Shown: positions 1-32,000 of the stretch, piece by piece
How positions within the stretch are numbered: the first letter of the stretch is position 1
How the letters are laid out: every line of letters starts with the position of its first letter
NCBI RefSeq assembly: GCF_000172995.2
Contig: NC_014729.1
Location: forward strand, 2,730,001 to 2,762,000
Length of the DNA: 32,000 nt
Origin: Halogeometricum borinquense DSM 11551
Lineage (GTDB): Archaea; Halobacteriota; Halobacteria; Halobacteriales; Haloferacaceae
Direction of reading: 5' to 3'
Program-made: the position numbers and the translations under genes
Notes under the pieces: generated by a model
The model's input: the letters and a program-made list of their open reading frames with translations, nothing else
What the model was told of the DNA's origin: nothing
Databases searched by the model: none

Positions 1-746
1 AAGAGGAAGCCCGCTGCATCGAGCTTCAGACTCTCAAGTTCGCTCTCGACAGAGTCGAGGTCGGACCGAATCTGCTGTTGCTCGTGTTCGAGTTCGCGGA
101 CGTACTCTTGCGGTGAGCCGTCAGCATCGGGAACTTCGAGCGACGTGAAGTCAGCGCCGACGAGCGTATCCGCGAGTGCGGAATCGTCCGCATCGGATGT
201 CGGCCGCGCGAACACGGCCATCGTCCGGTCGCCCGAGAGTATCTCGTAGTCTCCGAGTTGGTCGGCATCGACGACGGCGCGTTCGACGGCATCGCGCTTG
301 CCGTATCCGACGGCGACTTGGAGCGTGTCGTACCCCGACAGGAGATCAAGGTCGATGCCGAGATCTTTGAACGGCGCTATCGTGTCGATACGCTCTTCGA
401 TGTCTCGGAGGTTCTGCCGAAGTTCCTGCCGTTCGTCGTCGAGTTCGTTGACCTGCGTCCGAATCTCTTCGAGTTCCTCCTCCAGCGCGTCGTCGGTGAC
501 GATGCGGGTCGGGCCCGCGTCGTCCTCGTCAACGTCGAGGATGCTCTCAAGCGAGCGGACGGTGACGAGTTTGTCCGAGGCGCTCTCGGCCCCTTCAACG
601 GGGCTGCCCGGGGAGAAACCCTCCCACGAATCGTCGTACTCCGTCACGTGAAGCAGATTCAGATCGTGGACCGTCTCGACGACCGAGTCCATCACGCGCT
701 TGGACCCGGTCACCGAGACCTTACTCATCTGTTCAGGTCTGAGCAT
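1..746 (-). CDS. atpI: A-type (V-type) ATP synthase subunit I, N-terminal 248 codons; the gene continues beyond the left edge
   Basis: I hand-translated the minus strand from ATG 746-744 down to position 3 and found no stop. It reads MLRPEQMSKVSVTGSKRVMDSVVETVHDLNLLHVTEYDDSWEGF..., the N-terminus I recall for haloarchaeal AtpI. It overlaps the atpH stop by 14 nt and is missing from the ORF track because it is open at the window edge. Confidence 0.9.
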   Translation of the reverse strand, partial: MLRPEQMSKVSVTGSKRVMDSVVETVHDLNLLHVTEYDDSWEGFSPGSPVEGAESASDKLVTVRSLESILDVDEDDAGPTRIVTDDALEEELEEIRTQVNELDDERQELRQNLRDIEERIDTIAPFKDLGIDLDLLSGYDTLQVAVGYGKRDAVERAVVDADQLGDYEILSGDRTMAVFARPTSDADDSALADTLVGADFTSLEVPDADGSPQEYVRELEHEQQQIRSDLDSVESELESLKLDAAGFL

Positions 747-1065
747 GCACCGCCTCCTCGAACTGGTCGATTGCATACTCGACCGCTTCCTCCGTGTTTT
801 CTTCGGCGTCTCTGATGAGGCGCTTTCGGGTCTCCTCGCCTTCGTTCAGAATCGTCTCTCGCTCCGCTTCGATCTCCTTGCGAGCCTCCGCGAGACGCTC
901 AGACTCGTATTCTTTAGCCTCCTCCTCGGCTTGTTGACGGATTTCTTCGGCCTTTCGTCGCGCGTCCGCGATTCGCTCCTCGCGGTCGGTTTCAGCATCG
1001 GCGACGATGTCGTCGGCGTCGGACTCGGCCGTTTTGATCCGTTCGAGAACCTCTGGTCTCGGCAT
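733..1065 (-). CDS. atpH: A-type ATP synthase subunit H
   Basis: Internal ATG of track ORF 733..1239 (MPRPEVLERIKTAESDADDIVADAE...). It is a 110-aa Glu/Ala/Arg-rich coiled-coil protein directly upstream of atpI, as in the haloarchaeal atpHIKECFABD order. The part of the ORF upstream of this ATG is basic and looks non-coding. Confidence 0.85.
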   Translation of the reverse strand: MPRPEVLERIKTAESDADDIVADAETDREERIADARRKAEEIRQQAEEEAKEYESERLAEARKEIEAERETILNEGEETRKRLIRDAEENTEEAVEYAIDQFEEAVHAQT

Positions 1066-1219
1066 ACTCGTATCACCGAAACGTTGCACTACCTGCGTAT
1101 AAGGTGTTTGCGGAAACCTCCCGCGACATCGATACTGTCCCCCGACAGGAAACGGACCCGATAAACCGCGGCGAGGAGAATCCGCACGGTTATCACCGAC
1201 GGGTTCTAACTCCGAACCC

Positions 1220-1882
1220 ATGGGAGTCCTCGAGAACAAGTCACGGGCGCGGCTGTTCTACAAGTATCTCTCGAAGGTGTACGACCAGATCAACCCTTAC
1301 ATCTGGAACGAGGAGATGCGCGACGACGCGCTGGAACTCCTCGGAATCCAGCCCGACGACCGCGTTCTCGACGTTGGTTGTGGGACCGGCTTCGCCACAG
1401 AGGGCCTCCTTCGTTACTCCGACGACGTACACGCGCTCGACCAGAGCATTCATCAGATGCAGAAAGCGTTCGGAAAGTTCGGCAAGAACGACGAGGTTCG
1501 CTTCTACCGGGGCGACGCCGAACGGCTTCCGTTCGCCGACAACTCGTTCGATGTAATCTGGTCTTCGGGTTCTATCGAGTACTGGCCGAACCCTGTAGAC
1601 GCGCTCGAAGAGTTCCGACGCGTCGTCAAACCCGGTCGTCGCGTTCTCGTCGTCGGTCCCGACTATCCGGAGAGCGGCCTGTTCCAACGCGTTGCCGACG
1701 CAATCATGCTGTTCTACGACGAACACGAGGCTCAGCGGATGTTCGAGGAAGCGGGCTTCGTAGACATCGAACATCACATCCAGCAGGCCTACCCCGGCAG
1801 TCCGAAAGCGATCACAACTATCGCGCGGGCGCCCGAGCGTGACGACGCCGACGACGAGGCGGCTATCGAAGCCGACACCTAG
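1220..1882 (+). CDS. Class I SAM-dependent methyltransferase (UbiE/COQ5-like, MPBQ/MSBQ-type)
   Basis: ATG start. Contains motif I VLDVGCGTGFATE, a post-I acidic residue, and FDVIWSSGSIEYWPNP plus LKPGRRVLVVGP-type motifs. C-terminal tail is acidic. Confidence 0.85.
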   Translation: MGVLENKSRARLFYKYLSKVYDQINPYIWNEEMRDDALELLGIQPDDRVLDVGCGTGFATEGLLRYSDDVHALDQSIHQMQKAFGKFGKNDEVRFYRGDAERLPFADNSFDVIWSSGSIEYWPNPVDALEEFRRVVKPGRRVLVVGPDYPESGLFQRVADAIMLFYDEHEAQRMFEEAGFVDIEHHIQQAYPGSPKAITTIARAPERDDADDEAAIEADT

Positions 1883-1899
1883 TCCGGCAGACACACTCC

Positions 1900-2400
1900 T
1901 TAATCGCGGTCGGCAGACGCTGTCAACGTCGCCAGCGGCCGCGACGAACCGATCCGATAGATCTGGACCGTGACAGTCCCACCGGGTTCGGGTTGCGGAT
2001 CGTTCGTCCCGGCAATGACGACAGATCCGGTTTCACCTGCCGACCACACGCCGTCACTCCCGACGTTGAATGGACCCGTCGGTCCCGGCCGAAAGCCACG
2101 TGCGGAGAAGAAGGGTACTGGCGGCTGGAAGGCCAATGGGTCGCCAGCAACCAGGATATGGATCCGGAGATCAGCGACCTGTATTGGCGGCCCTCGCTCG
2201 TGCGTCACCGCGACCTGGTTGCCCGTCACGGTTAGGGAGAACGCAACCGGATCAGCCGCGGACGGCAACGAAGCAGTGTCGCGGGGCGAGAACTCCGACG
2301 CGACGGTCCCACTTGCCGCCGCGACGACAGTTGCCGCCACGAGGACAAGCCCCACGAGGACAAGCGTTCCGACGACTGGTGAGAGTGCCCGGTCGGTCAC
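1900..2400 (-). CDS. Archaeal type IV pilin-like protein (class III signal peptide, DUF1628-type N-terminus)
   Basis: GTG start. The N-terminus (M)TDRALSPVVGTLVLVGLVLVAATVVAA matches the archaeal prepilin/flagellin-like signal (charged, then R-A/G, then a hydrophobic helix). It lies 64 nt downstream of, and co-directional with, the 451-aa secreted protein gene. Confidence 0.7.
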   Translation of the reverse strand: MTDRALSPVVGTLVLVGLVLVAATVVAAASGTVASEFSPRDTASLPSAADPVAFSLTVTGNQVAVTHERGPPIQVADLRIHILVAGDPLAFQPPVPFFSARGFRPGPTGPFNVGSDGVWSAGETGSVVIAGTNDPQPEPGGTVTVQIYRIGSSRPLATLTASADRD

Positions 2401-2464
2401 GATGAACCGTGGTCCCGTCTTCGGACAAGAAGGTACGGTCCCAGAAGTCCTGTCTGTAGACCGT

Positions 2465-3820
2465 TTAGGCAGGCACGGGAACCGCAGAGGCGTTTCCAGT
2501 TTGCGTCTGGTTTCCGTTTACAAACGGTGGGTTCCCGGGTTCCACCGTGAGAAGAACTACCGAGTTGCCCTTGATAGCGGTCACCTGATACGCTTGGCCG
2601 GGAGCCATCGTCCACAACGACCCGTCGGAGCCAGTTTTACCGACAGCAGTACTCCGTTCACCACGCAAACCCACCGTTATCAACGCGTTGACTGGCTCAC
2701 CTGTCTCAGTGTCGTTGAGCGTGAACCGGACAGGGGCACCGGAATACGTTTGATGAGCGGTGAGTTTGAGACCGTCTTTTACCGCGCTCTGGGTCGATTC
2801 AGGCTCCATCGTGTCGAGCGGACGGTATTGGAACGCCTTGAATACCCTCTGGGAGCCACTATCGACGAACGCGAACAGTCGGCCTCGGTCGTGACGGATG
2901 CGAACAAGAAAACTGTTGTCGTCCGTACCGACAATGTTGGTACCGTTCTGCCGGTACTGGAGTGCGCTAATGTTCGGGTACGCTGCGACAGTAGCATTCA
3001 ACGCTTCGATATCCGACGTAATTCCTGAGCCACGTCGTCGGATATCGCCACGGTACACCTCACGAACGTAGATATCTCGTCGGATTGTACTGAGAACGAT
3101 GCTTTCCGGTCCCGTTTGGACAAAAAAGCGCGTAGATTCAGCTTTGCCCGTCAGTACGTCACCCACGTGCTGGCGAACCGGGCCGGTGAACGTGTCTAGT
3201 TCGCGTTCAACCGAGGCGGTACGGGAGTCCACCGAGAAGTCCGATACCGATTTGGATATCTCTTGAATCCGGTCACTCCGGTCTTCGAACGCTCTCGCAT
3301 GCATGTCGATGATAGCTAACCGGATGAGGAGCGTACGGGAGTCAATTTTTCCCTCACCGTACGCCTGGAGCGTCGTCTCTTGGCGCGCTCGGAGCGAGAT
3401 AGCCGCTTGTTCGATAGTAGTCAGTTCCTGCAGTATCAGCTGCTGTCGGCGGTCCGGGGATTCAGTCGACTTAATGCGGTCAATAGCGGCGAGCGTCTTG
3501 ATCTGCATCTTCGTCTCGTTGTCGTCCAGCGTAAGCGCCGGACCCAACTCGACAGTCCGCGTCACCAGTGAACTCCGGTCAACTTGGGCGGACGGAATCC
3601 CGAGAACACGGATAGACGCGTTCCTCGCGGTTTGGTTATTTACGGAAGCACCACTTGGACGCTCGGTAGACTGTTGGACCGAATAGGCGTCAGAGACGGG
3701 ATTAATCGTGACATCCGGCGACACTGCGTCGTCCGGAAGTGACGCAGTCCCCGGGATCGCCGCCCCAGCGACAGCAGAGAGCACGAGGACAACGGCGAAC
3801 ATCGCGGGGAGGGCTCTCAT
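2465..3820 (-). CDS. Secreted protein of unknown function with an Ig-like or carboxypeptidase-regulatory-like C-terminal domain
   Basis: ATG start and signal peptide MRALPAMFAVVLVLSAVAGAA. The C-terminus reads FTLNDTETGEPVNALITVG...GKTGSDGSLW, typical of CarboxypepD_reg-like beta-sandwiches. Several N-x-S/T sequons. Only a family-level guess. Confidence 0.65.
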   Translation of the reverse strand: MRALPAMFAVVLVLSAVAGAAIPGTASLPDDAVSPDVTINPVSDAYSVQQSTERPSGASVNNQTARNASIRVLGIPSAQVDRSSLVTRTVELGPALTLDDNETKMQIKTLAAIDRIKSTESPDRRQQLILQELTTIEQAAISLRARQETTLQAYGEGKIDSRTLLIRLAIIDMHARAFEDRSDRIQEISKSVSDFSVDSRTASVERELDTFTGPVRQHVGDVLTGKAESTRFFVQTGPESIVLSTIRRDIYVREVYRGDIRRRGSGITSDIEALNATVAAYPNISALQYRQNGTNIVGTDDNSFLVRIRHDRGRLFAFVDSGSQRVFKAFQYRPLDTMEPESTQSAVKDGLKLTAHQTYSGAPVRFTLNDTETGEPVNALITVGLRGERSTAVGKTGSDGSLWTMAPGQAYQVTAIKGNSVVLLTVEPGNPPFVNGNQTQTGNASAVPVPA

Positions 3821-3937
3821 AAGCAGTTAATGAGTAGAGGAGTACAAAAAACGTCGTTATTTGCTCGGAATCAGAGTAGTTGCACGTGTGCGTACGATGG
3901 AAAGCATTTTCAGCACTGCACGTAGAAGTTTCAGCAA

Positions 3938-5122
3938 ATGCGGACACCCGCGTTGGTTGTGGCCCTCCTCCTCGTGTTCTCAGGTGTCATCCCCGCCGCT
4001 GTGTCCGCGGGGACCACCGATAGCGATGCGTTTCATATCTCCGAACCGGACACAGTGAGTCCGGCGCAGTTAGACGACGCACTCAGCGATCAGCCTCGTA
4101 CCGAAATACGAGTCGCACTCCAAGATAACGGCGACGCGAAATGGCGGGTCGAAGTCCGATACACCCTCGACGCGCCGAACGAGACAGCGGCCTTCGAACG
4201 CCTCGGGCAGGCGTACGAGAACCGCACTACGGATGCTGGCGTCGATGCCGACCTGTTCCGTCGAATCGCGGACCGAGCAAGCGAATCGACCGGTCGGGAA
4301 ATGCGAATTCGGAACGCAACGTACGAGTACAGCCTCGATAGAGAGGCTGAGACAGGAACACTAGCTGTCGAATTTAGGTGGACGAACTTCCTGCGTAAAA
4401 CGGAGGACGGCGGCCTCGCGTTGGACGATGTGTTCGTTCTCCCGAGCGTAGAGTCCGAGGAGTCACGGACGTGGCTCTCGCTGTTGGGAAGTGATCAGCA
4501 GCTCGTCATCGAAACGCCACCGGGGTACGGGACGAACAACACAAGTATCCCAGTGAAACCACAGAAAAACGGCATAGTCATCGACGGTCCATCGACGTTC
4601 GAAGGTGGAGATCGTCTAGTCGTTACCTACTACCGATCGACGGAAAAGATCCAGGAGATTCCGTGGGACCTCGTTGTGGGCGGTGGCATTCTCGCCGCTC
4701 TGCTTATCGTTGTCGCAGCGGTTATCCTGCGCTGGCGGTCCGATTCCGGACGAAAGGATGGCCCGGAGACACATGGTCCACCATCGGAAACAGACAGCGG
4801 AGCGACAAACGGTGGTGTCAGTACATCGACGCCAGCTACTTCGGACGACGTGCCGTCCGAGCGACCAGTCGAAGACGCTGCCGAAGCAGAGGAAGACGAG
4901 GTTGACCTCTCCCTGCTCTCGGACGAAGAGCGGGTCGAGTACCTCCTCGAAGAGAGCGGTGGACGGATGAAGCAGGCGAACATCGTCAAAGAGACCGGCT
5001 GGTCCGACGCCAAGGTGTCCCAACTGCTCTCATCGATGGCGGACGAGGGACGAGTGGACAAACTCCGCCTCGGCCGCGAGAACCTCATCTCCCTCCCCGG
5101 CGAGGACGAAAACGAGGAGTGA
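3938..5122 (+). CDS. Membrane-anchored protein with signal peptide, extracellular domain, one TM helix, acidic linker and a cytoplasmic winged-HTH domain
   Basis: Contains MRTPALVVALLLVFSGVIPAAVSA, the TM helix VVGGGILAALLIVVAAVILRW, and the C-terminus EERVEYLLEESGGRMKQANIVKETGWSDAKVSQLLSSMADEGRVDKLRLGRENLISL (MarR/TrmB-like wHTH). Divergent from the secreted-protein/pilin-like operon. Confidence 0.75.
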   Translation: MRTPALVVALLLVFSGVIPAAVSAGTTDSDAFHISEPDTVSPAQLDDALSDQPRTEIRVALQDNGDAKWRVEVRYTLDAPNETAAFERLGQAYENRTTDAGVDADLFRRIADRASESTGREMRIRNATYEYSLDREAETGTLAVEFRWTNFLRKTEDGGLALDDVFVLPSVESEESRTWLSLLGSDQQLVIETPPGYGTNNTSIPVKPQKNGIVIDGPSTFEGGDRLVVTYYRSTEKIQEIPWDLVVGGGILAALLIVVAAVILRWRSDSGRKDGPETHGPPSETDSGATNGGVSTSTPATSDDVPSERPVEDAAEAEEDEVDLSLLSDEERVEYLLEESGGRMKQANIVKETGWSDAKVSQLLSSMADEGRVDKLRLGRENLISLPGEDENEE

Positions 5123-5199
5123 GTGGCGCGGGACAAAAATCCGGGTCGGATGAAGCGGGGTTTCCGAAAAGATTTACCGGTACCTGTGGGTAGTGGTCG

Positions 5200-6006
5200 A
5201 TGATGAAGGTTCTCGTGACCGTAAAAGAGGTCGCAGAAGTCGAAGACGACTTCGAGATAGACGGCCTCGACGTCGACCCGCGGTACCTCGAGTACGACCT
5301 GAACGAGTGGGACGAGTACGCCGTTGAGACGGCGGTCCAACTCGCTGAAGCGTCCGACGAGGACGTCGAAGTCGTCTCCGCAACGATCGGCCCGGAGCGG
5401 AGCGAGGAGACCATCCGCATGGCGCTCGCGAAAGGCGTTGACCGCGCGGTCCGCGTGTGGGACGACGACGTGGAGGCCGCCGAGTTCCTCGACGTGGACT
5501 CGAAAGTCCGCCTCCTCGAAGCCGTCGTCGAAGAAGAAGACCCGGATATCGTCCTCACGGGCGTCCAAGCCCACGACACCGGATTCGGTGCGACGGGTGT
5601 CGCCCTCGCAGACGCCATCGACTTCGAGTGGGGTGCCGTCGTAAACGACCTCGATACCGAGGGCGTCCTCGAAGACGGTGTGGCGCGTGTCCACCGCGAA
5701 CTCGAAGGCGGCGTAGAGGAGCTCACCGAGATCGACCTGCCCGCCGTGTTGACCATCCAGACCGGTATCAACGAACCGCGCTACGCTAGCCTCCGCGGTA
5801 TCCGGCAGGCGCAGTCGAAAGAAATCGCCCCGAAAACGCTCTCCGACCTCGGTCTCGACCACACCGCCGTCGAGAGCGAACTGTTCTTGACCGATATGTA
5901 CGAACCCGAGACGGAATCCGACGCAACGTACTTCGAGGGTGACGCAGGAGAGCAAGCCACCCAACTTGCGACGGCCCTGCGCGAGAAGGGGGTGGGTGCG
6001 GAATGA
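5200..6006 (+). CDS. etfB: Electron transfer flavoprotein, beta subunit
   Basis: MMKVLVTVKEVAEVEDDFEI...EYDLNEWDEYAVETAVQL...LTGVQAHDTGFGATG is the typical EtfB pattern. It overlaps the etfA start by 4 nt. Confidence 0.9.
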   Translation: MMKVLVTVKEVAEVEDDFEIDGLDVDPRYLEYDLNEWDEYAVETAVQLAEASDEDVEVVSATIGPERSEETIRMALAKGVDRAVRVWDDDVEAAEFLDVDSKVRLLEAVVEEEDPDIVLTGVQAHDTGFGATGVALADAIDFEWGAVVNDLDTEGVLEDGVARVHRELEGGVEELTEIDLPAVLTIQTGINEPRYASLRGIRQAQSKEIAPKTLSDLGLDHTAVESELFLTDMYEPETESDATYFEGDAGEQATQLATALREKGVGAE

Positions 6007-6956
6007 GCGATATTCTCGCTGTCGCCGAACACCGCCGCGGCGACCTCCGCGACGTGAGTTACGAACTCGTGACTGCGGGCCGCGAACTTGCCGAGGCGAC
6101 GGGCGGCGACCTGCACCTCGCGATCATCAGCGGAGACGTGGACACGTTCGCCAGTCATCTGAACCTCGACGGCGTCGATACCATCCACACCGTCGAATAC
6201 GGCGAAGAGTTCAACCACGACGTGTACACGCAGGCGGCGTGCGCCCTCACAGAGGAACTGGATCCCCAGTACGTCTTGACGCCGAACTCCGTGAACGGTC
6301 TCGACTACGCACCCGCAGTGGCGAACCGTCTCGGCCTCCCCGTCGTCTCTGACGCAATCGGCATGGCGTTCGATGGCGGACTGACCGTCACGCGCGAGAT
6401 GTACGGATCGAAAGTCGAGACGACGATCGAAGTCGATTCCGAGCGCGCGGTCGTCACCATCCGCGGCGGCGAGTGGGAACCGACCGAGGCGGACGGCGAC
6501 GCCGACGTAGCGGTCTTCGACTTCACGCCCGACGAATCCGAAATCGGCTCCCGTGTCACCGGATTCGAAGAAGTCGGCGGCGGCGACGTGGACATCACCG
6601 AAGCCGACGTACTCGTCTCCGTCGGACGAGGTATCGAAGAAGAGGAGAACATCGAGCTCGTCGAGCGACTCGCCGACGCCCTCGGTGCGACGCTGTCGTC
6701 CTCGCGCCCCATCGTTGACAACGGCTGGTTACCGAAGAACCGGCAGGTCGGTCAGTCCGGGAAAGTCGTCACGCCGGATGTGTACATCGCCGTCGGGATC
6801 TCCGGTGCGGTACAGCACGTCGCCGGGATGAAAGGCTCCGAAACCATCGTCGCCATCAACACGGACCCGAACGCGCCGATCTTCGACATCGCCGACTACG
6901 GCGTCGTCGGCGACCTGTTCGACGTCGTTCCGGAACTCATCGACGAGTTCCAGTAG
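6003..6956 (+). CDS. etfA: Electron transfer flavoprotein, alpha subunit
   Basis: The C-terminal FAD-binding signature is present: [44 protein letters not shown]...[13 protein letters not shown]. The last 30 nt including the TAG stop belong to the 97-bp tandem repeat. Confidence 0.9.
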
Positions 6957-7247
6957 CGGCTTTTTGGTCCAGATTTTTGCGGACGCGAACCTGTGAGCGT
7001 CCGGAAAAAGGTGGTCGCACGTTGTTCCGGAACTCATCGACGAGTTCCAGTAGCGGCTTTTTGGTCCAGATTTTTGCGGACGCGAACCTGTGAGCGTCCG
7101 GAAAAAGGTGGTCGCACGTTGTTCCGGAACTCATCGACGAGTTCCAGTAGCGGCTTTTTGGTCCAGATTTTTGCGGACGCGAACCTGTGAGCGTCCGGAA
7201 AAAGGTGGTCGCACGTTGTTCCGGAACGCATCGACGAGTTCCAGGAG
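6927..7247. repeat. 97-bp tandem repeat: three identical copies (6927-7023, 7024-7120, 7121-7217) plus a diverged partial fourth copy (7218-~7247)
   Basis: Read directly from the sequence. Each unit is the last 30 nt of etfA (gttccggaactcatcgacgagttccagtag) followed by a 67-nt core (cggctttttggtccagatttttgcggacgcgaacctgtgagcgtccggaaaaaggtggtcgcacgtt). The fourth copy has t->g at 7228, and TAG->GAG at 7245. Confidence 0.95.
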
Positions 7248-7315
7248 ACGAAATCGAGTGGTGAGAACGCACCGTTTCGGAACCTCTTTTGTCGCTGCAT
7301 CCTGAGCCACGGGTA

Positions 7316-8158
7316 ATGGAGTATCTGGAGCGTCGGGTGTCGATGGTCGATGACCGCCTCGAAGCGGTCATCGACGCGGTTGATCCACCCGAACTGTCGG
7401 ACGAACTCGCCCACGTGGCGCTCGCAGGCGGTAAGCGCGTCCGCCCAGCGGTGACGATTCTCTCCTGCGAAGCCTGCGGCGGCGACGCCGACGCAGCGGT
7501 TGACTTCGCCGTCGCCATCGAGTTGGTCCACAACGCCTCGTTGGTTATCGACGACATCATCGACCGATCGGACATCCGTCGTGGAACGCCGAGCGCGTGG
7601 GCAGAGTACGGGTACGGACCCTCCATCATCGCCTCGGACGGCCTCCTCGGCGAGGCGTTCGCACTCCTGTCAGTTGACGACCACGCGATGCAGATTGTCG
7701 CGGAGTCGATGGTCGAACTCGGTGAGGGGGAGGCGACGGAGTTGGTTGCACGGCCGACGAACGAAGCCGAGTACATGGAACTTGCCCGACGGAAGACGGG
7801 CGCACTGTTCCGTGCAGCAGCAGAACTCGGAGCCGTTGCCGCCGATGCCGACCCGTTTACGGTTGAAGCGTTCGGCGAGTACGCAGAACGCGTCGGCGTC
7901 GCCTTCCAGATACGCGACGACGTGCTGGATGCGACCGCCGACGCCGACGAACTGGGCAAACCAACCGGGCAGGACGAACAGATGGACCGCCCGTCAGTGG
8001 TGCAGGTGACGGACCTGACGCCTGTCGAAGCGAACCAGCGTGCGCGAGAGCAATCGGATAAAGCACTCGACGCACTCGATACCGCGAAGTTGTCGGAAAC
8101 GGACTCGCTCGGCTACCTCCGTGACCTCGCGGAGTTCGTGGTCGTCCGCGAACGCTGA
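7316..8158 (+). CDS. idsA: Polyprenyl (geranylgeranyl/farnesylgeranyl) diphosphate synthase
   Basis: Internal ATG (MEYLERRV...). First Asp-rich motif LVIDDIIDRSDIRRG and second motif FQIRDDVLD. The symbol is family-level only, and chain length cannot be read from the sequence. Confidence 0.88.
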   Translation: MEYLERRVSMVDDRLEAVIDAVDPPELSDELAHVALAGGKRVRPAVTILSCEACGGDADAAVDFAVAIELVHNASLVIDDIIDRSDIRRGTPSAWAEYGYGPSIIASDGLLGEAFALLSVDDHAMQIVAESMVELGEGEATELVARPTNEAEYMELARRKTGALFRAAAELGAVAADADPFTVEAFGEYAERVGVAFQIRDDVLDATADADELGKPTGQDEQMDRPSVVQVTDLTPVEANQRAREQSDKALDALDTAKLSETDSLGYLRDLAEFVVVRER

Positions 8159-8189
8159 ACCGCCCGATAGACGCTAGGAGTCTTGTTTC

Positions 8190-9332
8190 TCATCCTCGCG
8201 TCGGTTCGACGCCCGTCGGAAACCAAGACTCAGCGATAGCGAACGCGAGCGTGCTTAACACGCCGAGAAGCGTCCCGACCGTGAGGCCGACAGCCAAGTC
8301 GGTGAGCGAGAACGGTTGGACGCCGGGGACGCCCGCAACGCCGTTGACGTTGAGGAAAAAGCCCGAAACAACGTAGAGCACGATGGCGATGGCGGCGACG
8401 TAGAACGGGGCGTTGAGATAGCGCCACTTGAAGCGGTCGGCGAGGTACTCGTCAGTTATCTGTCCGAGGCTGGAGGTCACGCCCGCAGCGGCGAACCACT
8501 GGACTGCTCCGTGAACGAGTGCAGCGAGGATCAACGGCGGTGTCGGATCCGTGGCCACCGTGGCTTGGATGGCCTCCAAGAGCGCGACGCCGCGGAACCC
8601 ACCGACGGCCATCAACGCCAACGCGGCAACGTAGGTGATGAGCGTGACACGACCTTCATAGAGGATGTCGCGGCCGCGACTCACAGCGTCGTCTACGACC
8701 GTTTCCAGTCCGAGACCGCGGAACAGCGTGTACAGACCGAGAAGTGCAGAGACGAGACCCAAGACGGCCGCTCCGGGCACGTTAAAGCGGTTGGCGATCG
8801 TGAGAAACGGGTAGATAAGGAGCAGAATACCGAGCGGGACGAGGATGGTCCCACGAGTCTCGGGGTCTGCGAGGACCTGCTTCATCGTGTAGTAGATCGA
8901 TTCGAGGTCCTGTGCCTGCCTGACGACGACACGGCGGACACTATCGATGGGGACGCGGGACCGAATGACCGGGAGAACGGATTCGTCCTGTGCGCCGTCG
9001 GTGATGACGATTGCGCTCACGTTCTCACCGGTCGAGAGGCCAGCGAGGACGCGGTCGATCTCCTCACCGATGGCGCGGTTCGCCTTCACGTCGCTCCCCT
9101 GCGTGCCGGTGACGGCGGCGACTTCCACCTGTTCGTCAACCTCCGCGTCGGCGACGAGGGAGTCGTGTTCGTGAATACCCTGAAACAAGACGTTCGAGTC
9201 GGAGTCCTCCGGGTCGGCAGTGGCAAGTGCCACCGCGGCGGCTTCGACGCTATCTCGGCCGACGACAGGCGTGTCGAATCGTGTCTTTCGGCCGAGGTCG
9301 TCGTCAAGGTCGATGCAGAGGACCAACAGCAT
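8190..9332 (-). CDS. DUF373-family integral membrane protein
   Basis: ATG start. The N-terminal soluble domain reads MLLVLCIDLDDDLGRKT...VVGRD...AIVITDGAQDE and is followed by about six TM helices. This matches my recollection of archaeal DUF373. Confidence 0.75.
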   Translation of the reverse strand: MLLVLCIDLDDDLGRKTRFDTPVVGRDSVEAAAVALATADPEDSDSNVLFQGIHEHDSLVADAEVDEQVEVAAVTGTQGSDVKANRAIGEEIDRVLAGLSTGENVSAIVITDGAQDESVLPVIRSRVPIDSVRRVVVRQAQDLESIYYTMKQVLADPETRGTILVPLGILLLIYPFLTIANRFNVPGAAVLGLVSALLGLYTLFRGLGLETVVDDAVSRGRDILYEGRVTLITYVAALALMAVGGFRGVALLEAIQATVATDPTPPLILAALVHGAVQWFAAAGVTSSLGQITDEYLADRFKWRYLNAPFYVAAIAIVLYVVSGFFLNVNGVAGVPGVQPFSLTDLAVGLTVGTLLGVLSTLAFAIAESWFPTGVEPTRG

Positions 9333-9355
9333 CGTCCGACCGTATGCCGTCGGAC

Positions 9356-9362
9356 TATATTT
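9356..9362 (-). promoter_or_regulatory. TATA-like box for the DUF373 gene
   Basis: The plus strand reads tatattt, 24-30 nt upstream of ATG 9332. This is the spacing expected for a leaderless haloarchaeal mRNA. Confidence 0.35.
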
Positions 9363-9365
9363 GTT

Positions 9366-9463
9366 TTCGGGGAACGGTCGTGGGTTTCGGGAACCATCGT
9401 TCGTTTTCAGAGAACATCTGTATGCTTCCAGAACGGTGGCAGTGAAGAGTCTGCTTCGAAAAC
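9366..9463. promoter_or_regulatory. Phased array of five TTC-N2-3-GAAC-like motifs (candidate transcription-factor binding array)
   Basis: TTCGGGGAAC at 9366, TTCGGGAAC at 9386, TTCAGAGAAC at 9406, TTCCAGAAC at 9426 (exact 20-nt spacing) and TTCGAAAAC at 9455. AACGGTGGC recurs at 9432 and 9461. The array lies in the divergent promoter region. Confidence 0.35.
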
Positions 9464-9647
9464 GGTGGCGGCGAGGGATTCCTCAGTCGGCGGCGTTCGG
9501 TAGCGTCGTTCCGACACGCCAGTATAAGAACTCAGACATAGACATGGTATGTGTTAAATCACCTCATTCGTGCTGAAAGGAGACAGCCCGGCGGGACGAC
9601 GTTTCGCACGGTTTTTGCCCGTGGGACGTATATCGTACGTTCAACGA

Positions 9648-10643
9648 ATGATTTCGAAGGGCTGTGAGCAGTGCGCCATGGGAGGGAAAATGGTGCTGTT
9701 CGTCTACGGGTACTGCGATCAGCGCGATTGTTTCTACTGCCCCCTCGGCGAGAACCGTAAGAACGTCACAGACGTGTACGCTAACGAGCGATTGGTCGAG
9801 TCCGACGACGACGTTATCTCCGAGGCCAAGCGGATGGACGCGCTCGGCACGTCCATCACCGGCGGTGAACCGCAAGAGGCTCTCGATAAGACGTGTCACT
9901 ATCTCTCGCTTCTGAAAGACGAGTTCGGAGAGGACCACCACACGCACCTCTACACGGGTATCACGGGCGGCCGCGAGAACATGCGCCGCCTTTCGGAGGC
10001 GGGACTGGACGAGATTCGCTTCCACCCGCCGTACGAACTGTGGGGCGACATGCACGGAACCGAGTGGGAAGAGATACTCTATATTGCCCGCGAGGAAGGT
10101 CTCACGCCCGCGTTCGAGATTCCCGGCATCCGGGCCGAACAGGAGTTCCTCGACTTCCTCGACGAGGGAGCCGCGGAGTTCTGTAACGTCAACGAGTTCG
10201 AGATGAGCGACGGCAACTACCGCCGGATGCAGGAGGAAGGCTTCGAACTCCAAGACGGGCACATGTCGGCCGTTGACGGATCCAAGGACGCTATTCTCGA
10301 CGCGATGGCCGACCACGAACGCGTCTACTTCTGTACCTCTGTCTTCAAAGATGCCGCCCAACACCGCAACCGCCTGAAGCGGATGGCGAAGAACATCCGT
10401 CGTCCGTTCGATGAAGTAACCGACGACGGCACCCTCGTCTACGGGAAAACGTGGGTTACAGAGGACGATTTGCAGGCACTTGGCGTTCCCGAGGAGTTCT
10501 ACACCGTGAAATCCGACCACGTTGAAGTCGCGTGGTGGCTGCTAGAGGAAATGATAGAGGAAGGTGACGTGCCGGAGGGTGAAATCGTCGAGCAGTATCC
10601 CACCGTTAACGGGACTGTCGTCGAACGTACTCCGTTGGCCTGA
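9648..10643 (+). CDS. Radical SAM protein (archaeal COG2108-type)
   Basis: Internal ATG (MISKGCEQCAMGGKMVLFVYGYCDQRDCFYCPLGENRKN). It has a Cys-rich N-terminus with a CxxxCxxC-like cluster plus GGEP. The upstream part of the track ORF is basic and unlikely to be coding. Confidence 0.85.
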   Translation: MISKGCEQCAMGGKMVLFVYGYCDQRDCFYCPLGENRKNVTDVYANERLVESDDDVISEAKRMDALGTSITGGEPQEALDKTCHYLSLLKDEFGEDHHTHLYTGITGGRENMRRLSEAGLDEIRFHPPYELWGDMHGTEWEEILYIAREEGLTPAFEIPGIRAEQEFLDFLDEGAAEFCNVNEFEMSDGNYRRMQEEGFELQDGHMSAVDGSKDAILDAMADHERVYFCTSVFKDAAQHRNRLKRMAKNIRRPFDEVTDDGTLVYGKTWVTEDDLQALGVPEEFYTVKSDHVEVAWWLLEEMIEEGDVPEGEIVEQYPTVNGTVVERTPLA

Positions 10644-10734
10644 CGGCGCTTTTTGGTCCAGCTTTTGCAAGCGAGCGGAGCGAGCGCAGTAAAAGGTGGA
10701 ATGGCACGGTCGTCGAACGTACTCCGTTGGCCTG
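10617..10734. repeat. Exact 27-bp direct duplication of the radical-SAM gene 3' end (10617-10643 and 10708-10734) flanking a 64-nt core related to the etfA repeat core
   Basis: gtcgtcgaacgtactccgttggcctga occurs twice, 91 nt apart. The core 10644-10707 shares CGGC..CTTTTTGGTCCAG.TTTTGC at its 5' side and AAAAGGTGG....GCACG at its 3' side with 6957-7023. Confidence 0.85.
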
Positions 10735-10824
10735 AGTTTGGACATTTGCGATTGGTTTCTGCTGAAATCTCTCGTACTCCGGGAGGCTCACAACCGACCA
10801 GCCGTGACGACAGCCGAGTCCCGG

Positions 10825-11271
10825 TTAGTTACCGGCGGCCGGCGGATGGTTTCGGCCGCCGGAGCCAGCCAACCAACCGCCAACTCTCGCACCGATTGCG
10901 CCAGCCGCCGCTCCGAGTCCGGCCGTAACCGTAACGAGAGTGAGAGACAGGCCGATTACGAGGGCAACACCAGCCACGCGGAACCACACCGGTCCAGTGA
11001 GTGCCGATGTTGCTGCGAGAATGTCGGCGACCATCCAAAGCACAGGAACCACTCCGAGAAGTCCAGTTCGAACGCCGACGCCGCTACGGTCGCCGGTGTT
11101 CCGTTTCGAGAAGTAGCCAGCGATGAGGCCGCCAAGGAGAACCGGTGACAGCGACAACTCCGAACCAGTCTGCCAATACCCGAGAGTTGTCAGCGGAACC
11201 GAGACTGAAGCGCCGAGGAGAGCGTATATCCACCGTTCGCTCACCGCGTTCCGGAGGGAATCAGTTCTCAT
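10825..11271 (-). CDS. DUF5518-like small membrane protein
   Basis: ATG start, four predicted TM helices, Gly/Ala/Leu-rich (LLGGLIAGYFSKR... motif). Family name is from memory. Confidence 0.65.
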   Translation of the reverse strand: MRTDSLRNAVSERWIYALLGASVSVPLTTLGYWQTGSELSLSPVLLGGLIAGYFSKRNTGDRSGVGVRTGLLGVVPVLWMVADILAATSALTGPVWFRVAGVALVIGLSLTLVTVTAGLGAAAGAIGARVGGWLAGSGGRNHPPAAGN

Positions 11272-11459
11272 TACTGTAATATATGTAATTGATCACAGAT
11301 ACCTCCTGTGTCGTGAACAACGTGACAACCGAAGTCGCCGTGAACGGACGCTAGCCGTGGCCAAGGCATCGCATACGAACCGACAGCCGTAAATAACGTG
11401 AATGATTGCCAATGGTCCAGTGAATACTTCTCCAAAAGAATCGGTACCTGTAGACACGC

Positions 11460-11977
11460 ATGACCCTCCGACACGTCATCGAGGACATCAACGAGAACCC
11501 GCACCGCGAACGCGACTTCTACGAGTACCCCGCGCTCTACGACTTCTATCATTCGCGGATGCTCGATAGGGACCGACAGGTCAATCTGCTAGAGCGATAT
11601 CAGCCCGACGACGCGAATCGCGTCCTTGAATTCGGGTGCGGAACCGGCCCACTTCTTACCCGTATCGAAGACGAGTACGAGGAAGTACTGGGCGTCGATG
11701 CGGACGAACGAATGCTCGAATCAGCGAGAAAGCACGTCTCGGAAGCGGACGTACTCGAAGCCGATTTTACGGAGTGGTCCGCTGCCGACGACATACGACG
11801 ACGTATGTGTTCACCATCCGTGATACGGTCCGAGAGACGGAGGCGAAAATGGGGTCAGTGTTCCACGGGCGGTTCCACGACCCGGACGCGCTCGCAGACA
11901 CCTTCGACGCAGCGGGATTCAGCGACGTGGAAGTTATCGACAGCGACGGGACGACAATCCTCCACGCCGTGAAATAG
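11460..11977 (+). pseudogene. Class I SAM-dependent methyltransferase, apparently disrupted (frameshifts and an internal deletion)
   Basis: Frame 1 gives a good N-terminal half (VLEFGCGTGPLL, VLGVDADERML, ADVLEADFTEW) and then turns into Arg/Ser/Thr-rich junk after about codon 111. A motif-II-like TYDDVCV lies in the second frame. A credible C-terminus (YVFTIRDTV...FHDPDALADTFDAAGFSDVEVIDSDGTTILHAVK*) is in the third frame, ending at 11977. Confidence 0.55.
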
Positions 11978-12012
11978 GTACGAAGCCGAGTTCGAGGGAG
12001 TCAAAACCGAGT

Positions 12013-12690
12013 CTACCGGTAGCTACGCCTCGAAAGCACGACGTACAGACTCGGCGTGAACGCGACGGCTGACCCAACGAGAACCCAGTCGGTAAGTCGG
12101 CCACCACGAACGACGCCGACCGCGATGAGAGCGACGCCGAGGACGGCACCGACTGCAACACTGTTTCTCCGCGTGCGTGCGTCGAACCGAACGCCACGCG
12201 CCGTCGCGTAGAGACCGGCGGCGACGGCGACGAGAACGGCGTCGATCACGGCGAGTATCGGCCGTCCGGAGACGAGTCCAACGAGGAGTAGACTCGCCGC
12301 GGCGATGAGTCCGAGTGCTAATGTCTGGGTCGCAGAGAGCGGATTCACGTCAGCGTCGTGACGGACGGCGTACGCGGCAGGTGGGAGAACGAGAGCGAGA
12401 CCGATAGTGGCCGCAAACGGGAGTGCCGACAGCGATACGTTGTCCACGAGGACGCCAAAAACGCCGAGGAGGCCCCAGAAGACACCTGCAAAGAAAACCC
12501 AATCAGGTGGGATGACGGCCGCCGGGTCATCATCACGGAGGAGGCCGAAGGCGACAAACGGGTACGTTCCGACGGCGGCGACGACAACGATGGCAAAGAG
12601 ACTCCACTGGAAGACGAGGCCGAACACCAACGCCGAGAGACCGAAGAAGACCCCGATGATGAGGGCAAACTCCGGAACGCGACGGGACAT
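12013..12690 (-). CDS. Multi-pass integral membrane protein, function unknown
   Basis: ATG at 12690 (MSRRVPEFALIIGVFFGL...); the track start at 12696 is TTG. About seven hydrophobic helices. Confidence 0.6.
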   Translation of the reverse strand: MSRRVPEFALIIGVFFGLSALVFGLVFQWSLFAIVVVAAVGTYPFVAFGLLRDDDPAAVIPPDWVFFAGVFWGLLGVFGVLVDNVSLSALPFAATIGLALVLPPAAYAVRHDADVNPLSATQTLALGLIAAASLLLVGLVSGRPILAVIDAVLVAVAAGLYATARGVRFDARTRRNSVAVGAVLGVALIAVGVVRGGRLTDWVLVGSAVAFTPSLYVVLSRRSYR

Positions 12691-12793
12691 ACCCAAAATG
12701 AGGGGGAAGGGCGTGAAAACGTTGTGTCTACCGCATCGGGCACGGAGCAGAGTACCCGGAAGGGTTTAGACGGGCGATAGAGTATCCTTCCGT

Positions 12794-13261
12794 ATGTCAG
12801 ACTGTCCGCTGGCGAACGACTGTCCACGGTACTCAGAGCGAATCAACGGGATGGGGTGTCAGTACTACGGCGACCGGGCGGGCTCCGAGTGGTGCAACAG
12901 CTACGAACAGCCGATTCGTGACCTGAAACAGCAACCGGTCAAGCCCAGCGAGGACGTGGTCGTCACCGTAGACGATATCCACGAAAGCGGTGCCGGTGTC
13001 GGTCGAACGGAAGACGGATTTATCGTTCTCGTTGACGGCCTCCTGCCCGAAGCGCGCGCCGTCGTTCGTATCGACCAAGTGAAGTCCAACCACGCACGTT
13101 CGAAGAAAGTTGTCGAGCGACTGCCCCTCGATCCTGACGAGGTAGAAGATGAGGCGGCGGGGACGAGCGATACCGACGAAGAGAGCGGTGAGGAGAGCGA
13201 CGACGACGGCCCCAAGCGCCCAACTGCCCTCGGAAGTCGGGACAACTTCTGGGGGAGCTAA
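12794..13261 (+). CDS. TRAM-domain protein with a Cys-rich N-terminus and an acidic tail
   Basis: MSDCPLANDCPRYSERINGMGCQYY... is followed by VVVTVDDIHESGAGVGRTEDGFIVLVDGLLPEARAVVRIDQVKSNHARSK, a TRAM beta-barrel pattern. Confidence 0.8.
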   Translation: MSDCPLANDCPRYSERINGMGCQYYGDRAGSEWCNSYEQPIRDLKQQPVKPSEDVVVTVDDIHESGAGVGRTEDGFIVLVDGLLPEARAVVRIDQVKSNHARSKKVVERLPLDPDEVEDEAAGTSDTDEESGEESDDDGPKRPTALGSRDNFWGS

Positions 13262-13414
13262 GCGGCGGCCGACCCGCCGCGCCGCAGTACGGACAGTCAC
13301 ATCCTTCGTATCGTCATCGCTCTGCATTGGCACATCTTCGCATATGTTTCCACAGAGTAGCAGAGACAAACACGACGATACAGTTTTTTGCGAGCGGCAA
13401 TCGTACGCTCGGCT

Positions 13415-13927
13415 ATGTACGACGCGGACCGCGGCCGGGACGTGCGAGGAGACGGCGGCGACATCGACGTCGCACGCATCCTCGCAGAAACCGGATTCGA
13501 CCCCGACGATAGCGTCCTGACGAGACGACAAGCAGAGGTGTTAGCGCTCCGCGAACGGGGTATTCGACAGTCTACTATCGCCGACCTCCTCGGTACGTCG
13601 CGCGCGAACGTCTCCAGTATCGAGTCGAGTGCGCGTCAAAACGTCAAGAAAGCGCGCGAGACCATCGCGTTTGCAGAAGCGTTGACCGCACCGGTTCAAG
13701 TCGGGGTCGAAGCGGGGACAGACCTCTACGAGGTCCCGAAGCTAGTCTACGACGCCTGCGACGAGGCAGGGGTGAAAGTGAATTACACTGCTCCGGATCT
13801 GATGAAGATTATTGCCGACGACGCCGGGGACGCCGTCCACGGACGGGAAGTGATCGAATCGCTCCTCGTCGGCGTTACCAGTACTGGTGACGTTCGCGTC
13901 CGACAGTCAGCAGCGGAAGAGTCGTAG
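13415..13927 (+). CDS. Tfx-family DNA-binding protein
   Basis: Internal ATG (MYDADRG...). LTRRQAEVLALRERGIRQSTIADLLGTSRANVSSIESSARQNVKKARETI is the LuxR/sigma70-region-4-like HTH characteristic of archaeal Tfx. Confidence 0.8.
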   Translation: MYDADRGRDVRGDGGDIDVARILAETGFDPDDSVLTRRQAEVLALRERGIRQSTIADLLGTSRANVSSIESSARQNVKKARETIAFAEALTAPVQVGVEAGTDLYEVPKLVYDACDEAGVKVNYTAPDLMKIIADDAGDAVHGREVIESLLVGVTSTGDVRVRQSAAEES

Positions 13928-14071
13928 TCGGGAAAAACGCGACCACCATCAGACAAAATAGCGGTCGGAACCCCACGCGTATTGTGGGCTGATCCCCACT
14001 GTCGGCGACGGTGCAACGTTTTACTGCATGATCCCGAATATAGAGCTATCAACGCCAAATGGTGATAGATA

Positions 14072-14530
14072 ATGACTGCCAAAGATAACGAGCCTATCGA
14101 GATCCTGTTAGTGGAAGACAACCCCGGTGACGTCCGATTAACCGAGAAGGGACTACAGAAAGGAAACGTGACCAACAATCTCCACGTGGTACCCAACGGC
14201 ATCGAGGCCCTGGAATTTCTCCGGCAAGAAAACGAGTACGCCGACGCACCTCGTCCCGACCTCATACTCCTCGATCTCGATATGCCCAAGATGGGCGGAA
14301 AGGAAGTACTTCGTGAAATCAAGACCGACTCGGATCTCAAGCGACTCCCAGTTGTCGTACTCTCGAGTTCGGACGCCGAGGAAGATATCGCCAAATCCTA
14401 CGACTTACACGCAAACGCGTACCTCACCAAACCCGTCGATTTCGAGGGATTTCTCGACATTGCCCAAAGTATCGAGGACTTCTGGTTCACAGCCGTCAAA
14501 TATCCACCGACAGAGGTTAAAAGGCAGTAA
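14072..14530 (+). CDS. Stand-alone response regulator (CheY-like receiver only)
   Basis: ILLVEDNPGD..., LILLDLDMPKMGG (phospho-acceptor Asp), VVVLSSS and ANAYLTKP (conserved Lys). There is no output domain. Confidence 0.9.
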   Translation: MTAKDNEPIEILLVEDNPGDVRLTEKGLQKGNVTNNLHVVPNGIEALEFLRQENEYADAPRPDLILLDLDMPKMGGKEVLREIKTDSDLKRLPVVVLSSSDAEEDIAKSYDLHANAYLTKPVDFEGFLDIAQSIEDFWFTAVKYPPTEVKRQ

Positions 14531-14744
14531 CTTGGAAGTCACCCGGACACCGAGACACGGTCATGTTTCACCAAAGCGGCTACCGGTAGCGTATCGGAAT
14601 CACACATTCAGTTATTCCGAAAATAAACCCAAATCCGGATACTGCACCATATAAGTCAATCTATCTAGAGCTAGCGACATGGTATTAAGTCTAACTCCCG
14701 AATAATTAACGGAGGTGTTCGGTAGGTAGTGCTACCAGATCAGA

Positions 14745-15728
14745 ATGAGCCCAGAAAATGCGCTGAAGGCACTGTTAGTAGAAGACAACCTGGGTGATGC
14801 GCGTCTCATTACACGCTATCTCGAGGAGAGTTCACTCCCAAGTGAAGCAAGCGAGTTGGAACTGACGCACGTCGAGACGCTGACTGCGGGCCTCGAACAC
14901 CTCGAAAAGAACACATATGATTTCGTACTGTTAGATCTCGGTCTCCCCGAAAGTACGGGACTTGAGACGCTCGACAGAGTACTCTCTCATTCGCCAGAAC
15001 TCCCCGTAGTCGTGCTGACGGGACTCAACAATCGTGAAATAGCGGTCGAGGCGATCATGCGAGGCGCACAGGACTATCTGCCGAAAGACGATATCGACAG
15101 CGCCCAACTACTGCGGTCGCTCCGGTACGCAATCGAGCGGAAAAAGCGCGAGGAGAAACTTGAGACGCTGAACCGCATCAATGCGCTGATTCGGGATATC
15201 AACAAGGCACTCCTCACGGCGACATCCCGTGCCGAAATCGAGCAGGCCGTCTGCGAACGGTTCATCGCAACTGATCCGTACCAGTTCGCGCTGGTAGGTG
15301 AGTTCTCTTCGGACTTCGAGGAGTTCACGAAGCGATACTGGGAGAGTGTCGACAAACGCGACCTTGAGACCGTACTAGAGGTCAAAGGCCAACTGCTCGG
15401 ACATCAACTGGCCGCAGAAGCCGTCCGGACGCGTGAAGTGCAGGTTATCCAAACCGTCGCTGAAGGGGCACTGTCCGAGGAGCAGAAAGACGAGATCGCT
15501 GAACACGAGGTCAAGGCCGTCGCTGCCATTCCGCTCGTGTTCGAGACCGTTCACGGCGTGCTCGTCGTCTACGCCGACCATCCGTACGCATTTGACGAGC
15601 AAGAACGCGAGGTGCTCGGGGAACTGGGCCAAACCATCGGATACGCTATCACCTCACTAGAGGCGCAAATGGAGCGAGTAGATCTCGATGACATGTTCCG
15701 AAGCGGCGACACGAACGAAGTAGACTGA
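14745..15728 (+). CDS. Response regulator with receiver domain plus GAF-like domain and no recognisable DNA-binding output
   Basis: ALLVEDNLGDARL, FVLLDLGLPES, VVVLTGL and DYLPKD form the receiver. A coiled linker follows, then a GAF-like region (...AVAAIPLVFETVHGVLVVYADHPYAFDEQEREVLGELGQTIGYAI). Confidence 0.85.
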   Translation: MSPENALKALLVEDNLGDARLITRYLEESSLPSEASELELTHVETLTAGLEHLEKNTYDFVLLDLGLPESTGLETLDRVLSHSPELPVVVLTGLNNREIAVEAIMRGAQDYLPKDDIDSAQLLRSLRYAIERKKREEKLETLNRINALIRDINKALLTATSRAEIEQAVCERFIATDPYQFALVGEFSSDFEEFTKRYWESVDKRDLETVLEVKGQLLGHQLAAEAVRTREVQVIQTVAEGALSEEQKDEIAEHEVKAVAAIPLVFETVHGVLVVYADHPYAFDEQEREVLGELGQTIGYAITSLEAQMERVDLDDMFRSGDTNEVD

Positions 15729-15798
15729 ACAATCCCCGAACCGACTGACTCCTGCTTTCTGTCCGTCCCGCACACAACGAGACAGCGATGTGAGCCAG

Positions 15799-16827
15799 TT
15801 AGAACTCGCCGCGCTGTTTCAACTCGTCTACGAGCGTTCGCACGTCCTGTGCGCGCTCTTTGGGGACGACCAACACGCGGTCGTCCCACGTGACGACCGC
15901 GAGGTCCGAAACACCCACCAGCGAGACGTGTTTGTCGTCGCCTGCGACGACATTGTCGGCCGCATCGAGTTCTCTGACCGTCACATCGCCGACCGAAACG
16001 GTCCCGTTCGCATTACCATCAACCACCCGGTCGAACGCGTCCCACGACCCCAAGTCGTCCCACTCGAACGGCGCGGGGACGACGACCGCGTCTTCGGTTC
16101 GTTCCATCACGCCGTAGTCGATGCTCACCTCGGCGACCCCGTCGAACGCGCGTTCGGGGTCCGTGCCGTCGGTGAGATCGGTGACGAGATCCGAGAGCGG
16201 AGAGTCGCGTGCCGCCGCGAGGAGGGCGTCGGGCGTCCACGCGAAGATACCTGCGTTCCAGTAATGACCGGCCTCGACGTACTCGTGGGCCGTCTCGGCG
16301 TCGGGTTTCTCGTGGAACGCCGAAACGGGCGCGTAATCGCCGCGGGACTCACCGGGTTCGATGTAGCCATAGCCCGTATCGGGGCGAGTCGGTTCGACAC
16401 CGAACGTGACGAGCGAACCCGTCTCGTCGGCGACGCGCGCACCGCGCCGCATCACCGCAGCAAAGGAATCGCCAACGGTGTGATCGCTGGGGAGAGCGAC
16501 GACGACGCAATCACCGACGGTCTCACGAATACGGTGTGTGGCGTAGACGAGCGCCGGACCGGTGTCCTTTGCGGCGGGTTCGACTACCACCTCGGCGTCG
16601 GGCGCGTGTTCGGAAATCTCGTCTGCGAACGCCGGGCGGGTCGAGACGAATACGTCGTCGGCCACGCCGCGGGCGCGCGACACCGTCCGGGAGAGGAGCG
16701 AATCGTCGCCGAGTAGCGAAAGGAACTGCTTGGGCCGGTCGGCACGACTCGCCGGGTAGAGTCGGGAGCCAGTGCCACCCGCGAGAACGAGCGCGACGAC
16801 CGGTCTGTCCGTCTGTCCCGCTACCAC
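15799..16827 (-). CDS. Sugar-phosphate nucleotidyltransferase (mannose-1-phosphate guanylyltransferase-like)
   Basis: VVALVLAGGTGSRLYPASRADRPKQFL is the G-x-G-T-R-L signature, with a WNAGIF motif further on. The start is uncertain: GTG 16827 (7-nt overlap with the upstream gene) or ATG 16863. The track start at 16953 is TTG and would overlap the neighbour heavily. Confidence 0.85.
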   Translation of the reverse strand: MVAGQTDRPVVALVLAGGTGSRLYPASRADRPKQFLSLLGDDSLLSRTVSRARGVADDVFVSTRPAFADEISEHAPDAEVVVEPAAKDTGPALVYATHRIRETVGDCVVVALPSDHTVGDSFAAVMRRGARVADETGSLVTFGVEPTRPDTGYGYIEPGESRGDYAPVSAFHEKPDAETAHEYVEAGHYWNAGIFAWTPDALLAAARDSPLSDLVTDLTDGTDPERAFDGVAEVSIDYGVMERTEDAVVVPAPFEWDDLGSWDAFDRVVDGNANGTVSVGDVTVRELDAADNVVAGDDKHVSLVGVSDLAVVTWDDRVLVVPKERAQDVRTLVDELKQRGEF

Positions 16828-17099
16828 GTCTCTACGACCCCGCTCAGAACGTCCTCGGCACATCCCTCGCAGTCGGGGTGACCAGCCTCGAAACACGCCG
16901 GGTGGCCCGTGGCAGCAACGGAGACAGCACGTCGTTCGGCGTGCCGACGGCAAACCAAACGGACGTTGCCGTCCTCATCTCGCGGGAGGTCGGCGTCGAA
17001 CTCACGTCTCCCGTCGTCGTACGCCTGTTTCGCGCGGGCGTACTGCCGACCGGCGGAGCGGAACTTCTCCCGTACGAACCGTTCGAGACGCTCGTCCAT
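16821..17099 (-). CDS. Small conserved Cys/His-containing protein, function unknown
   Basis: ATG start, acidic composition, and C-x3-H ... H-P-A-C-x5-H-P-D-C-x2-C. Co-directional with, and overlapping, the nucleotidyltransferase start. Confidence 0.55.
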   Translation of the reverse strand: MDERLERFVREKFRSAGRQYARAKQAYDDGRREFDADLPRDEDGNVRLVCRRHAERRAVSVAATGHPACFEAGHPDCEGCAEDVLSGVVETW

Positions 17100-17235
17100 C
17101 GTTACCCGGCGTTGGGAACGCCGGGGCTATAGGTTCGTTGGTGGGGAAAACAAGAGCATAGAGAGTGCCCGGATCTTGGGATAAGAGTCCTAATGCGCCC
17201 GATTTCAGTTCCAAAGCGTACACAAATTTATTAAC

Positions 17236-17268
17236 CATTGGGAGCCAACCGGCGTATGCCTCCCAATG
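17236..17268. promoter_or_regulatory. Perfect 9-bp inverted repeat (cattgggag-N15-ctcccaatg) just downstream of a TATA-like atttattaa (17226-17234)
   Basis: Read directly from the sequence. It lies between the putative TATA box and the rpa3-like start codon(s), so it is a candidate operator or 5' hairpin. Confidence 0.4.
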
Positions 17269-17295
17269 AAAACCAAGGTGGAGGCGAGTGAAACC

Positions 17296-18225
17296 ATGTC
17301 AGACCTGCGAACCCACGCAGCGGAGATTGCCGAGCAGTTTTCAGACCACTTGGACGTAGACGCCGACGACGTTGAGGAGCGACTGCAGAACCTCGTTGAC
17401 GAGTACCGGGTGCCCGTCGATGAGGCGCGTCGCTCCGTCGTCAACAGTTACCTCGACGAGGCCGACCTCGAACGCGACGAACTCGGTCGCGGCGGGAACG
17501 ACGAGGTCCACCTCGCAGACATCGACCAAGACGAGCAGTGGGTCGATATCACGGCGAAAGTCGTCGAACTGTGGGAGCCCCGAAGCGAGTCCATCTCGCA
17601 AGTGGGGCTTCTCGGTGACGAATCCGGCCGGATGAAGTTCGTCTCCTTCACGACTTCGGAGCTTCCGGAACTCGAGGAAGGGGCCGTCTACCGCCTCGGG
17701 AACGTCGTCACCGACGAATATCAGGGCAATTTCTCTGTCAAACTCAACCGGACGACCAGTATCGAAGAACTCGACGAGGAGATCGAAGTGGGCGACGACT
17801 CCACCACCGTCGAGGGCGCACTTGTGGACATTCAGTCCGGAAGCGGCCTCATCAAGCGGTGCCCCGAGGAGGGCTGTACGCGCGTGCTCCAGAACGGCCG
17901 CTGTAACGAGCACGGCAACGTCGAAGGCGAGTTCGACCTCCGCATCAAGGGCGTCTTAGACGACGGCGACAACGTACACGAGGTCATCTTCGGGCGCGAG
18001 ATGACCGAAGAACTCACCGGCATCTCCTTGGAAGAAGCCCAAGAGATGGCGATGGACGCACTCGACACTACCGTCGTCGTAGACGAGATGCGCACGGACC
18101 TCGTTGGCATGTATTACCGCGTCTCCGGCCCCGAACTGGGGCGGTACGTCCTTGCCGACGAGACCGACCGACTGAACGAACCGGCGGATGCCGAAGCAGT
18201 CCTCATCAAAGCGAGGTCGATCTAA
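17296..18225 (+). CDS. rpa3: Replication protein A-type ssDNA-binding protein (single OB fold plus zinc finger)
   Basis: MSDLRTHAAEIAEQFSDHLDV..., OB fold WVDITAKVVELWEP...GLLGDESGRMKFVSF, and zinc finger CPEEGCTRVLQNGRCNEHG. It is followed by a COG3390-type partner and no phosphoesterase gene, which is the rpa3-rpap3 arrangement in Haloferax nomenclature. An alternative ATG is at 17266. Confidence 0.88.
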   Translation: MSDLRTHAAEIAEQFSDHLDVDADDVEERLQNLVDEYRVPVDEARRSVVNSYLDEADLERDELGRGGNDEVHLADIDQDEQWVDITAKVVELWEPRSESISQVGLLGDESGRMKFVSFTTSELPELEEGAVYRLGNVVTDEYQGNFSVKLNRTTSIEELDEEIEVGDDSTTVEGALVDIQSGSGLIKRCPEEGCTRVLQNGRCNEHGNVEGEFDLRIKGVLDDGDNVHEVIFGREMTEELTGISLEEAQEMAMDALDTTVVVDEMRTDLVGMYYRVSGPELGRYVLADETDRLNEPADAEAVLIKARSI

Positions 18226-18864
18226 ATGAGTTCCAACGAAGTCCCAACCCGAGAGGTCGCCCGGCGAGTGTTCGCCGAAGAGTTCAACGACGCGAGTTAC
18301 ACGTTCAAAGAGTCTGAAGACGAACGCGCACCGGTCTATCTCCTCTTGCCGACGGGAGAGAAGGCCAACCGTATCTTCCTTGTCGGAACGCTCACCGAGA
18401 AGGACGACGTGGGCGAGGATAACGAGTACTGGCGGGGCCGTATCGTGGACCCGACGGGCACGTTCTTCGTCTACGCCGGCCAGTACCAACCCGAAGCCGC
18501 GAGCATGCTCCGCGACCTCGAACCACCCGCATACGTCGCCGTTGTCGGCAAACCGCGGACGTACGAGACGGACGACGGCAACGTGAACGTCTCCGTCCGG
18601 CCGGAGTCGATCAGCGTCGTAGACGCCGCGACGCGCGACCGCTGGGTAGTCGAGACGGCAGAGCGAACGCTCGAACGCATCGAGACGTTCGACAACGAAG
18701 GAAACGAGTACGCCCGCATGGCGCGCGAGGAGTACGAACTGCCGACCGACCGGTACCAGTCGGCCGCCGTCTCAGCGTTGCAGAGCTTAGATGAAACCGG
18801 CGACGACGAACTCGGCAGCGACGAACTCGGAGACGACACCGCGTCACCCGAACCCGACGCATAG
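18226..18864 (+). CDS. rpap3: RPA-associated protein (COG3390-type OB-fold partner)
   Basis: It starts 1 nt after the rpa3 stop. MSSNEVPTREVARRVFAEEFNDASYTFKESEDERAPVYLLLPTGEKANRIFLVGTLTE is the typical RPAP N-terminus. Confidence 0.85.
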   Translation: MSSNEVPTREVARRVFAEEFNDASYTFKESEDERAPVYLLLPTGEKANRIFLVGTLTEKDDVGEDNEYWRGRIVDPTGTFFVYAGQYQPEAASMLRDLEPPAYVAVVGKPRTYETDDGNVNVSVRPESISVVDAATRDRWVVETAERTLERIETFDNEGNEYARMAREEYELPTDRYQSAAVSALQSLDETGDDELGSDELGDDTASPEPDA

Positions 18865-18949
18865 CGAGACACCGACCCCGTCGGTCTCTTTCCATGCATA
18901 TGTCTGACGAAGCATTAAGTAGCCCCGGGTGACAACGTTCGGACGATTC

Positions 18950-19357
18950 ATGGGCAACAAGAACAAGACAATCTCGTTCCGCGTCAACGAAGACGCGTTC
19001 GAGACGCTTCGGGAGATTGCCGAGGAGCGAGATATTTCGCTGTCGGCCGTCTTCCGTGACTACGTGGACACCCTCGTTGCCCACGACGGTCAAGTCCAAG
19101 TCGTTCCGGAACACGAACTCGAACAGATGAACGGGAACGACGAGGAGTCGTTCCCGCCGAAGGTGAAGGTTCCAAAGAGCTTCATCCGGGAACACGAGCG
19201 TCTCGAACTCGAAGCGGATCATCTCCGTGAGCAACTTGAAGAGCACAAACGCTACGTCAACTACCTCCGCGAGCAACTCGAAGACGAAGAAGAGGAAGTT
19301 ATCCAACTGGAAGACTTGGACGCCGACGCAGACGAGCCCTCGTTCCGACTCGGGTAG
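18950..19357 (+). CDS. Ribbon-helix-helix (CopG-like) protein with an acidic coiled-coil C-terminus
   Basis: ATG at 18950. NKTISFRVNEDAFETLREIAEERDISLSAVFRDYV follows the RHH beta-alpha-alpha pattern. Confidence 0.7.
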   Translation: MGNKNKTISFRVNEDAFETLREIAEERDISLSAVFRDYVDTLVAHDGQVQVVPEHELEQMNGNDEESFPPKVKVPKSFIREHERLELEADHLREQLEEHKRYVNYLREQLEDEEEEVIQLEDLDADADEPSFRLG

Positions 19358-19415
19358 GCCGTTCTGACTGTTCTTCGGCGTTCTCGTCTGTCTCGTCAGT
19401 CTCGCCGCCGTGTCG

Positions 19416-19871
19416 CTACCCGGTGAGCGCCCGCCGTGCCTTGCGGGCTTTCTCAGCCATCTCCTCGTCGCCTTCGACATCTGAAAGCGTCTCGACGGCT
19501 TCCAGCGTTCGCACCGCGTCGTCGAGAAACGAGAGTACGTCGCCGGGATAGGCGTACAGCATGTACTCGTCGCCCATCACGTCAACGATGGCATCCGGTC
19601 CTAACCCCTGTGCGCGGAGTTCAAGGAGATACGTCACGAACTGGCGCTCTGGATAGCCAGTGTATAGGTCGTCAGGGTCCTCCGGATCGAGGAAATCCTG
19701 CGCGAAGTCCAGCAGTCTGTCGCGGGTTGCAGAATCGACTTTCGAGAGACCCTCGCCGGAGTAGAGCACGTCCATCGTCGCACCCTTGAACGCACCCTTG
19801 GGGATGTTCACGTCCAACTGCGAGACGATTTCGCGGTGGTTCTTGAGGTATATCTTGTCCGTGATCGCCAC
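19416..19871 (-). CDS. Conserved acidic hypothetical protein
   Basis: GTG start, 151 aa, halophile-type acidic composition, no competing ORF. I do not recognise a family. Confidence 0.6.
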   Translation of the reverse strand: MAITDKIYLKNHREIVSQLDVNIPKGAFKGATMDVLYSGEGLSKVDSATRDRLLDFAQDFLDPEDPDDLYTGYPERQFVTYLLELRAQGLGPDAIVDVMGDEYMLYAYPGDVLSFLDDAVRTLEAVETLSDVEGDEEMAEKARKARRALTG

Positions 19872-19961
19872 TGTTCGTCCGAAGGTCCGCTCTACGGCGT
19901 CAAAAGCTTCCCGCTCTCACGGAACGCCGAAATCGGGTCTGAAAGACGACTCTCGTCCGTA

Positions 19962-20486
19962 TCAAACATCCGCAGACTCTGCGCCGTCATCCGAGAGTTC
20001 ACACTCGTCTCCGTGACAGTTGGCGGCCTTTCGGACATCGTCGAAGTCCGGTTCGGCGTCGGCGGCATCGCCGCGCCACGCAAACTGAATCGTTCGGTCA
20101 GGGTCGATGACGAACAGCGCCATACCCGGGACGTTGCGGTGGCCCTCGAAGTCCGACTCCCGAACGCCGTACGCTTCCGCAACTCGGCCGTCAGAATCGG
20201 TGAGAAGCGGGAACTCGATGTTGTACGTCCGTGCGAACTCCTGATGGGCGTAGACGCTGTCGCCGCCGATACCGAGGACGACAGTGTCATCGAGGAGCGT
20301 GAGCCAGTCGGCGTCTCGAAGCGTACACCACTGTGAGATACACGCCGGATGGAAGTCGAACGGATAGAACACGAGGATAACGCTCCACCCGCGTTCGACG
20401 TACTCCGAGAGCGTGTGCTCGTCCATGTCGTCACCCGCGGCACCGGGAAGGGAGAACGCCGGGGCCTGCTGTCCAAGTTGTAGCAT
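19962..20486 (-). CDS. Peroxiredoxin (AhpC/TSA-Bcp family)
   Basis: MLQLGQQAPAFSLPG...VILVFYPFDFHPACISQW contains the peroxidatic Cys in an xxPxC-type context. An extra C-x4-C lies in the C-terminal tail. Confidence 0.88.
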   Translation of the reverse strand: MLQLGQQAPAFSLPGAAGDDMDEHTLSEYVERGWSVILVFYPFDFHPACISQWCTLRDADWLTLLDDTVVLGIGGDSVYAHQEFARTYNIEFPLLTDSDGRVAEAYGVRESDFEGHRNVPGMALFVIDPDRTIQFAWRGDAADAEPDFDDVRKAANCHGDECELSDDGAESADV

Positions 20487-20620
20487 ACAATACCTACGGG
20501 GAGCGAACGAATCAAGTCAACTCGGCCGTGTGTGAGCGTCGCACGCCTACGAAACCGGAGTCGTAACGCTTTTTGACTGCACACGACTCAGAAACTATTG
20601 CAGTAGTACGCGACCACTGT

Positions 20621-20694
20621 GTCCGGGTTAGGGTAGTGGACTATCCTTCAGCCTTGTGGAGGCTGAGACGCGGGTTCAATTCTCGCACCCGGAC
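20621..20694 (+). tRNA. tRNA-His (anticodon GTG)
   Basis: Cloverleaf folded by hand. Acceptor TCCGGGT/ACCCGGA with an encoded G-1 opposite discriminator C73 (the tRNA-His hallmark). Anticodon arm CAGCC-TTGTGGA-GGCTG and T arm GCGGG-TTCAATT-CTCGC. Confidence 0.9.
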
Positions 20695-21062
20695 CTTTCT
20701 ATCTGCGAACAACGTGAGCAGACGAACGTCTGTCGTGTGAGATTGAACCAGCGAGCAACTGACTGAAACGAGGTTGTGAGTAAGGGTCAAGGCTCGTACT
20801 CAGACCTTCTCGCAGAACACGGTTCCTCACGAGCGTTCGCTCCGTTAAGAGCAGTACGAGTGAACGACGACGCGGCAAGGGAACAAATCGCCCGTATACT
20901 TGCCTAACACGGCCGCTATGTCGGGTATCAACGATAGTCACGATGAGTATAGTACTGCCAACTAGCAGAGGCTATATGTATATACAGTAATTGTTAGTCA
21001 ATAACACACATAGACACTGCTGTCGAAACACGTGCCAAAGGCACGGTGGGGGCACACAGCAG

Positions 21063-21221
21063 ATGAAGATACCAACAAATCCGAACGACGACTCGGCAGT
21101 AAAACCAGCGTATCAGTACATCGAGTACGAATCAGGCGATAACACGGTCGCCGTCATTCAGGACTGCGAAAACGAGAGCGCGTGGGTACAATCCACCATC
21201 TCGGAACCCGTCACACAGTGA
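21063..21221 (+). CDS. Small acidic protein (52 aa), function unknown
   Basis: ATG at 21063 (MKIPTNPNDDSAVKPAYQYIEYESGDNTVAVIQDCENESAWVQSTISEPVTQ). The composition is halophile-like. The track start at 20991 is TTG and lies in AT-rich sequence. Confidence 0.45.
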   Translation: MKIPTNPNDDSAVKPAYQYIEYESGDNTVAVIQDCENESAWVQSTISEPVTQ

Positions 21222-21287
21222 GTTACGGGATTTCGATGGGGCCGCGAGTTCAGATCCGAGGGTGGTCCGGTGCGGCGTCGAATCGAC

Positions 21288-21500
21288 CTACTCGGAACCC
21301 GAGCGATTGCGGTAGACCGAACGCGTTACGACGGGGGCTTCAGGGTACTTCCGACAGTACTCCTCGCGCGTCGTTACCGAACCGGTGCAGTCGCGGCCGG
21401 TCAAGTGAGGGTCTTTGACCGACTCGACCAAACAACCGCACTCGCGGCAGGCGACGTAGTGAACGTCAGCGATTCGGTTGGGAGGAGGCGAGTCCTGCAT
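21288..21500 (-). CDS. Small Cys-rich (zinc-finger-like) protein, 70 aa
   Basis: ATG start. Four to five Cys residues: C-x2-C-x1-C ... C ... C (VACRECGCLVES...GRDCTGS...EEYCRKY). Convergent with the 52-aa gene. Confidence 0.45.
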   Translation of the reverse strand: MQDSPPPNRIADVHYVACRECGCLVESVKDPHLTGRDCTGSVTTREEYCRKYPEAPVVTRSVYRNRSGSE

Positions 21501-21649
21501 CGGCGGCGTATTCGTGATGGAAGAACTTAATTACGAATGCGATACCTCAGTTCAGTGAGTTCTTACGACGGGATTACACTGCGTCGGCAGGGAGGTAGTC
21601 GTTACGTTCCCGCGGTATCGCTTTCCGTCCGGCACGCATACGGCGGGCC

Positions 21650-22399
21650 ATGAACGTCGCCATCGTGACCGTCGGCAACGAACTACTCGCAGGCGACATC
21701 GAGAACACGAACGCGACGTGGTTAGCGCGGGAACTGACCGAACGAGGCGTAAAAGTCGCTCGCGTCATCACCATCCCCGACGAGGAGACGACTATTGCCG
21801 AAACGGTGGGAGAGTGGTCGATGTCGTTCGACGCCGTCGTCGTCACCGGCGGTCTCGGCGGAACACCGGACGACCTGACGATGCCAGGTGTCGCCGCCGG
21901 ACTCGACCGTGAGTTGGCGGTTGACCCCGTCGCCGCAGCGGACGTAGAGGCGACCATCGACCGGATTCTCGAACGGAAACCGGACATCGAGTTCGATCTG
22001 AAAGTCGAGTGGTACGCATCGATGCCCGCGGGCGCGACGCCGATTCCGAATCCCGAAGGCCTCGCACCGGGATGTGTCGCCGAGAACGTCTACGTCCTCC
22101 CAGGAATTCCAGAGGAGATGCGCGCTGTCTTCGACAACGTGGCTGACGACTTCGGCGGGACCGTGGCGACGACGACGTTCTACACACCCGAGCCGGAGGG
22201 TGCGATGGCAGAACCGCTCGCTACCGTGGCAACAGAGTTCGGCGTCCGCGTCGGGAGTTATCCAAACCGGAACGGAGCACGGACGCGGGTCAAACTCACT
22301 GCGACCGACGCGGCGGTACTCGATGAAGCATCATCGTGGTTAGTCGAGAACGCCGGCGTCGAGTTGACCGAAACCGACGGGAAGAAAACTGACGGATGA
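21650..22399 (+). CDS. CinA-like / molybdopterin-binding (MoCF_BD) domain protein
   Basis: MNVAIVTVGNELLAGDIENTNATWLARELTERGVKV...VVVTGGLGGTPDD...VYVLPGIPEEM is the CinA N-terminal domain pattern. Confidence 0.85.
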   Translation: MNVAIVTVGNELLAGDIENTNATWLARELTERGVKVARVITIPDEETTIAETVGEWSMSFDAVVVTGGLGGTPDDLTMPGVAAGLDRELAVDPVAAADVEATIDRILERKPDIEFDLKVEWYASMPAGATPIPNPEGLAPGCVAENVYVLPGIPEEMRAVFDNVADDFGGTVATTTFYTPEPEGAMAEPLATVATEFGVRVGSYPNRNGARTRVKLTATDAAVLDEASSWLVENAGVELTETDGKKTDG

Positions 22400-22432
22400 G
22401 AGCTGATAGAGAGGATCTGACAGGTAACTCGG

Positions 22433-23608
22433 CTATCGCGGCTCGATAACGTCAGTCGGGTCGCGGGGGCGAATCGAGGTTGACGGGCCGCGTGACTGGA
22501 TAATGTTGAGAGCGGTAACGAGGTCGGACCGTGAGATAAGCCCGACGAGTTCGCCCTCATCGTCAACGACGGGCAGTCGTCCGACGCCGTTCTGTTGCAT
22601 CGTGGTGATCGCATCCATAGCATCGGCACTGGGCGAAATCGTCGTAAGTTCGCCCGACATTACGTCCTTGACGATGTACGCATCGCGCTCGACTTCGTCC
22701 ACCGTTCGAGCGTCGTTGAGCGTCACCATCCCGACGAGACGACCGTTTTGCACGACCGGGTAGCCCGTATGGCGTTCGTAGAACATCCGATCCAACAGTT
22801 CGCTGATGCTCGTTCGGATGTCCACGACATCTAGCTTCTCTCGCGGCGTCATCACGTCGCGGACGGTTACGTCCTCGAACGCCGCCTTCATCACCGTCTG
22901 CTGGGCTTCCGAGGACGCGCCCATGTAGATGAAGAAGGCGAGGGCGACGAGGAACAGGTTGTAGAACAGGCCGAAGATGCCGAGAAGGAAGGCGAACATC
23001 TTCCCGACCTCCGCAGCGAGTTTCGTCGCTCGCGCGTGGGACCGACGCCGGGCGAGAAGCGCACGGAGGACGCGCCCGCCGTCCATCGGGAAGCCGGGGA
23101 GCATGTTGAACACTGCCAGCAGAATGTTCGTCAACGCGAGATAGCCGAGAACGAACTTCACGGAGCCCTGCGTGGCAGGAAGAACGACGAAACCAACAAA
23201 CGAGATGACCCCCAGTGCAACGCTAACTATCGGACCGGCAACAGCGATAACGAGTTCCTGTCGCCAGTCCTCGGGCATCTCAGCGAAGCTTGCGACGCCG
23301 CCGAACAGCCACAGGGTAATCGAGTCAATTTCGTATCCGTAATGCATCGCAACCAGCGAGTGGCCGAATTCGTGGAAGAGAACGCACAGGAATAAGCCGA
23401 TTGCAGCGGCGCTCCCGAGAACCCACGGTATCGACCCGGAGGTGAGCGCCGCGGCGTCGATGGCGGATCCGAACAGTTCGTTGATAACTTGGACGAGTTC
23501 GCCGACATCAGACCCGATAAGCCACGCGAAAAGCGGGAGGATAAGGAGAAACGTGAGGTTGAGTTGAATCGGGATGCCGAAGACGCGGCCGATACGGATA
23601 CCTCGCAT
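22433..23608 (-). CDS. Site-2 protease (peptidase M50) with tandem CBS domains
   Basis: ATG at 23608 (MRGIRIGRVFGIPIQLN...). HEFGHSLVA (HExxH), NMLPGFPMDGGRVL, and a C-terminal CBS pair (VMTPRE...; VMSGELTTISP...). Confidence 0.9.
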   Translation of the reverse strand: MRGIRIGRVFGIPIQLNLTFLLILPLFAWLIGSDVGELVQVINELFGSAIDAAALTSGSIPWVLGSAAAIGLFLCVLFHEFGHSLVAMHYGYEIDSITLWLFGGVASFAEMPEDWRQELVIAVAGPIVSVALGVISFVGFVVLPATQGSVKFVLGYLALTNILLAVFNMLPGFPMDGGRVLRALLARRRSHARATKLAAEVGKMFAFLLGIFGLFYNLFLVALAFFIYMGASSEAQQTVMKAAFEDVTVRDVMTPREKLDVVDIRTSISELLDRMFYERHTGYPVVQNGRLVGMVTLNDARTVDEVERDAYIVKDVMSGELTTISPSADAMDAITTMQQNGVGRLPVVDDEGELVGLISRSDLVTALNIIQSRGPSTSIRPRDPTDVIEPR

Positions 23609-23742
23609 GGTGAACAGTAGACGGTGACGGGTAATAAGTCCAAGCTGGACCGCGGGCGGCCGAACAGCGGATACATACCGCATGAGTCTGCGACGGCGTC
23701 TCGGAGCCAAAGTTTAGGCCGACCCTCGGCGAAGGAGAGAGT

Positions 23743-24120
23743 ATGAGCGACACCGAACCCGTCGTAAAGCGCGCCGGAGATATCGAGTACGAGTCCGTCG
23801 GAGCCGCCGAGGGGATGTCGAAGGGGGTCCTCCTCAACGCCGACGACGGTGCGCCGAACTTCGCCATCCGTCGGTTCGTCCTCGAACCGGGCGCGACGGT
23901 GCCGAAACACACGAACGACGTCGAACACGAGCAGTACGTCCTCTCCGGCAAGTACACCGTCGGTATCGACGACGAGGAGTACGAGGTCGCCGCCGGTGAC
24001 TCGCTTTTCATTCCCGGCGGTGTCATCCACTGGTACCGCAACGATTCGGACGTAGAAGGGACGTTCCTCTGTGCGGTGCCGAATGGTGACGACACGATTC
24101 AGGTACTTGATGAGGAGTAA
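23743..24120 (+). CDS. Cupin-domain protein
   Basis: PGATVPKHTNDVEHEQYVLSG...GDSLFIPGGVIHWYRN corresponds to cupin motifs 1 and 2. Confidence 0.85.
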   Translation: MSDTEPVVKRAGDIEYESVGAAEGMSKGVLLNADDGAPNFAIRRFVLEPGATVPKHTNDVEHEQYVLSGKYTVGIDDEEYEVAAGDSLFIPGGVIHWYRNDSDVEGTFLCAVPNGDDTIQVLDEE

Positions 24121-24312
24121 GGCGGCGAAGCACGACAGCTACGGGCGATAACAGCTGGATTGAGACGTGCAACGACTGCCGAGACACCGCCGTAGGCGGG
24201 ACTTTCGAGAGAGCGTTGCCGGTGGGGTTGTCCTGTCCGCACTCGCTATCGAAGGACGCAATCAAGAGGAGCAGACGAACCGCTGAAATACCCCGTCCGC
24301 TTACGAGAGAGC

Positions 24313-26373
24313 GTGTCCAAACAGGTCGGCCGCATCGACACGCTGTTCGTCCACGAGACGAACGACGACTACCTCGTCGTCGTCCAACGAGACGGCGAGC
24401 GTGTCTTCCGCGCGGTGCTCGAACTGCAGGAGACGAACGCCGGCCCGCGTCCCGCGAAGTTTCGCGTGAAACGTGGGTCGAACGAGGAACCTCGCGACCC
24501 GAGTCAGTTCGTCGAACTCGCCCGTCGAGCCGAGCGGATCCGCATCTCCCAACAGACCTCGAAGGCCCGCCGCGACGAGTTCCGCGAGATGCTCGACGGC
24601 TATCAGCTCGATGCGCTCGTCGTCCGGACCTGTCGCTACTGCGCCTCTAACGGCCGCTACTCACCGATCACCGAGGATACGGCCATTAAAGCCGACAACG
24701 AGTACATCTGTCCCGATTGCGCAAAGCGAGAACTCGAACGCGAACTCGACTTCTCGGGGACGGGTGCGATGACGCAGGCGGCCCAAGAGCGTCTGGAGTC
24801 GCTTTTGCTCGAGACGCAGGATCTCGGCCGCATCTCGAACCTCCTGAAGGGCGGCTTAGACCCCGACCTCACCAAGTTCGACACCGTTTCGGCGACGACA
24901 GACGATATCGACCTCGTCTCCACTTCGACGCTGGACCTCCATCCGGCGCTCCAGTCGATGGTCGAAAACCGGTTCGAGACGCTCCTGCCGGTCCAGTCGC
25001 TGGCCGTCGAAAACGGTCTGTTCGACGAGCGCGATCAACTCGTCGTGAGCGCGACGGCGACGGGGAAAACGCTCGTCGGCGAACTCGCGGGCGTCAACCG
25101 AGCGTTGAACGGGGACGGCAAGATGCTGTTCTTGGTTCCGCTCGTCGCGCTCGCTAATCAGAAACACGAGGACTTCGAGGAGCGCTACGGAGACCACCTG
25201 AACGTGACCATCCGCGTCGGCGCCTCCCGCATCAACGACGACGGCAACCGGTTCGACCCGAACGCCGACATCATCGTCGGAACCTACGAAGGGATCGACC
25301 ACGCCCTGCGGACGGGCAAGGACCTCGGCGACATCGCCACCGTCGTCATCGACGAAGTCCACACGCTGAAAGAGGGCGAACGAGGGCACCGCCTCGACGG
25401 GATGATCTCCCGCTTGAAACACTACTGCGAGACGCGTGAGAAGCAGCGCAACAGCTACGACGGCGCGCAGTGGGTGTATCTGTCCGCGACGGTCGGCAAC
25501 CCCGAGATGCTGGCACAGAAACTCAGAGCGACGCTCATCGAGTTCGAGGAGCGTCCGGTCCCCATCGAGCGCCACGTCACGTTCGCCGACGGACGGGAAA
25601 AGCCAGACATCATCAACAAACTCGTCAGACGCGAATTCGACACGAAGTCCTCGAAGGGCTACCGCGGTCAGACCATCGTCTTCACCAACTCCAGACGCCG
25701 GTGTCACGAAATCGCCAGAAAACTGGAGTACGACGCCGCGCCGTACCACGCTGGACTGGACTACGGTCGCCGAAAGAAGGTCGAACGGATGTTCGGCAAT
25801 CAGGATTTGGCGGCCGTCGTTACGACCGCCGCGCTGGCGGCAGGGGTTGACTTCCCCGCCTCGCAAGTCGTCTTCGACACGCTGGCGATGGGTATCGAGT
25901 GGCTCTCCGTACAGGAGTTCGAGCAGATGCTCGGCCGGGCCGGACGCCCCGACTACCACGACAAAGGGACCGTCTACCTCCTCGTGGAACCCGACTGCTC
26001 GTACCACAACTCGATGGAGATGACCGAAGACGAGGTGGCGTTCAAACTCCTGAAGGGAGAGATGGAGGACGTGATGACCGTCTACGACGAGTCCGCCGCC
26101 GCAGAAGAGACGCTGGCGAACGTCATCGTCGCGGGCAAGAAGGCAAAGCGACTGAACGACCGGATGATCGGCGACGTGCCGACAAAGCACGCCGTCGGAA
26201 AGCTGTTAGAGTGGGAGTTCATCGACGGATTCGATCCCACGCCGTTGGGACAGGCCGTCTGTCGGCATTTCCTCGCACCGAAAGACGCCTTCCGCATCTT
26301 GGACGGGATCCGACAGGGGCTGAGTCCATACGAACTCGTCGCCGAGATGGAACTGGCCGAAGACGACCTGTAG
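24313..26373 (+). CDS. Ski2-like SF2 helicase with an N-terminal C4 zinc finger (ASH-Ski2/Eta-type)
   Basis: GTG start. Zinc finger CRYCASNGRY...YICPDC. Helicase motifs ATATGKT (I), VIDEVH (II), SAT (III) and GRAGRP (VI). The architecture matches the archaea-specific ASH-Ski2 group as I recall it. Confidence 0.85.
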   Translation: MSKQVGRIDTLFVHETNDDYLVVVQRDGERVFRAVLELQETNAGPRPAKFRVKRGSNEEPRDPSQFVELARRAERIRISQQTSKARRDEFREMLDGYQLDALVVRTCRYCASNGRYSPITEDTAIKADNEYICPDCAKRELERELDFSGTGAMTQAAQERLESLLLETQDLGRISNLLKGGLDPDLTKFDTVSATTDDIDLVSTSTLDLHPALQSMVENRFETLLPVQSLAVENGLFDERDQLVVSATATGKTLVGELAGVNRALNGDGKMLFLVPLVALANQKHEDFEERYGDHLNVTIRVGASRINDDGNRFDPNADIIVGTYEGIDHALRTGKDLGDIATVVIDEVHTLKEGERGHRLDGMISRLKHYCETREKQRNSYDGAQWVYLSATVGNPEMLAQKLRATLIEFEERPVPIERHVTFADGREKPDIINKLVRREFDTKSSKGYRGQTIVFTNSRRRCHEIARKLEYDAAPYHAGLDYGRRKKVERMFGNQDLAAVVTTAALAAGVDFPASQVVFDTLAMGIEWLSVQEFEQMLGRAGRPDYHDKGTVYLLVEPDCSYHNSMEMTEDEVAFKLLKGEMEDVMTVYDESAAAEETLANVIVAGKKAKRLNDRMIGDVPTKHAVGKLLEWEFIDGFDPTPLGQAVCRHFLAPKDAFRILDGIRQGLSPYELVAEMELAEDDL

Positions 26374-26464
26374 CGGGACCAGTTCTCATCCGCAGGAGAC
26401 GTCACGTCCGCAGAAATCGGTTTACGACGGTCGGCTGAGACACACATCCTTTTCTGACACCAGT

Positions 26465-28345
26465 GTGTCCAGTGAGGTCGTGGTAGCGATAACACCGAGT
26501 ATCGTCGTCGTCTTCGCGATCATCCTTCTCGCACTGGTGTTCTTCGCCACTGAGCCGGTGCCCGTGGATATCACCGCACTCGGCGTGATGGTGACGCTGA
26601 TGCTCGTACAACCGGCCTCTGAGTGGCTGGTCTCTGCGAACCTGCTCGCAGAGCCGATCATGTTGTTCGATCCCTACCCCAGACAAGCACTCTCGGGATT
26701 CGCCAGCACAGCGACGCTGACGGTGCTGGCGATGTTTATCCTGAGCGAAGGTGTCCAACGAACCGGTGTTGTTCAGTTACTCGGCGCGAAGATCTCGTCG
26801 TTCACCGGTAACAGCGAGAGCCGCCAACTGGGTGCGACGATCGGCGTGGTCGCCCCCATCTCGGGCTTCATCAACAACACCGCTGCCGTCGCCATCCTCC
26901 TGCCGATGGTTTCCGACTTGGCCGAACGCGGTGGTACCTCACCGTCGAAGCTCCTCTTACCGCTCTCGTACGCGTCGATGTTCGGCGGGACGCTCACGCT
27001 CATCGGCACCTCGACGAACATCCTCGCGTCGGACCTCTCGGGCCGCCTCATCAATCGGCCGTTCACGATGTTCGAGTTCACCGAACTCGGTCTCATCGTG
27101 AGCGTCGTCGGGACGGTGTACCTGCTCACGGTCGGTCGGTGGCTCACACCCGAACGCATCAAACCCAGGCGTGACCTGACCGAGGAGTTCGAGATGAGCG
27201 ACTACCTGACGGAAGTCACGGTTCGTTCGGATTCACCCCTCATCGGGCAACGAGTCCAGCGCGCGCTCGTGGAGACGGAGTTCGACGTAGACCTCATCCA
27301 ACTCATCCGGGACGGGCAGGTGTTCTTGGAACCGCTCGGTCCGAAGGAGATACAGGCAGGTGACGTGTTCGCGCTCAGAACCGATCGGGATACATTGGTC
27401 GAACTCCTCGACGTGGAAGGGTTGGACATCGTCCCAAACGTTACCGTTGACGAGGCGGAACTCGAAGCGGGCGAGGCCGGACAGAACCTCGTCGAAATCG
27501 TCGTCGCACCGGGGTCGTCGCTCATCGGCGAGTCGTTGGCGTCAGCGAGTTTCCGACAGCGCTACAATGCAACAGTGCTCGCACTTCGGCGCGGGGAAGA
27601 ACTCATTCGCCGCCGGATGGACAACATCTCGCTCCGTGTTGGTGACACGCTTCTCATACAGGGTGCAACAGACAGCATCGAACGCCTCGACAACAACCGG
27701 GACTTCATCGTCGCCCAAGAGATCGAGCGTCACGACTACCGCGAGGAGAAGATCCCAGTCGCCCTCGGTATCGTTCTCCTCGTCGTCGCTCTCGCGGCCC
27801 TGAACATTGTGCCTATCGTCGTCTCCGCGCTCGCTGGAGCGTTGGCAATGGTGGTAACGAAGTGTCTCCGTCCGCCCGAACTGTACGACGCCGTCCAGTG
27901 GGACGTTATTTTCCTCCTTGCTGGTGTCATCCCACTCGGTATCGCCATGGAAAACTCGGCGGCCGCGGCGCTCCTCGCGGAGTTCGTCGTGATGACCGGG
28001 GATTTCCTCTCACTCGTCGGCGTCCTCGCGGTGTTCTATCTCGTTACCGCCCTGCTGACGAACGTCATCTCGAACAACGCCAGCGTCGTCCTGATGATTC
28101 CCGTGGCAGTGGACACAGCAGAGACACTGGGTGCGAACACGTTCGCATTCATTCTCGCCGTCACGTTCGCCGCCTCAACGGCGTTCATGACGCCCGTTGG
28201 GTACCAGACAAATCTGTTCGTCTACGGTCCCGGCGGCTACCGCTTTACGGACTATCTTCGCGTCGGTGCACCCCTTCAACTGCTGTTTGCAGCAGTCACC
28301 ACAGTCGGTATCGCCGCGTTATGGGGTGTCACTCCTCCCGCGTGA
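26465..28345 (+). CDS. SLC13/DASS-family permease with two internal TrkA-C (RCK_C) domains
   Basis: GTG start. The hydrophobic N- and C-terminal halves contain SNNASVVLMIP-type hairpin motifs. Two central soluble repeats are present (LTEVTVRSDSPLIGQRV... and LVEIVVAPGSSLIGESL...). Confidence 0.9.
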   Translation: MSSEVVVAITPSIVVVFAIILLALVFFATEPVPVDITALGVMVTLMLVQPASEWLVSANLLAEPIMLFDPYPRQALSGFASTATLTVLAMFILSEGVQRTGVVQLLGAKISSFTGNSESRQLGATIGVVAPISGFINNTAAVAILLPMVSDLAERGGTSPSKLLLPLSYASMFGGTLTLIGTSTNILASDLSGRLINRPFTMFEFTELGLIVSVVGTVYLLTVGRWLTPERIKPRRDLTEEFEMSDYLTEVTVRSDSPLIGQRVQRALVETEFDVDLIQLIRDGQVFLEPLGPKEIQAGDVFALRTDRDTLVELLDVEGLDIVPNVTVDEAELEAGEAGQNLVEIVVAPGSSLIGESLASASFRQRYNATVLALRRGEELIRRRMDNISLRVGDTLLIQGATDSIERLDNNRDFIVAQEIERHDYREEKIPVALGIVLLVVALAALNIVPIVVSALAGALAMVVTKCLRPPELYDAVQWDVIFLLAGVIPLGIAMENSAAAALLAEFVVMTGDFLSLVGVLAVFYLVTALLTNVISNNASVVLMIPVAVDTAETLGANTFAFILAVTFAASTAFMTPVGYQTNLFVYGPGGYRFTDYLRVGAPLQLLFAAVTTVGIAALWGVTPPA

Positions 28346-28392
28346 CCGTCGAACGAAACGCTTTACCGGTACACGCACGGACAGGTAGACGC

Positions 28393-28465
28393 GGGACCGT
28401 GGGTTAGCCTGGTATACTTCGGGCCTTGGGTGCCCGTGACCCCGGTTCAAATCCGGGCGGTCCCA
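28393..28465 (+). tRNA. tRNA-Pro (anticodon TGG)
   Basis: Folded by hand. Acceptor GGGACCG/CGGTCCC plus discriminator A, anticodon arm CGGGC-CTTGGGT-GCCCG, and T arm CCCGG-TTCAAAT-CCGGG. Confidence 0.9.
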
Positions 28466-28470
28466 TCGAG

Positions 28471-28479
28471 TATATAAAA
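28471..28479 (+). promoter_or_regulatory. TATA-like box (tatataaaa) upstream of the three-gene operon
   Basis: It lies 6 nt after the tRNA-Pro end and about 45 nt upstream of GTG 28524. An 8-bp-stem hairpin (aaagaacc-N13-ggttcttt, 28477-28505) lies in between. Confidence 0.3.
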
Positions 28480-28523
28480 GAACCAGCGTATTCTGCCGGT
28501 TCTTTCTCACCCTCTCAGCGGAG

Positions 28524-29000
28524 GTGCTGCGCGTGAGCCTCGCGCCATCCAAGCGCGGGGGAAACGCCGCTGAATCCGCCGTTCACCAACTTGTTGACGG
28601 CCTCCGATACGTTCCGGACTCGGAAGCCGAACACTACGACGCCGAAGTTGTCGAACTCCTTTCACCGAGTGCTGACCTTCCGTTCGTCGGCATCTGTCTC
28701 CTCGAGGTCGGCGTCGCTGTCGAAATCAAGAGCGCCATGGCCGTCTACGGCCAAGCCCAGCGCCGCGGCCGCTTCCTCATCCGCCAATCCCAACACGAGC
28801 ACCTGCTCGACGTCGGTGGCGTCTATCTCTTCGCCGTCTGCGAGCCCACGCCAGCGCGCGACGTCATCTCGATGAAGGTCGTTCCCGCGAGCCTCGTCGA
28901 TGAACTCGAGTTCTCGTGGGTCGGCCGCGACACCCGCGCACCGTACGCGCAGTTCGCCTGGAGTCGCATCTTTGTCCCCGAGGAGGTCGAAGAGCGATGA
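28524..29000 (+). CDS. PD-(D/E)xK-like nuclease-fold protein (Hjc/restriction-endonuclease-like), hypothetical
   Basis: GTG start. SKRGGNAAESAVHQLV (G...E helix), then SADLPFVG (Asp), then VAVEIKS (E-x-K), then RFLIRQSQHEHL. The order and spacing fit the PD-(D/E)xK core. The assignment rests on motifs only. Confidence 0.55.
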   Translation: MLRVSLAPSKRGGNAAESAVHQLVDGLRYVPDSEAEHYDAEVVELLSPSADLPFVGICLLEVGVAVEIKSAMAVYGQAQRRGRFLIRQSQHEHLLDVGGVYLFAVCEPTPARDVISMKVVPASLVDELEFSWVGRDTRAPYAQFAWSRIFVPEEVEER

Positions 29001-29557
29001 TACGCGAGACCTACTTCTCCGCCCTCTCGAACCGAGACATCGTTCCCGGAGACAGTGCGAAGGTCTTCGCGGTCGTCTCAGATCTTCCCGAGTGGGCCGA
29101 GGAACTCGTTGATCGCAATATCCCCGCTCTCGCGCCGCCCGAGGACCTCCTCGAGGCCCGCTCGCGTATCGAAGACGCCGCCAAGCAGAACGACGAGGAC
29201 GATCCCGAGGCTGTCGCGTGGCGCTCTGTCGATTTCGAGGAGCGCTACCGCGCCCACGTCACGTCCGGTGGACGACACCAAGTCCTCGATTCCCTCGCTG
29301 AAACCGTCGAACAGCGAACAGTGTGGCTCGTCTCTTGGCGCGCACGCGCCAGTCTCGACCATCGGTCTATCGTCTTGGAAGAACTCCAACATCGGGCCGA
29401 TCTCGGACCATGTCCACCCCGTGATCACGAATGGGGCCGTGGCGTCGTTCCGACCGTCGTCGTCTGCCAACGCTGCGGCTACGGTTCGACGAGTCTCTCT
29501 ACCGGGCAGCTCGCCCAAGAGAATCTGAAACCGTACCTCGGAGGTGACGGACAGTGA
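28997..29557 (+). CDS. DUF488-like protein with a C-terminal Cys/His knuckle, hypothetical
   Basis: The ATG overlaps the upstream stop (ATGA). LAPPEDLLEAR...VDFEERYRAHV...VLDSLAETVEQRTVWLVS...DHRSIVLEEL resembles the DUF488 pattern (LAPS.eL...w.eF...Y..el...L..L...tLlC...ChR..la..L) with the usual Cys replaced. The tail is CPPRDH-x14-CQRC. Confidence 0.45.
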   Translation: MIRETYFSALSNRDIVPGDSAKVFAVVSDLPEWAEELVDRNIPALAPPEDLLEARSRIEDAAKQNDEDDPEAVAWRSVDFEERYRAHVTSGGRHQVLDSLAETVEQRTVWLVSWRARASLDHRSIVLEELQHRADLGPCPPRDHEWGRGVVPTVVVCQRCGYGSTSLSTGQLAQENLKPYLGGDGQ

Positions 29558-31689
29558 CCGAGGATGTCGATCCGTTCGACGCCCTCGAGGAGGCCGAAGC
29601 CGTCACCTCCGACGACCAAGACCCTGTCACCAACACCGTCGAGAACACGAAAGCCGACCGACTACGCGCGAGTGCCGGCACCGACGGTGCCGACCTCGAG
29701 TCCGATACCGACGGACGATCCAAAGACCCGCTCTCGAAGTTCGTCGCCGAGTGTCGATGGTGCCGCGTCGGATTCGAGAGCAAAGAAGCCGCGCACGCAC
29801 ACGAGGACTGCTCGAAAGAACCCGTCTCAGTCTGTCGCTTCTGTGGTGAAGAACACACTCCGCGCGATGATCCGGAAGACCACCTCTACGGGTGCGACGA
29901 ATACCAGCGCTACCGAGAGAAGCAGATTCGGAACTCGCGGGCCGGAACGATGCGTGGCGGTGACGGGCTCGGTATCCGCCAGTTCATCGACGGACAACCG
30001 CACGAGTTCTCCGCGTACCTCAAGTACGACAACGCGCTGAGTACGTACTTCGGTCTCGTCTCCCTGTACAAAATGCACGATTTCGAGGAGTACGGCCAAC
30101 TTCGCGCTGGCCTCGAATTCGACGACAAGGACTGGAACCTCGAATTCGGCTACAAATCGTGCGGCCTCGCACCACCGGACGACGATACTGACCTCGGGCG
30201 ATGGGACTGGCGTCTCGACGATCCGCTCGAATTCCGGATCTACGTCTACCCCAGCGCGTACGATAGTTACCAAGACGCGAAAGACGAGAACCGCCAACGC
30301 GTCTACTACCGCGTCTCTCCCCGGTGGTCCGACATGGAGTCGGTAAACGGGAAGTCATTCTCGAACCCGCACGATCTCCTGGGCGTAGACATCGAAGTTG
30401 ATGGAAGCTACTTCGAGTTCGATCAGTACGCCGACGTCCTCTACCAAGCACTCGACGTCCTTCGAGATCGGCAACAAGAGTTCGGATGGAATTCCTACAC
30501 TGCTATCGACGCAGACGCGTGCCATCCCGAGGAGACTCACGAGTCCTCGAACGTCATCGACGCGGAGTACTACGTGCGCGTGAAGAAAGAACTCACCGGG
30601 AAGGTCTACGCGTTCGACGGGACGCTTCACCGTATTTCGATGCTTCTCGGCCGCGAGCGCAGCGGCTACTCGAAGACAGTCCGTGACGACCGGAAGTGCG
30701 AAGGGCACTATCACACGGCCACAATAGGCGCGATGCGCGCGGCCGCGTTGGTCGGCGGTCACGAACTCCCGAAGGAGTTCAAGCACTACCACGTCAAGGA
30801 ACCCGACGCTGTCGAAGGAACGGTTCTCGAGAACCCGAAAATGGGCGTGTCCTTCCAGCACGGCCTCTATGATGACACGCTGTACTGGGACGATCTCGAC
30901 CGGCTGAAGCGAGAACTTGACGAGGGACTGTTGAACCTGCTTCAGTGGTCAGACCTGCCGATTACTCCGGACCACCAAGTGTTCGTGGCGGATGATTACT
31001 TCGCCGTAGAGGGCAGTCGGCGGTTCCGGAAGGTGATCGATGATCCGCTTCCGCGGATTGCTCAGCAGCAGGACGAAGAAGTGCGGCGCTTCGCTGTCGC
31101 TGGGAATCTCACGGAGACCGACGTCAACCTCGTTGATGAACTCCTGACTGACGGGGGGCACATCTCGCCTGCCGATCTCGCCGAACGGATCGGCGTCCAC
31201 ATCAACACCTGCTACAAGTCGCTGAAGCGACTGGGGAACATCGTCCAGCATGATTACGGGTCGGTCGAACTCGCCTCGAAGCACATCGCGCAGGGAGTCG
31301 TCGAACATATCGACTCCGCGCGGTCTGTCGTCGAGAACACGCTCGAGGAAGCGGCCGACGATCTCGTGCGTGCAGAGACGTTCGGTGACGATGATCCGTG
31401 GAGCCGGTGGCTCGATCACTACGTCGAAGACGTTGAAGAGGGAGCGGGAAGCGGGAACCGCGACGTTCTGGAGTTCGGGTGGAAGCCGAGTGACCGACAC
31501 GACGCGAAGCGACTCATCCGCGCGGGCGCGATGAAGTGGGCGGAAGTCGCGGGTGAGGATATGCCGCGATTTGCGAGGGAGTTTGAGGTTGAAATGACGC
31601 TCGCGGATAACTCACGGTTCAACCTCGACTGGAGAGCCTTGAAGAAACTCCTGCCACGGAACTACTCGCTGACGCCGTCGCACGGCTGA
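29554..31689 (+). CDS. Large (711 aa) acidic protein with two N-terminal zinc-finger-like motifs, a central domain of unknown function and a C-terminal wHTH; possible replication/recombination or defence effector protein
   Basis: The GTG overlaps the upstream stop (GTGA). The zinc-finger-like motifs are CRWC-x11-HAH and CRFC-x13-H-x3-C (29752-29895). The wHTH is ETDVNLVDELLTDGGHISPADLAERIGVHINTCYKSLKRLGNIVQHDYGSVEL (about 31111-31278). No Walker A motif is seen. Confidence 0.7.
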   Translation: MTEDVDPFDALEEAEAVTSDDQDPVTNTVENTKADRLRASAGTDGADLESDTDGRSKDPLSKFVAECRWCRVGFESKEAAHAHEDCSKEPVSVCRFCGEEHTPRDDPEDHLYGCDEYQRYREKQIRNSRAGTMRGGDGLGIRQFIDGQPHEFSAYLKYDNALSTYFGLVSLYKMHDFEEYGQLRAGLEFDDKDWNLEFGYKSCGLAPPDDDTDLGRWDWRLDDPLEFRIYVYPSAYDSYQDAKDENRQRVYYRVSPRWSDMESVNGKSFSNPHDLLGVDIEVDGSYFEFDQYADVLYQALDVLRDRQQEFGWNSYTAIDADACHPEETHESSNVIDAEYYVRVKKELTGKVYAFDGTLHRISMLLGRERSGYSKTVRDDRKCEGHYHTATIGAMRAAALVGGHELPKEFKHYHVKEPDAVEGTVLENPKMGVSFQHGLYDDTLYWDDLDRLKRELDEGLLNLLQWSDLPITPDHQVFVADDYFAVEGSRRFRKVIDDPLPRIAQQQDEEVRRFAVAGNLTETDVNLVDELLTDGGHISPADLAERIGVHINTCYKSLKRLGNIVQHDYGSVELASKHIAQGVVEHIDSARSVVENTLEEAADDLVRAETFGDDDPWSRWLDHYVEDVEEGAGSGNRDVLEFGWKPSDRHDAKRLIRAGAMKWAEVAGEDMPRFAREFEVEMTLADNSRFNLDWRALKKLLPRNYSLTPSHG

Positions 31690-31859
31690 GGCGGGGCCTC
31701 GTGAGTGGCAACACTATTCGTCGCCTGTTTTTGCGGTAATCATTTCTGCTTTTCTGCCGGTTCTGGTACTTGGCTGGAGGTTCTTGATCGGCATCGTCAT
31801 CGAGGCCGACGAGCGACTGCCTTCGAAACTGGCGGGGGTACCCCACTTGTCCGTTAGGG

Positions 31860-31879
31860 GTGTCGGTAAAGACCGACAC
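31860..31879. other. Perfect 8-bp-stem hairpin (gtgtcggt-aaag-accgacac)
   Basis: Read directly from the sequence. Nearby are the 10-bp palindrome ggggtacccc (31835-31844) and a second 8-bp-stem hairpin gccgcgcc-tactc-ggcgcggc (31941-31961). Confidence 0.5.
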
Positions 31880-32000
31880 GGACAGATTACCTCAGCCTTC
31901 GCTTCGCTCAGGCTTCAGATGAAACAGACGAAGCATGGTCGCCGCGCCTACTCGGCGCGGCTTGGCGCGTATTAGATGTAGTGTGAGCCGCCGTTTCCTT

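Follow-up and report, generated by a model that had tools for sequence, protein, structure and literature searches.

Mycobacterial MIRUs, described by Supply et al. in 1997, are reportedly intergenic tandem units of 46-101 bp whose ends overlap the stop and start codons of the flanking genes. Loci of this MIRU/VNTR kind are built head to tail from units of roughly 100 bp comprising the upstream stop codon, and vary in copy number among strains through slippage or unequal exchange; the MIRUs themselves form a single sequence family, dispersed over some 40 loci, and undergo translation as small coupled ORFs. Bacterial REP/BIME sequences are imperfect palindromes of 35-55 nt that lie outside genes just after stop codons, in either orientation and sometimes in tandem, number in the hundreds and are associated with RAYT transposases. 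In Halobacteria satellites are mostly coding and their unit lengths are multiples of three (PMC6749651). As regards transcription termination, T-stretches are the main intergenic terminator signal in Haloferax; a study of H. volcanii reports that 95% of the transcripts of a reporter ended at a T stretch, and places hairpins before 503 mapped 3' ends of the same species (PMC7237163).

Here we analyze a tandem array between the genes etfA and idsA of Halogeometricum borinquense DSM 11551, within a stretch of 32,000 nt (NC_014729.1, 2,730,001-2,762,000, forward strand) that is hereafter called the window and to which all positions refer. The array resembles MIRU/VNTR loci in its intergenic head-to-tail arrangement, in the inclusion of the upstream stop codon and in its strain-variable copy number, but its unit is made of the last 35 nt of the host gene and a hairpin element, and its 97 nt are not a multiple of three. 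Like the archaeal intrinsic terminators studied in H. volcanii (PMC7237163), it presents T5 tracts just 3' of the stop codon with an adjacent stable hairpin, a T5C on the opposite strand and, in some species, a position between convergent genes; ordinary terminators, however, are neither conserved to about 95% between genera nor flanked by a duplicate of the gene end. The element also has the length, the extragenic position near stop codons and the imperfect palindrome of a REP/BIME, in either orientation (the H. volcanii flank is inverted), although here only two loci are known, no transposase lies nearby, and REP/BIME lack a gene-end duplication of about 36 nt. The layout is not that of a CRISPR array, since here it is the 'spacer' that stays constant, the 'repeat' being taken from the local gene end and changing from locus to locus.

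Organization of the etfA-idsA region

The original prediction had named the genes flanking the array etfA and idsA, and Pfam matches bear out both identities (Table 1). The end of EtfA follows a pattern common to 120 homologues, F[DE]VVP[EA]L..[EQ]F.*, and the Haloferax volcanii gene assigned the function of short-chain isoprenyl diphosphate synthase is HVO_2725, idsA1 (PMC8305020). A putative promoter was assigned to idsA because of the usual geometry of haloarchaeal leaderless promoters.

Self-comparison at period 97 was perfect over positions 6927-7217, which hold three identical units of 97 bp, each composed of the last 30 bases of etfA and a conserved hairpin; the partial fourth copy that follows (7218-7247) carries just two substitutions, T>G at 7228 and T>G at 7245, the second of which converts the stop TAG to GAG. 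TRF returned a period of 97, 3.3 copies, 99% matches and a score of 632, and the 67-nt core occurred three times with 0 mismatches, 0.00 occurrences being expected from shuffles. The perfect three-unit array and the diverged fourth gene end that had been claimed are thus confirmed, as is a 13-position stem, TTTTTGCGGACGC-N10-GCGTCCGGAAAAA, with a single G.G mismatch. The extent attributed to the repeated gene end held only in part: the 30 nt are present, but the homology begins 5 nt upstream of 6927, where the gene reads ACGTC from 6922 and copies 2-4 read ACGTT, and the direct repeat (DR) is therefore 35 nt long. Upstream of 6922 a weaker homology extends for about 4 nt more, across a 1-nt indel (TCG-A vs TCGCA). 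Since its unit exceeds about 10 nt and the copies run head to tail, the array has the form of a minisatellite or VNTR.

Three readings of the array as coding DNA or as a diversifying system were discarded. An ORF of 65 aa running across the units (6993..7190) has no relative among 5.8 billion called proteins, and on inspection neither its frame nor its length is conserved in other taxa. Read-through or ribosome hopping into the later copies is at odds with a 97-nt unit that shifts the frame and with copies that encode the same peptide, and a mechanism like that of diversity-generating retroelements with the lack of a reverse transcriptase in the window and with differences that are not adenine-specific.

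Table 1. Position of genes, repeats and elements at the two loci of the window.
Feature	Position	Strand	Remarks
etfB (electron transfer flavoprotein beta subunit)	5200..6006	+	ORF; Pfam PF01012 on the identical L001 gene
etfA	6003..6956	+	Pfam ETF/ETF_alpha; 100% identical to H. borinquense DSM 11551 EtfA
DR1 (direct repeat copy 1)	6922..6956	+	Functional etfA end including stop TAG; diagnostic C6926, T6937, T6954
Variable spacer CGGC	6957..6960	+	Between stop codon and element; in other taxa 4-27 nt of unrelated sequence
Element copy 1, 54 nt	6961..7014	+	T5-GGTCCAGA-T5-G-stem(7)-loop(10)-stem(7)-G-A5-GGTGG; hairpin 6974-7009
Junction TCGC	7015..7018	+	Common to DR-bearing etfA cassettes; TCGT in L136, hence TCGY
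DR2	7019..7053	+	Hybrid: 5' base as DR4 (T7023), 3' bases as DR1 (CTC, TAG)
Element copy 2	7058..7111	+	67-nt core count; covariance-model match
DR3	7116..7150	+	Hybrid, identical to DR2
Element copy 3	7155..7208	+	67-nt core count; covariance-model match
DR4	7213..7247	+	Terminal, older gene-end copy; 7228 G; 7245 G, stop lost as GAG
Putative idsA promoter region	7276..7291	+	CGGAACC TCTTTTG, conserved across Halogeometricum; TATA-like CTTTTG centred about 27 nt before ATG
idsA (short-chain isoprenyl diphosphate synthase)	7316..8158	+	Pfam polyprenyl_synt, PF00348
Repeat copy a	10608..10643	+	Final 36 nt of the radical-SAM/DUF8061 gene, stop TGA included
Degenerate element TTTTTGGTCCAGCTTTTGC...AAAAGGTGG	10650..10699	+	Covariance model 29.6 bits, E = 6e-5
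Repeat copy b	10700..10735	+	Gene-end copy; last 27 nt including TGA identical, 3 mismatches in first 9 nt

Copy number and age of the array

The artefact against which the original prediction had cautioned, a single copy in the actual genome, was addressed with k=31 contigs of five read sets (SRR9434877, SRR017590 and SRR6822889/90/91), which end at the window equivalent of 6956 and, on the idsA side, start at 7198. These breakpoints are exactly the 31-mers that branch only with at least two units, none branching in a one-unit allele; we consider the array real because the five assemblies break where a multi-unit array must. The read sets support at least two units, and the figure of three is that of the finished genome. 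An Illumina draft of the same strain (GCA_000337855.1) has one unit, as would be found if the three-fold array were an assembly artefact of the finished genome, an explanation that is extremely improbable given five independent read sets whose contigs stop and start at branching 31-mers made only by the internal hybrid repeat and absent from a one-unit allele. Moreover, assemblers usually collapse the loops of tandem repeats rather than expand them. The single unit of the draft is probably due to such a collapse.

Among H. borinquense genomes, L011 has 0 units (68-nt spacer, 2.3% divergent), L008 one (165-nt spacer, 0.2% divergent) and the window three (359-nt spacer); in H. limi there are at least two units of 99 nt with variants of their own, a scaffold gap falling at a unit boundary. 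The comparison of the etfA-idsA region among related strains revealed no identical array everywhere, and the predicted variability in copy number, which is the second hallmark of a minisatellite or VNTR, is well founded.

The succession of gene end, core and second gene end is found also in H. limi, in H. rufum (degenerate) and in three Haloferax genomes, in agreement with the proposal of an old duplication of the gene end. DR4, present also in the one-unit alleles L001 and L008, is best read as the old resident gene end, now displaced. The proposal of a very recent amplification agrees in turn with the identity of the three units, with the single unit of a strain only 0.2% divergent and with the composition of the internal repeats. 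At the diagnostic bases DR1 reads C..T..T, DR2 and DR3 T..T..T and DR4 T..G..G, so that the internal repeats are hybrid, having the 5' SNP of the terminal copy and the 3' SNPs of the gene copy, which is the product expected of unequal exchange between the two original repeats.

The array is probably a very recent three-fold expansion, through unequal recombination or slippage, of a cassette that was already bound to this locus and is organized around a probable T-tract/hairpin terminator. Related strains and species do carry one, several or no copies of the cassette, which is present in a second genus too. It would consist of the last 35 nt or so of etfA with the stop codon, a 54-nt element and an older displaced copy of the gene end. 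In a one-unit allele, unequal homologous exchange or replication slippage between the flanking repeats would generate a two-unit allele, whose internal repeat would be a hybrid of both parent repeats and whose longer homology would lead to a third unit; the reverse of the same process would delete units.

The hairpin element in other haloarchaea

The element reads TTTTTGGTCCAGATTTTTGC-hairpin-GGAAAAAGGTGG, and its first copy in the array matched the covariance model with 83.6 bits and folded with an energy of -21.3 kcal/mol (z = -3.1). Across nine elements 93% of the stem cells are paired; two stem pairs have both of their bases changed when the etfA type is compared with the radical-SAM type, as have four more in L137, whose variant stem is out of register in the MAFFT alignment, stem pairs having been counted by script on the ungapped alignment. 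Judging from the aligned sequences, the hairpin is maintained through compensated changes of the stem.

The etfA cassette is also present in Haloferax prahovense, in a Haloferax metagenome contig and in Haloferax sp. L137, where a duplicate of about 35 nt of the etfA end follows the same 54-nt element and, in each of the three, carries the gene-end variants of its own lineage. etfA and trkA converge on the element from either side in H. rufum, Halogeometricum sp. S1BR25-6 and contig L150. The element is absent from H. mediterranei, from H. borinquense L011 and, in this orientation, from H. volcanii, whose etfA stop codon is flanked by an inverted copy of the same kind of element, as retrieved by the covariance-model search. 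The Haloferax contig L136 corresponds to H. volcanii plus one clean 104-nt insertion of the cassette: over its last 36 nt the gene matches H. prahovense and departs from H. volcanii at 6 sites, each a third codon position, and the downstream copy with its flank equals the real H. volcanii gene end.

Between Halogeometricum and Haloferax the element is identical at 59 of 62 positions, against only 78% for the DNA of etfBA (P ~2e-4). This cross-genus identity of 95% is higher than expected for a simple terminator, and may indicate either a more specialized function or horizontal transfer.

The same element family recurs 3' of a radical-SAM gene, 3.4 kb downstream of the etfA array (10644-10735). 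At this gene the cassette is found in the window as well as at both Haloferax loci, and it is doubled in H. prahovense, where the units have unrelated 9-nt spacers and nearly identical elements and repeats. In the H. borinquense copy (10650..10699) the hairpin is no longer stable (fold z = 0.05). The element belongs to a small family of stop-codon-adjacent hairpins, each of which is then followed by a spare copy of the end of the gene. This membership of a family extending beyond etfA, as well as the status of the terminal copy, lay outside the view of the original prediction.

In 115 kb of haloarchaeal DNA the covariance-model search detected two loci only, those of etfA and of the radical-SAM gene. 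Rfam gave no match at E up to 10 for positions 6700-7500, nor at E up to 1 for six related loci. The matches listed by a contig scan with the degenerate stem-loop pattern GGACGCGANCCNGNGNGCGTCC were chance occurrences in GC-rich bacteria, Haloferax prahovense L102 excepted, and a metagenome scan with the 21-mer GGTCCAGATTTTTGCGGACGC retrieved one contig, in a non-exhaustive way, as the JGI contig L150 contains the 21-mer and was missed. Collections of viral, phage and plasmid sequences held nothing related to the element and no haloarchaeal match, seven viral pattern matches being set aside as chance on account of a different GC content and the lack of the hairpin. A string search of the literature for the motif found unrelated primers only, and the element family with its gene-end duplication, for which neither Rfam nor the searchable literature has an entry, is apparently undescribed.

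Origin of the cassette

Some features of the two loci are difficult to reconcile with the simplest processes. Random slippage does not account for a repeat of about 36 nt that ends exactly at the stop codon at both loci, nor does plain tandem duplication followed by neutral drift account for the unrelated spacers and near-identical elements of the H. prahovense units. A further difficulty is the radical-SAM locus of H. borinquense, where the hairpin is lost and the gene-end copy is still identical at 27 of 27 positions.

The 54-nt element could be a non-autonomous mobile element that inserts immediately after, or about 36 nt before, stop codons with an unusually long target duplication of about 36 nt, or it could move by a homing-like gene conversion with the gene end as homology arm, the array deriving from repeated insertion or from later unequal exchange. 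The presence of the same element at two unrelated genes, each with a duplicate of about 36 nt of its own end, would fit such an origin, as would the clean gain in L136, the left boundary of which lies less than 20 nt from the start of the repeat, the higher identity of the element as compared to the adjacent genes, the wholly different spacers of the H. prahovense radical-SAM units and the patchy distribution among close relatives; long target duplications also have a precedent in the 55 bp reported for ISH2 in Halobacterium (PMC7002104). We nevertheless regard a mobile element as unlikely. Dispersed copies amount to the two loci in 115 kb, and the plasmid, phage and viral collections contributed none; the presence of the element at both loci in either genus can equally be put down to vertical inheritance; and no transposase or integrase lies nearby, none of these nor a reverse transcriptase being encoded among the 10 large ORFs scanned in the window. 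The terminal inverted repeats of a MITE were not seen on inspection: the left end reads GGC TTTTT GGTCC and the right end, in reverse complement, CACC TTTTT CCGGA, with only T5 in common, and the palindrome is internal. A short target-site duplication abutting both ends is absent too: the repeats are about 36 nt long, and a variable spacer of 4-27 nt parts the left one from the element, unlike in a true target-site duplication.

A related proposal, tentative and of rather low probability, is that the cassette is a minimal selfish homing unit, made of a terminator-like hairpin element of about 55 nt and a copy of the last 36 nt or so of the gene, serving as right arm or guide. Repair of a break or mismatch at a naive gene end, with the occupied allele as template, would copy the element in, and could act inside a polyploid cell or once different species have mated. 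In this way the element would spread across strains, species and even genera, and its repeats would make it expand and contract. Homing would explain why a genome resembling H. volcanii gained a clean 104 nt, why the element is 95% identical across genera and why the downstream copy always matches the local gene.

Direct repeats ending at the 3' end of a target gene are typical of archaeal integrated elements. As with attL and attR, the outer boundary of the repeats is here the end of a gene that stays intact, and the repeat has an arm-spacer-arm appearance (CCGGAACTC-ATCGAC-GAGTTCCAG); repeat-bounded elements with protein genes as their targets have been noted in Halobacterium (PMC7002104). 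The repeats could then be the duplications produced when a virus or plasmid integrated site-specifically at the 3' end of the gene, the integrated element having since decayed to about 60 nt. This is very improbable, since unrelated repeats at two target genes enclose the same internal 54 nt, which one integrase with one site cannot yield, and since the intervening DNA measures only 58-69 nt, the window lacks an integrase gene and no similarity to viral, phage or plasmid records was found.

Possible transcriptional role and significance

T5 tracts are located at 6961-6965 and 6974-6978 and are repeated in each unit, which adds two T5 tracts on the plus strand and one T5C on the minus strand; of the 12 T5 runs on the plus strand of the window, 6 fall within the array. 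To judge by these signals, the element is a probable T-tract/hairpin transcription terminator or insulator after etfBA, and an effect of the array on termination is plausible. The terminator would possibly be bidirectional, because on the minus strand T5C precedes the same hairpin. For H. volcanii, which lacks the element in this orientation, the passages retrieved from published tables of 3' ends list no plus-strand site between 2568899 and 2571013, etfA being unplaced on these coordinates. The extra units would act as added terminators and lengthen by 194 nt the stretch before the idsA promoter, probably with little or no phenotypic effect.

The unit could instead be a functional RNA or a protein-binding site, i.e., a 3'-UTR-derived or antisense sRNA pairing with etfA mRNA by means of the copied gene end, or a palindromic operator, whose copy number would tune the dose. 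We consider this improbable: the absence of the element from healthy relatives (H. volcanii, H. mediterranei, H. borinquense L011), the lack of an Rfam match, of a conserved ORF and of any similar protein among the 5.8 billion called, and the failure to see a convincing promoter consensus inside the unit on inspection all argue against it, even if the strong conservation of the ends and of the hairpin with its compensated stem changes, the good folding of the minus strand (z = -2.76) and a downstream copy that tracks the gene end in every lineage, as if identity mattered, are in its favor. The covariation comes from few lineages and cannot tell RNA from DNA structure.

If the terminator-type cassette is correctly understood, a housekeeping operon boundary in haloarchaea would carry a small, conserved and portable module that, owing to the gene-end duplicates on its flanks, can be gained, lost or amplified through ordinary recombination. 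Its copy number would offer a natural marker for the typing of H. borinquense strains, and alleles with 0, 1 and 3 units a natural test case of how T-tract/hairpin terminators insulate neighboring archaeal genes. More generally, the cassette would be a possible example of a non-coding sequence whose only means of spread is recombination, in archaea that are polyploid and recombine promiscuously.

Structure and copy number of the array

The spacer between etfA and idsA carries a 97-bp tandem array, each unit of which joins the last 30 nt of etfA to a 67-nt core. The EtfA encoded here matches that of Halogeometricum borinquense DSM 11551 at 100% identity. The original prediction of three identical units followed by a diverged gene-end copy was confirmed: self-comparison at period 97 revealed no mismatch over 6927-7217, TRF returned 3.3 copies (99% matches, score 632), the core occurred three times with zero mismatches (0 occurrences expected), and the partial fourth copy (7218-7247) differed at 7228 (T>G) and 7245 (TAG>GAG). 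The predicted hairpin was also recovered in the core, as TTTTTGCGGACGC-N10-GCGTCCGGAAAAA. The 97-bp, three-unit extent was correct, but the start of the gene end was not, as homology begins 5 nt earlier, at 6922, where the gene reads ACGTC and the later copies ACGTT, and the flanking repeat is 35 rather than 30 nt long. The perfect palindrome GTTCCGGAAC (codons VPEL) opens the repeat unit at 6927-6936, and this 10-mer recurs at 7274-7283, in the form GTTTCGGAAC for H. borinquense and H. limi, just 5' of the idsA TATA-like box in Halogeometricum species, including the idsA promoters of H. rufum (L014) and L015.

Features of the two loci in the window
Feature	Position	Strand	Remarks
etfB	5200-6006	+	
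etfA	6003-6956	+	
DR1	6922-6956		35 nt; diagnostic sites 1/2/3 C/T/T
DR2	7019-7053		35 nt; T/T/T
DR3	7116-7150		35 nt; T/T/T
DR4	7213-7247		35 nt; T/G/G
idsA	7316-8158	+	3' of etfBA
Radical-SAM/DUF8061 gene end	10643		followed by CGGCGC
Degenerate element	10650-10699		TTTTTGGTCCAGCTTTTGC...AAAAGGTGG
Copy of radical-SAM/DUF8061 gene end	10700-10735		36 nt; last 27 nt, including TGA, identical to gene
Whole second cassette	10608-10735		36-nt direct repeat of gene end around degenerate element

The array is not an assembly artefact. Compared contigs were those encoding identical EtfA or IdsA, and in five Logan assemblies (k=31) the etfA contig stops at the equivalent of 6956 and the idsA contig begins at that of 7198. 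In a de Bruijn check the branching 31-mers of the three-unit sequence fall at exactly these breaks and a one-unit allele has none, therefore those five read sets hold at least two units. An Illumina draft of this strain shows a single unit, most likely because the assembly collapsed the loop. The spacers of relatives bear out the proposed variability in copy number: within H. borinquense the spacer measures 359 nt with three units in the window (DSM 11551), 165 nt with one in GCA_004150395.1 (0.2% divergent from the window) and 68 nt with none in SRR26441317 (2.3% divergent). In H. limi the array comprises two or more 99-nt units that carry sequence variants peculiar to H. limi; this is a lower bound, since a 10-N scaffold gap in assembly GCA_900115785.1 falls exactly at a unit boundary (L012 3515-3524).

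A conserved element paired with a gene-end duplicate

When every haloarchaeal sequence gathered was searched with the core by BLAST, another locus came to light within the window, behind a radical-SAM/DUF8061 gene, where the hairpin has decayed but the gene-end copy has not. At the orthologous loci in Haloferax the elements fold well, on a different, compensated stem (CGGAGT/ACTCCG); there is one unit in a Haloferax metagenome contig (L136), and H. prahovense has two units plus a terminal repeat. Nine elements align without gaps across 54 nt, with 93% of stem cells paired; the etfA and radical-SAM types differ at two stem pairs, altered on both sides, and the element of Haloferax sp. L137 at four more. 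Between genera, element identity reaches 59/62, against 78% for etfBA. A covariance model search of 115 kb returned these two loci only, together with a weak minus-strand match that identifies the H. volcanii etfA flank as the same kind of element, inverted and abutting the stop codon. Such an inverted element forms the etfA 3' flank in both H. volcanii (L145 2455-2510) and Halogranum rubrum (L152 2455-2500), which reads AACC-TTTT-GC..GGGCGGCC-TGA-GGCCGCCC..GGC-AAAA, with a compensated G/C swap in the stem between the two (GGGCGGCC/GGCCGCCC vs GGGCCGCC/GGCGGCCC). The building block of the array is a conserved stop-codon-adjacent hairpin element plus a duplicate of the host gene's end, found at two genes in two genera. 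Rfam held no match for the array region, the related loci or such a family, and none was found in the searchable literature.

The cassette might instead be a mobile or homing unit, a reading we consider unlikely. It would suit a duplicate of about 36 nt that ends exactly at the stop codon at two different genes and is still identical to its gene where the element decayed, as well as the H. prahovense units, alike in all but their 9-nt spacers, and the strong conservation across genera. Viral, phage and plasmid collections gave no sign of viruses or plasmids, the large ORFs scanned in the window included no integrase or reverse transcriptase, and nothing in a protein search pointed to a coding function of the units.

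At 21190-21301 a third pair of direct repeats, each 21 nt long (86% identity, spacing 91), lies across the stop codon that closes a 76-aa ORF (20991..21221). Translation of the downstream copy would yield a peptide like that of the first (..ESTYSEP.. vs ..QSTISEP..); the DNA between the repeats has no match to the element model and no unusually stable fold.

Origin of the terminal copy and growth of the array

Across taxa the order is the same: the gene end, then a variable spacer of short length, the element, the junction TCGYA and a second gene end. The full cassette also occurs in H. prahovense (L102), L136 and L137, and in decayed form in H. rufum; H. pallidum, Halogeometricum sp. S1BR25-6 and metagenome contig L150 have the element without a second gene end, and in this orientation it is absent from the etfA flank of H. 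volcanii, H. mediterranei and Halogranum rubrum. In every lineage the second gene end carries that lineage's own gene-end variants. The comparison of L136 with H. volcanii (etfBA 97.9% identical) was decisive: the alignment shows a single clean insertion of 104 nt, the downstream copy and flank of L136 equal the true gene end and 3' flank of H. volcanii, and the six sites that separate the new functional etfA end from H. volcanii are all third codon positions, while that end matches H. prahovense. The cassette can therefore be gained or lost as one unit. What had been described as a diverged fourth copy appears to be the resident gene end, old and displaced downstream.

Relative to H. volcanii (L145 2575-2640), the spacer of L136 (7080-7100) is also missing 66 nt that lie between short direct repeats (CTCNCTCAC), a further sign of an unusually plastic etfA-idsA spacer. 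In L137 (2483-2545) and H. rufum (L014 3460-3535) the element is split after TTTTTTGGTCCA and before CAGA by a 50-70-nt insertion, in which two additional GC-rich hairpins are accompanied by TTCGCTC-like motifs that occur repeatedly; comparable motifs are also present in the long etfA-idsA spacers of H. volcanii and Halogranum.

From the diagnostic sites, the internal repeats DR2 and DR3 are therefore hybrids, with the 5' part of DR4 and the 3' part of DR1; a one-unit allele whose two repeats underwent slippage or unequal exchange would give rise to exactly such repeats. Expansion was very recent, because the units show zero substitutions and the 0.2%-divergent relative has one unit; with the same architecture in other taxa, this upholds an old gene-end duplication followed by very recent amplification. 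The array itself is a young VNTR from unequal exchange, ordinary in kind. DR4 has GAG in place of the stop codon; the H. limi terminal copy retains TAG. A DR1-DR4 deletion in the window strain would lengthen EtfA by 23 residues, to a TAA overlapping the idsA ATG (TAATG; 7213-7316), so that clean loss of the cassette is now harder than in H. limi.

Possible function

T5 runs are rare on the + strand of the window, and six of the 12 lie inside the array. The element starts 4 nt past the etfA stop codon, presents T5C ahead of the same hairpin on its - strand, and lies between convergent etfA and trkA in three species. Intergenic termination in H. volcanii relies mainly on T stretches, for which a reporter showed 95% termination, and many mapped 3' ends there have a hairpin upstream (PMC7237163). 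Indirectly, the element is thus a putative transcription terminator. Since the zero-unit spacer has no T5 tract, the cassette probably insulates idsA, whose promoter-like region (7276-7291) is conserved across Halogeometricum, against etfBA read-through; two extra units would add mostly redundancy. A trkA-like gene lies on the opposite strand between etfA and idsA in H. rufum (L014 3649-5337), Halogeometricum sp. S1BR25-6 (L144 2559 onwards) and L150 (2497 onwards); in L150 its stop codon falls inside the hairpin region of the element.

Overall, the original prediction is supported and extended by the cassette in other taxa and by the second locus.

Follow-up and report, generated by a model that had tools for sequence, protein, structure and literature searches.

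REP and BIME repeats are mobilised by RAYT transposases, which are of the Y1 HUH type, and roles as terminators or as stabilisers of mRNA 3' ends have been reported for them. Integrative elements leave 3'-end duplications at their integration sites, and Rhs/CDI toxin genes have displaced 'orphan' C-terminal modules. The IS1634/IS1549 family of insertion sequences is common in Euryarchaeota, and the mechanism by which it duplicates its target is not known (PMC2266710). Haloquadratum carries the PATEs and SMRs (HqIRS families), transposase-free repeats of 50-200 bp, some of them 52 bp, that are derived from IS200/IS605 (PMC3119063).

Here we describe a short element, E, that lies directly behind the ends of two genes in the window, by which we mean the whole stretch of 32,000 nt from Halogeometricum borinquense DSM 11551 that was analysed. 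We call the end of the intact gene A and the displaced copy of it behind E A'. As in the integration-site and Rhs/CDI cases, an intact gene end stands upstream and a displaced partial copy downstream, displaced ends can occur in series, and the similarity stops near the end of the gene. Unlike those cases, which involve kilobase elements with integrases or toxin-immunity cassettes, the copies at E are only about 60-110 non-coding nt apart.

Two gene ends in the window

The two loci, etfA and a radical-SAM gene, comprise the following features.

6003..6956, plus strand: etfA gene (Pfam PF01012, PF00766; product 100% identical to EtfA of H. borinquense DSM 11551)
6919-6956, plus strand: etfA gene-end copy A0, 38 nt, within the gene
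6957..7014, plus strand: etfA element copy 1, 58 nt
7015..7053, plus strand: etfA gene-end copy A1, a hybrid whose 5' part is as in the last copy and whose 3' part is as in the gene
7054..7111, plus strand: etfA element copy 2
7112..7150, plus strand: etfA gene-end copy A2, identical to A1
7151..7208, plus strand: etfA element copy 3
7209..7247, plus strand: terminal displaced etfA gene-end copy A3, with CTC>CGC and TAG>GAG, followed by native downstream DNA
9648..10643, plus strand: radical-SAM / DUF8061 gene, 331 aa from ATG (Pfam PF04055; PF26257 in the draft of the same strain)
10608-10643, plus strand: upstream copy A, the final 36 nt of the radical-SAM gene, with TGA at 10641-10643
10644..10699, plus strand: E copy, 56 nt, directly 3' of the radical-SAM gene
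10700..10735, plus strand: displaced gene-end copy A', 36 nt, which starts right behind GGTGG and closes exactly at a second TGA

At the radical-SAM locus the 27-mer GTCGTCGAACGTACTCCGTTGGCCTGA occurs exactly twice, at the gene end (10617-10643) and at 10709-10735, and the chance expectation for such exact repeats in 32 kb is about 3e-10. The preliminary description of this DNA had reported a 27-bp duplication of the gene end around a 64-nt core; the duplication is real and exact, while its end lies at 10735, not 10734, and the spacer separating the exact copies is 65 nt. Moreover, the duplication is longer than its exact part. The nine nt ahead of the second 27-mer read AAT GGC ACG as compared to AAC GGG ACT in the gene, and because they differ just at three third positions, all of them synonymous, we take the duplication to be 36 nt and E to be 56 nt long. 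This copy of E has the layout CGGCGC-T5-GGTCCAG-C-T4-GCAAGCGAGCGGAGCGAGCGCAGT-A4-GGTGG, in which GCAAGCGAGCGGAGCGAGCGCAGT is the variable centre, and the base of its hairpin is formed by CCA:TGG plus T4:A4. The DNA that follows A' was considered as the remnant of a second element and this candidate was dropped (z = -1.0, not significant).

The etfA locus is a tandem array of 3.3 copies of a 97-bp unit (6922-7244), in which three 58-nt relatives of E each have a 39-nt gene-end copy behind them. The preliminary description had missed this array. The last copy, A3, is degenerate and the middle copies, A1 and A2, are hybrids of the first and the last, the product to be expected if unequal crossing-over had taken place between flanking copies. 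A draft assembly of the same strain (DSM 11551) has a single etfA unit, so either the copy number varies or the assembly collapsed the array. The proposed kinship of the two cores is borne out: CTTTTTGGTCCAG and AAAAGGTGG are common to both and in the window are confined to these loci, with four exact matches each where 0.42 (CTTTTTGGTCCAG) and 0.07 (AAAAGGTGG) are expected by chance, and an nhmmer profile from other genomes picks out only these four copies in the window.

A family of hairpins at gene ends

An exact-pattern scan of one genome per species for TTTTTGGTCCAG-N15-45-AAAAGGTGG (the strict motif, T5GGTCCAG...A4GGTGG) matched at least 120 stretches of DNA, most of them located at the 3' ends of genes, in agreement with the earlier idea that the two loci belong to one repeat family. 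Among the matches listed, about 107 are from Halobacteria of many genera, including Haloferax, Natrinema, Halorientalis, Halococcus, Haloarcula and Halarchaeum, about 10 bacterial matches are due to chance, and three are genuine copies in two non-halophilic archaeal MAGs, namely a Woesearchaeota MAG and an unclassified archaeon. Viral contigs scanned with the strict motif held no true copy (two chance matches, both in low-GC contigs), and one consensus copy of E compared by BLAST with plasmids gave no match. There are also subtypes of E with other boxes (GGCCGAG...GGTCG, GGTGCAG...GGTGC and GGCGTAG...GGTAC). The E copies of one genome have their apical stem sequence in common and Halobellus ordinarius, for instance, has about five near-identical copies at different loci; this likeness indicates proliferation or homogenisation of E inside a genome.

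The family is apparently undescribed, with no Rfam family and no paper found. Rfam 15 at the gathering score, applied to the whole window, returned only two tRNAs and no E family, and a permissive Rfam search (E-value up to 10) over 6850-7350 gave no match. A sequence and keyword search of a library of papers returned only primers and unrelated repeats; E is absent from the Halobacterium and Haloquadratum mobile-element papers, and its motifs are absent from the supplementary sequence tables of PMC3119063. All-against-all clustering of the ORFs at 120 E loci showed no recurrent neighbouring transposase or protein family: the clusters were housekeeping families and one small uncharacterised protein, and no RAYT-like gene stood next to the copies.

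E reads, in order, as a T-run, GG(T/C)NNAG, another T-run, a palindromic centre that varies, an A-run, and finally GG with the complement of NNA. The whole folds as a long imperfect hairpin, built from a closing triplet, a conserved 2x2 mismatch (GA opposite GG), the pairing of T-run and A-run, and the variable centre, which often has a GAA-type loop and tandem G-A pairs. In many copies another hairpin, whose stem varies and whose GAGCGNAGCGAG loop is conserved, lies upstream and is followed by the first T-run. The preliminary description saw no terminal inverted repeats; we note that the arms of the hairpin (CCAGAT5... / ...A5GGTGG) are inverted repeats and that they covary. The closing triplet is CCA/TGG, CGA/TCG or GCA/TGC in 21/21 relaxed-pattern matches, GTA/TAC and TGA/TCA occur in other copies, and the apical stems show many compensatory changes, so that the covariation once suggested as a check of the hairpin is indeed present. 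When folded as RNA, the gene-sense strand is the more stable in 114/115 copies, by a mean of 5.0 kcal/mol, with 55 G-U pairs as compared to 16 in the complement, although this asymmetry stems partly from common conserved bases and the 115 copies cannot be counted as independent. Even so, it suggests a gene-sense strand that is single-stranded, be it RNA or DNA. Taken singly, the window's two copies have modest fold z-scores (-1.4 to -2.8).

The genomic setting of E is strand-biased. The DNA 120-330 nt upstream is coding in the direction of the element 44 times and in the reverse direction 14 times, whereas downstream there is no bias (28 vs 28). A co-directional gene end lies at most 200 nt upstream of 55/90 copies, and in 12/90 the stop codon of a convergent gene is found 0-6 nt from the hairpin foot. 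The radical-SAM copy has a sense-strand T5 (10650-10654) and then T4, and on the other strand only T4; the etfA element has sense-strand T5 runs at 6961 and 6974 and, in all three copies, a T5 on the minus strand (7005-7009, 7102-7106 and 7199-7203). The archaeal oligo-T signal, at least five T on the sense strand just past the gene, is thus present in the window's copies, and in Haloferax a T5 stretch terminates 95% of transcripts in vivo (PMC7237163). Probably, E lies in the 3' UTR of the upstream gene and serves as an RNA hairpin plus oligo-T transcription terminator. Since the A-run of E is a T-run when the other strand is read, E probably terminates the convergent gene too, and we infer that it is a compact terminator or 3'-end hairpin that is often bidirectional. 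The mobile terminator put forward in the preliminary description fits both the T-runs on the two strands and the 44:14 orientation bias.

Gene-end copies and their origin

Duplication of the gene end is a trait of the family. A flanking direct repeat scoring at least 18 was found at 53/91 elements (58%) as compared to 1/273 control positions (0.4%), so that the preceding sequence recurs downstream of more than half of the copies; about 40% of copies are without A'. The duplications range from 13 nt (tRNA genes) to about 150 nt, and in about half of the loci, both window loci included, they end exactly at the stop codon. A' begins 0 nt past GGTGG in 43/71 junctions. The 3' boundary of the insert is exact at the hairpin foot, whereas its 5' boundary varies between copies, and an insertion of 1-2 nt of pyrimidine recurs 3-5 nt past the foot. 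Genes duplicated recurrently across genera are etfA, radical-SAM, malic enzyme, IleRS, PheT and GatB/E, and citrate synthase, HisF, ornithine carbamoyltransferase and others are further recurrent hosts. The same anatomy of E plus duplicate is seen at tRNA genes on the opposite strand, and at some tRNA loci different elements follow one another, each of them bordered by a piece of the tRNA end. At some loci a second, sometimes different, element follows A', which would also fit tandem duplication or serial displacement. No conserved target motif was found in the gene upstream of the junction. Microhomology between the 3' tail of E and the gene upstream of the junction was absent (1.83/8 matches vs 2.11 in controls), and with it failed the prediction of a simple microhomology or template-switch model.

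Filled and empty sites, which the preliminary description had proposed to look for among close relatives, exist within H. borinquense. In assembly GCA_040679015.1 the etfA stop codon is followed directly by GCGAAACCGAGTGGTGAG..., the DNA that in the window follows the last displaced copy (A3); this is a precise empty site, to which only whole units of E and gene end need be added to give the filled allele. The etfA gene of H. limi has two units, that of H. rufum has relics (a broken E and a decayed copy), that of H. pallidum has E and no recognisable gene-end copy, and the central stem of the etfA copies recurs in an E of Haloferax massiliensis. These occurrences mean that the etfA insertion is old, and the most plausible reading of the empty site is precise loss via the flanking repeats. 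Both H. borinquense strains have the radical-SAM E, which in one of them is cut in the loop and joined to a TnpB-like remnant; H. limi, H. rufum and H. pallidum lack it. In metagenomes, a downstream gene-end copy is found at 27 of about 77 orthologues of the radical-SAM locus, with at least seven junction classes and several E subtypes among them, and the junction class of the window occurs in distant lineages as well.

The displaced copies do not evolve as dead DNA. Across 57 loci, A and A' differ at 113 codons, 90 times synonymously and 23 times non-synonymously, with 15, 11 and 90 differences at codon positions 1, 2 and 3, and the stop codon is kept in A' in 46/46 cases. If the gene alone were constrained and A' drifted, an estimated 42% or so of differences would be synonymous; the excess over this value (binomial p = 3e-16) rules out A' as a neutrally decaying target duplication. 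A' copies track the lineage-specific amino-acid changes of their own gene, and many A/A' pairs are 100% identical, rare species-specific codons included. To judge by the arrays, the hybrids and the precise loss, A and A' keep exchanging sequence, also with other alleles and between lineages. Harmful changes in A' would then be exposed to selection, because exchange moves A' sequence into the gene, and continued exchange together with purifying selection would leave A' differing from the gene almost only synonymously.

The reading that we favour, with moderate confidence, is that E is a non-autonomous REP/MITE-like hairpin element and oligo-T terminator, the arrival of which duplicates the end of the target gene, and that the resulting repeats lead to arrays, loss and concerted evolution. 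As the anatomy of the copies shows, E comes with a direct duplication of 13-150 nt of its target. Where the duplication lies over a gene 3' end, the upstream copy leaves the gene intact and A' stands just past the hairpin foot; selection would retain those insertions whose duplication spans the stop codon. Recombination between A and A' then produces tandem arrays and precise losses, both of which are seen at etfA (3.3 units and the empty site, respectively). Target-duplicating insertion is favoured by the empty site, by the exact 3' boundary and by the serial tRNA cases, and the IS1634/IS1549 family provides a precedent for long variable duplications (8-514 bp; PMC2266710). Widely staggered cuts are a possible mechanism of arrival, and tandem duplication and the import of foreign modules may account for a share of the loci.

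Several observations sit uneasily with this preferred reading. No transposase was found, nor terminal inverted repeats that match a known IS, and the length of the duplication is too variable for an ordinary transposase. Target-duplicating insertion leaves the variable 5' boundary and the pyrimidine insertion past the foot unexplained, and a random staggered cut does not predict duplications that end at the stop codon, as about half of them do.

A bolder idea, to which we give a small but real chance, is that E represents a transposase-less mobile terminator, present across archaeal phyla, that spreads by a mechanism not yet described in prokaryotes. For instance, insertion might be coupled to the 3' end of a transcription unit; alternatively, the hairpin foot might be cleaved by a conserved host structure-specific enzyme. 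Either candidate would give an exact 3' end, a variable 5' end, long variable duplications and a preference for sites after stop codons and tRNA 3' ends, and each insertion would be reversible because the built-in duplication permits precise excision.

Alternatively, E might be an old resident terminator, with slippage or unequal recombination at the hairpin making a tandem copy of gene end plus E, and the distal E afterwards lost or decayed. Such a history would suit the continuum from full tandem arrays to A-E-A', the junction that is always at the hairpin foot, the second E or remnant found past A' in about half of the duplicated loci (z > 3, 46/92 rows), and the unequal crossover that does occur, as in the etfA array. 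However, most of the arrays inspected close with the partial unit A' and not with E (L041 and L063 are exceptions), and no trace of a second E follows the radical-SAM copy (z = -1.0) or the last etfA unit (z = -0.2). Moreover, the tRNA genes with serial elements have a separate tRNA-end duplicate for each of them, and the empty etfA site is the filled site minus exactly E and A. We regard a resident terminator as improbable, and the two independent local slippage events that had been considered for the window find no support.

A further proposal, which we likewise doubt, is that the gene end has been replaced. A foreign gene 3' end with its E would enter by homologous recombination within a conserved gene, and the hairpin foot would join illegitimately upstream of the resident stop codon, so displacing the resident end (and its own E if present). 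This would leave behind overwhelmingly synonymous A/A' differences and a similarity that often stops exactly at the stop codon, as are indeed seen. Some loci look like true replacement by a foreign module; at L174, for instance, A and an E of one subtype precede an A' that differs at six synonymous sites and has its own E, which is of another subtype. The occurrence of the window's radical-SAM junction class in distant lineages, together with its absence from three other Halogeometricum species, also speaks for such imports, but easy precise loss explains the patchy distribution equally well. Against replacement as the general origin are the many A/A' pairs that are fully identical down to rare species-specific codons, and it leaves the first arrival of E at a new gene unexplained.

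It is very unlikely that E and A' form a functional RNA, with E as a scaffold and A' as a gene-matching segment that would guide an RNA-guided protein or regulate the upstream gene. Although the gene-matching segment always begins at the 3' foot of a conserved, strand-specific hairpin and has long stayed similar to the gene, its sense orientation rules out pairing with the mRNA. The segment also ranges from 13 to 150 nt in length and lies behind two T5 runs, no protein gene is associated with it, some 40% of E copies do without it, in H. rufum and H. pallidum it has decayed or is missing, and one strain has lost E entirely.

That the duplicates are the attL/attR scar of an integrase-bearing element since deleted is effectively refuted: integrative elements do duplicate the 3' ends of tRNA and protein genes, and E also abuts tRNA 3' ends with short duplicates, but one and the same sequence of about 60 nt separates the duplicates of dozens of unrelated genes, the position of the junction varies even within one gene, and the scans of viral contigs (strict motif) and plasmids (one consensus copy) turned up no true copy. 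The site-specific recombination scar offered earlier as an explanation finds no support, the genes and junctions being far too many and too different. Two further candidates were rejected, namely a bulge-helix-bulge intron or translational bypass (no such motif on inspection, and repeat periods without a constant frame) and a diversity-generating retroelement (90/113 codon differences synonymous, and no reverse transcriptase among the neighbouring genes).

Comparison with described systems

If the favoured reading of E is correct, a large share of haloarchaeal gene-end intergenic DNA belongs to one conserved, unannotated element family, with consequences for the annotation of 3' UTRs and terminators and, because displaced gene ends resemble gene fragments, for the calling of pseudogenes. 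Every insertion of E would bring its own means of precise removal and of copy-number change. Assembly is affected as well, since contigs break at E repeats. The displaced gene ends represent a natural system in which to measure gene conversion and allelic recombination in polyploid archaea, and the boxes, kept exactly alike from Halobacteria to DPANN-type MAGs, suggest that E has a conserved partner protein or is mobilised by a new mechanism.

Like REP/BIME, Correia and ERIC repeats, E is short, non-coding, hairpin-forming and present in many copies. As with REP/BIME, it is an extragenic palindrome at gene 3' ends and between convergent genes, and mosaic, nested and clustered arrangements occur in both. 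Unlike REPs, which are species-specific, E has flanking boxes that are constant across an archaeal class and beyond; it is flanked by long gene-end duplications, and no RAYT-like gene adjoins its copies.

With MITEs, E has in common a small size, the lack of autonomy, internal inverted repeats, flanking direct repeats, and filled and empty sites. However, the duplication made by MITEs is a fixed 2-11 bp and that at E is a variable 13-150 nt, the 5' boundary of E varies while its 3' boundary is exact, and no parent IS with matching ends was identified. The direct repeats of IS1634/IS1549 are, like those of E, long and variable in length, but those elements are 1.5-2 kb with a transposase and we saw no sequence link. 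The PATEs and SMRs of Haloquadratum resemble E as haloarchaeal transposase-free repeats with near-terminal palindromes and nesting (PMC3119063); they are described as being without target duplication, in contrast to the 58% of E copies that have a flanking duplication, and whereas PATEs have a fixed left target of 4-5 nt, the left boundary of E varies and no conserved motif lies upstream of the junction. Integrase att sites lie in one specific target gene, and E is found at dozens of unrelated genes. What is unusual about E is that its boxes are conserved throughout a class and, it appears, between phyla, that its gene-end duplications are long, and that the displaced ends evolve in a coding-like manner.

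Junctions past the hairpin foot

We note that at many independent loci the displaced copy of the gene end, which lies just past the foot (3' end) of the hairpin element, agrees with the gene over the initial 3-5 nt, then carries an insertion of 1-2 nt, mostly C or T, and only then enters a long match. Examples of such junctions (L-numbers denote stretches of DNA from other assemblies or genomes that were compared with the window) are:

L032, L048, L081 and L015, junctions with the 1-2 nt insertion
Window 7015-7020, junction with the 1-2 nt insertion

The insertion is found at the same spot again in related lineages, and this recurrence suggests that cutting or repair takes place repeatedly just past the hairpin foot.

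Variation at the etfA and radical-SAM loci

At etfA the window has three element units (6922-7247) and the strain's draft assembly a single one (L001 10954-11053), a difference that represents either copy-number variation or, alternatively, assembly collapse and breakage at the repeat. The etfA stop codon is also the exact end of several short-read contigs (L002-L006).

In the second H. borinquense strain (GCA_040679015.1; L209 10349-10700) the element copy at the radical-SAM gene is truncated within its apical loop and fused to DNA coding for a TnpB-like zinc-ribbon remnant, the match to PF07282 (E = 4.5e-4) falling short of the curated cut-off. This locus lacks the DUF5518 and methyltransferase genes that DSM 11551 has.

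Small-protein loci and an inverted pair

The element also follows the gene for a small protein of about 112 aa, without a Pfam match and of unknown family, at at least five loci, several of which are paralogues within one genome:

L083 4298-4636, small-protein gene, then element
L021, L042, L085 and L090, the same arrangement

Short GCGG-type repeats lie between the stop codon and the element. Elsewhere, two element copies lie about 220 nt from each other and point in opposite directions (L008 7543-7893), so the arrangements of the element include clustered and inverted ones.

Non-halophilic archaea and tRNA ends

True element copies are contained in low-GC, non-halophilic archaeal MAGs:

L011 3989-4180, element copy, Woesearchaeota MAG
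L073 1099-1290, element copy, Woesearchaeota MAG
L061 502-700, element copy, archaeon MAG

The duplication spans 13 nt of a tRNA end in L073 and 48 nt of a gene end in L061. Read by eye, the element in the Woesearchaeota contigs adjoins an apparent intron-containing tRNA on the opposite strand, for which ARAGORN made no call; the apparent introns contain a similar T-run/A-run hairpin.

In two further stretches (L084 640-1050 and L099 3000-3400, the latter without any remaining intact tRNA) a tRNA 3' end occurs three times in succession, as copies or fragments separated by two different hairpin elements, in what looks like serial insertion at one and the same tRNA end.

Follow-up and report, generated by a model that had tools for sequence, protein, structure and literature searches.

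The betapleolipovirus SNJ2 carries an operon of the form int-orf26-orf25...orf22-orf21-orf20-orf19, in which orf19 encodes RepSNJ2 and which is followed by an ori hairpin (Wang et al., NAR 2026, PMC13107129). The roles of RepSNJ2 E25, D207, K281-H282-Y283 and D408-G409-G410 were tested by mutagenesis; the G410A substitution abolished SNJ2 replication, and E303 is essential in SNJ2, with Gly in its place in HGPV1 and HRPV3 (PMC13107129). Downstream of orf19 are a first conserved motif at nt 1-36, near the operon termination site, and a hairpin at nt 176-197 that is required for replication (PMC13107129). The SNJ2 replication operon was shown experimentally to be split, and the start site of the re-formed operon maps inside int (PMC13107129); Rep is thus made only once excision has taken place. 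A related set of genes is found in Haloferax virus LSV-48N (PP151251.1; PMC12714723), which has an integrase (CDS0030) followed by CDS0029, 0028, 0027, and 0026. In bacteria, the Rep_trans initiators (RepD/RepDE of pT181-type plasmids, PDB 4CWC) are described as having in common with Rep-Arvir a TBP-like catalytic fold, a catalytic Tyr and acidic metal ligands, and a bipartite origin made up of a bind site and a nick hairpin (PMC13107129).

We analyzed a stretch of 32,000 nt from Halogeometricum borinquense DSM 11551 (contig NC_014729.1, positions 2,730,001 to 2,762,000; hereafter the window, in whose coordinates and on whose + strand all features are given). Three genes in it, ORF1, ORF2, and ORF3, form the half of an SNJ2/LSV-48N-type Rep-Arvir replication operon that adjoins att (PMC13107129). 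The region from 28466 to 32000 is very probably the attL side (left end) of a ~30.6-kb integrated element that bears this replication module. The element is kin to LSV-48N, a lemon-shaped virus, and the module is common to betapleolipoviruses such as SNJ2. A first-pass annotation had offered two options for the three genes, a replication module of a provirus or plasmid and a defense system. The first stands and can now be named as the Rep-Arvir operon, and is favored because profile searches (DUF7845, PHROGs) match known viral replication families; the second finds no support in PADLOC, PHROGs, or genomic context. The observation is real but ordinary, as the module was published in 2026 (PMC13107129). 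Table S5 and Dataset S1 of that study include UniProt E4NLY6 from this strain, and the E4NLY6 alignment row equals the ORF3 protein over the stretch shown; Table S5 classes its element as “IE” (integrative element), with no provirus label.

The element adjoins a host tRNA-Pro(TGG) gene (28393-28465, ARAGORN), whose 3′ end served as the integration target (attL). The final 22 nt of this gene, GGTTCAAATCCGGGCGGTCCCA (28444-28465), form the att core. Within the window only attL is present; attR and the integrase were read from another H. borinquense strain (CP050274.1), in which the module is 97-98% identical, and the att repeats and integrase position are seen in this sister strain only. There, a second exact copy of the core lies ~30.6 kb away at the far element end, ~180 nt past the integrase stop (L018:11206-11227), in agreement with the earlier proposals that the tRNA 3′ end is an integration site and that the locus is accessory. 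The integrase, which shares 61% identity with its LSV-48N counterpart, reads towards this att copy on the same strand; excision would thus rebuild int-attP-ORF1-ORF2-Rep-ori. The attP region of LSV-48N (...CCGGGCGGTCCCA) occupies the equivalent position, between the integrase and the ORF1 homolog. An identical tRNA gene is located directly 5′ of the rep homologs in Halogeometricum limi and Haloferax mucosum, and all seven chromosomal Rep relatives with genomic context sit 60-1900 bp 3′ of a co-oriented tRNA gene. Homologs of LSV-48N CDS0008, 0011, and 0012 are encoded inside the element.

The leader between the att core and ORF1 contains both features expected from the initial reading, a TATA-like box and a hairpin. 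The box, TATATAAAA (28471-28479), begins 6 nt past the tRNA end on the element side of the att core, and may serve as a promoter. Its GTATATAA is retained in LSV-48N and Hfx. mucosum and has the counterpart TTAAAA in H. limi; the box was not found in the tRNA-Thr-associated relative. The GC-rich hairpin, GAACCAGC-gtattct-GCCGGTTC (28480-28502), is followed by a T-rich run. Folded as DNA it reaches -7.9 kcal/mol (z = -2.4; 4 of 200 shuffles equally stable), and counterpart hairpins with other stem sequences occur in LSV-48N, Hfx. mucosum, H. limi, Hfx. gibbonsii, and Hfx. marisrubri. It might insulate in the manner of a terminator or provide an arm site for a recombinase. With its T-run the hairpin looks like a terminator and, if it acts as one, would also impede read-through from int.

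The three ORFs (28524-29000, 28997-29557, and 29554-31689) each have clear viral or proviral homologs, and are joined by 4-nt overlaps, ATGA (28997-29000) and GTGA (29554-29557), exactly as first described. ORF2 and ORF3 are preceded by GGAGG-type motifs 7-9 nt 5′ of their starts. Judging from this layout, stoichiometric co-expression of the three genes is plausible. The start of ORF1 most likely lies at an in-frame GTG at 28533 (28533-29000, 155 aa) and not at the alternative GTG at 28524, because GGAGGTG (28520-28526) is 6 nt 5′ of it and because it matches the annotated starts of LSV-48N and of H. borinquense at NCBI.

ORF1 is a predicted small PD-(D/E)xK nuclease (PF25941, PDDEXK_16) homologous to SNJ2 ORF22. 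It matches phrog_2095 (5e-17) and is 57% identical to its homolog in HRPV-9, 46-47% to LSV-48N CDS0029, and 39.5% to SNJ2 ORF22; PF25941 is precomputed for all of the listed homologs. Across the family D39 and K69 are invariant, and E17 and E67 are found in at least 90% of sequences. The AF2 model (pLDDT 93) has a restriction-endonuclease-like fold, and Foldseek searches with it returned NhoI (E = 5.5e-4), next the SSV1 D212 nuclease, and DpnI. Family, conserved residues, and model fold together bear out the PD-(D/E)xK succession originally read from the protein.

ORF2 (28997-29557) is a DUF488-related accessory protein and a homolog of SNJ2 ORF21. It scores 26.9 bits against Pfam DUF488-N3a, for which the cut-off is 27, matches phrog_2450, and is ~49-50% identical to LSV-48N CDS0028 and 42% identical to SNJ2 ORF21. 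The suggestion that it resembles DUF488 but lacks the usual Cys is upheld by the alignment, in which ORF2 has WLVSWR...DHRS where relatives carry WLVCWE...CHRR; a C/H/CxxC motif is present at its C-terminus. Its AF2 model has a pLDDT of 78 and gave no significant match to PDB structures.

ORF3 (29554-31689, 711 aa) is a Rep-Arvir rolling-circle replication initiator, based on matches to DUF7845 (Pfam, E = 2e-102, aa 144-486) and phrog_3288 (2e-117) and on homology to RepSNJ2. It is 61-64% identical to LSV-48N CDS0026 and 30-33% identical to SNJ2 ORF19 (RepSNJ2) and other betapleolipovirus proteins, with homologs in LSV-48N, SNJ2, HRPV-3, HGPV-1, HHPV3/4, HRPV9-13, and PL6 plasmids. The nucleic-acid-binding modules previously noted were recovered, whereas the ~400 aa regarded as unassigned correspond to DUF7845. 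Near the N-terminus is a zinc-finger-like pair (29752-29895, aa 67-114; C67-x2-C70...H81-x-H83 and C94-x2-C97...H110-x3-C114) of CxxC...H...H/C motifs, which is confined to the LSV-48N-like clade and missing from RepSNJ2. In some relatives a small ORF of its own, 5′ of rep, encodes a zinc ribbon. In the DUF7845 catalytic domain (29983-31011), alignment to RepSNJ2 places E151 at E25, D336 at D207, and Y412, within KHYHV (codon 30787-30789), at the catalytic Y283, with K281-H282-Y283 kept; G431 occupies the position of E303. A MarR/AsnC-like wHTH (31108-31233, aa 519-560; HTH_AsnC-type and HTH_24 matches) comes after a conserved TDGG linker, in which D533-G534-G535 correspond to RepSNJ2 D408-G409-G410.

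The region 3′ of rep resembles the SNJ2 origin. A post-stop motif, CTCGTGAGTGGCAACACTAT (31698-31717), is equivalent to the first conserved motif downstream of SNJ2 orf19, and its GAGTGGCAAC core is invariant in an alignment of the window, LSV-48N, H. limi, Hfx. mucosum, and SNJ2. A predicted origin (nick-site) hairpin, GTGTCGG-TAAAGA-CCGACAC (31860-31879), is located 171-190 nt past the rep stop and aligns with the SNJ2 hairpin GTGTGGCTAAGGCCA; both motif and hairpin are as distant from the stop codon as in SNJ2. As DNA, this hairpin folds at -9.2 kcal/mol (z = -3.7; none of 200 shuffles equally stable). It is present 3′ of rep in seven other loci, and three of its stem pairs vary compensatorily (CGG/CCG, GGC/GCC, GAG/CTC). 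Further 3′ lies a second inverted repeat, GCCGCGCC-TACTC-GGCGCGGC (31941-31961), that is near-identical in the window, LSV-48N, H. limi, and Hfx. mucosum; its fold of -12.3 kcal/mol is unexceptional for its composition (z = -1.3). The gene anatomy, homologies, retained catalytic residues, and compensatory changes in the origin stem are direct observations.

In the likely mechanism, the circular element would be inserted by its own tyrosine integrase, whose gene lies at the far end, into the final 22 nt of tRNA-Pro(TGG), leaving the tRNA intact. In the integrated state, int at the right end would read outwards to attR, with ORF1-ORF2-Rep and the origin 30 kb away at the left end, and excision would join int-attP-ORF1-ORF2-Rep-ori as one co-oriented unit, making expression, by analogy with the SNJ2 experiments, dependent on excision. 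The Rep wHTH would then bind near the conserved hairpin ~170-190 nt past the rep stop, which, by the same analogy, Tyr412 of DUF7845 would nick to begin rolling-circle replication. ORF1 and ORF2 may be translationally coupled accessory proteins for stable maintenance or efficient replication that are dispensable for initiation.

A different role for ORF1 and ORF2, as a selfish stabilization (toxin-antitoxin or addiction) or anti-host module merely riding in the rep operon, is possible although we consider it the less probable explanation. The SNJ2 authors suggested such a role for ORF22 and ORF26, and RepSNJ2 plus ori alone replicates yet is unstable when other genes are missing (PMC13107129). 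The expectation that the three genes co-occur was borne out in part. Gene order and 4-nt overlaps are repeated in LSV-48N, Halobellus rarus, and Haloferax chudinovii, and the order is also found in Hfx. marisrubri and in Hfx. mediterranei, where a methylase gene is added; however, rep is present without ORF1 and ORF2 in four of nine related elements, and the three genes are therefore no obligate unit. The gene between nuclease and rep also varies (a 186-aa DUF488-like, a 97-aa, or a 145-aa protein), and the loss of the DUF488 cysteines from ORF2 fits the same view. On the other hand, all four distant PF25941 nuclease genes sampled lie one or two genes 5′ of a DUF7845 rep gene, in distant genera, and a functional partnership with Rep would explain this no less well. 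A further point against an addiction module is that the tailed virus HHTV-1, which gave no match in the Rep protein search, encodes a relative of ORF1. That every gene proved essential in SNJ2 does not discriminate between these views, since nonsense mutations in coupled genes may be polar on rep.

The split operon proposed above might instead be undivided in this clade. The TATA-like box could act as its own promoter and drive ORF1-ORF2-Rep when integrated too, so that, unlike in SNJ2, expression of Rep would be independent of excision. The proximity of TATATAAAA to the tRNA end, its retention in LSV-48N and Hfx. mucosum, and a box-to-start distance that suits a short leader with GGAGGTG are consistent with this, and LSV-48N is continuously both integrated and circular (PMC12714723); if true, it would match a chronic lifestyle of the LSV-48N kind, with circular and integrated copies side by side. 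We nevertheless regard it as unlikely, as the box is missing from relatives at other tRNAs and may just be part of an attP arm, and the SNJ2 start site was mapped inside int (PMC13107129). Rather less likely still is that the element is a decaying remnant whose three genes no longer function. In CP050274.1, where no genes are called, the counterpart of the large CDS0012 protein of LSV-48N is split into three pieces and frames, and the element may be defective, in line with its “IE” classification (PMC13107129); yet the three ORFs are intact and 97-98% identical across the two strains, and no damage is seen in the catalytic residues, the ori hairpin, the integrase, or either att copy. A role in defense against viruses or plasmids, in which an accessory island at a tRNA hotspot would carry a nuclease as effector, a small protein as adaptor, and a DNA-binding protein as sensor, is very improbable: the operon layout is like that of many defense systems, restriction endonucleases and a SPARDA nuclease domain rank highest among the structural matches of ORF1, and a Dam-type methylase is inserted in the operon of LSV-48N and Hfx. 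mediterranei, but PADLOC matched none of the three proteins to any defense system, the large protein belongs to a genetically validated replication initiator family with catalytic Tyr and origin hairpin, all three fall in virus protein families (PHROGs) and virus genomes, the nuclease gene accompanies DUF7845 rep in every context sampled, and the module occupies the att end of an element bounded by an integrase.

Sequence similarity between Rep_trans and Rep-Arvir is not detectable, and Rep-Arvir is archaea-only and fused to a MarR-like wHTH. The ORF1 model resembles the restriction endonuclease NhoI (8RPX, TM 0.49) and the fusellovirus nuclease SSV1 D212 (2W8M), and ORF1 has the E...D...ExK signature, at just ~14% identity; unlike nucleases of R-M systems, its family is linked to rep operons.

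In SNJ2, homologs of ORF1, ORF2, and ORF3 (ORF22, ORF21, and ORF19) occur in the same order, in a compact module of overlapping genes that likewise lies at one att end, with the integrase at the other. Both Rep proteins have the Y283, E25, and DGG equivalents, and in both loci rep is followed by the post-stop motif and, at ~170-200 nt, by an origin hairpin. However, identity is just 30-42%, SNJ2 orf20 and orf23-25 have no counterparts in the window, SNJ2 ORF21 retains the DUF488 cysteines that ORF2 lost, and Rep of the window has an extra N-terminal zinc-finger region of ~140 aa and Gly at the E303 position. The text and supplements of PMC13107129, as searched, make no mention of the SNJ2 integration target. 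The rest of the H. borinquense element is like LSV-48N and unlike a pleolipovirus.

LSV-48N is the closest sequenced virus (Rep 61-64%, ORF1 46-47%, and ORF2 ~49-50% identity). DNA-level similarity to it was found in the module and ori and nowhere beyond. It differs in having a Dam-type methylase between the ORF2 homolog and Rep, and the homolog of its CDS0012 in the sister strain is fragmented and on the opposite strand relative to rep. Its integrase is followed by a tRNA-like core and then by ORF1, ORF2, methylase, and Rep with the same 4-nt overlaps, its attP (...CCGGGCGGTCCCA) leads into a TATA-like box and hairpin like those of the window, conservation extends to the region 3′ of rep with its ori hairpin, and LSV-48N CDS0008, 0011, 0012, and integrase all have homologs in the H. 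borinquense element.

The last and largest of the three overlapping genes that follow tRNA-Pro(TGG), ORF3 (29554-31689), encodes a 711-aa replication initiator; both the system to which it belongs and this very protein are already known from the literature. Wang et al. (NAR 2026; PMC13107129) described the DUF7845-wHTH protein ORF19 (RepSNJ2) as the initiator of the temperate pleolipovirus SNJ2, named the family Rep-Arvir and mentioned the lemon-shaped Haloferax virus LSV-48N (PP151251.1) as a carrier. In their Table S5, WP_013440709.1/E4NLY6 of Halogeometricum borinquense DSM 11551 appears among the family members and is assigned to an “IE” (integrative element); its row in their alignment agrees with ORF3 throughout the part that is shown (PMC13107129). 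DUF7845 occupies aa 144-486 of ORF3, with the profile fully covered (positions 1-315; 343 bits against a Pfam cut-off of 27, E = 2e-102), and an AsnC/MarR-type winged helix-turn-helix lies at aa 519-560 (HTH_AsnC-type and HTH_24 matches). The protein also matches phrog_3288 at 2e-117. In tblastn searches of a phage collection, an LSV-48N protein is 61-64% identical to ORF3, and the betapleolipovirus protein called ORF9, ORF14 or ORF19 in HRPV-3, HGPV-1, SNJ2, HHPV3/4 and HRPV9-13 is ~30% identical. Matches in a plasmid collection fall in the Haloquadratum PL6 plasmids and several megaplasmids.

The fold of Rep-Arvir proteins is TBP-like and related to Rep_trans, and residues Y283, E25, E303 and G410 of RepSNJ2 are needed for its function (PMC13107129). 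In an alignment of six Rep sequences, K410-H411-Y412 of ORF3 (K281-H282-Y283 of RepSNJ2) and D533-G534-G535 (the DGG linker, D408-G410 of RepSNJ2) are invariant, E151 is the conserved counterpart of E25, and D336 corresponds to D207. The position of E303 is taken by G431, as it is in the four closest aligned relatives of the window protein; E303 is likewise replaced in HGPV1 and HRPV3, for which a compensating residue elsewhere has been proposed (PMC13107129). Reps of the LSV-48N-like clade carry an N-terminal double zinc-finger region (window 29752-29895) that RepSNJ2 does not have, and several relatives encode a small zinc-ribbon protein in an ORF of its own immediately upstream of the module. 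The loci recorded for the zinc-finger region or zinc-ribbon ORF are 9880-9983 in Haloferax mucosum (L013), 9908-10000 in Hfx. gibbonsii (L011), 8359-8628 in L009 and 8714-8950 in L012.

RepSNJ2 and 210 bp of DNA downstream of its gene suffice for replication, a conserved hairpin 176-197 nt past orf19 is essential, and single-stranded DNA intermediates are formed (PMC13107129). Downstream of the rep stop codon in the window, CTCGTGAGTGGCAACACTAT (31698-31717) is kept in relatives as distant as SNJ2, and a hairpin, GTGTCGG-TAAAGA-CCGACAC (31860-31879), lies 171-190 nt past the stop (-9.2 kcal/mol, z = -3.7) and aligns with the SNJ2 hairpin GTGTGGCTAAGGCCA. The same hairpin occurs 3' of rep in seven other loci, where the three inner stem pairs vary in a compensatory manner (CGG/CCG, GGC/GCC, GAG/CTC). 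The first-pass annotation had offered a provirus replication or maintenance module as one reading of the three genes; that reading is correct, and the module can be named as Rep-Arvir.

The module begins directly after tRNA-Pro(TGG) (28393-28465, + strand, ARAGORN) with a TATA-like box (TATATAAAA, 28471-28479), a hairpin with a T-rich tail (GAACCAGC/GCCGGTTC, 28480-28502, from DNA folding and sequence) and a GGAGGTG motif (28520-28526). ORF1 (28524-29000), ORF2 (28997-29557) and ORF3 are joined by ATGA (28997-29000) and GTGA (29554-29557) overlaps, which the first-pass annotation had described and which are plain in the sequence. The most probable start of ORF1 is the in-frame GTG at 28533, which predicts a protein of 155 aa: GGAGGTG lies 6 nt upstream, and both LSV-48N and the NCBI H. 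borinquense protein are annotated with this start. The element (G+C content 0.606) does not stand out in composition from the host DNA in the window (0.601). GC-rich hairpins followed by a T-run, placed after the att core and before the first gene (window 28480-28509), are found in elements at different tRNAs, with stem sequences that vary and pairing that is preserved; the equivalents lie at ~20745-20785 (- strand) in LSV-48N (L001), 9838-9870 in Hfx. mucosum (L013), 9780-9810 in Hfx. gibbonsii (L011) and 8550-8580 in L012. In Hfx. gibbonsii (L011 9725-9905) the tRNA-Thr 3' end, leader and hairpin appear twice in tandem with an N between the copies, the result of either a misassembly or a genuine duplication of this att region.

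The AlphaFold2 model of ORF1 (pLDDT 93, pTM 0.89) has a predicted restriction-endonuclease-like alpha/beta fold, and its top matches in the PDB are all PD-(D/E)xK nucleases: NhoI (E = 5.5e-4), then the fusellovirus protein D212, the SPARDA nuclease and DpnI. Across 59 aligned family members, D39 and K69 are invariant and E17 and E67 are present in at least 90%. Homologues occur in HRPV-9 (57% identity), LSV-48N (47%), SNJ2 (ORF22, 39.5%) and also the tailed virus HHTV-1; SNJ2 ORF22 was considered a putative endonuclease by its authors (PMC13107129). ORF1 matches phrog_2095, and no family was assigned to it in local Pfam-A (even at E <= 10) or NCBIfam scans. All of its ~150 database relatives carry the precomputed annotation PF25941 (PDDEXK_16); ORF1 and its homologues receive this family by precomputed annotation alone, a library or version discrepancy with the local Pfam-A.

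ORF2 appears to be a relative of DUF488, judging from sequence comparison. Its DUF488-N3a score is borderline (26.9 bits against a cut-off of 27.0), and homologues at 31-48% identity carry PF22751, most of them PF04343 as well. It is ~49-50% identical to LSV-48N CDS0028 and 42% identical to SNJ2 ORF21. The lack of the usual DUF488 cysteine, an earlier observation, is borne out: ORF2 has WLVSWR...DHRS where its closest DUF488 relatives have WLVCWE...CHRR. The same loss is seen in LSV-48N, Hfx. chudinovii and Hfx. marisrubri, and the cysteines are retained in SNJ2 ORF21 and Halobellus rarus. Foldseek found no significant PDB match for the ORF2 model (pLDDT 78; best E 0.45), and a search of the DUF488 literature returned no functional information beyond an archaeal fusion of DUF488 with a ParB-CTPase fold.

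The extent of the element was established in a sister strain of H. borinquense (CP050274.1), where both the integrase and attR are seen; the window itself covers the left end. The same locus is present in CP050274.1 with 97-98% protein identity to the window, and an integrase 61% identical to that of LSV-48N lies on the same strand (+) ~30 kb downstream. An exact copy of the 22-bp tRNA-Pro 3' end, GGTTCAAATCCGGGCGGTCCCA (window 28444-28465), occurs ~180 nt past the integrase stop. tRNA-Pro, ORF1, ORF2 and Rep at the left end (locus L016) and the integrase and 22-bp core at the right end (locus L018) are 30.6 kb apart, and the repeats therefore bound an element of ~30.6 kb. The H. borinquense element thereby gains boundaries, an att core and a size. 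The exact ORF2 sequence is present in the draft H. borinquense genome GCA_000337855.1 and in three sequencing-run assemblies; the draft DSM 11551 contig AOHT01000005.1 ends inside rep (window ~31594), not at an att site. Just outside attR in CP050274.1 there are a degenerate att-like sequence, ATCCGGGCAGTTCCAC (L018 11319-11337, ~100 nt beyond attR), which may be the scar of an earlier integration at the same tRNA, and a tandem duplication of ~80 bp (GGCATCACGTCATATATTGTCATAGGAG...CACGCGGAGGTGCCACGT, L018 11590-11760).

When the 7.9 kb past rep were compared with the phage collection at the DNA level, the LSV-48N ori region was the sole match, and PHROGs returned almost nothing for the genes in this interval. 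The relationship of the downstream genes to LSV-48N is visible only in protein-level comparison, which places homologues of LSV-48N CDS0008, CDS0011 and CDS0012 inside the CP050274.1 element. The homologue of CDS0012, a protein of 904 aa in LSV-48N, is represented by three abutting ORFs of 415, 177 and 476 aa (L016 16667-19804, - strand) in a region where no genes were called. In three pieces, it may be a pseudogene, and the element in CP050274.1 may be defective. The H. borinquense element looks like a relative of LSV-48N, possibly a defective one, rather than an anonymous integrative element.

All seven chromosomal Rep relatives with available context are located 60-1900 bp downstream of a same-strand tRNA gene (Pro-TGG twice, Pro-GGG, Thr twice, Arg and Ile). 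H. limi and Halopenitus persicus have no gene between the tRNA and rep, Hfx. mucosum and Hfx. gibbonsii have a single small zinc-ribbon ORF there, and the window, Hfx. chudinovii, Hfx. marisrubri and Halobellus rarus have ORF1 and ORF2; LSV-48N and Hfx. mediterranei have a methylase gene in addition to these two. In a small random sample of four distant PF25941 genes, each is followed, one or two genes further downstream, by a DUF7845 gene. Together with the varying gene sets, this points to a strong link between nuclease and rep, a variable middle gene and the dispensability of both small genes in some elements. In H. limi (L008 12537-22136), an 80%-identical rep gene lies beside the same tRNA-Pro and the cargo after it is quite different, with weak matches to a FokI cleavage domain and a Zot-type ATPase, as well as an HNH-associated repeat protein; this points to exchange of the rep-ori cassette among unrelated elements. 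A second att copy was not found within 12 kb downstream in H. limi and Hfx. mucosum; either the two elements extend further or their repeat falls outside the interval searched. As tRNA-Pro is occupied by a Rep-Arvir element in Halogeometricum, Hfx. mucosum and H. limi, it is a recurrent target. The tRNA-His and tRNA-Pro(TGG) genes are ~8 kb apart in both Halogeometricum (window 20622-20695 and 28393-28465) and Hfx. mucosum (L013 1379-1452 and 9748-9820).

In SNJ2, attP is located within the replication operon int-orf26-orf25...orf19, which is therefore present only in the excised form (PMC13107129). In the CP050274.1 element the integrase reads towards attR, and ORF1-ORF2-Rep-ori begins at attL; circularization would bring them into one co-oriented unit, as in SNJ2. 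A mechanism of the SNJ2 type, in which excision re-forms a split replication operon, is very probably the best explanation of this arrangement. By analogy with SNJ2, the module would be expressed upon excision, Tyr412 would nick the origin and replication would proceed by a rolling circle, with the caveat that E303 of RepSNJ2 is not conserved in the window Rep.

The TATA-like box beside the att core could instead be an independent promoter for ORF1-ORF2-Rep. Two roles are conceivable for the leader hairpin, namely insulation of rep against read-through from the tRNA gene or service as an arm site for the recombinase. With its T-run it could be a terminator, which might shield rep from transcripts of the tRNA gene, and if it is one, it also stands in the path from int.

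Under the SNJ2-type mechanism, ORF1 and ORF2 are regarded as accessory because several relatives do not have them. [quoted passage not shown] A more specific role for ORF1 is conceivable, if doubtful: the PF25941 nuclease would be a dedicated partner of Rep-Arvir initiators, acting on replication intermediates together with a catalytically degenerate DUF488 protein in this clade, rather than the addiction or toxin module proposed to date. It might, for example, contribute to termination or resolution, to second-strand processing or to cleavage of the host copy. The nuclease gene is translationally coupled to rep and was found a short way upstream of it in every context sampled, across distant genera; it is absent from some elements. 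If this role were real, the nuclease would be a second enzyme in archaeal rolling-circle replication. A defence system, also considered in the first-pass annotation, was dropped, the three proteins having no match in PADLOC-DB 2.0 at E <= 1.

The locus, so far annotated as “hypothetical protein / Lrp-AsnC regulator”, can be described as a replication module with a nuclease, an accessory protein, a Rep-Arvir initiator and an origin, belonging to an integrated virus-like element. A vector replicon for Halogeometricum or Haloferax could be built on the rep and ori segment. The locus adds another natural case of the split replication operon known from SNJ2, here in a relative of LSV-48N. Joining attR to attL (L018 11120-11227 and window 28466-28536) yields an ORF of ~53 aa whose TGA overlaps the ORF1 GTG at 28533 (GTGA), and LSV-48N has an unannotated 56-aa ORF at the equivalent place (L001 20726-20905, - strand). 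Both recall SNJ2 orf26; their coding status is doubtful, because they cross the core in different frames. In LSV-48N, which was deposited as a circle, the integrase is followed by ...CCGGGCGGTCCCA, the same TATA-like box and hairpin, and the homologous genes, exactly the arrangement that circularization of the H. borinquense element would give.

What the first reader, a model, noticed from the sequence alone, without database searches (positions are those of the whole stretch)
29554..31689. The 711-aa protein has an unusual architecture, with possible HUH-like and DxD motifs in its unassigned core
From the sequence: an acidic N-terminal tail; two adjacent C2H2/C2HC-like fingers (C67-x2-C70-x10-H81-x-H83 and C94-x2-C97-x3-H101...H110-x3-C114); and a C-terminal wHTH (about aa 520-575).

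The central region contains GVDIEVDG (a D-x-E-x-D acidic cluster, aa 277-284) and two His-Tyr-His triads 26 residues apart (GHYHTAT at aa 384-390 and KHYHVKE at aa 410-416). H-hydrophobic-H triads are the metal-binding signature of HUH relaxase/Rep nucleases, and acidic D-x-D clusters are typical of primase-polymerases.

Either identity would make this the replication or mobilisation protein of an integrated element. There is no P-loop. This is pattern-spotting only, and the motifs are short.
Basis: inference. Interest (0 to 1): 0.5.

Follow-up and report, generated by a model that had tools for sequence, protein, structure and literature searches.

The report
Known archaeal rolling-circle replication protein
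The 711-aa protein is the replication initiator (Rep-Arvir/DUF7845 family, described in 2026) of a virus-like element integrated at a tRNA-Pro gene; it is not an HUH nuclease or a primase, and this exact protein is already listed in the paper that defined the family.

Summary
The ORF and all the motifs exist at the stated coordinates. However, the "unassigned core" (aa 144-486) is a full-length match to Pfam DUF7845 (E=2e-102). Wang et al. 2026 (NAR, PMC13107129) showed this is the catalytic domain of Rep-Arvir rolling-circle replication initiators, which are TBP-like and distantly related to Rep_trans.

The protein is 30% identical to the mutagenised RepSNJ2 and 64% identical to the Rep of Haloferax lemon-shaped virus LSV-48N. 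The second "HYH" triad is the catalytic KHY motif, and its central Tyr (Y412 = SNJ2 Y283) is invariant in 65/65 relatives. In each triad only one His is conserved. The D-x-E-x-D cluster is not conserved. No HUH or primase-polymerase fold or family is matched.

Directly downstream lies the expected origin: motif 1, a palindrome, and a nick-site hairpin with compensatory changes. Upstream, tRNA-Pro forms attL, and two co-oriented genes are syntenic with LSV-48N.

This exact protein (E4NLY6/WP_013440709.1, Halogeometricum borinquense DSM 11551) is row 361 of the paper's supplementary table.

Only two points are not discussed there:
- the tandem C2HC zinc fingers, which are specific to this clade;
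- SNJ2's essential E303, which is Gly in 61/65 relatives.

The parts
28393..28465 (+). tRNA-Pro(TGG). Its 3' end is the attL junction of the integrated element.
   Evidence: Found by ARAGORN and Rfam. The tRNA 3' end GGTTCAAATCCGGGCGGTCCCA and the sequence that follows match the attP region of LSV-48N, L068:~4050-4140. In 17/22 related loci a same-strand tRNA lies just upstream of rep.
28472..28479 (+). TATA-like box (TATATAAA) just inside attL. It is followed by a small imperfect hairpin (GAACCAGC...GCCGGTTC, about 28483-28505). This may be the element's own promoter or leader for the three-gene operon.
   Evidence: Seen directly in the sequence. The same element is found in LSV-48N and the Hfx. 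mucosum locus L009; H. limi L004 keeps the hairpin but has TTAAAAG. Promoter function is inferred and was not tested.
28533..29000 (+). First operon gene, 155 aa (158 aa if it starts at the GTG at 28524). It is a PDDEXK_16-family protein.
   Evidence: It is 46% identical (E=4e-45) to the 158-aa LSV-48N protein that sits at the same position after the integrase and attP. PF25941 is precomputed on the identical gene in L001 and L070. My own Pfam scan gave no hit.
28997..29557 (+). Second operon gene, 186 aa. It is DUF488-N3a-like (borderline) and has a C-terminal CxxC. Its start overlaps the stop of the gene before it, and its stop overlaps the rep start.
   Evidence: It is 50% identical (E=4e-62) to the 185-aa LSV-48N protein. 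The Pfam DUF488-N3a hit is E=6e-6 at 26.9 bits against a cut-off of 27.
29554..31689 (+). The rep gene: a 711-aa Rep-Arvir family initiator (E4NLY6 / WP_013440709.1).
29746..29895 (+). Two tandem C2HC zinc-finger-like units (aa 65-86 and 92-114), preceded by an acidic disordered tail (aa 1-60). This module is specific to the LSV-48N-like clade.
   Evidence: The ligands C67, C70, H83, C86 and C94, C97, H110, C114 are >=90% conserved within the clade and are absent (gaps) from about 35-40 of 65 family members. The model shows beta-beta-alpha twice, with pLDDT about 64-80. Pfam gives only sub-threshold zf-BED and zf-C2H2 hits. In 1.84 billion representatives, the module is found almost only at Rep-Arvir N-termini, plus classical C2H2 arrays.
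29983..31011 (+). DUF7845 catalytic domain (aa 144-486).
   Evidence: Pfam PF25227, E=2e-102, covering 1-315/315. The AF2 core model has pTM 0.80. BLASTP against RepSNJ2 gives 30% identity, E=2e-66.
30787..30789 (+). Codon of Y412, the predicted catalytic tyrosine within K410-H411-Y412.
   Evidence: It aligns with SNJ2 Y283 of the KHYYM motif and is invariant in 65/65 relatives. In SNJ2, Y283A and Y283F are lethal for replication (PMC13107129).
31108..31278 (+). MarR-like winged helix-turn-helix (aa 519-575), including the D533-G534-G535 linker.
   Evidence: Supported by sub-threshold Pfam HTH hits and by Foldseek MarR-family hits with prob 1.0. The DGG linker aligns with SNJ2 D408-G409-G410, of which G410A is lethal, and is conserved in 64-65 of 65 relatives.
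31279..31686 (+). C-terminal alpha/beta domain of unknown function (aa 576-711).
   Evidence: It aligns with RepSNJ2 up to aa 687 and has no Pfam hit. The paper also found no match for this domain.
31703..31717 (+). Conserved motif 1, GAGTGGCAACACTAT, immediately after the rep stop codon.
   Evidence: It lies within a 21-nt stretch identical to SNJ2 and is present in essentially all related loci. The paper places this motif near the operon's transcription termination site.
31835..31844 (.). Palindrome GGGGTACCCC, the putative double-stranded Rep-binding inverted repeat.
   Evidence: It sits at the position of the variable IR upstream of the hairpin, as in SNJ2 and LSV-48N (GGGGGGACCCCCC). As the paper reports, it is not conserved column by column (52% paired).
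31851..31879 (+). CCGTTAG followed by the putative nick-site hairpin GTGTCGG-TAAAGA-CCGACAC.
   Evidence: It is homologous to the essential SNJ2 hairpin (nt 176-197 after the stop codon), including the loop AA that is invariant in 26/26 loci. Changing these (A191T/A192T) is lethal in SNJ2. The stem is 82% paired. The two innermost pairs change on both sides in 6 and 7 of 26 loci. No shuffle out of 500 reaches the observed covariation, and slid registers score lower.
31894..31961 (+). Two further conserved hairpins (31894-31914 and the GC-rich 31941-31961) flanking a conserved CAGATGAAACAG. This is the end of the rep-ori cassette.
   Evidence: The GC-rich hairpin is 90% paired, and one of its pairs changes on both sides in 7 sequences. 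The window and the sister strain CP050274 are 96.7% identical up to 31964 and diverge immediately afterwards. The function of these hairpins was not tested.

Best explanation
**What it is.** The ORF encodes the replication initiator of an integrated LSV-48N-like viral element whose left end (attL) lies in tRNA-Pro. The protein belongs to the Rep-Arvir family (Pfam DUF7845).

**Proposed mechanism.** This is inferred by homology to RepSNJ2 and, more distantly, to Rep_trans/pT181-type initiators.
1. After the element excises and circularises, the wHTH binds the double-stranded palindrome about 150 nt downstream of rep. In this clade the N-terminal C2HC fingers may contribute to binding.
2. The DUF7845 domain cleaves the loop of the adjacent extruded hairpin (GTGTCGG-TAAAGA-CCGACAC). 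Y412 acts as the nucleophile and becomes covalently linked to the DNA. A metal ion is held by conserved acidic residues: E151, D336, and probably others among E226, E338 and E408.
3. The free 3'-OH primes rolling-circle synthesis.

**What is shown and what is inferred.**
- Shown here: family membership, residue conservation, ori homology with covariation, and attL synteny with LSV-48N.
- Shown elsewhere, for SNJ2 only: the genetic requirement for rep, Y283 and the hairpin, and the existence of ssDNA intermediates.
- Inferred: nicking chemistry, the roles of the domains, and activity of this particular copy.
For: **Family membership**
- Pfam DUF7845 is matched end to end, at 343 bits against a cut-off of 27.
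- BLASTP against RepSNJ2 gives E=2e-66 over aa 135-687. E25, D207, Y283 and G410 of SNJ2 align with E151, D336, Y412 and G535 here.
- All four of those residues are conserved in 63-65 of 65 relatives.
- tblastn gives 64% identity to the Rep of LSV-48N.

**Origin of replication**
- The downstream DNA carries SNJ2's motif 1, an IR, and the nick hairpin with its invariant loop AA and compensatory stem changes.

**Genomic context**
- The tRNA-Pro junction is homologous to LSV-48N attP, and the two upstream genes are syntenic with LSV-48N.
- A same-strand tRNA lies upstream of rep in 17/22 related loci.
- The sister strain carries LSV-48N virion-module homologues downstream.

**Structure**
- Foldseek finds MarR-type wHTH hits, one strong viral homologue (E=1e-13), several giant-virus proteins, and a weak hit to the Rep_trans initiator 4CIJ. 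This is the pattern the paper reports.

**Literature**
- The SNJ2 genetics and the family definition are in PMC13107129.
- This exact protein is listed there as row 361, classified as an integrative element.
Against: - No nicking or covalent-adduct biochemistry has been published, even for RepSNJ2. The paper itself says 'putative' endonucleases.
- My own fold evidence for Rep_trans kinship is weak:
  - 4CIJ scores E=0.036, prob 0.60 with the full-length model, and E=0.21, prob 0.16 with the core-only model;
  - the segment around Y412 is modelled with low confidence.
- SNJ2's essential E303 aligns with Gly431 here and is Gly in 61/65 relatives. The published metal-binding triad therefore does not transfer directly.
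- The integrase and attR are outside the window and were not found within 10 kb in the sister strain. Whether the element is complete is unknown.
- The sister strain's copy of the 904-aa virion-module gene appears fragmented, so the element may be a decaying remnant whose Rep is no longer used.
- LSV-48N and SNJ2 also encode Orc1/Cdc6- or DnaA-like proteins. The division of labour in replicating a roughly 25-kb dsDNA genome is unresolved.
Confidence: 0.85

Rival explanations
1. It is an HUH-superfamily Rep or relaxase. The two His-Tyr-His triads would bind the metal, and a separate downstream Tyr would cleave the DNA.
For: Two H-x-H triads do exist at aa 385-387 and 411-413. Thermococcal plasmid members of this family were once assigned to the HUH superfamily (PMC13107129).
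Against: - Only one His per triad is conserved: H385 is Tyr in 49/65 and H413 is Tyr in 37/65.
- SNJ2 itself has D-Y-V at the position of the first triad.
- In SNJ2, H282A (= H411) has no phenotype, whereas the central Tyr is essential.
- No HUH Pfam family is hit at E<=1.
- No HUH structure appears in three Foldseek top-50 lists.
Confidence: 0.02
2. It is an archaeo-eukaryotic primase-polymerase (AEP), with the D279-x-E281-x-D283 cluster acting as the catalytic DxD motif.
For: The acidic cluster is present on a predicted beta-strand.
Against: - D279 is Asn in 41/65 relatives.
- E281 and D283 are replaced by R, K or Q in most relatives.
- No AEP or primase family or fold is matched.
Confidence: 0.01
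3. It is only a transcriptional regulator with no nuclease activity. Public annotations call relatives Lrp/AsnC-family or wHTH regulators, and the LSV-48N homologue is annotated as a 'transcriptional regulator'.
For: A wHTH is present. Several database names say Lrp/AsnC.
Against: - The HTH covers only about 45 of 711 residues and scores below Pfam's cut-offs (24.1 against 27, and 21.8 against 21.9).
- There is no AsnC/RAM ligand-binding domain.
- The 343-residue DUF7845 domain, with its invariant Tyr and acidic residues, dominates the protein.
- In SNJ2, the homologue plus its downstream DNA suffice for autonomous replication.
- An additional autoregulatory role is not excluded.
Confidence: 0.05
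4. It is an intact gene sitting in a decayed, immobile remnant. The Rep and ori would be relics that no longer replicate anything in this strain.
For: - The paper classifies this locus as an integrative element, not a provirus.
- The sister strain's homologue of the LSV-48N 904-aa protein is split into three pieces.
- No attR or integrase lies within reach.
- The two strains differ immediately after the ori.
Against: - The ORF is full length and every family-invariant residue is retained.
- The ori elements are intact.
- The three genes keep overlapping start and stop codons.
- This rival concerns current activity, not identity, so it is compatible with the best explanation.
Confidence: 0.3

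Closest known systems
RepSNJ2 (ORF19, YP_010772542) of betapleolipovirus SNJ2, the founding member of the Rep-Arvir family (Wang et al. 2026, NAR, PMC13107129)
   Same: - The domain order is the same: DUF7845 catalytic domain, then a MarR-like wHTH, then a C-terminal alpha/beta domain.
- The K-H-Y catalytic motif is shared (Y283 = Y412), as are E25 = E151, D207 = D336 and the DGG linker.
- The origin downstream of the stop codon has the same layout: motif 1, an IR, and a hairpin with a TAA loop.
- Rep sits at the tRNA-proximal end of the integrated element.
   Different: - The two proteins are only 30% identical.
- This protein has an extra N-terminal region of about 140 aa, made of an acidic tail and two C2HC fingers, which SNJ2 lacks.
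- The motif is KHYHV here and KHYYM in SNJ2.
- SNJ2's essential E303 is Gly431 here.
- The first 'HYH' is D-Y-V in SNJ2.
- A TATA-like box lies just inside attL here, whereas the SNJ2 operon is transcribed from within the integrase gene.
The 711-aa 'transcriptional regulator' WWZ16984.1 of Haloferax lemon-shaped virus LSV-48N (PP151251; PMC12714723)
   Same: - It has the same length and is 64% identical over aa 60-680.
- It has the same N-terminal zinc-finger region.
- The upstream genes (158 aa and 185 aa) are the same, as is the attP/attL sequence in tRNA-Pro.
- The downstream ori and hairpins are the same.
   Different: - LSV-48N has a DNA methyltransferase gene between the 185-aa gene and rep. 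The window does not.
- LSV-48N targets tRNA-Pro(GGG) in Haloferax, whereas here the target is tRNA-Pro(TGG) in Halogeometricum.
- Whether the rest of the LSV-48N genome is present here cannot be seen from the window.
Rep_trans family initiators (PF02486): RepD/RepDE of pC221 (PDB 4CWC), RepSTK1 (4CIJ) and the pT181-type bipartite origins
   Same: - The proposed chemistry is the same: a tyrosine nucleophile plus acidic metal ligands on a TBP-like sheet.
- The origin logic is the same: a double-stranded IR binding site beside a nicked hairpin.
- 4CIJ is the only nuclease among my Foldseek hits.
   Different: - There is no detectable sequence similarity; Pfam Rep_trans is not hit.
- The motif is KHY rather than YxxK.
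- This protein has an added wHTH, a C-terminal domain and zinc fingers.
- The family is archaeal only.
- My fold matches are not significant.
HUH Rep proteins of alphapleolipoviruses (PF07232) and RepB of pMV158/pLS1 (PF01719)
   Same: They have the same biological role, as rolling-circle initiators of small archaeal or bacterial replicons, and they use a tyrosine nucleophile.
   Different: The fold is different, and no conserved HUH metal-binding motif is present here.

Membership tests
Rep-Arvir (Pfam PF25227 / DUF7845) | A DUF7845 domain scoring above the Pfam gathering score | tested here: met
   343.3 bits against a cut-off of 27, E=2e-102, covering profile positions 1-315 of 315 at aa 144-486.
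Rep-Arvir (Pfam PF25227 / DUF7845) | An absolutely conserved catalytic tyrosine (SNJ2 Y283) | tested here: met
   Y412 aligns with Y283 and is present in 65/65 relatives, as are K410 and H411.
Rep-Arvir (Pfam PF25227 / DUF7845) | Acidic residues equivalent to SNJ2 E25, D207 and E303 (the proposed metal ligands) | tested here: inconclusive
   E151 (63/65) and D336 (65/65) are present. The E303 position is Gly431 here and Gly in 61/65 relatives, so E303 is not a family feature. E226, E338 and E408 are further near-invariant acidic residues.
Rep-Arvir (Pfam PF25227 / DUF7845) | A central MarR-like wHTH following the catalytic domain | tested here: met
   The wHTH spans aa 519-575. Pfam HTH hits are just sub-threshold, Foldseek MarR hits have prob 1.0, and the DGG linker is conserved.
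Rep-Arvir (Pfam PF25227 / DUF7845) | A cognate origin downstream of rep, consisting of an IR and a conserved hairpin | tested here: met
   The elements lie at window 31703-31717, 31835-31844 and 31851-31879. They are homologous to SNJ2 and LSV-48N and show covariation.
Rep-Arvir (Pfam PF25227 / DUF7845) | Residence on a mobile element (virus, plasmid, or integrative element) | tested here: met
   attL lies at tRNA-Pro with homology to LSV-48N attP, and the accessory genes are syntenic. The paper lists the locus as an integrative element. The integrase and attR are outside the window.
Rep-Arvir (Pfam PF25227 / DUF7845) | Site-specific nicking with a covalent Tyr-DNA intermediate, and rolling-circle replication | not testable with these tools
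   This needs biochemistry or genetics. Only genetic and ssDNA-intermediate evidence exists, and only for SNJ2.
HUH endonuclease superfamily | A conserved His-hydrophobic-His metal-binding motif | tested here: not met
   H385 is Tyr in 49/65 and H413 is Tyr in 37/65. The central residues are invariant Tyr, and one of them is the catalytic residue.
HUH endonuclease superfamily | The HUH fold, or a match to an HUH Pfam family (Rep_1, Rep_2, Viral_Rep, relaxase, Y1_Tnp and others) | tested here: not met
   There is no such Pfam hit at E<=1 and no HUH structure among the Foldseek hits.
Archaeo-eukaryotic primase (AEP / primase-polymerase) | A conserved catalytic DxD (DxE) motif on the AEP fold | tested here: not met
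   D279 is Asn in 41/65 relatives, and E281 and D283 are variable. No AEP family or fold is hit.
Rep_trans (PF02486) | A sequence match to PF02486, including motif III (YxxK) | tested here: not met
   There is no Pfam hit, and the motif is K-H-Y-H-V. The paper also states that the relationship is not recognisable at the sequence level.
Rep_trans (PF02486) | Fold similarity to RepD/RepSTK1 | tested here: inconclusive
   4CIJ scores E=0.036, prob 0.60, TM(target) 0.32 with the full-length model, and E=0.21, prob 0.16, TM 0.25/0.31 with the core-only model. The paper reports a TM-align score of 0.49 to 4CWC for SNJ2.
Lrp/AsnC transcriptional regulators (the name used in some databases) | An HTH_AsnC-type domain plus an AsnC_trans_reg (RAM) ligand-binding domain | tested here: not met
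   HTH_AsnC scores 24.1 bits, below its cut-off of 27. There is no RAM domain hit. The NCBIfam Lrp hit is 13 bits against a cut-off of 233.
Classical C2H2-type zinc fingers | C-x2-4-C-x12-H-x3-5-H spacing, a beta-beta-alpha fold, and a Pfam zf-C2H2 match | tested here: inconclusive
   The spacing is C-x2-C-x12-H-x2/3-C, with the last ligand Cys instead of His. Two beta-beta-alpha units are predicted at moderate pLDDT. Pfam hits are sub-threshold only (E 0.065-0.27). phmmer cross-hits bona fide C2H2 arrays. Zinc binding was not tested.

The most novel reading that the evidence does not exclude
Two details are not covered by the published description.

1. The LSV-48N-like clade of Rep-Arvir has acquired an N-terminal pair of C2HC zinc fingers with classical spacing, preceded by an acidic disordered tail. 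The module is absent from the characterised betapleolipovirus Reps, and in 1.84 billion protein representatives it is found almost nowhere else. It could be an extra origin-recognition or ssDNA-handling module that sets replicon specificity.

2. The residue reported as an essential metal ligand in SNJ2 (E303) is Gly in 61 of 65 relatives. The family's true metal site is therefore more likely built from E151 and D336 together with one or more of the untested near-invariant residues E226, E338 and E408. By strand periodicity, E408 lies on the same face as Y412; this is an inference.
Probability: 0.35. Interest if true: 0.35.

Novelty: already known. Interest (0 to 1): 0.22.

Why it matters
The practical value lies in annotation. 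This gene and its relatives are still named "hypothetical", "DUF7845" or "Lrp/AsnC transcriptional regulator" in public records. They can instead be read as the rolling-circle initiator of an LSV-48N-like integrated element, together with a precisely placed origin and an attL in tRNA-Pro.

The result extends LSV-48N-like elements from Haloferax, where the LSV-48N paper found them, to Halogeometricum and other genera.

It also gives two testable refinements of the Rep-Arvir model: the role of the clade-specific zinc fingers, and the identity of the metal ligands, given that SNJ2 E303 is not conserved.

It does not open a new question. The family, its mechanism and this very protein are in a 2026 paper.

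Tried and rejected
**Searches that led nowhere**
- Exact-sequence contig look-ups for the window protein, P0070 and P0002 found nothing.
I therefore could not read the DSM 11551 chromosome beyond position 32000 and used the sister strain CP050274 instead.
- A sequence search of the PDB gave nothing meaningful; the best E-value was 0.79.
- The core-only AF2 model searched against the PDB gave no significant hit, so I cannot independently confirm the Rep_trans relationship. No model coordinates were available to measure active-site distances.
- A Pfam scan of the zinc-finger region, the 155-aa ORF and the C-terminal domain gave only sub-threshold hits or none.
- A search for attR, i.e. a repeat of the tRNA-Pro 3' end allowing up to 2 mismatches, found only the tRNA itself in both the window and L070.

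**Hypotheses considered and rejected**
- HUH and AEP identities were rejected on motif conservation and on family and fold searches.
- The 'Lrp/AsnC regulator' label was rejected because the HTH hit is sub-threshold and there is no RAM domain.
- I inferred from memory that the top BFVD hit, A5Y2C5 (528 aa), is PAV1 ORF528. I could not verify this, so it is not used as evidence.

Full report
**1. The observation**

The ORF at 29554..31689 (+) is real. It has a GTG start, encodes 711 aa, and its start overlaps the stop of the preceding ORF. There is no P-loop.

The window is about 60% GC and the protein is 20% D+E, which is typical of haloarchaea. The source is Halogeometricum borinquense DSM 11551. 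The identical protein is ADQ68436.1 / WP_013440709.1 / UniProt E4NLY6.

**2. The core is not unassigned**

Residues 144-486 match Pfam PF25227 (DUF7845) over the whole model, at 343 bits and E=2e-102. A wHTH follows at aa 519-560, scoring just below the Pfam cut-offs.

A full-text search for DUF7845 found Wang et al. 2026 (NAR 54:gkag363, PMC13107129). That paper shows the following.
- ORF19 of the betapleolipovirus SNJ2 (RepSNJ2) plus about 210 bp of downstream DNA suffices for autonomous replication.
- Y283 of a KHYYM motif is essential: Y283A and Y283F are lethal, while K281A, H282A, Y284A and M285A are neutral.
- E25A, E303A and G410A (in the wHTH) are lethal, and D207A is nearly neutral.
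- A downstream IR and a conserved hairpin are required.
- ssDNA intermediates occur.
- The modelled DUF7845 domain has a TBP-like fold that superposes on the Rep_trans initiator RepDE (4CWC) with a TM-score of 0.49.

The authors name the family Rep-Arvir. They also note that thermococcal plasmid members had earlier been mistaken for HUH Reps.

**3. Mapping onto this protein**

BLASTP against RepSNJ2 gives 30% identity and E=2e-66 over aa 135-687. The SNJ2 residues map as follows.

| SNJ2 residue | Residue here |
|---|---|
| E25 | E151 |
| D207 | D336 |
| Y283 | Y412 |
| D408-G409-G410 | D533-G534-G535 |

I extracted 64 further family members from related loci and viruses and aligned them with the window protein. 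The counts out of 65 are below.

| Position | Conservation |
|---|---|
| K410, H411, Y412 | 65/65 |
| E408 | 65/65 |
| Y386 | 65/65 |
| H387 | 63/65 |
| D336 | 65/65 |
| E338 | 63/65 |
| E226 | 64/65 |
| H150, E151 | 63/65 |
| H385 | Tyr in 49 |
| H413 | Tyr in 37 |
| D279 | Asn in 41 |
| E281, D283 | variable |

The second "HYH" triad is therefore the family's catalytic K-H-Y motif, with the tyrosine as the key residue. Neither triad is an HUH motif, and the acidic cluster is not a DxD motif.

**4. Fold**

The full-length AF2 model, built on a 42-sequence alignment, has mean pLDDT 72. Residues 145-345 score 85-96, and residues 350-430 score about 50-70.

- Foldseek against the PDB gave MarR-family wHTH hits with prob 1.0. 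For the core it gave only a weak hit to the Rep_trans rolling-circle initiator 4CIJ: E=0.036, prob 0.60, 338 columns.
- Against BFVD it gave one strong full-length hit (A5Y2C5, E=1e-13), giant-virus proteins, and several small A0A345... proteins. Those accessions belong to the same series as the Inoviridae Rep_trans protein cited in the paper.
- A core-only model (pTM 0.80) gave no significant PDB hit. 4CIJ recurred at E=0.21 with the highest query-normalised TM-score in the list, 0.25.

No HUH or AEP structure appeared in any list. My structural evidence is therefore compatible with the published Rep_trans relationship but does not establish it. The identification rests on homology to RepSNJ2.

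**5. The origin is present and intact**

- Immediately after the stop codon, the window has 21 nt identical to SNJ2 (cctcgtgagtggcaacactat). Its core, GAG(T/A)GGCA(A/T)CACTAT, is found after the stop codon in essentially every related locus.
- About 145 nt downstream of the stop codon lies a palindrome, GGGGTACCCC (31835-31844).
- Then come CCGTTAG and the hairpin GTGTCGG-TAAAGA-CCGACAC (31860-31879).

On a 26-locus alignment, the hairpin is 82% paired. Its two innermost pairs change on both sides in 6 and 7 sequences: LSV-48N has GGC/GCC, H. limi has GAG/CTC, and the window has CGG/CCG. No shuffle out of 500 reaches the observed covariation, and all slid registers score lower.

The loop AA (window 31868-31869) is invariant. 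It corresponds to SNJ2 A191 and A192, whose mutation abolishes replication.

Two further conserved hairpins follow, at 31894-31914 and 31941-31961. The window and the sister strain CP050274 are 96.7% identical up to 31964 and diverge immediately afterwards. This marks the end of a discrete rep-ori cassette.

**6. Context**

- tRNA-Pro(TGG) lies at 28393-28465.
- It is followed, on the same strand, by a 155/158-aa PDDEXK_16 gene, a 186-aa DUF488-N3a-like gene, and rep. Their start and stop codons overlap.
- The closest virus is the Haloferax lemon-shaped virus LSV-48N. Its 711-aa "transcriptional regulator" is 64% identical.
- The LSV-48N gene order is integrase, attP, 158 aa, 185 aa, methyltransferase, rep, ori.
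- The two small proteins are 46% and 50% identical to those in the window.
- LSV-48N attP contains a tRNA-Pro 3'-end-like segment followed by GGGTATATAAAC. This matches the window's tRNA 3' end followed by GAGTATATAAAAG.
- In 17 of 22 related loci a same-strand tRNA lies just upstream of rep. This is the attL geometry described for SNJ2.
- In the sister strain, homologues of LSV-48N virion-module genes lie 3-7 kb downstream on the opposite strand. These are the 904-aa protein, in three fragments, and two small neighbouring genes.
- attR and the integrase are out of reach.

The window therefore carries the left end of an LSV-48N-related integrated element. Whether the element is complete is unknown.

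**7. What is and is not new**

The supplementary table of the NAR paper lists WP_013440709.1 / E4NLY6 (H. borinquense DSM 11551) as entry 361, classed as an integrative element, and includes it in the alignment. The identification is therefore already published.

Two details are not discussed there.

a. The N-terminal region of about 140 aa.
   - It consists of an acidic disordered tail and two fingers, C67-x2-C70-x12-H83-x2-C86 and C94-x2-C97-x12-H110-x3-C114.
   - It is conserved within the LSV-48N-like clade and absent from the pleolipovirus-type Reps.
   - The model shows two beta-beta-alpha units.
   - Pfam gives only sub-threshold hits.
   - It is found almost only on these Reps among 1.84 billion representatives.

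b. SNJ2's essential E303.
   - It aligns, without indels between the KHY and PK..Q anchors, to Gly in 61/65 relatives, including this protein.
   - The published metal triad therefore cannot be general.
   - E226, E338 and E408 are untested near-invariant candidates.
   - By strand alternation, E408, K410 and Y412 share one face of their strand. This is an inference, because no coordinates were available.

**8. Verdict**

Novelty is "already known". Interest is low. The modest residual value lies in corrected annotation and in the two refinements above.

Noticed in passing
window 30844-30846 (codon of G431); SNJ2 L069 ORF19 residue E303: In SNJ2 the E303A mutation abolishes replication, and E303 was proposed as a metal ligand. 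That position is Gly in 61 of 65 family members; Glu occurs only in SNJ2 and L026. The near-invariant acidic residues E226, E338 and E408 were not tested in the paper.
   Followed up: partly
window 31962-32000 compared with L070 12409-12450: H. borinquense DSM 11551 and strain CP050274 are 96.7% identical from the chromosomal flank through rep and ori. They diverge abruptly right after the third hairpin. This suggests that different cargo is joined to the same rep-ori cassette, with a recombination boundary at the cassette's end.
   Followed up: partly
window ~31594 (end of draft contig AOHT01000005.1, L001): The draft assembly of the same strain breaks inside the rep gene, about 95 nt before the stop codon. 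The break may be caused by a repeated rep/ori-like sequence elsewhere in the genome.
   Followed up: no
window 28466-28532; L068 4072-4135; L004 9932-10000; L009 9821-9890: The segment just inside attL is conserved among the closest elements. It consists of a TATA-like box, a small imperfect hairpin (GAACCAGC...GCCGGTTC) and a purine-rich stretch before the first GTG. It could be the element's own promoter or leader, or an integrase arm site. In SNJ2, by contrast, the operon's transcription start site is inside the integrase gene.
   Followed up: partly
L004 (Halogeometricum limi) 9859-12139: The same tRNA-Pro(TGG) is the target, but rep starts about 70 nt after the tRNA, without the PDDEXK_16 and DUF488-like genes. 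LSV-48N, conversely, has an extra methyltransferase gene before rep. The accessory genes between attL and rep are therefore modular.
   Followed up: no
L070 16191-19169 (minus strand): The homologue of the LSV-48N 904-aa virion-module protein matches in three separate tblastn pieces, and no gene was called across the region. The element in the sister strain may be decaying.
   Followed up: no
L002 (Haloferax volcanii strain, CP191799) 12422-22133: In this roughly 8-kb island, rep is followed by DUF7964, DUF3644 and DUF4365 genes, a DDE transposase fragment and a short (203-aa) phage-integrase ORF. A type I-B-like cas6/cas8 cluster starts immediately beyond. The island appears to carry possible defence-type cargo instead of virion genes.
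   Followed up: no
window 28997-29557: The 186-aa operon protein scores 26.9 bits against DUF488-N3a, whose cut-off is 27. It ends with a Cys-rich segment (PCPP...CQRCGYGS) that is conserved in LSV-48N. In SNJ2, every ORF of the rep operon is required for replication, so this protein and the PDDEXK_16 protein may be replication accessory factors.
   Followed up: no
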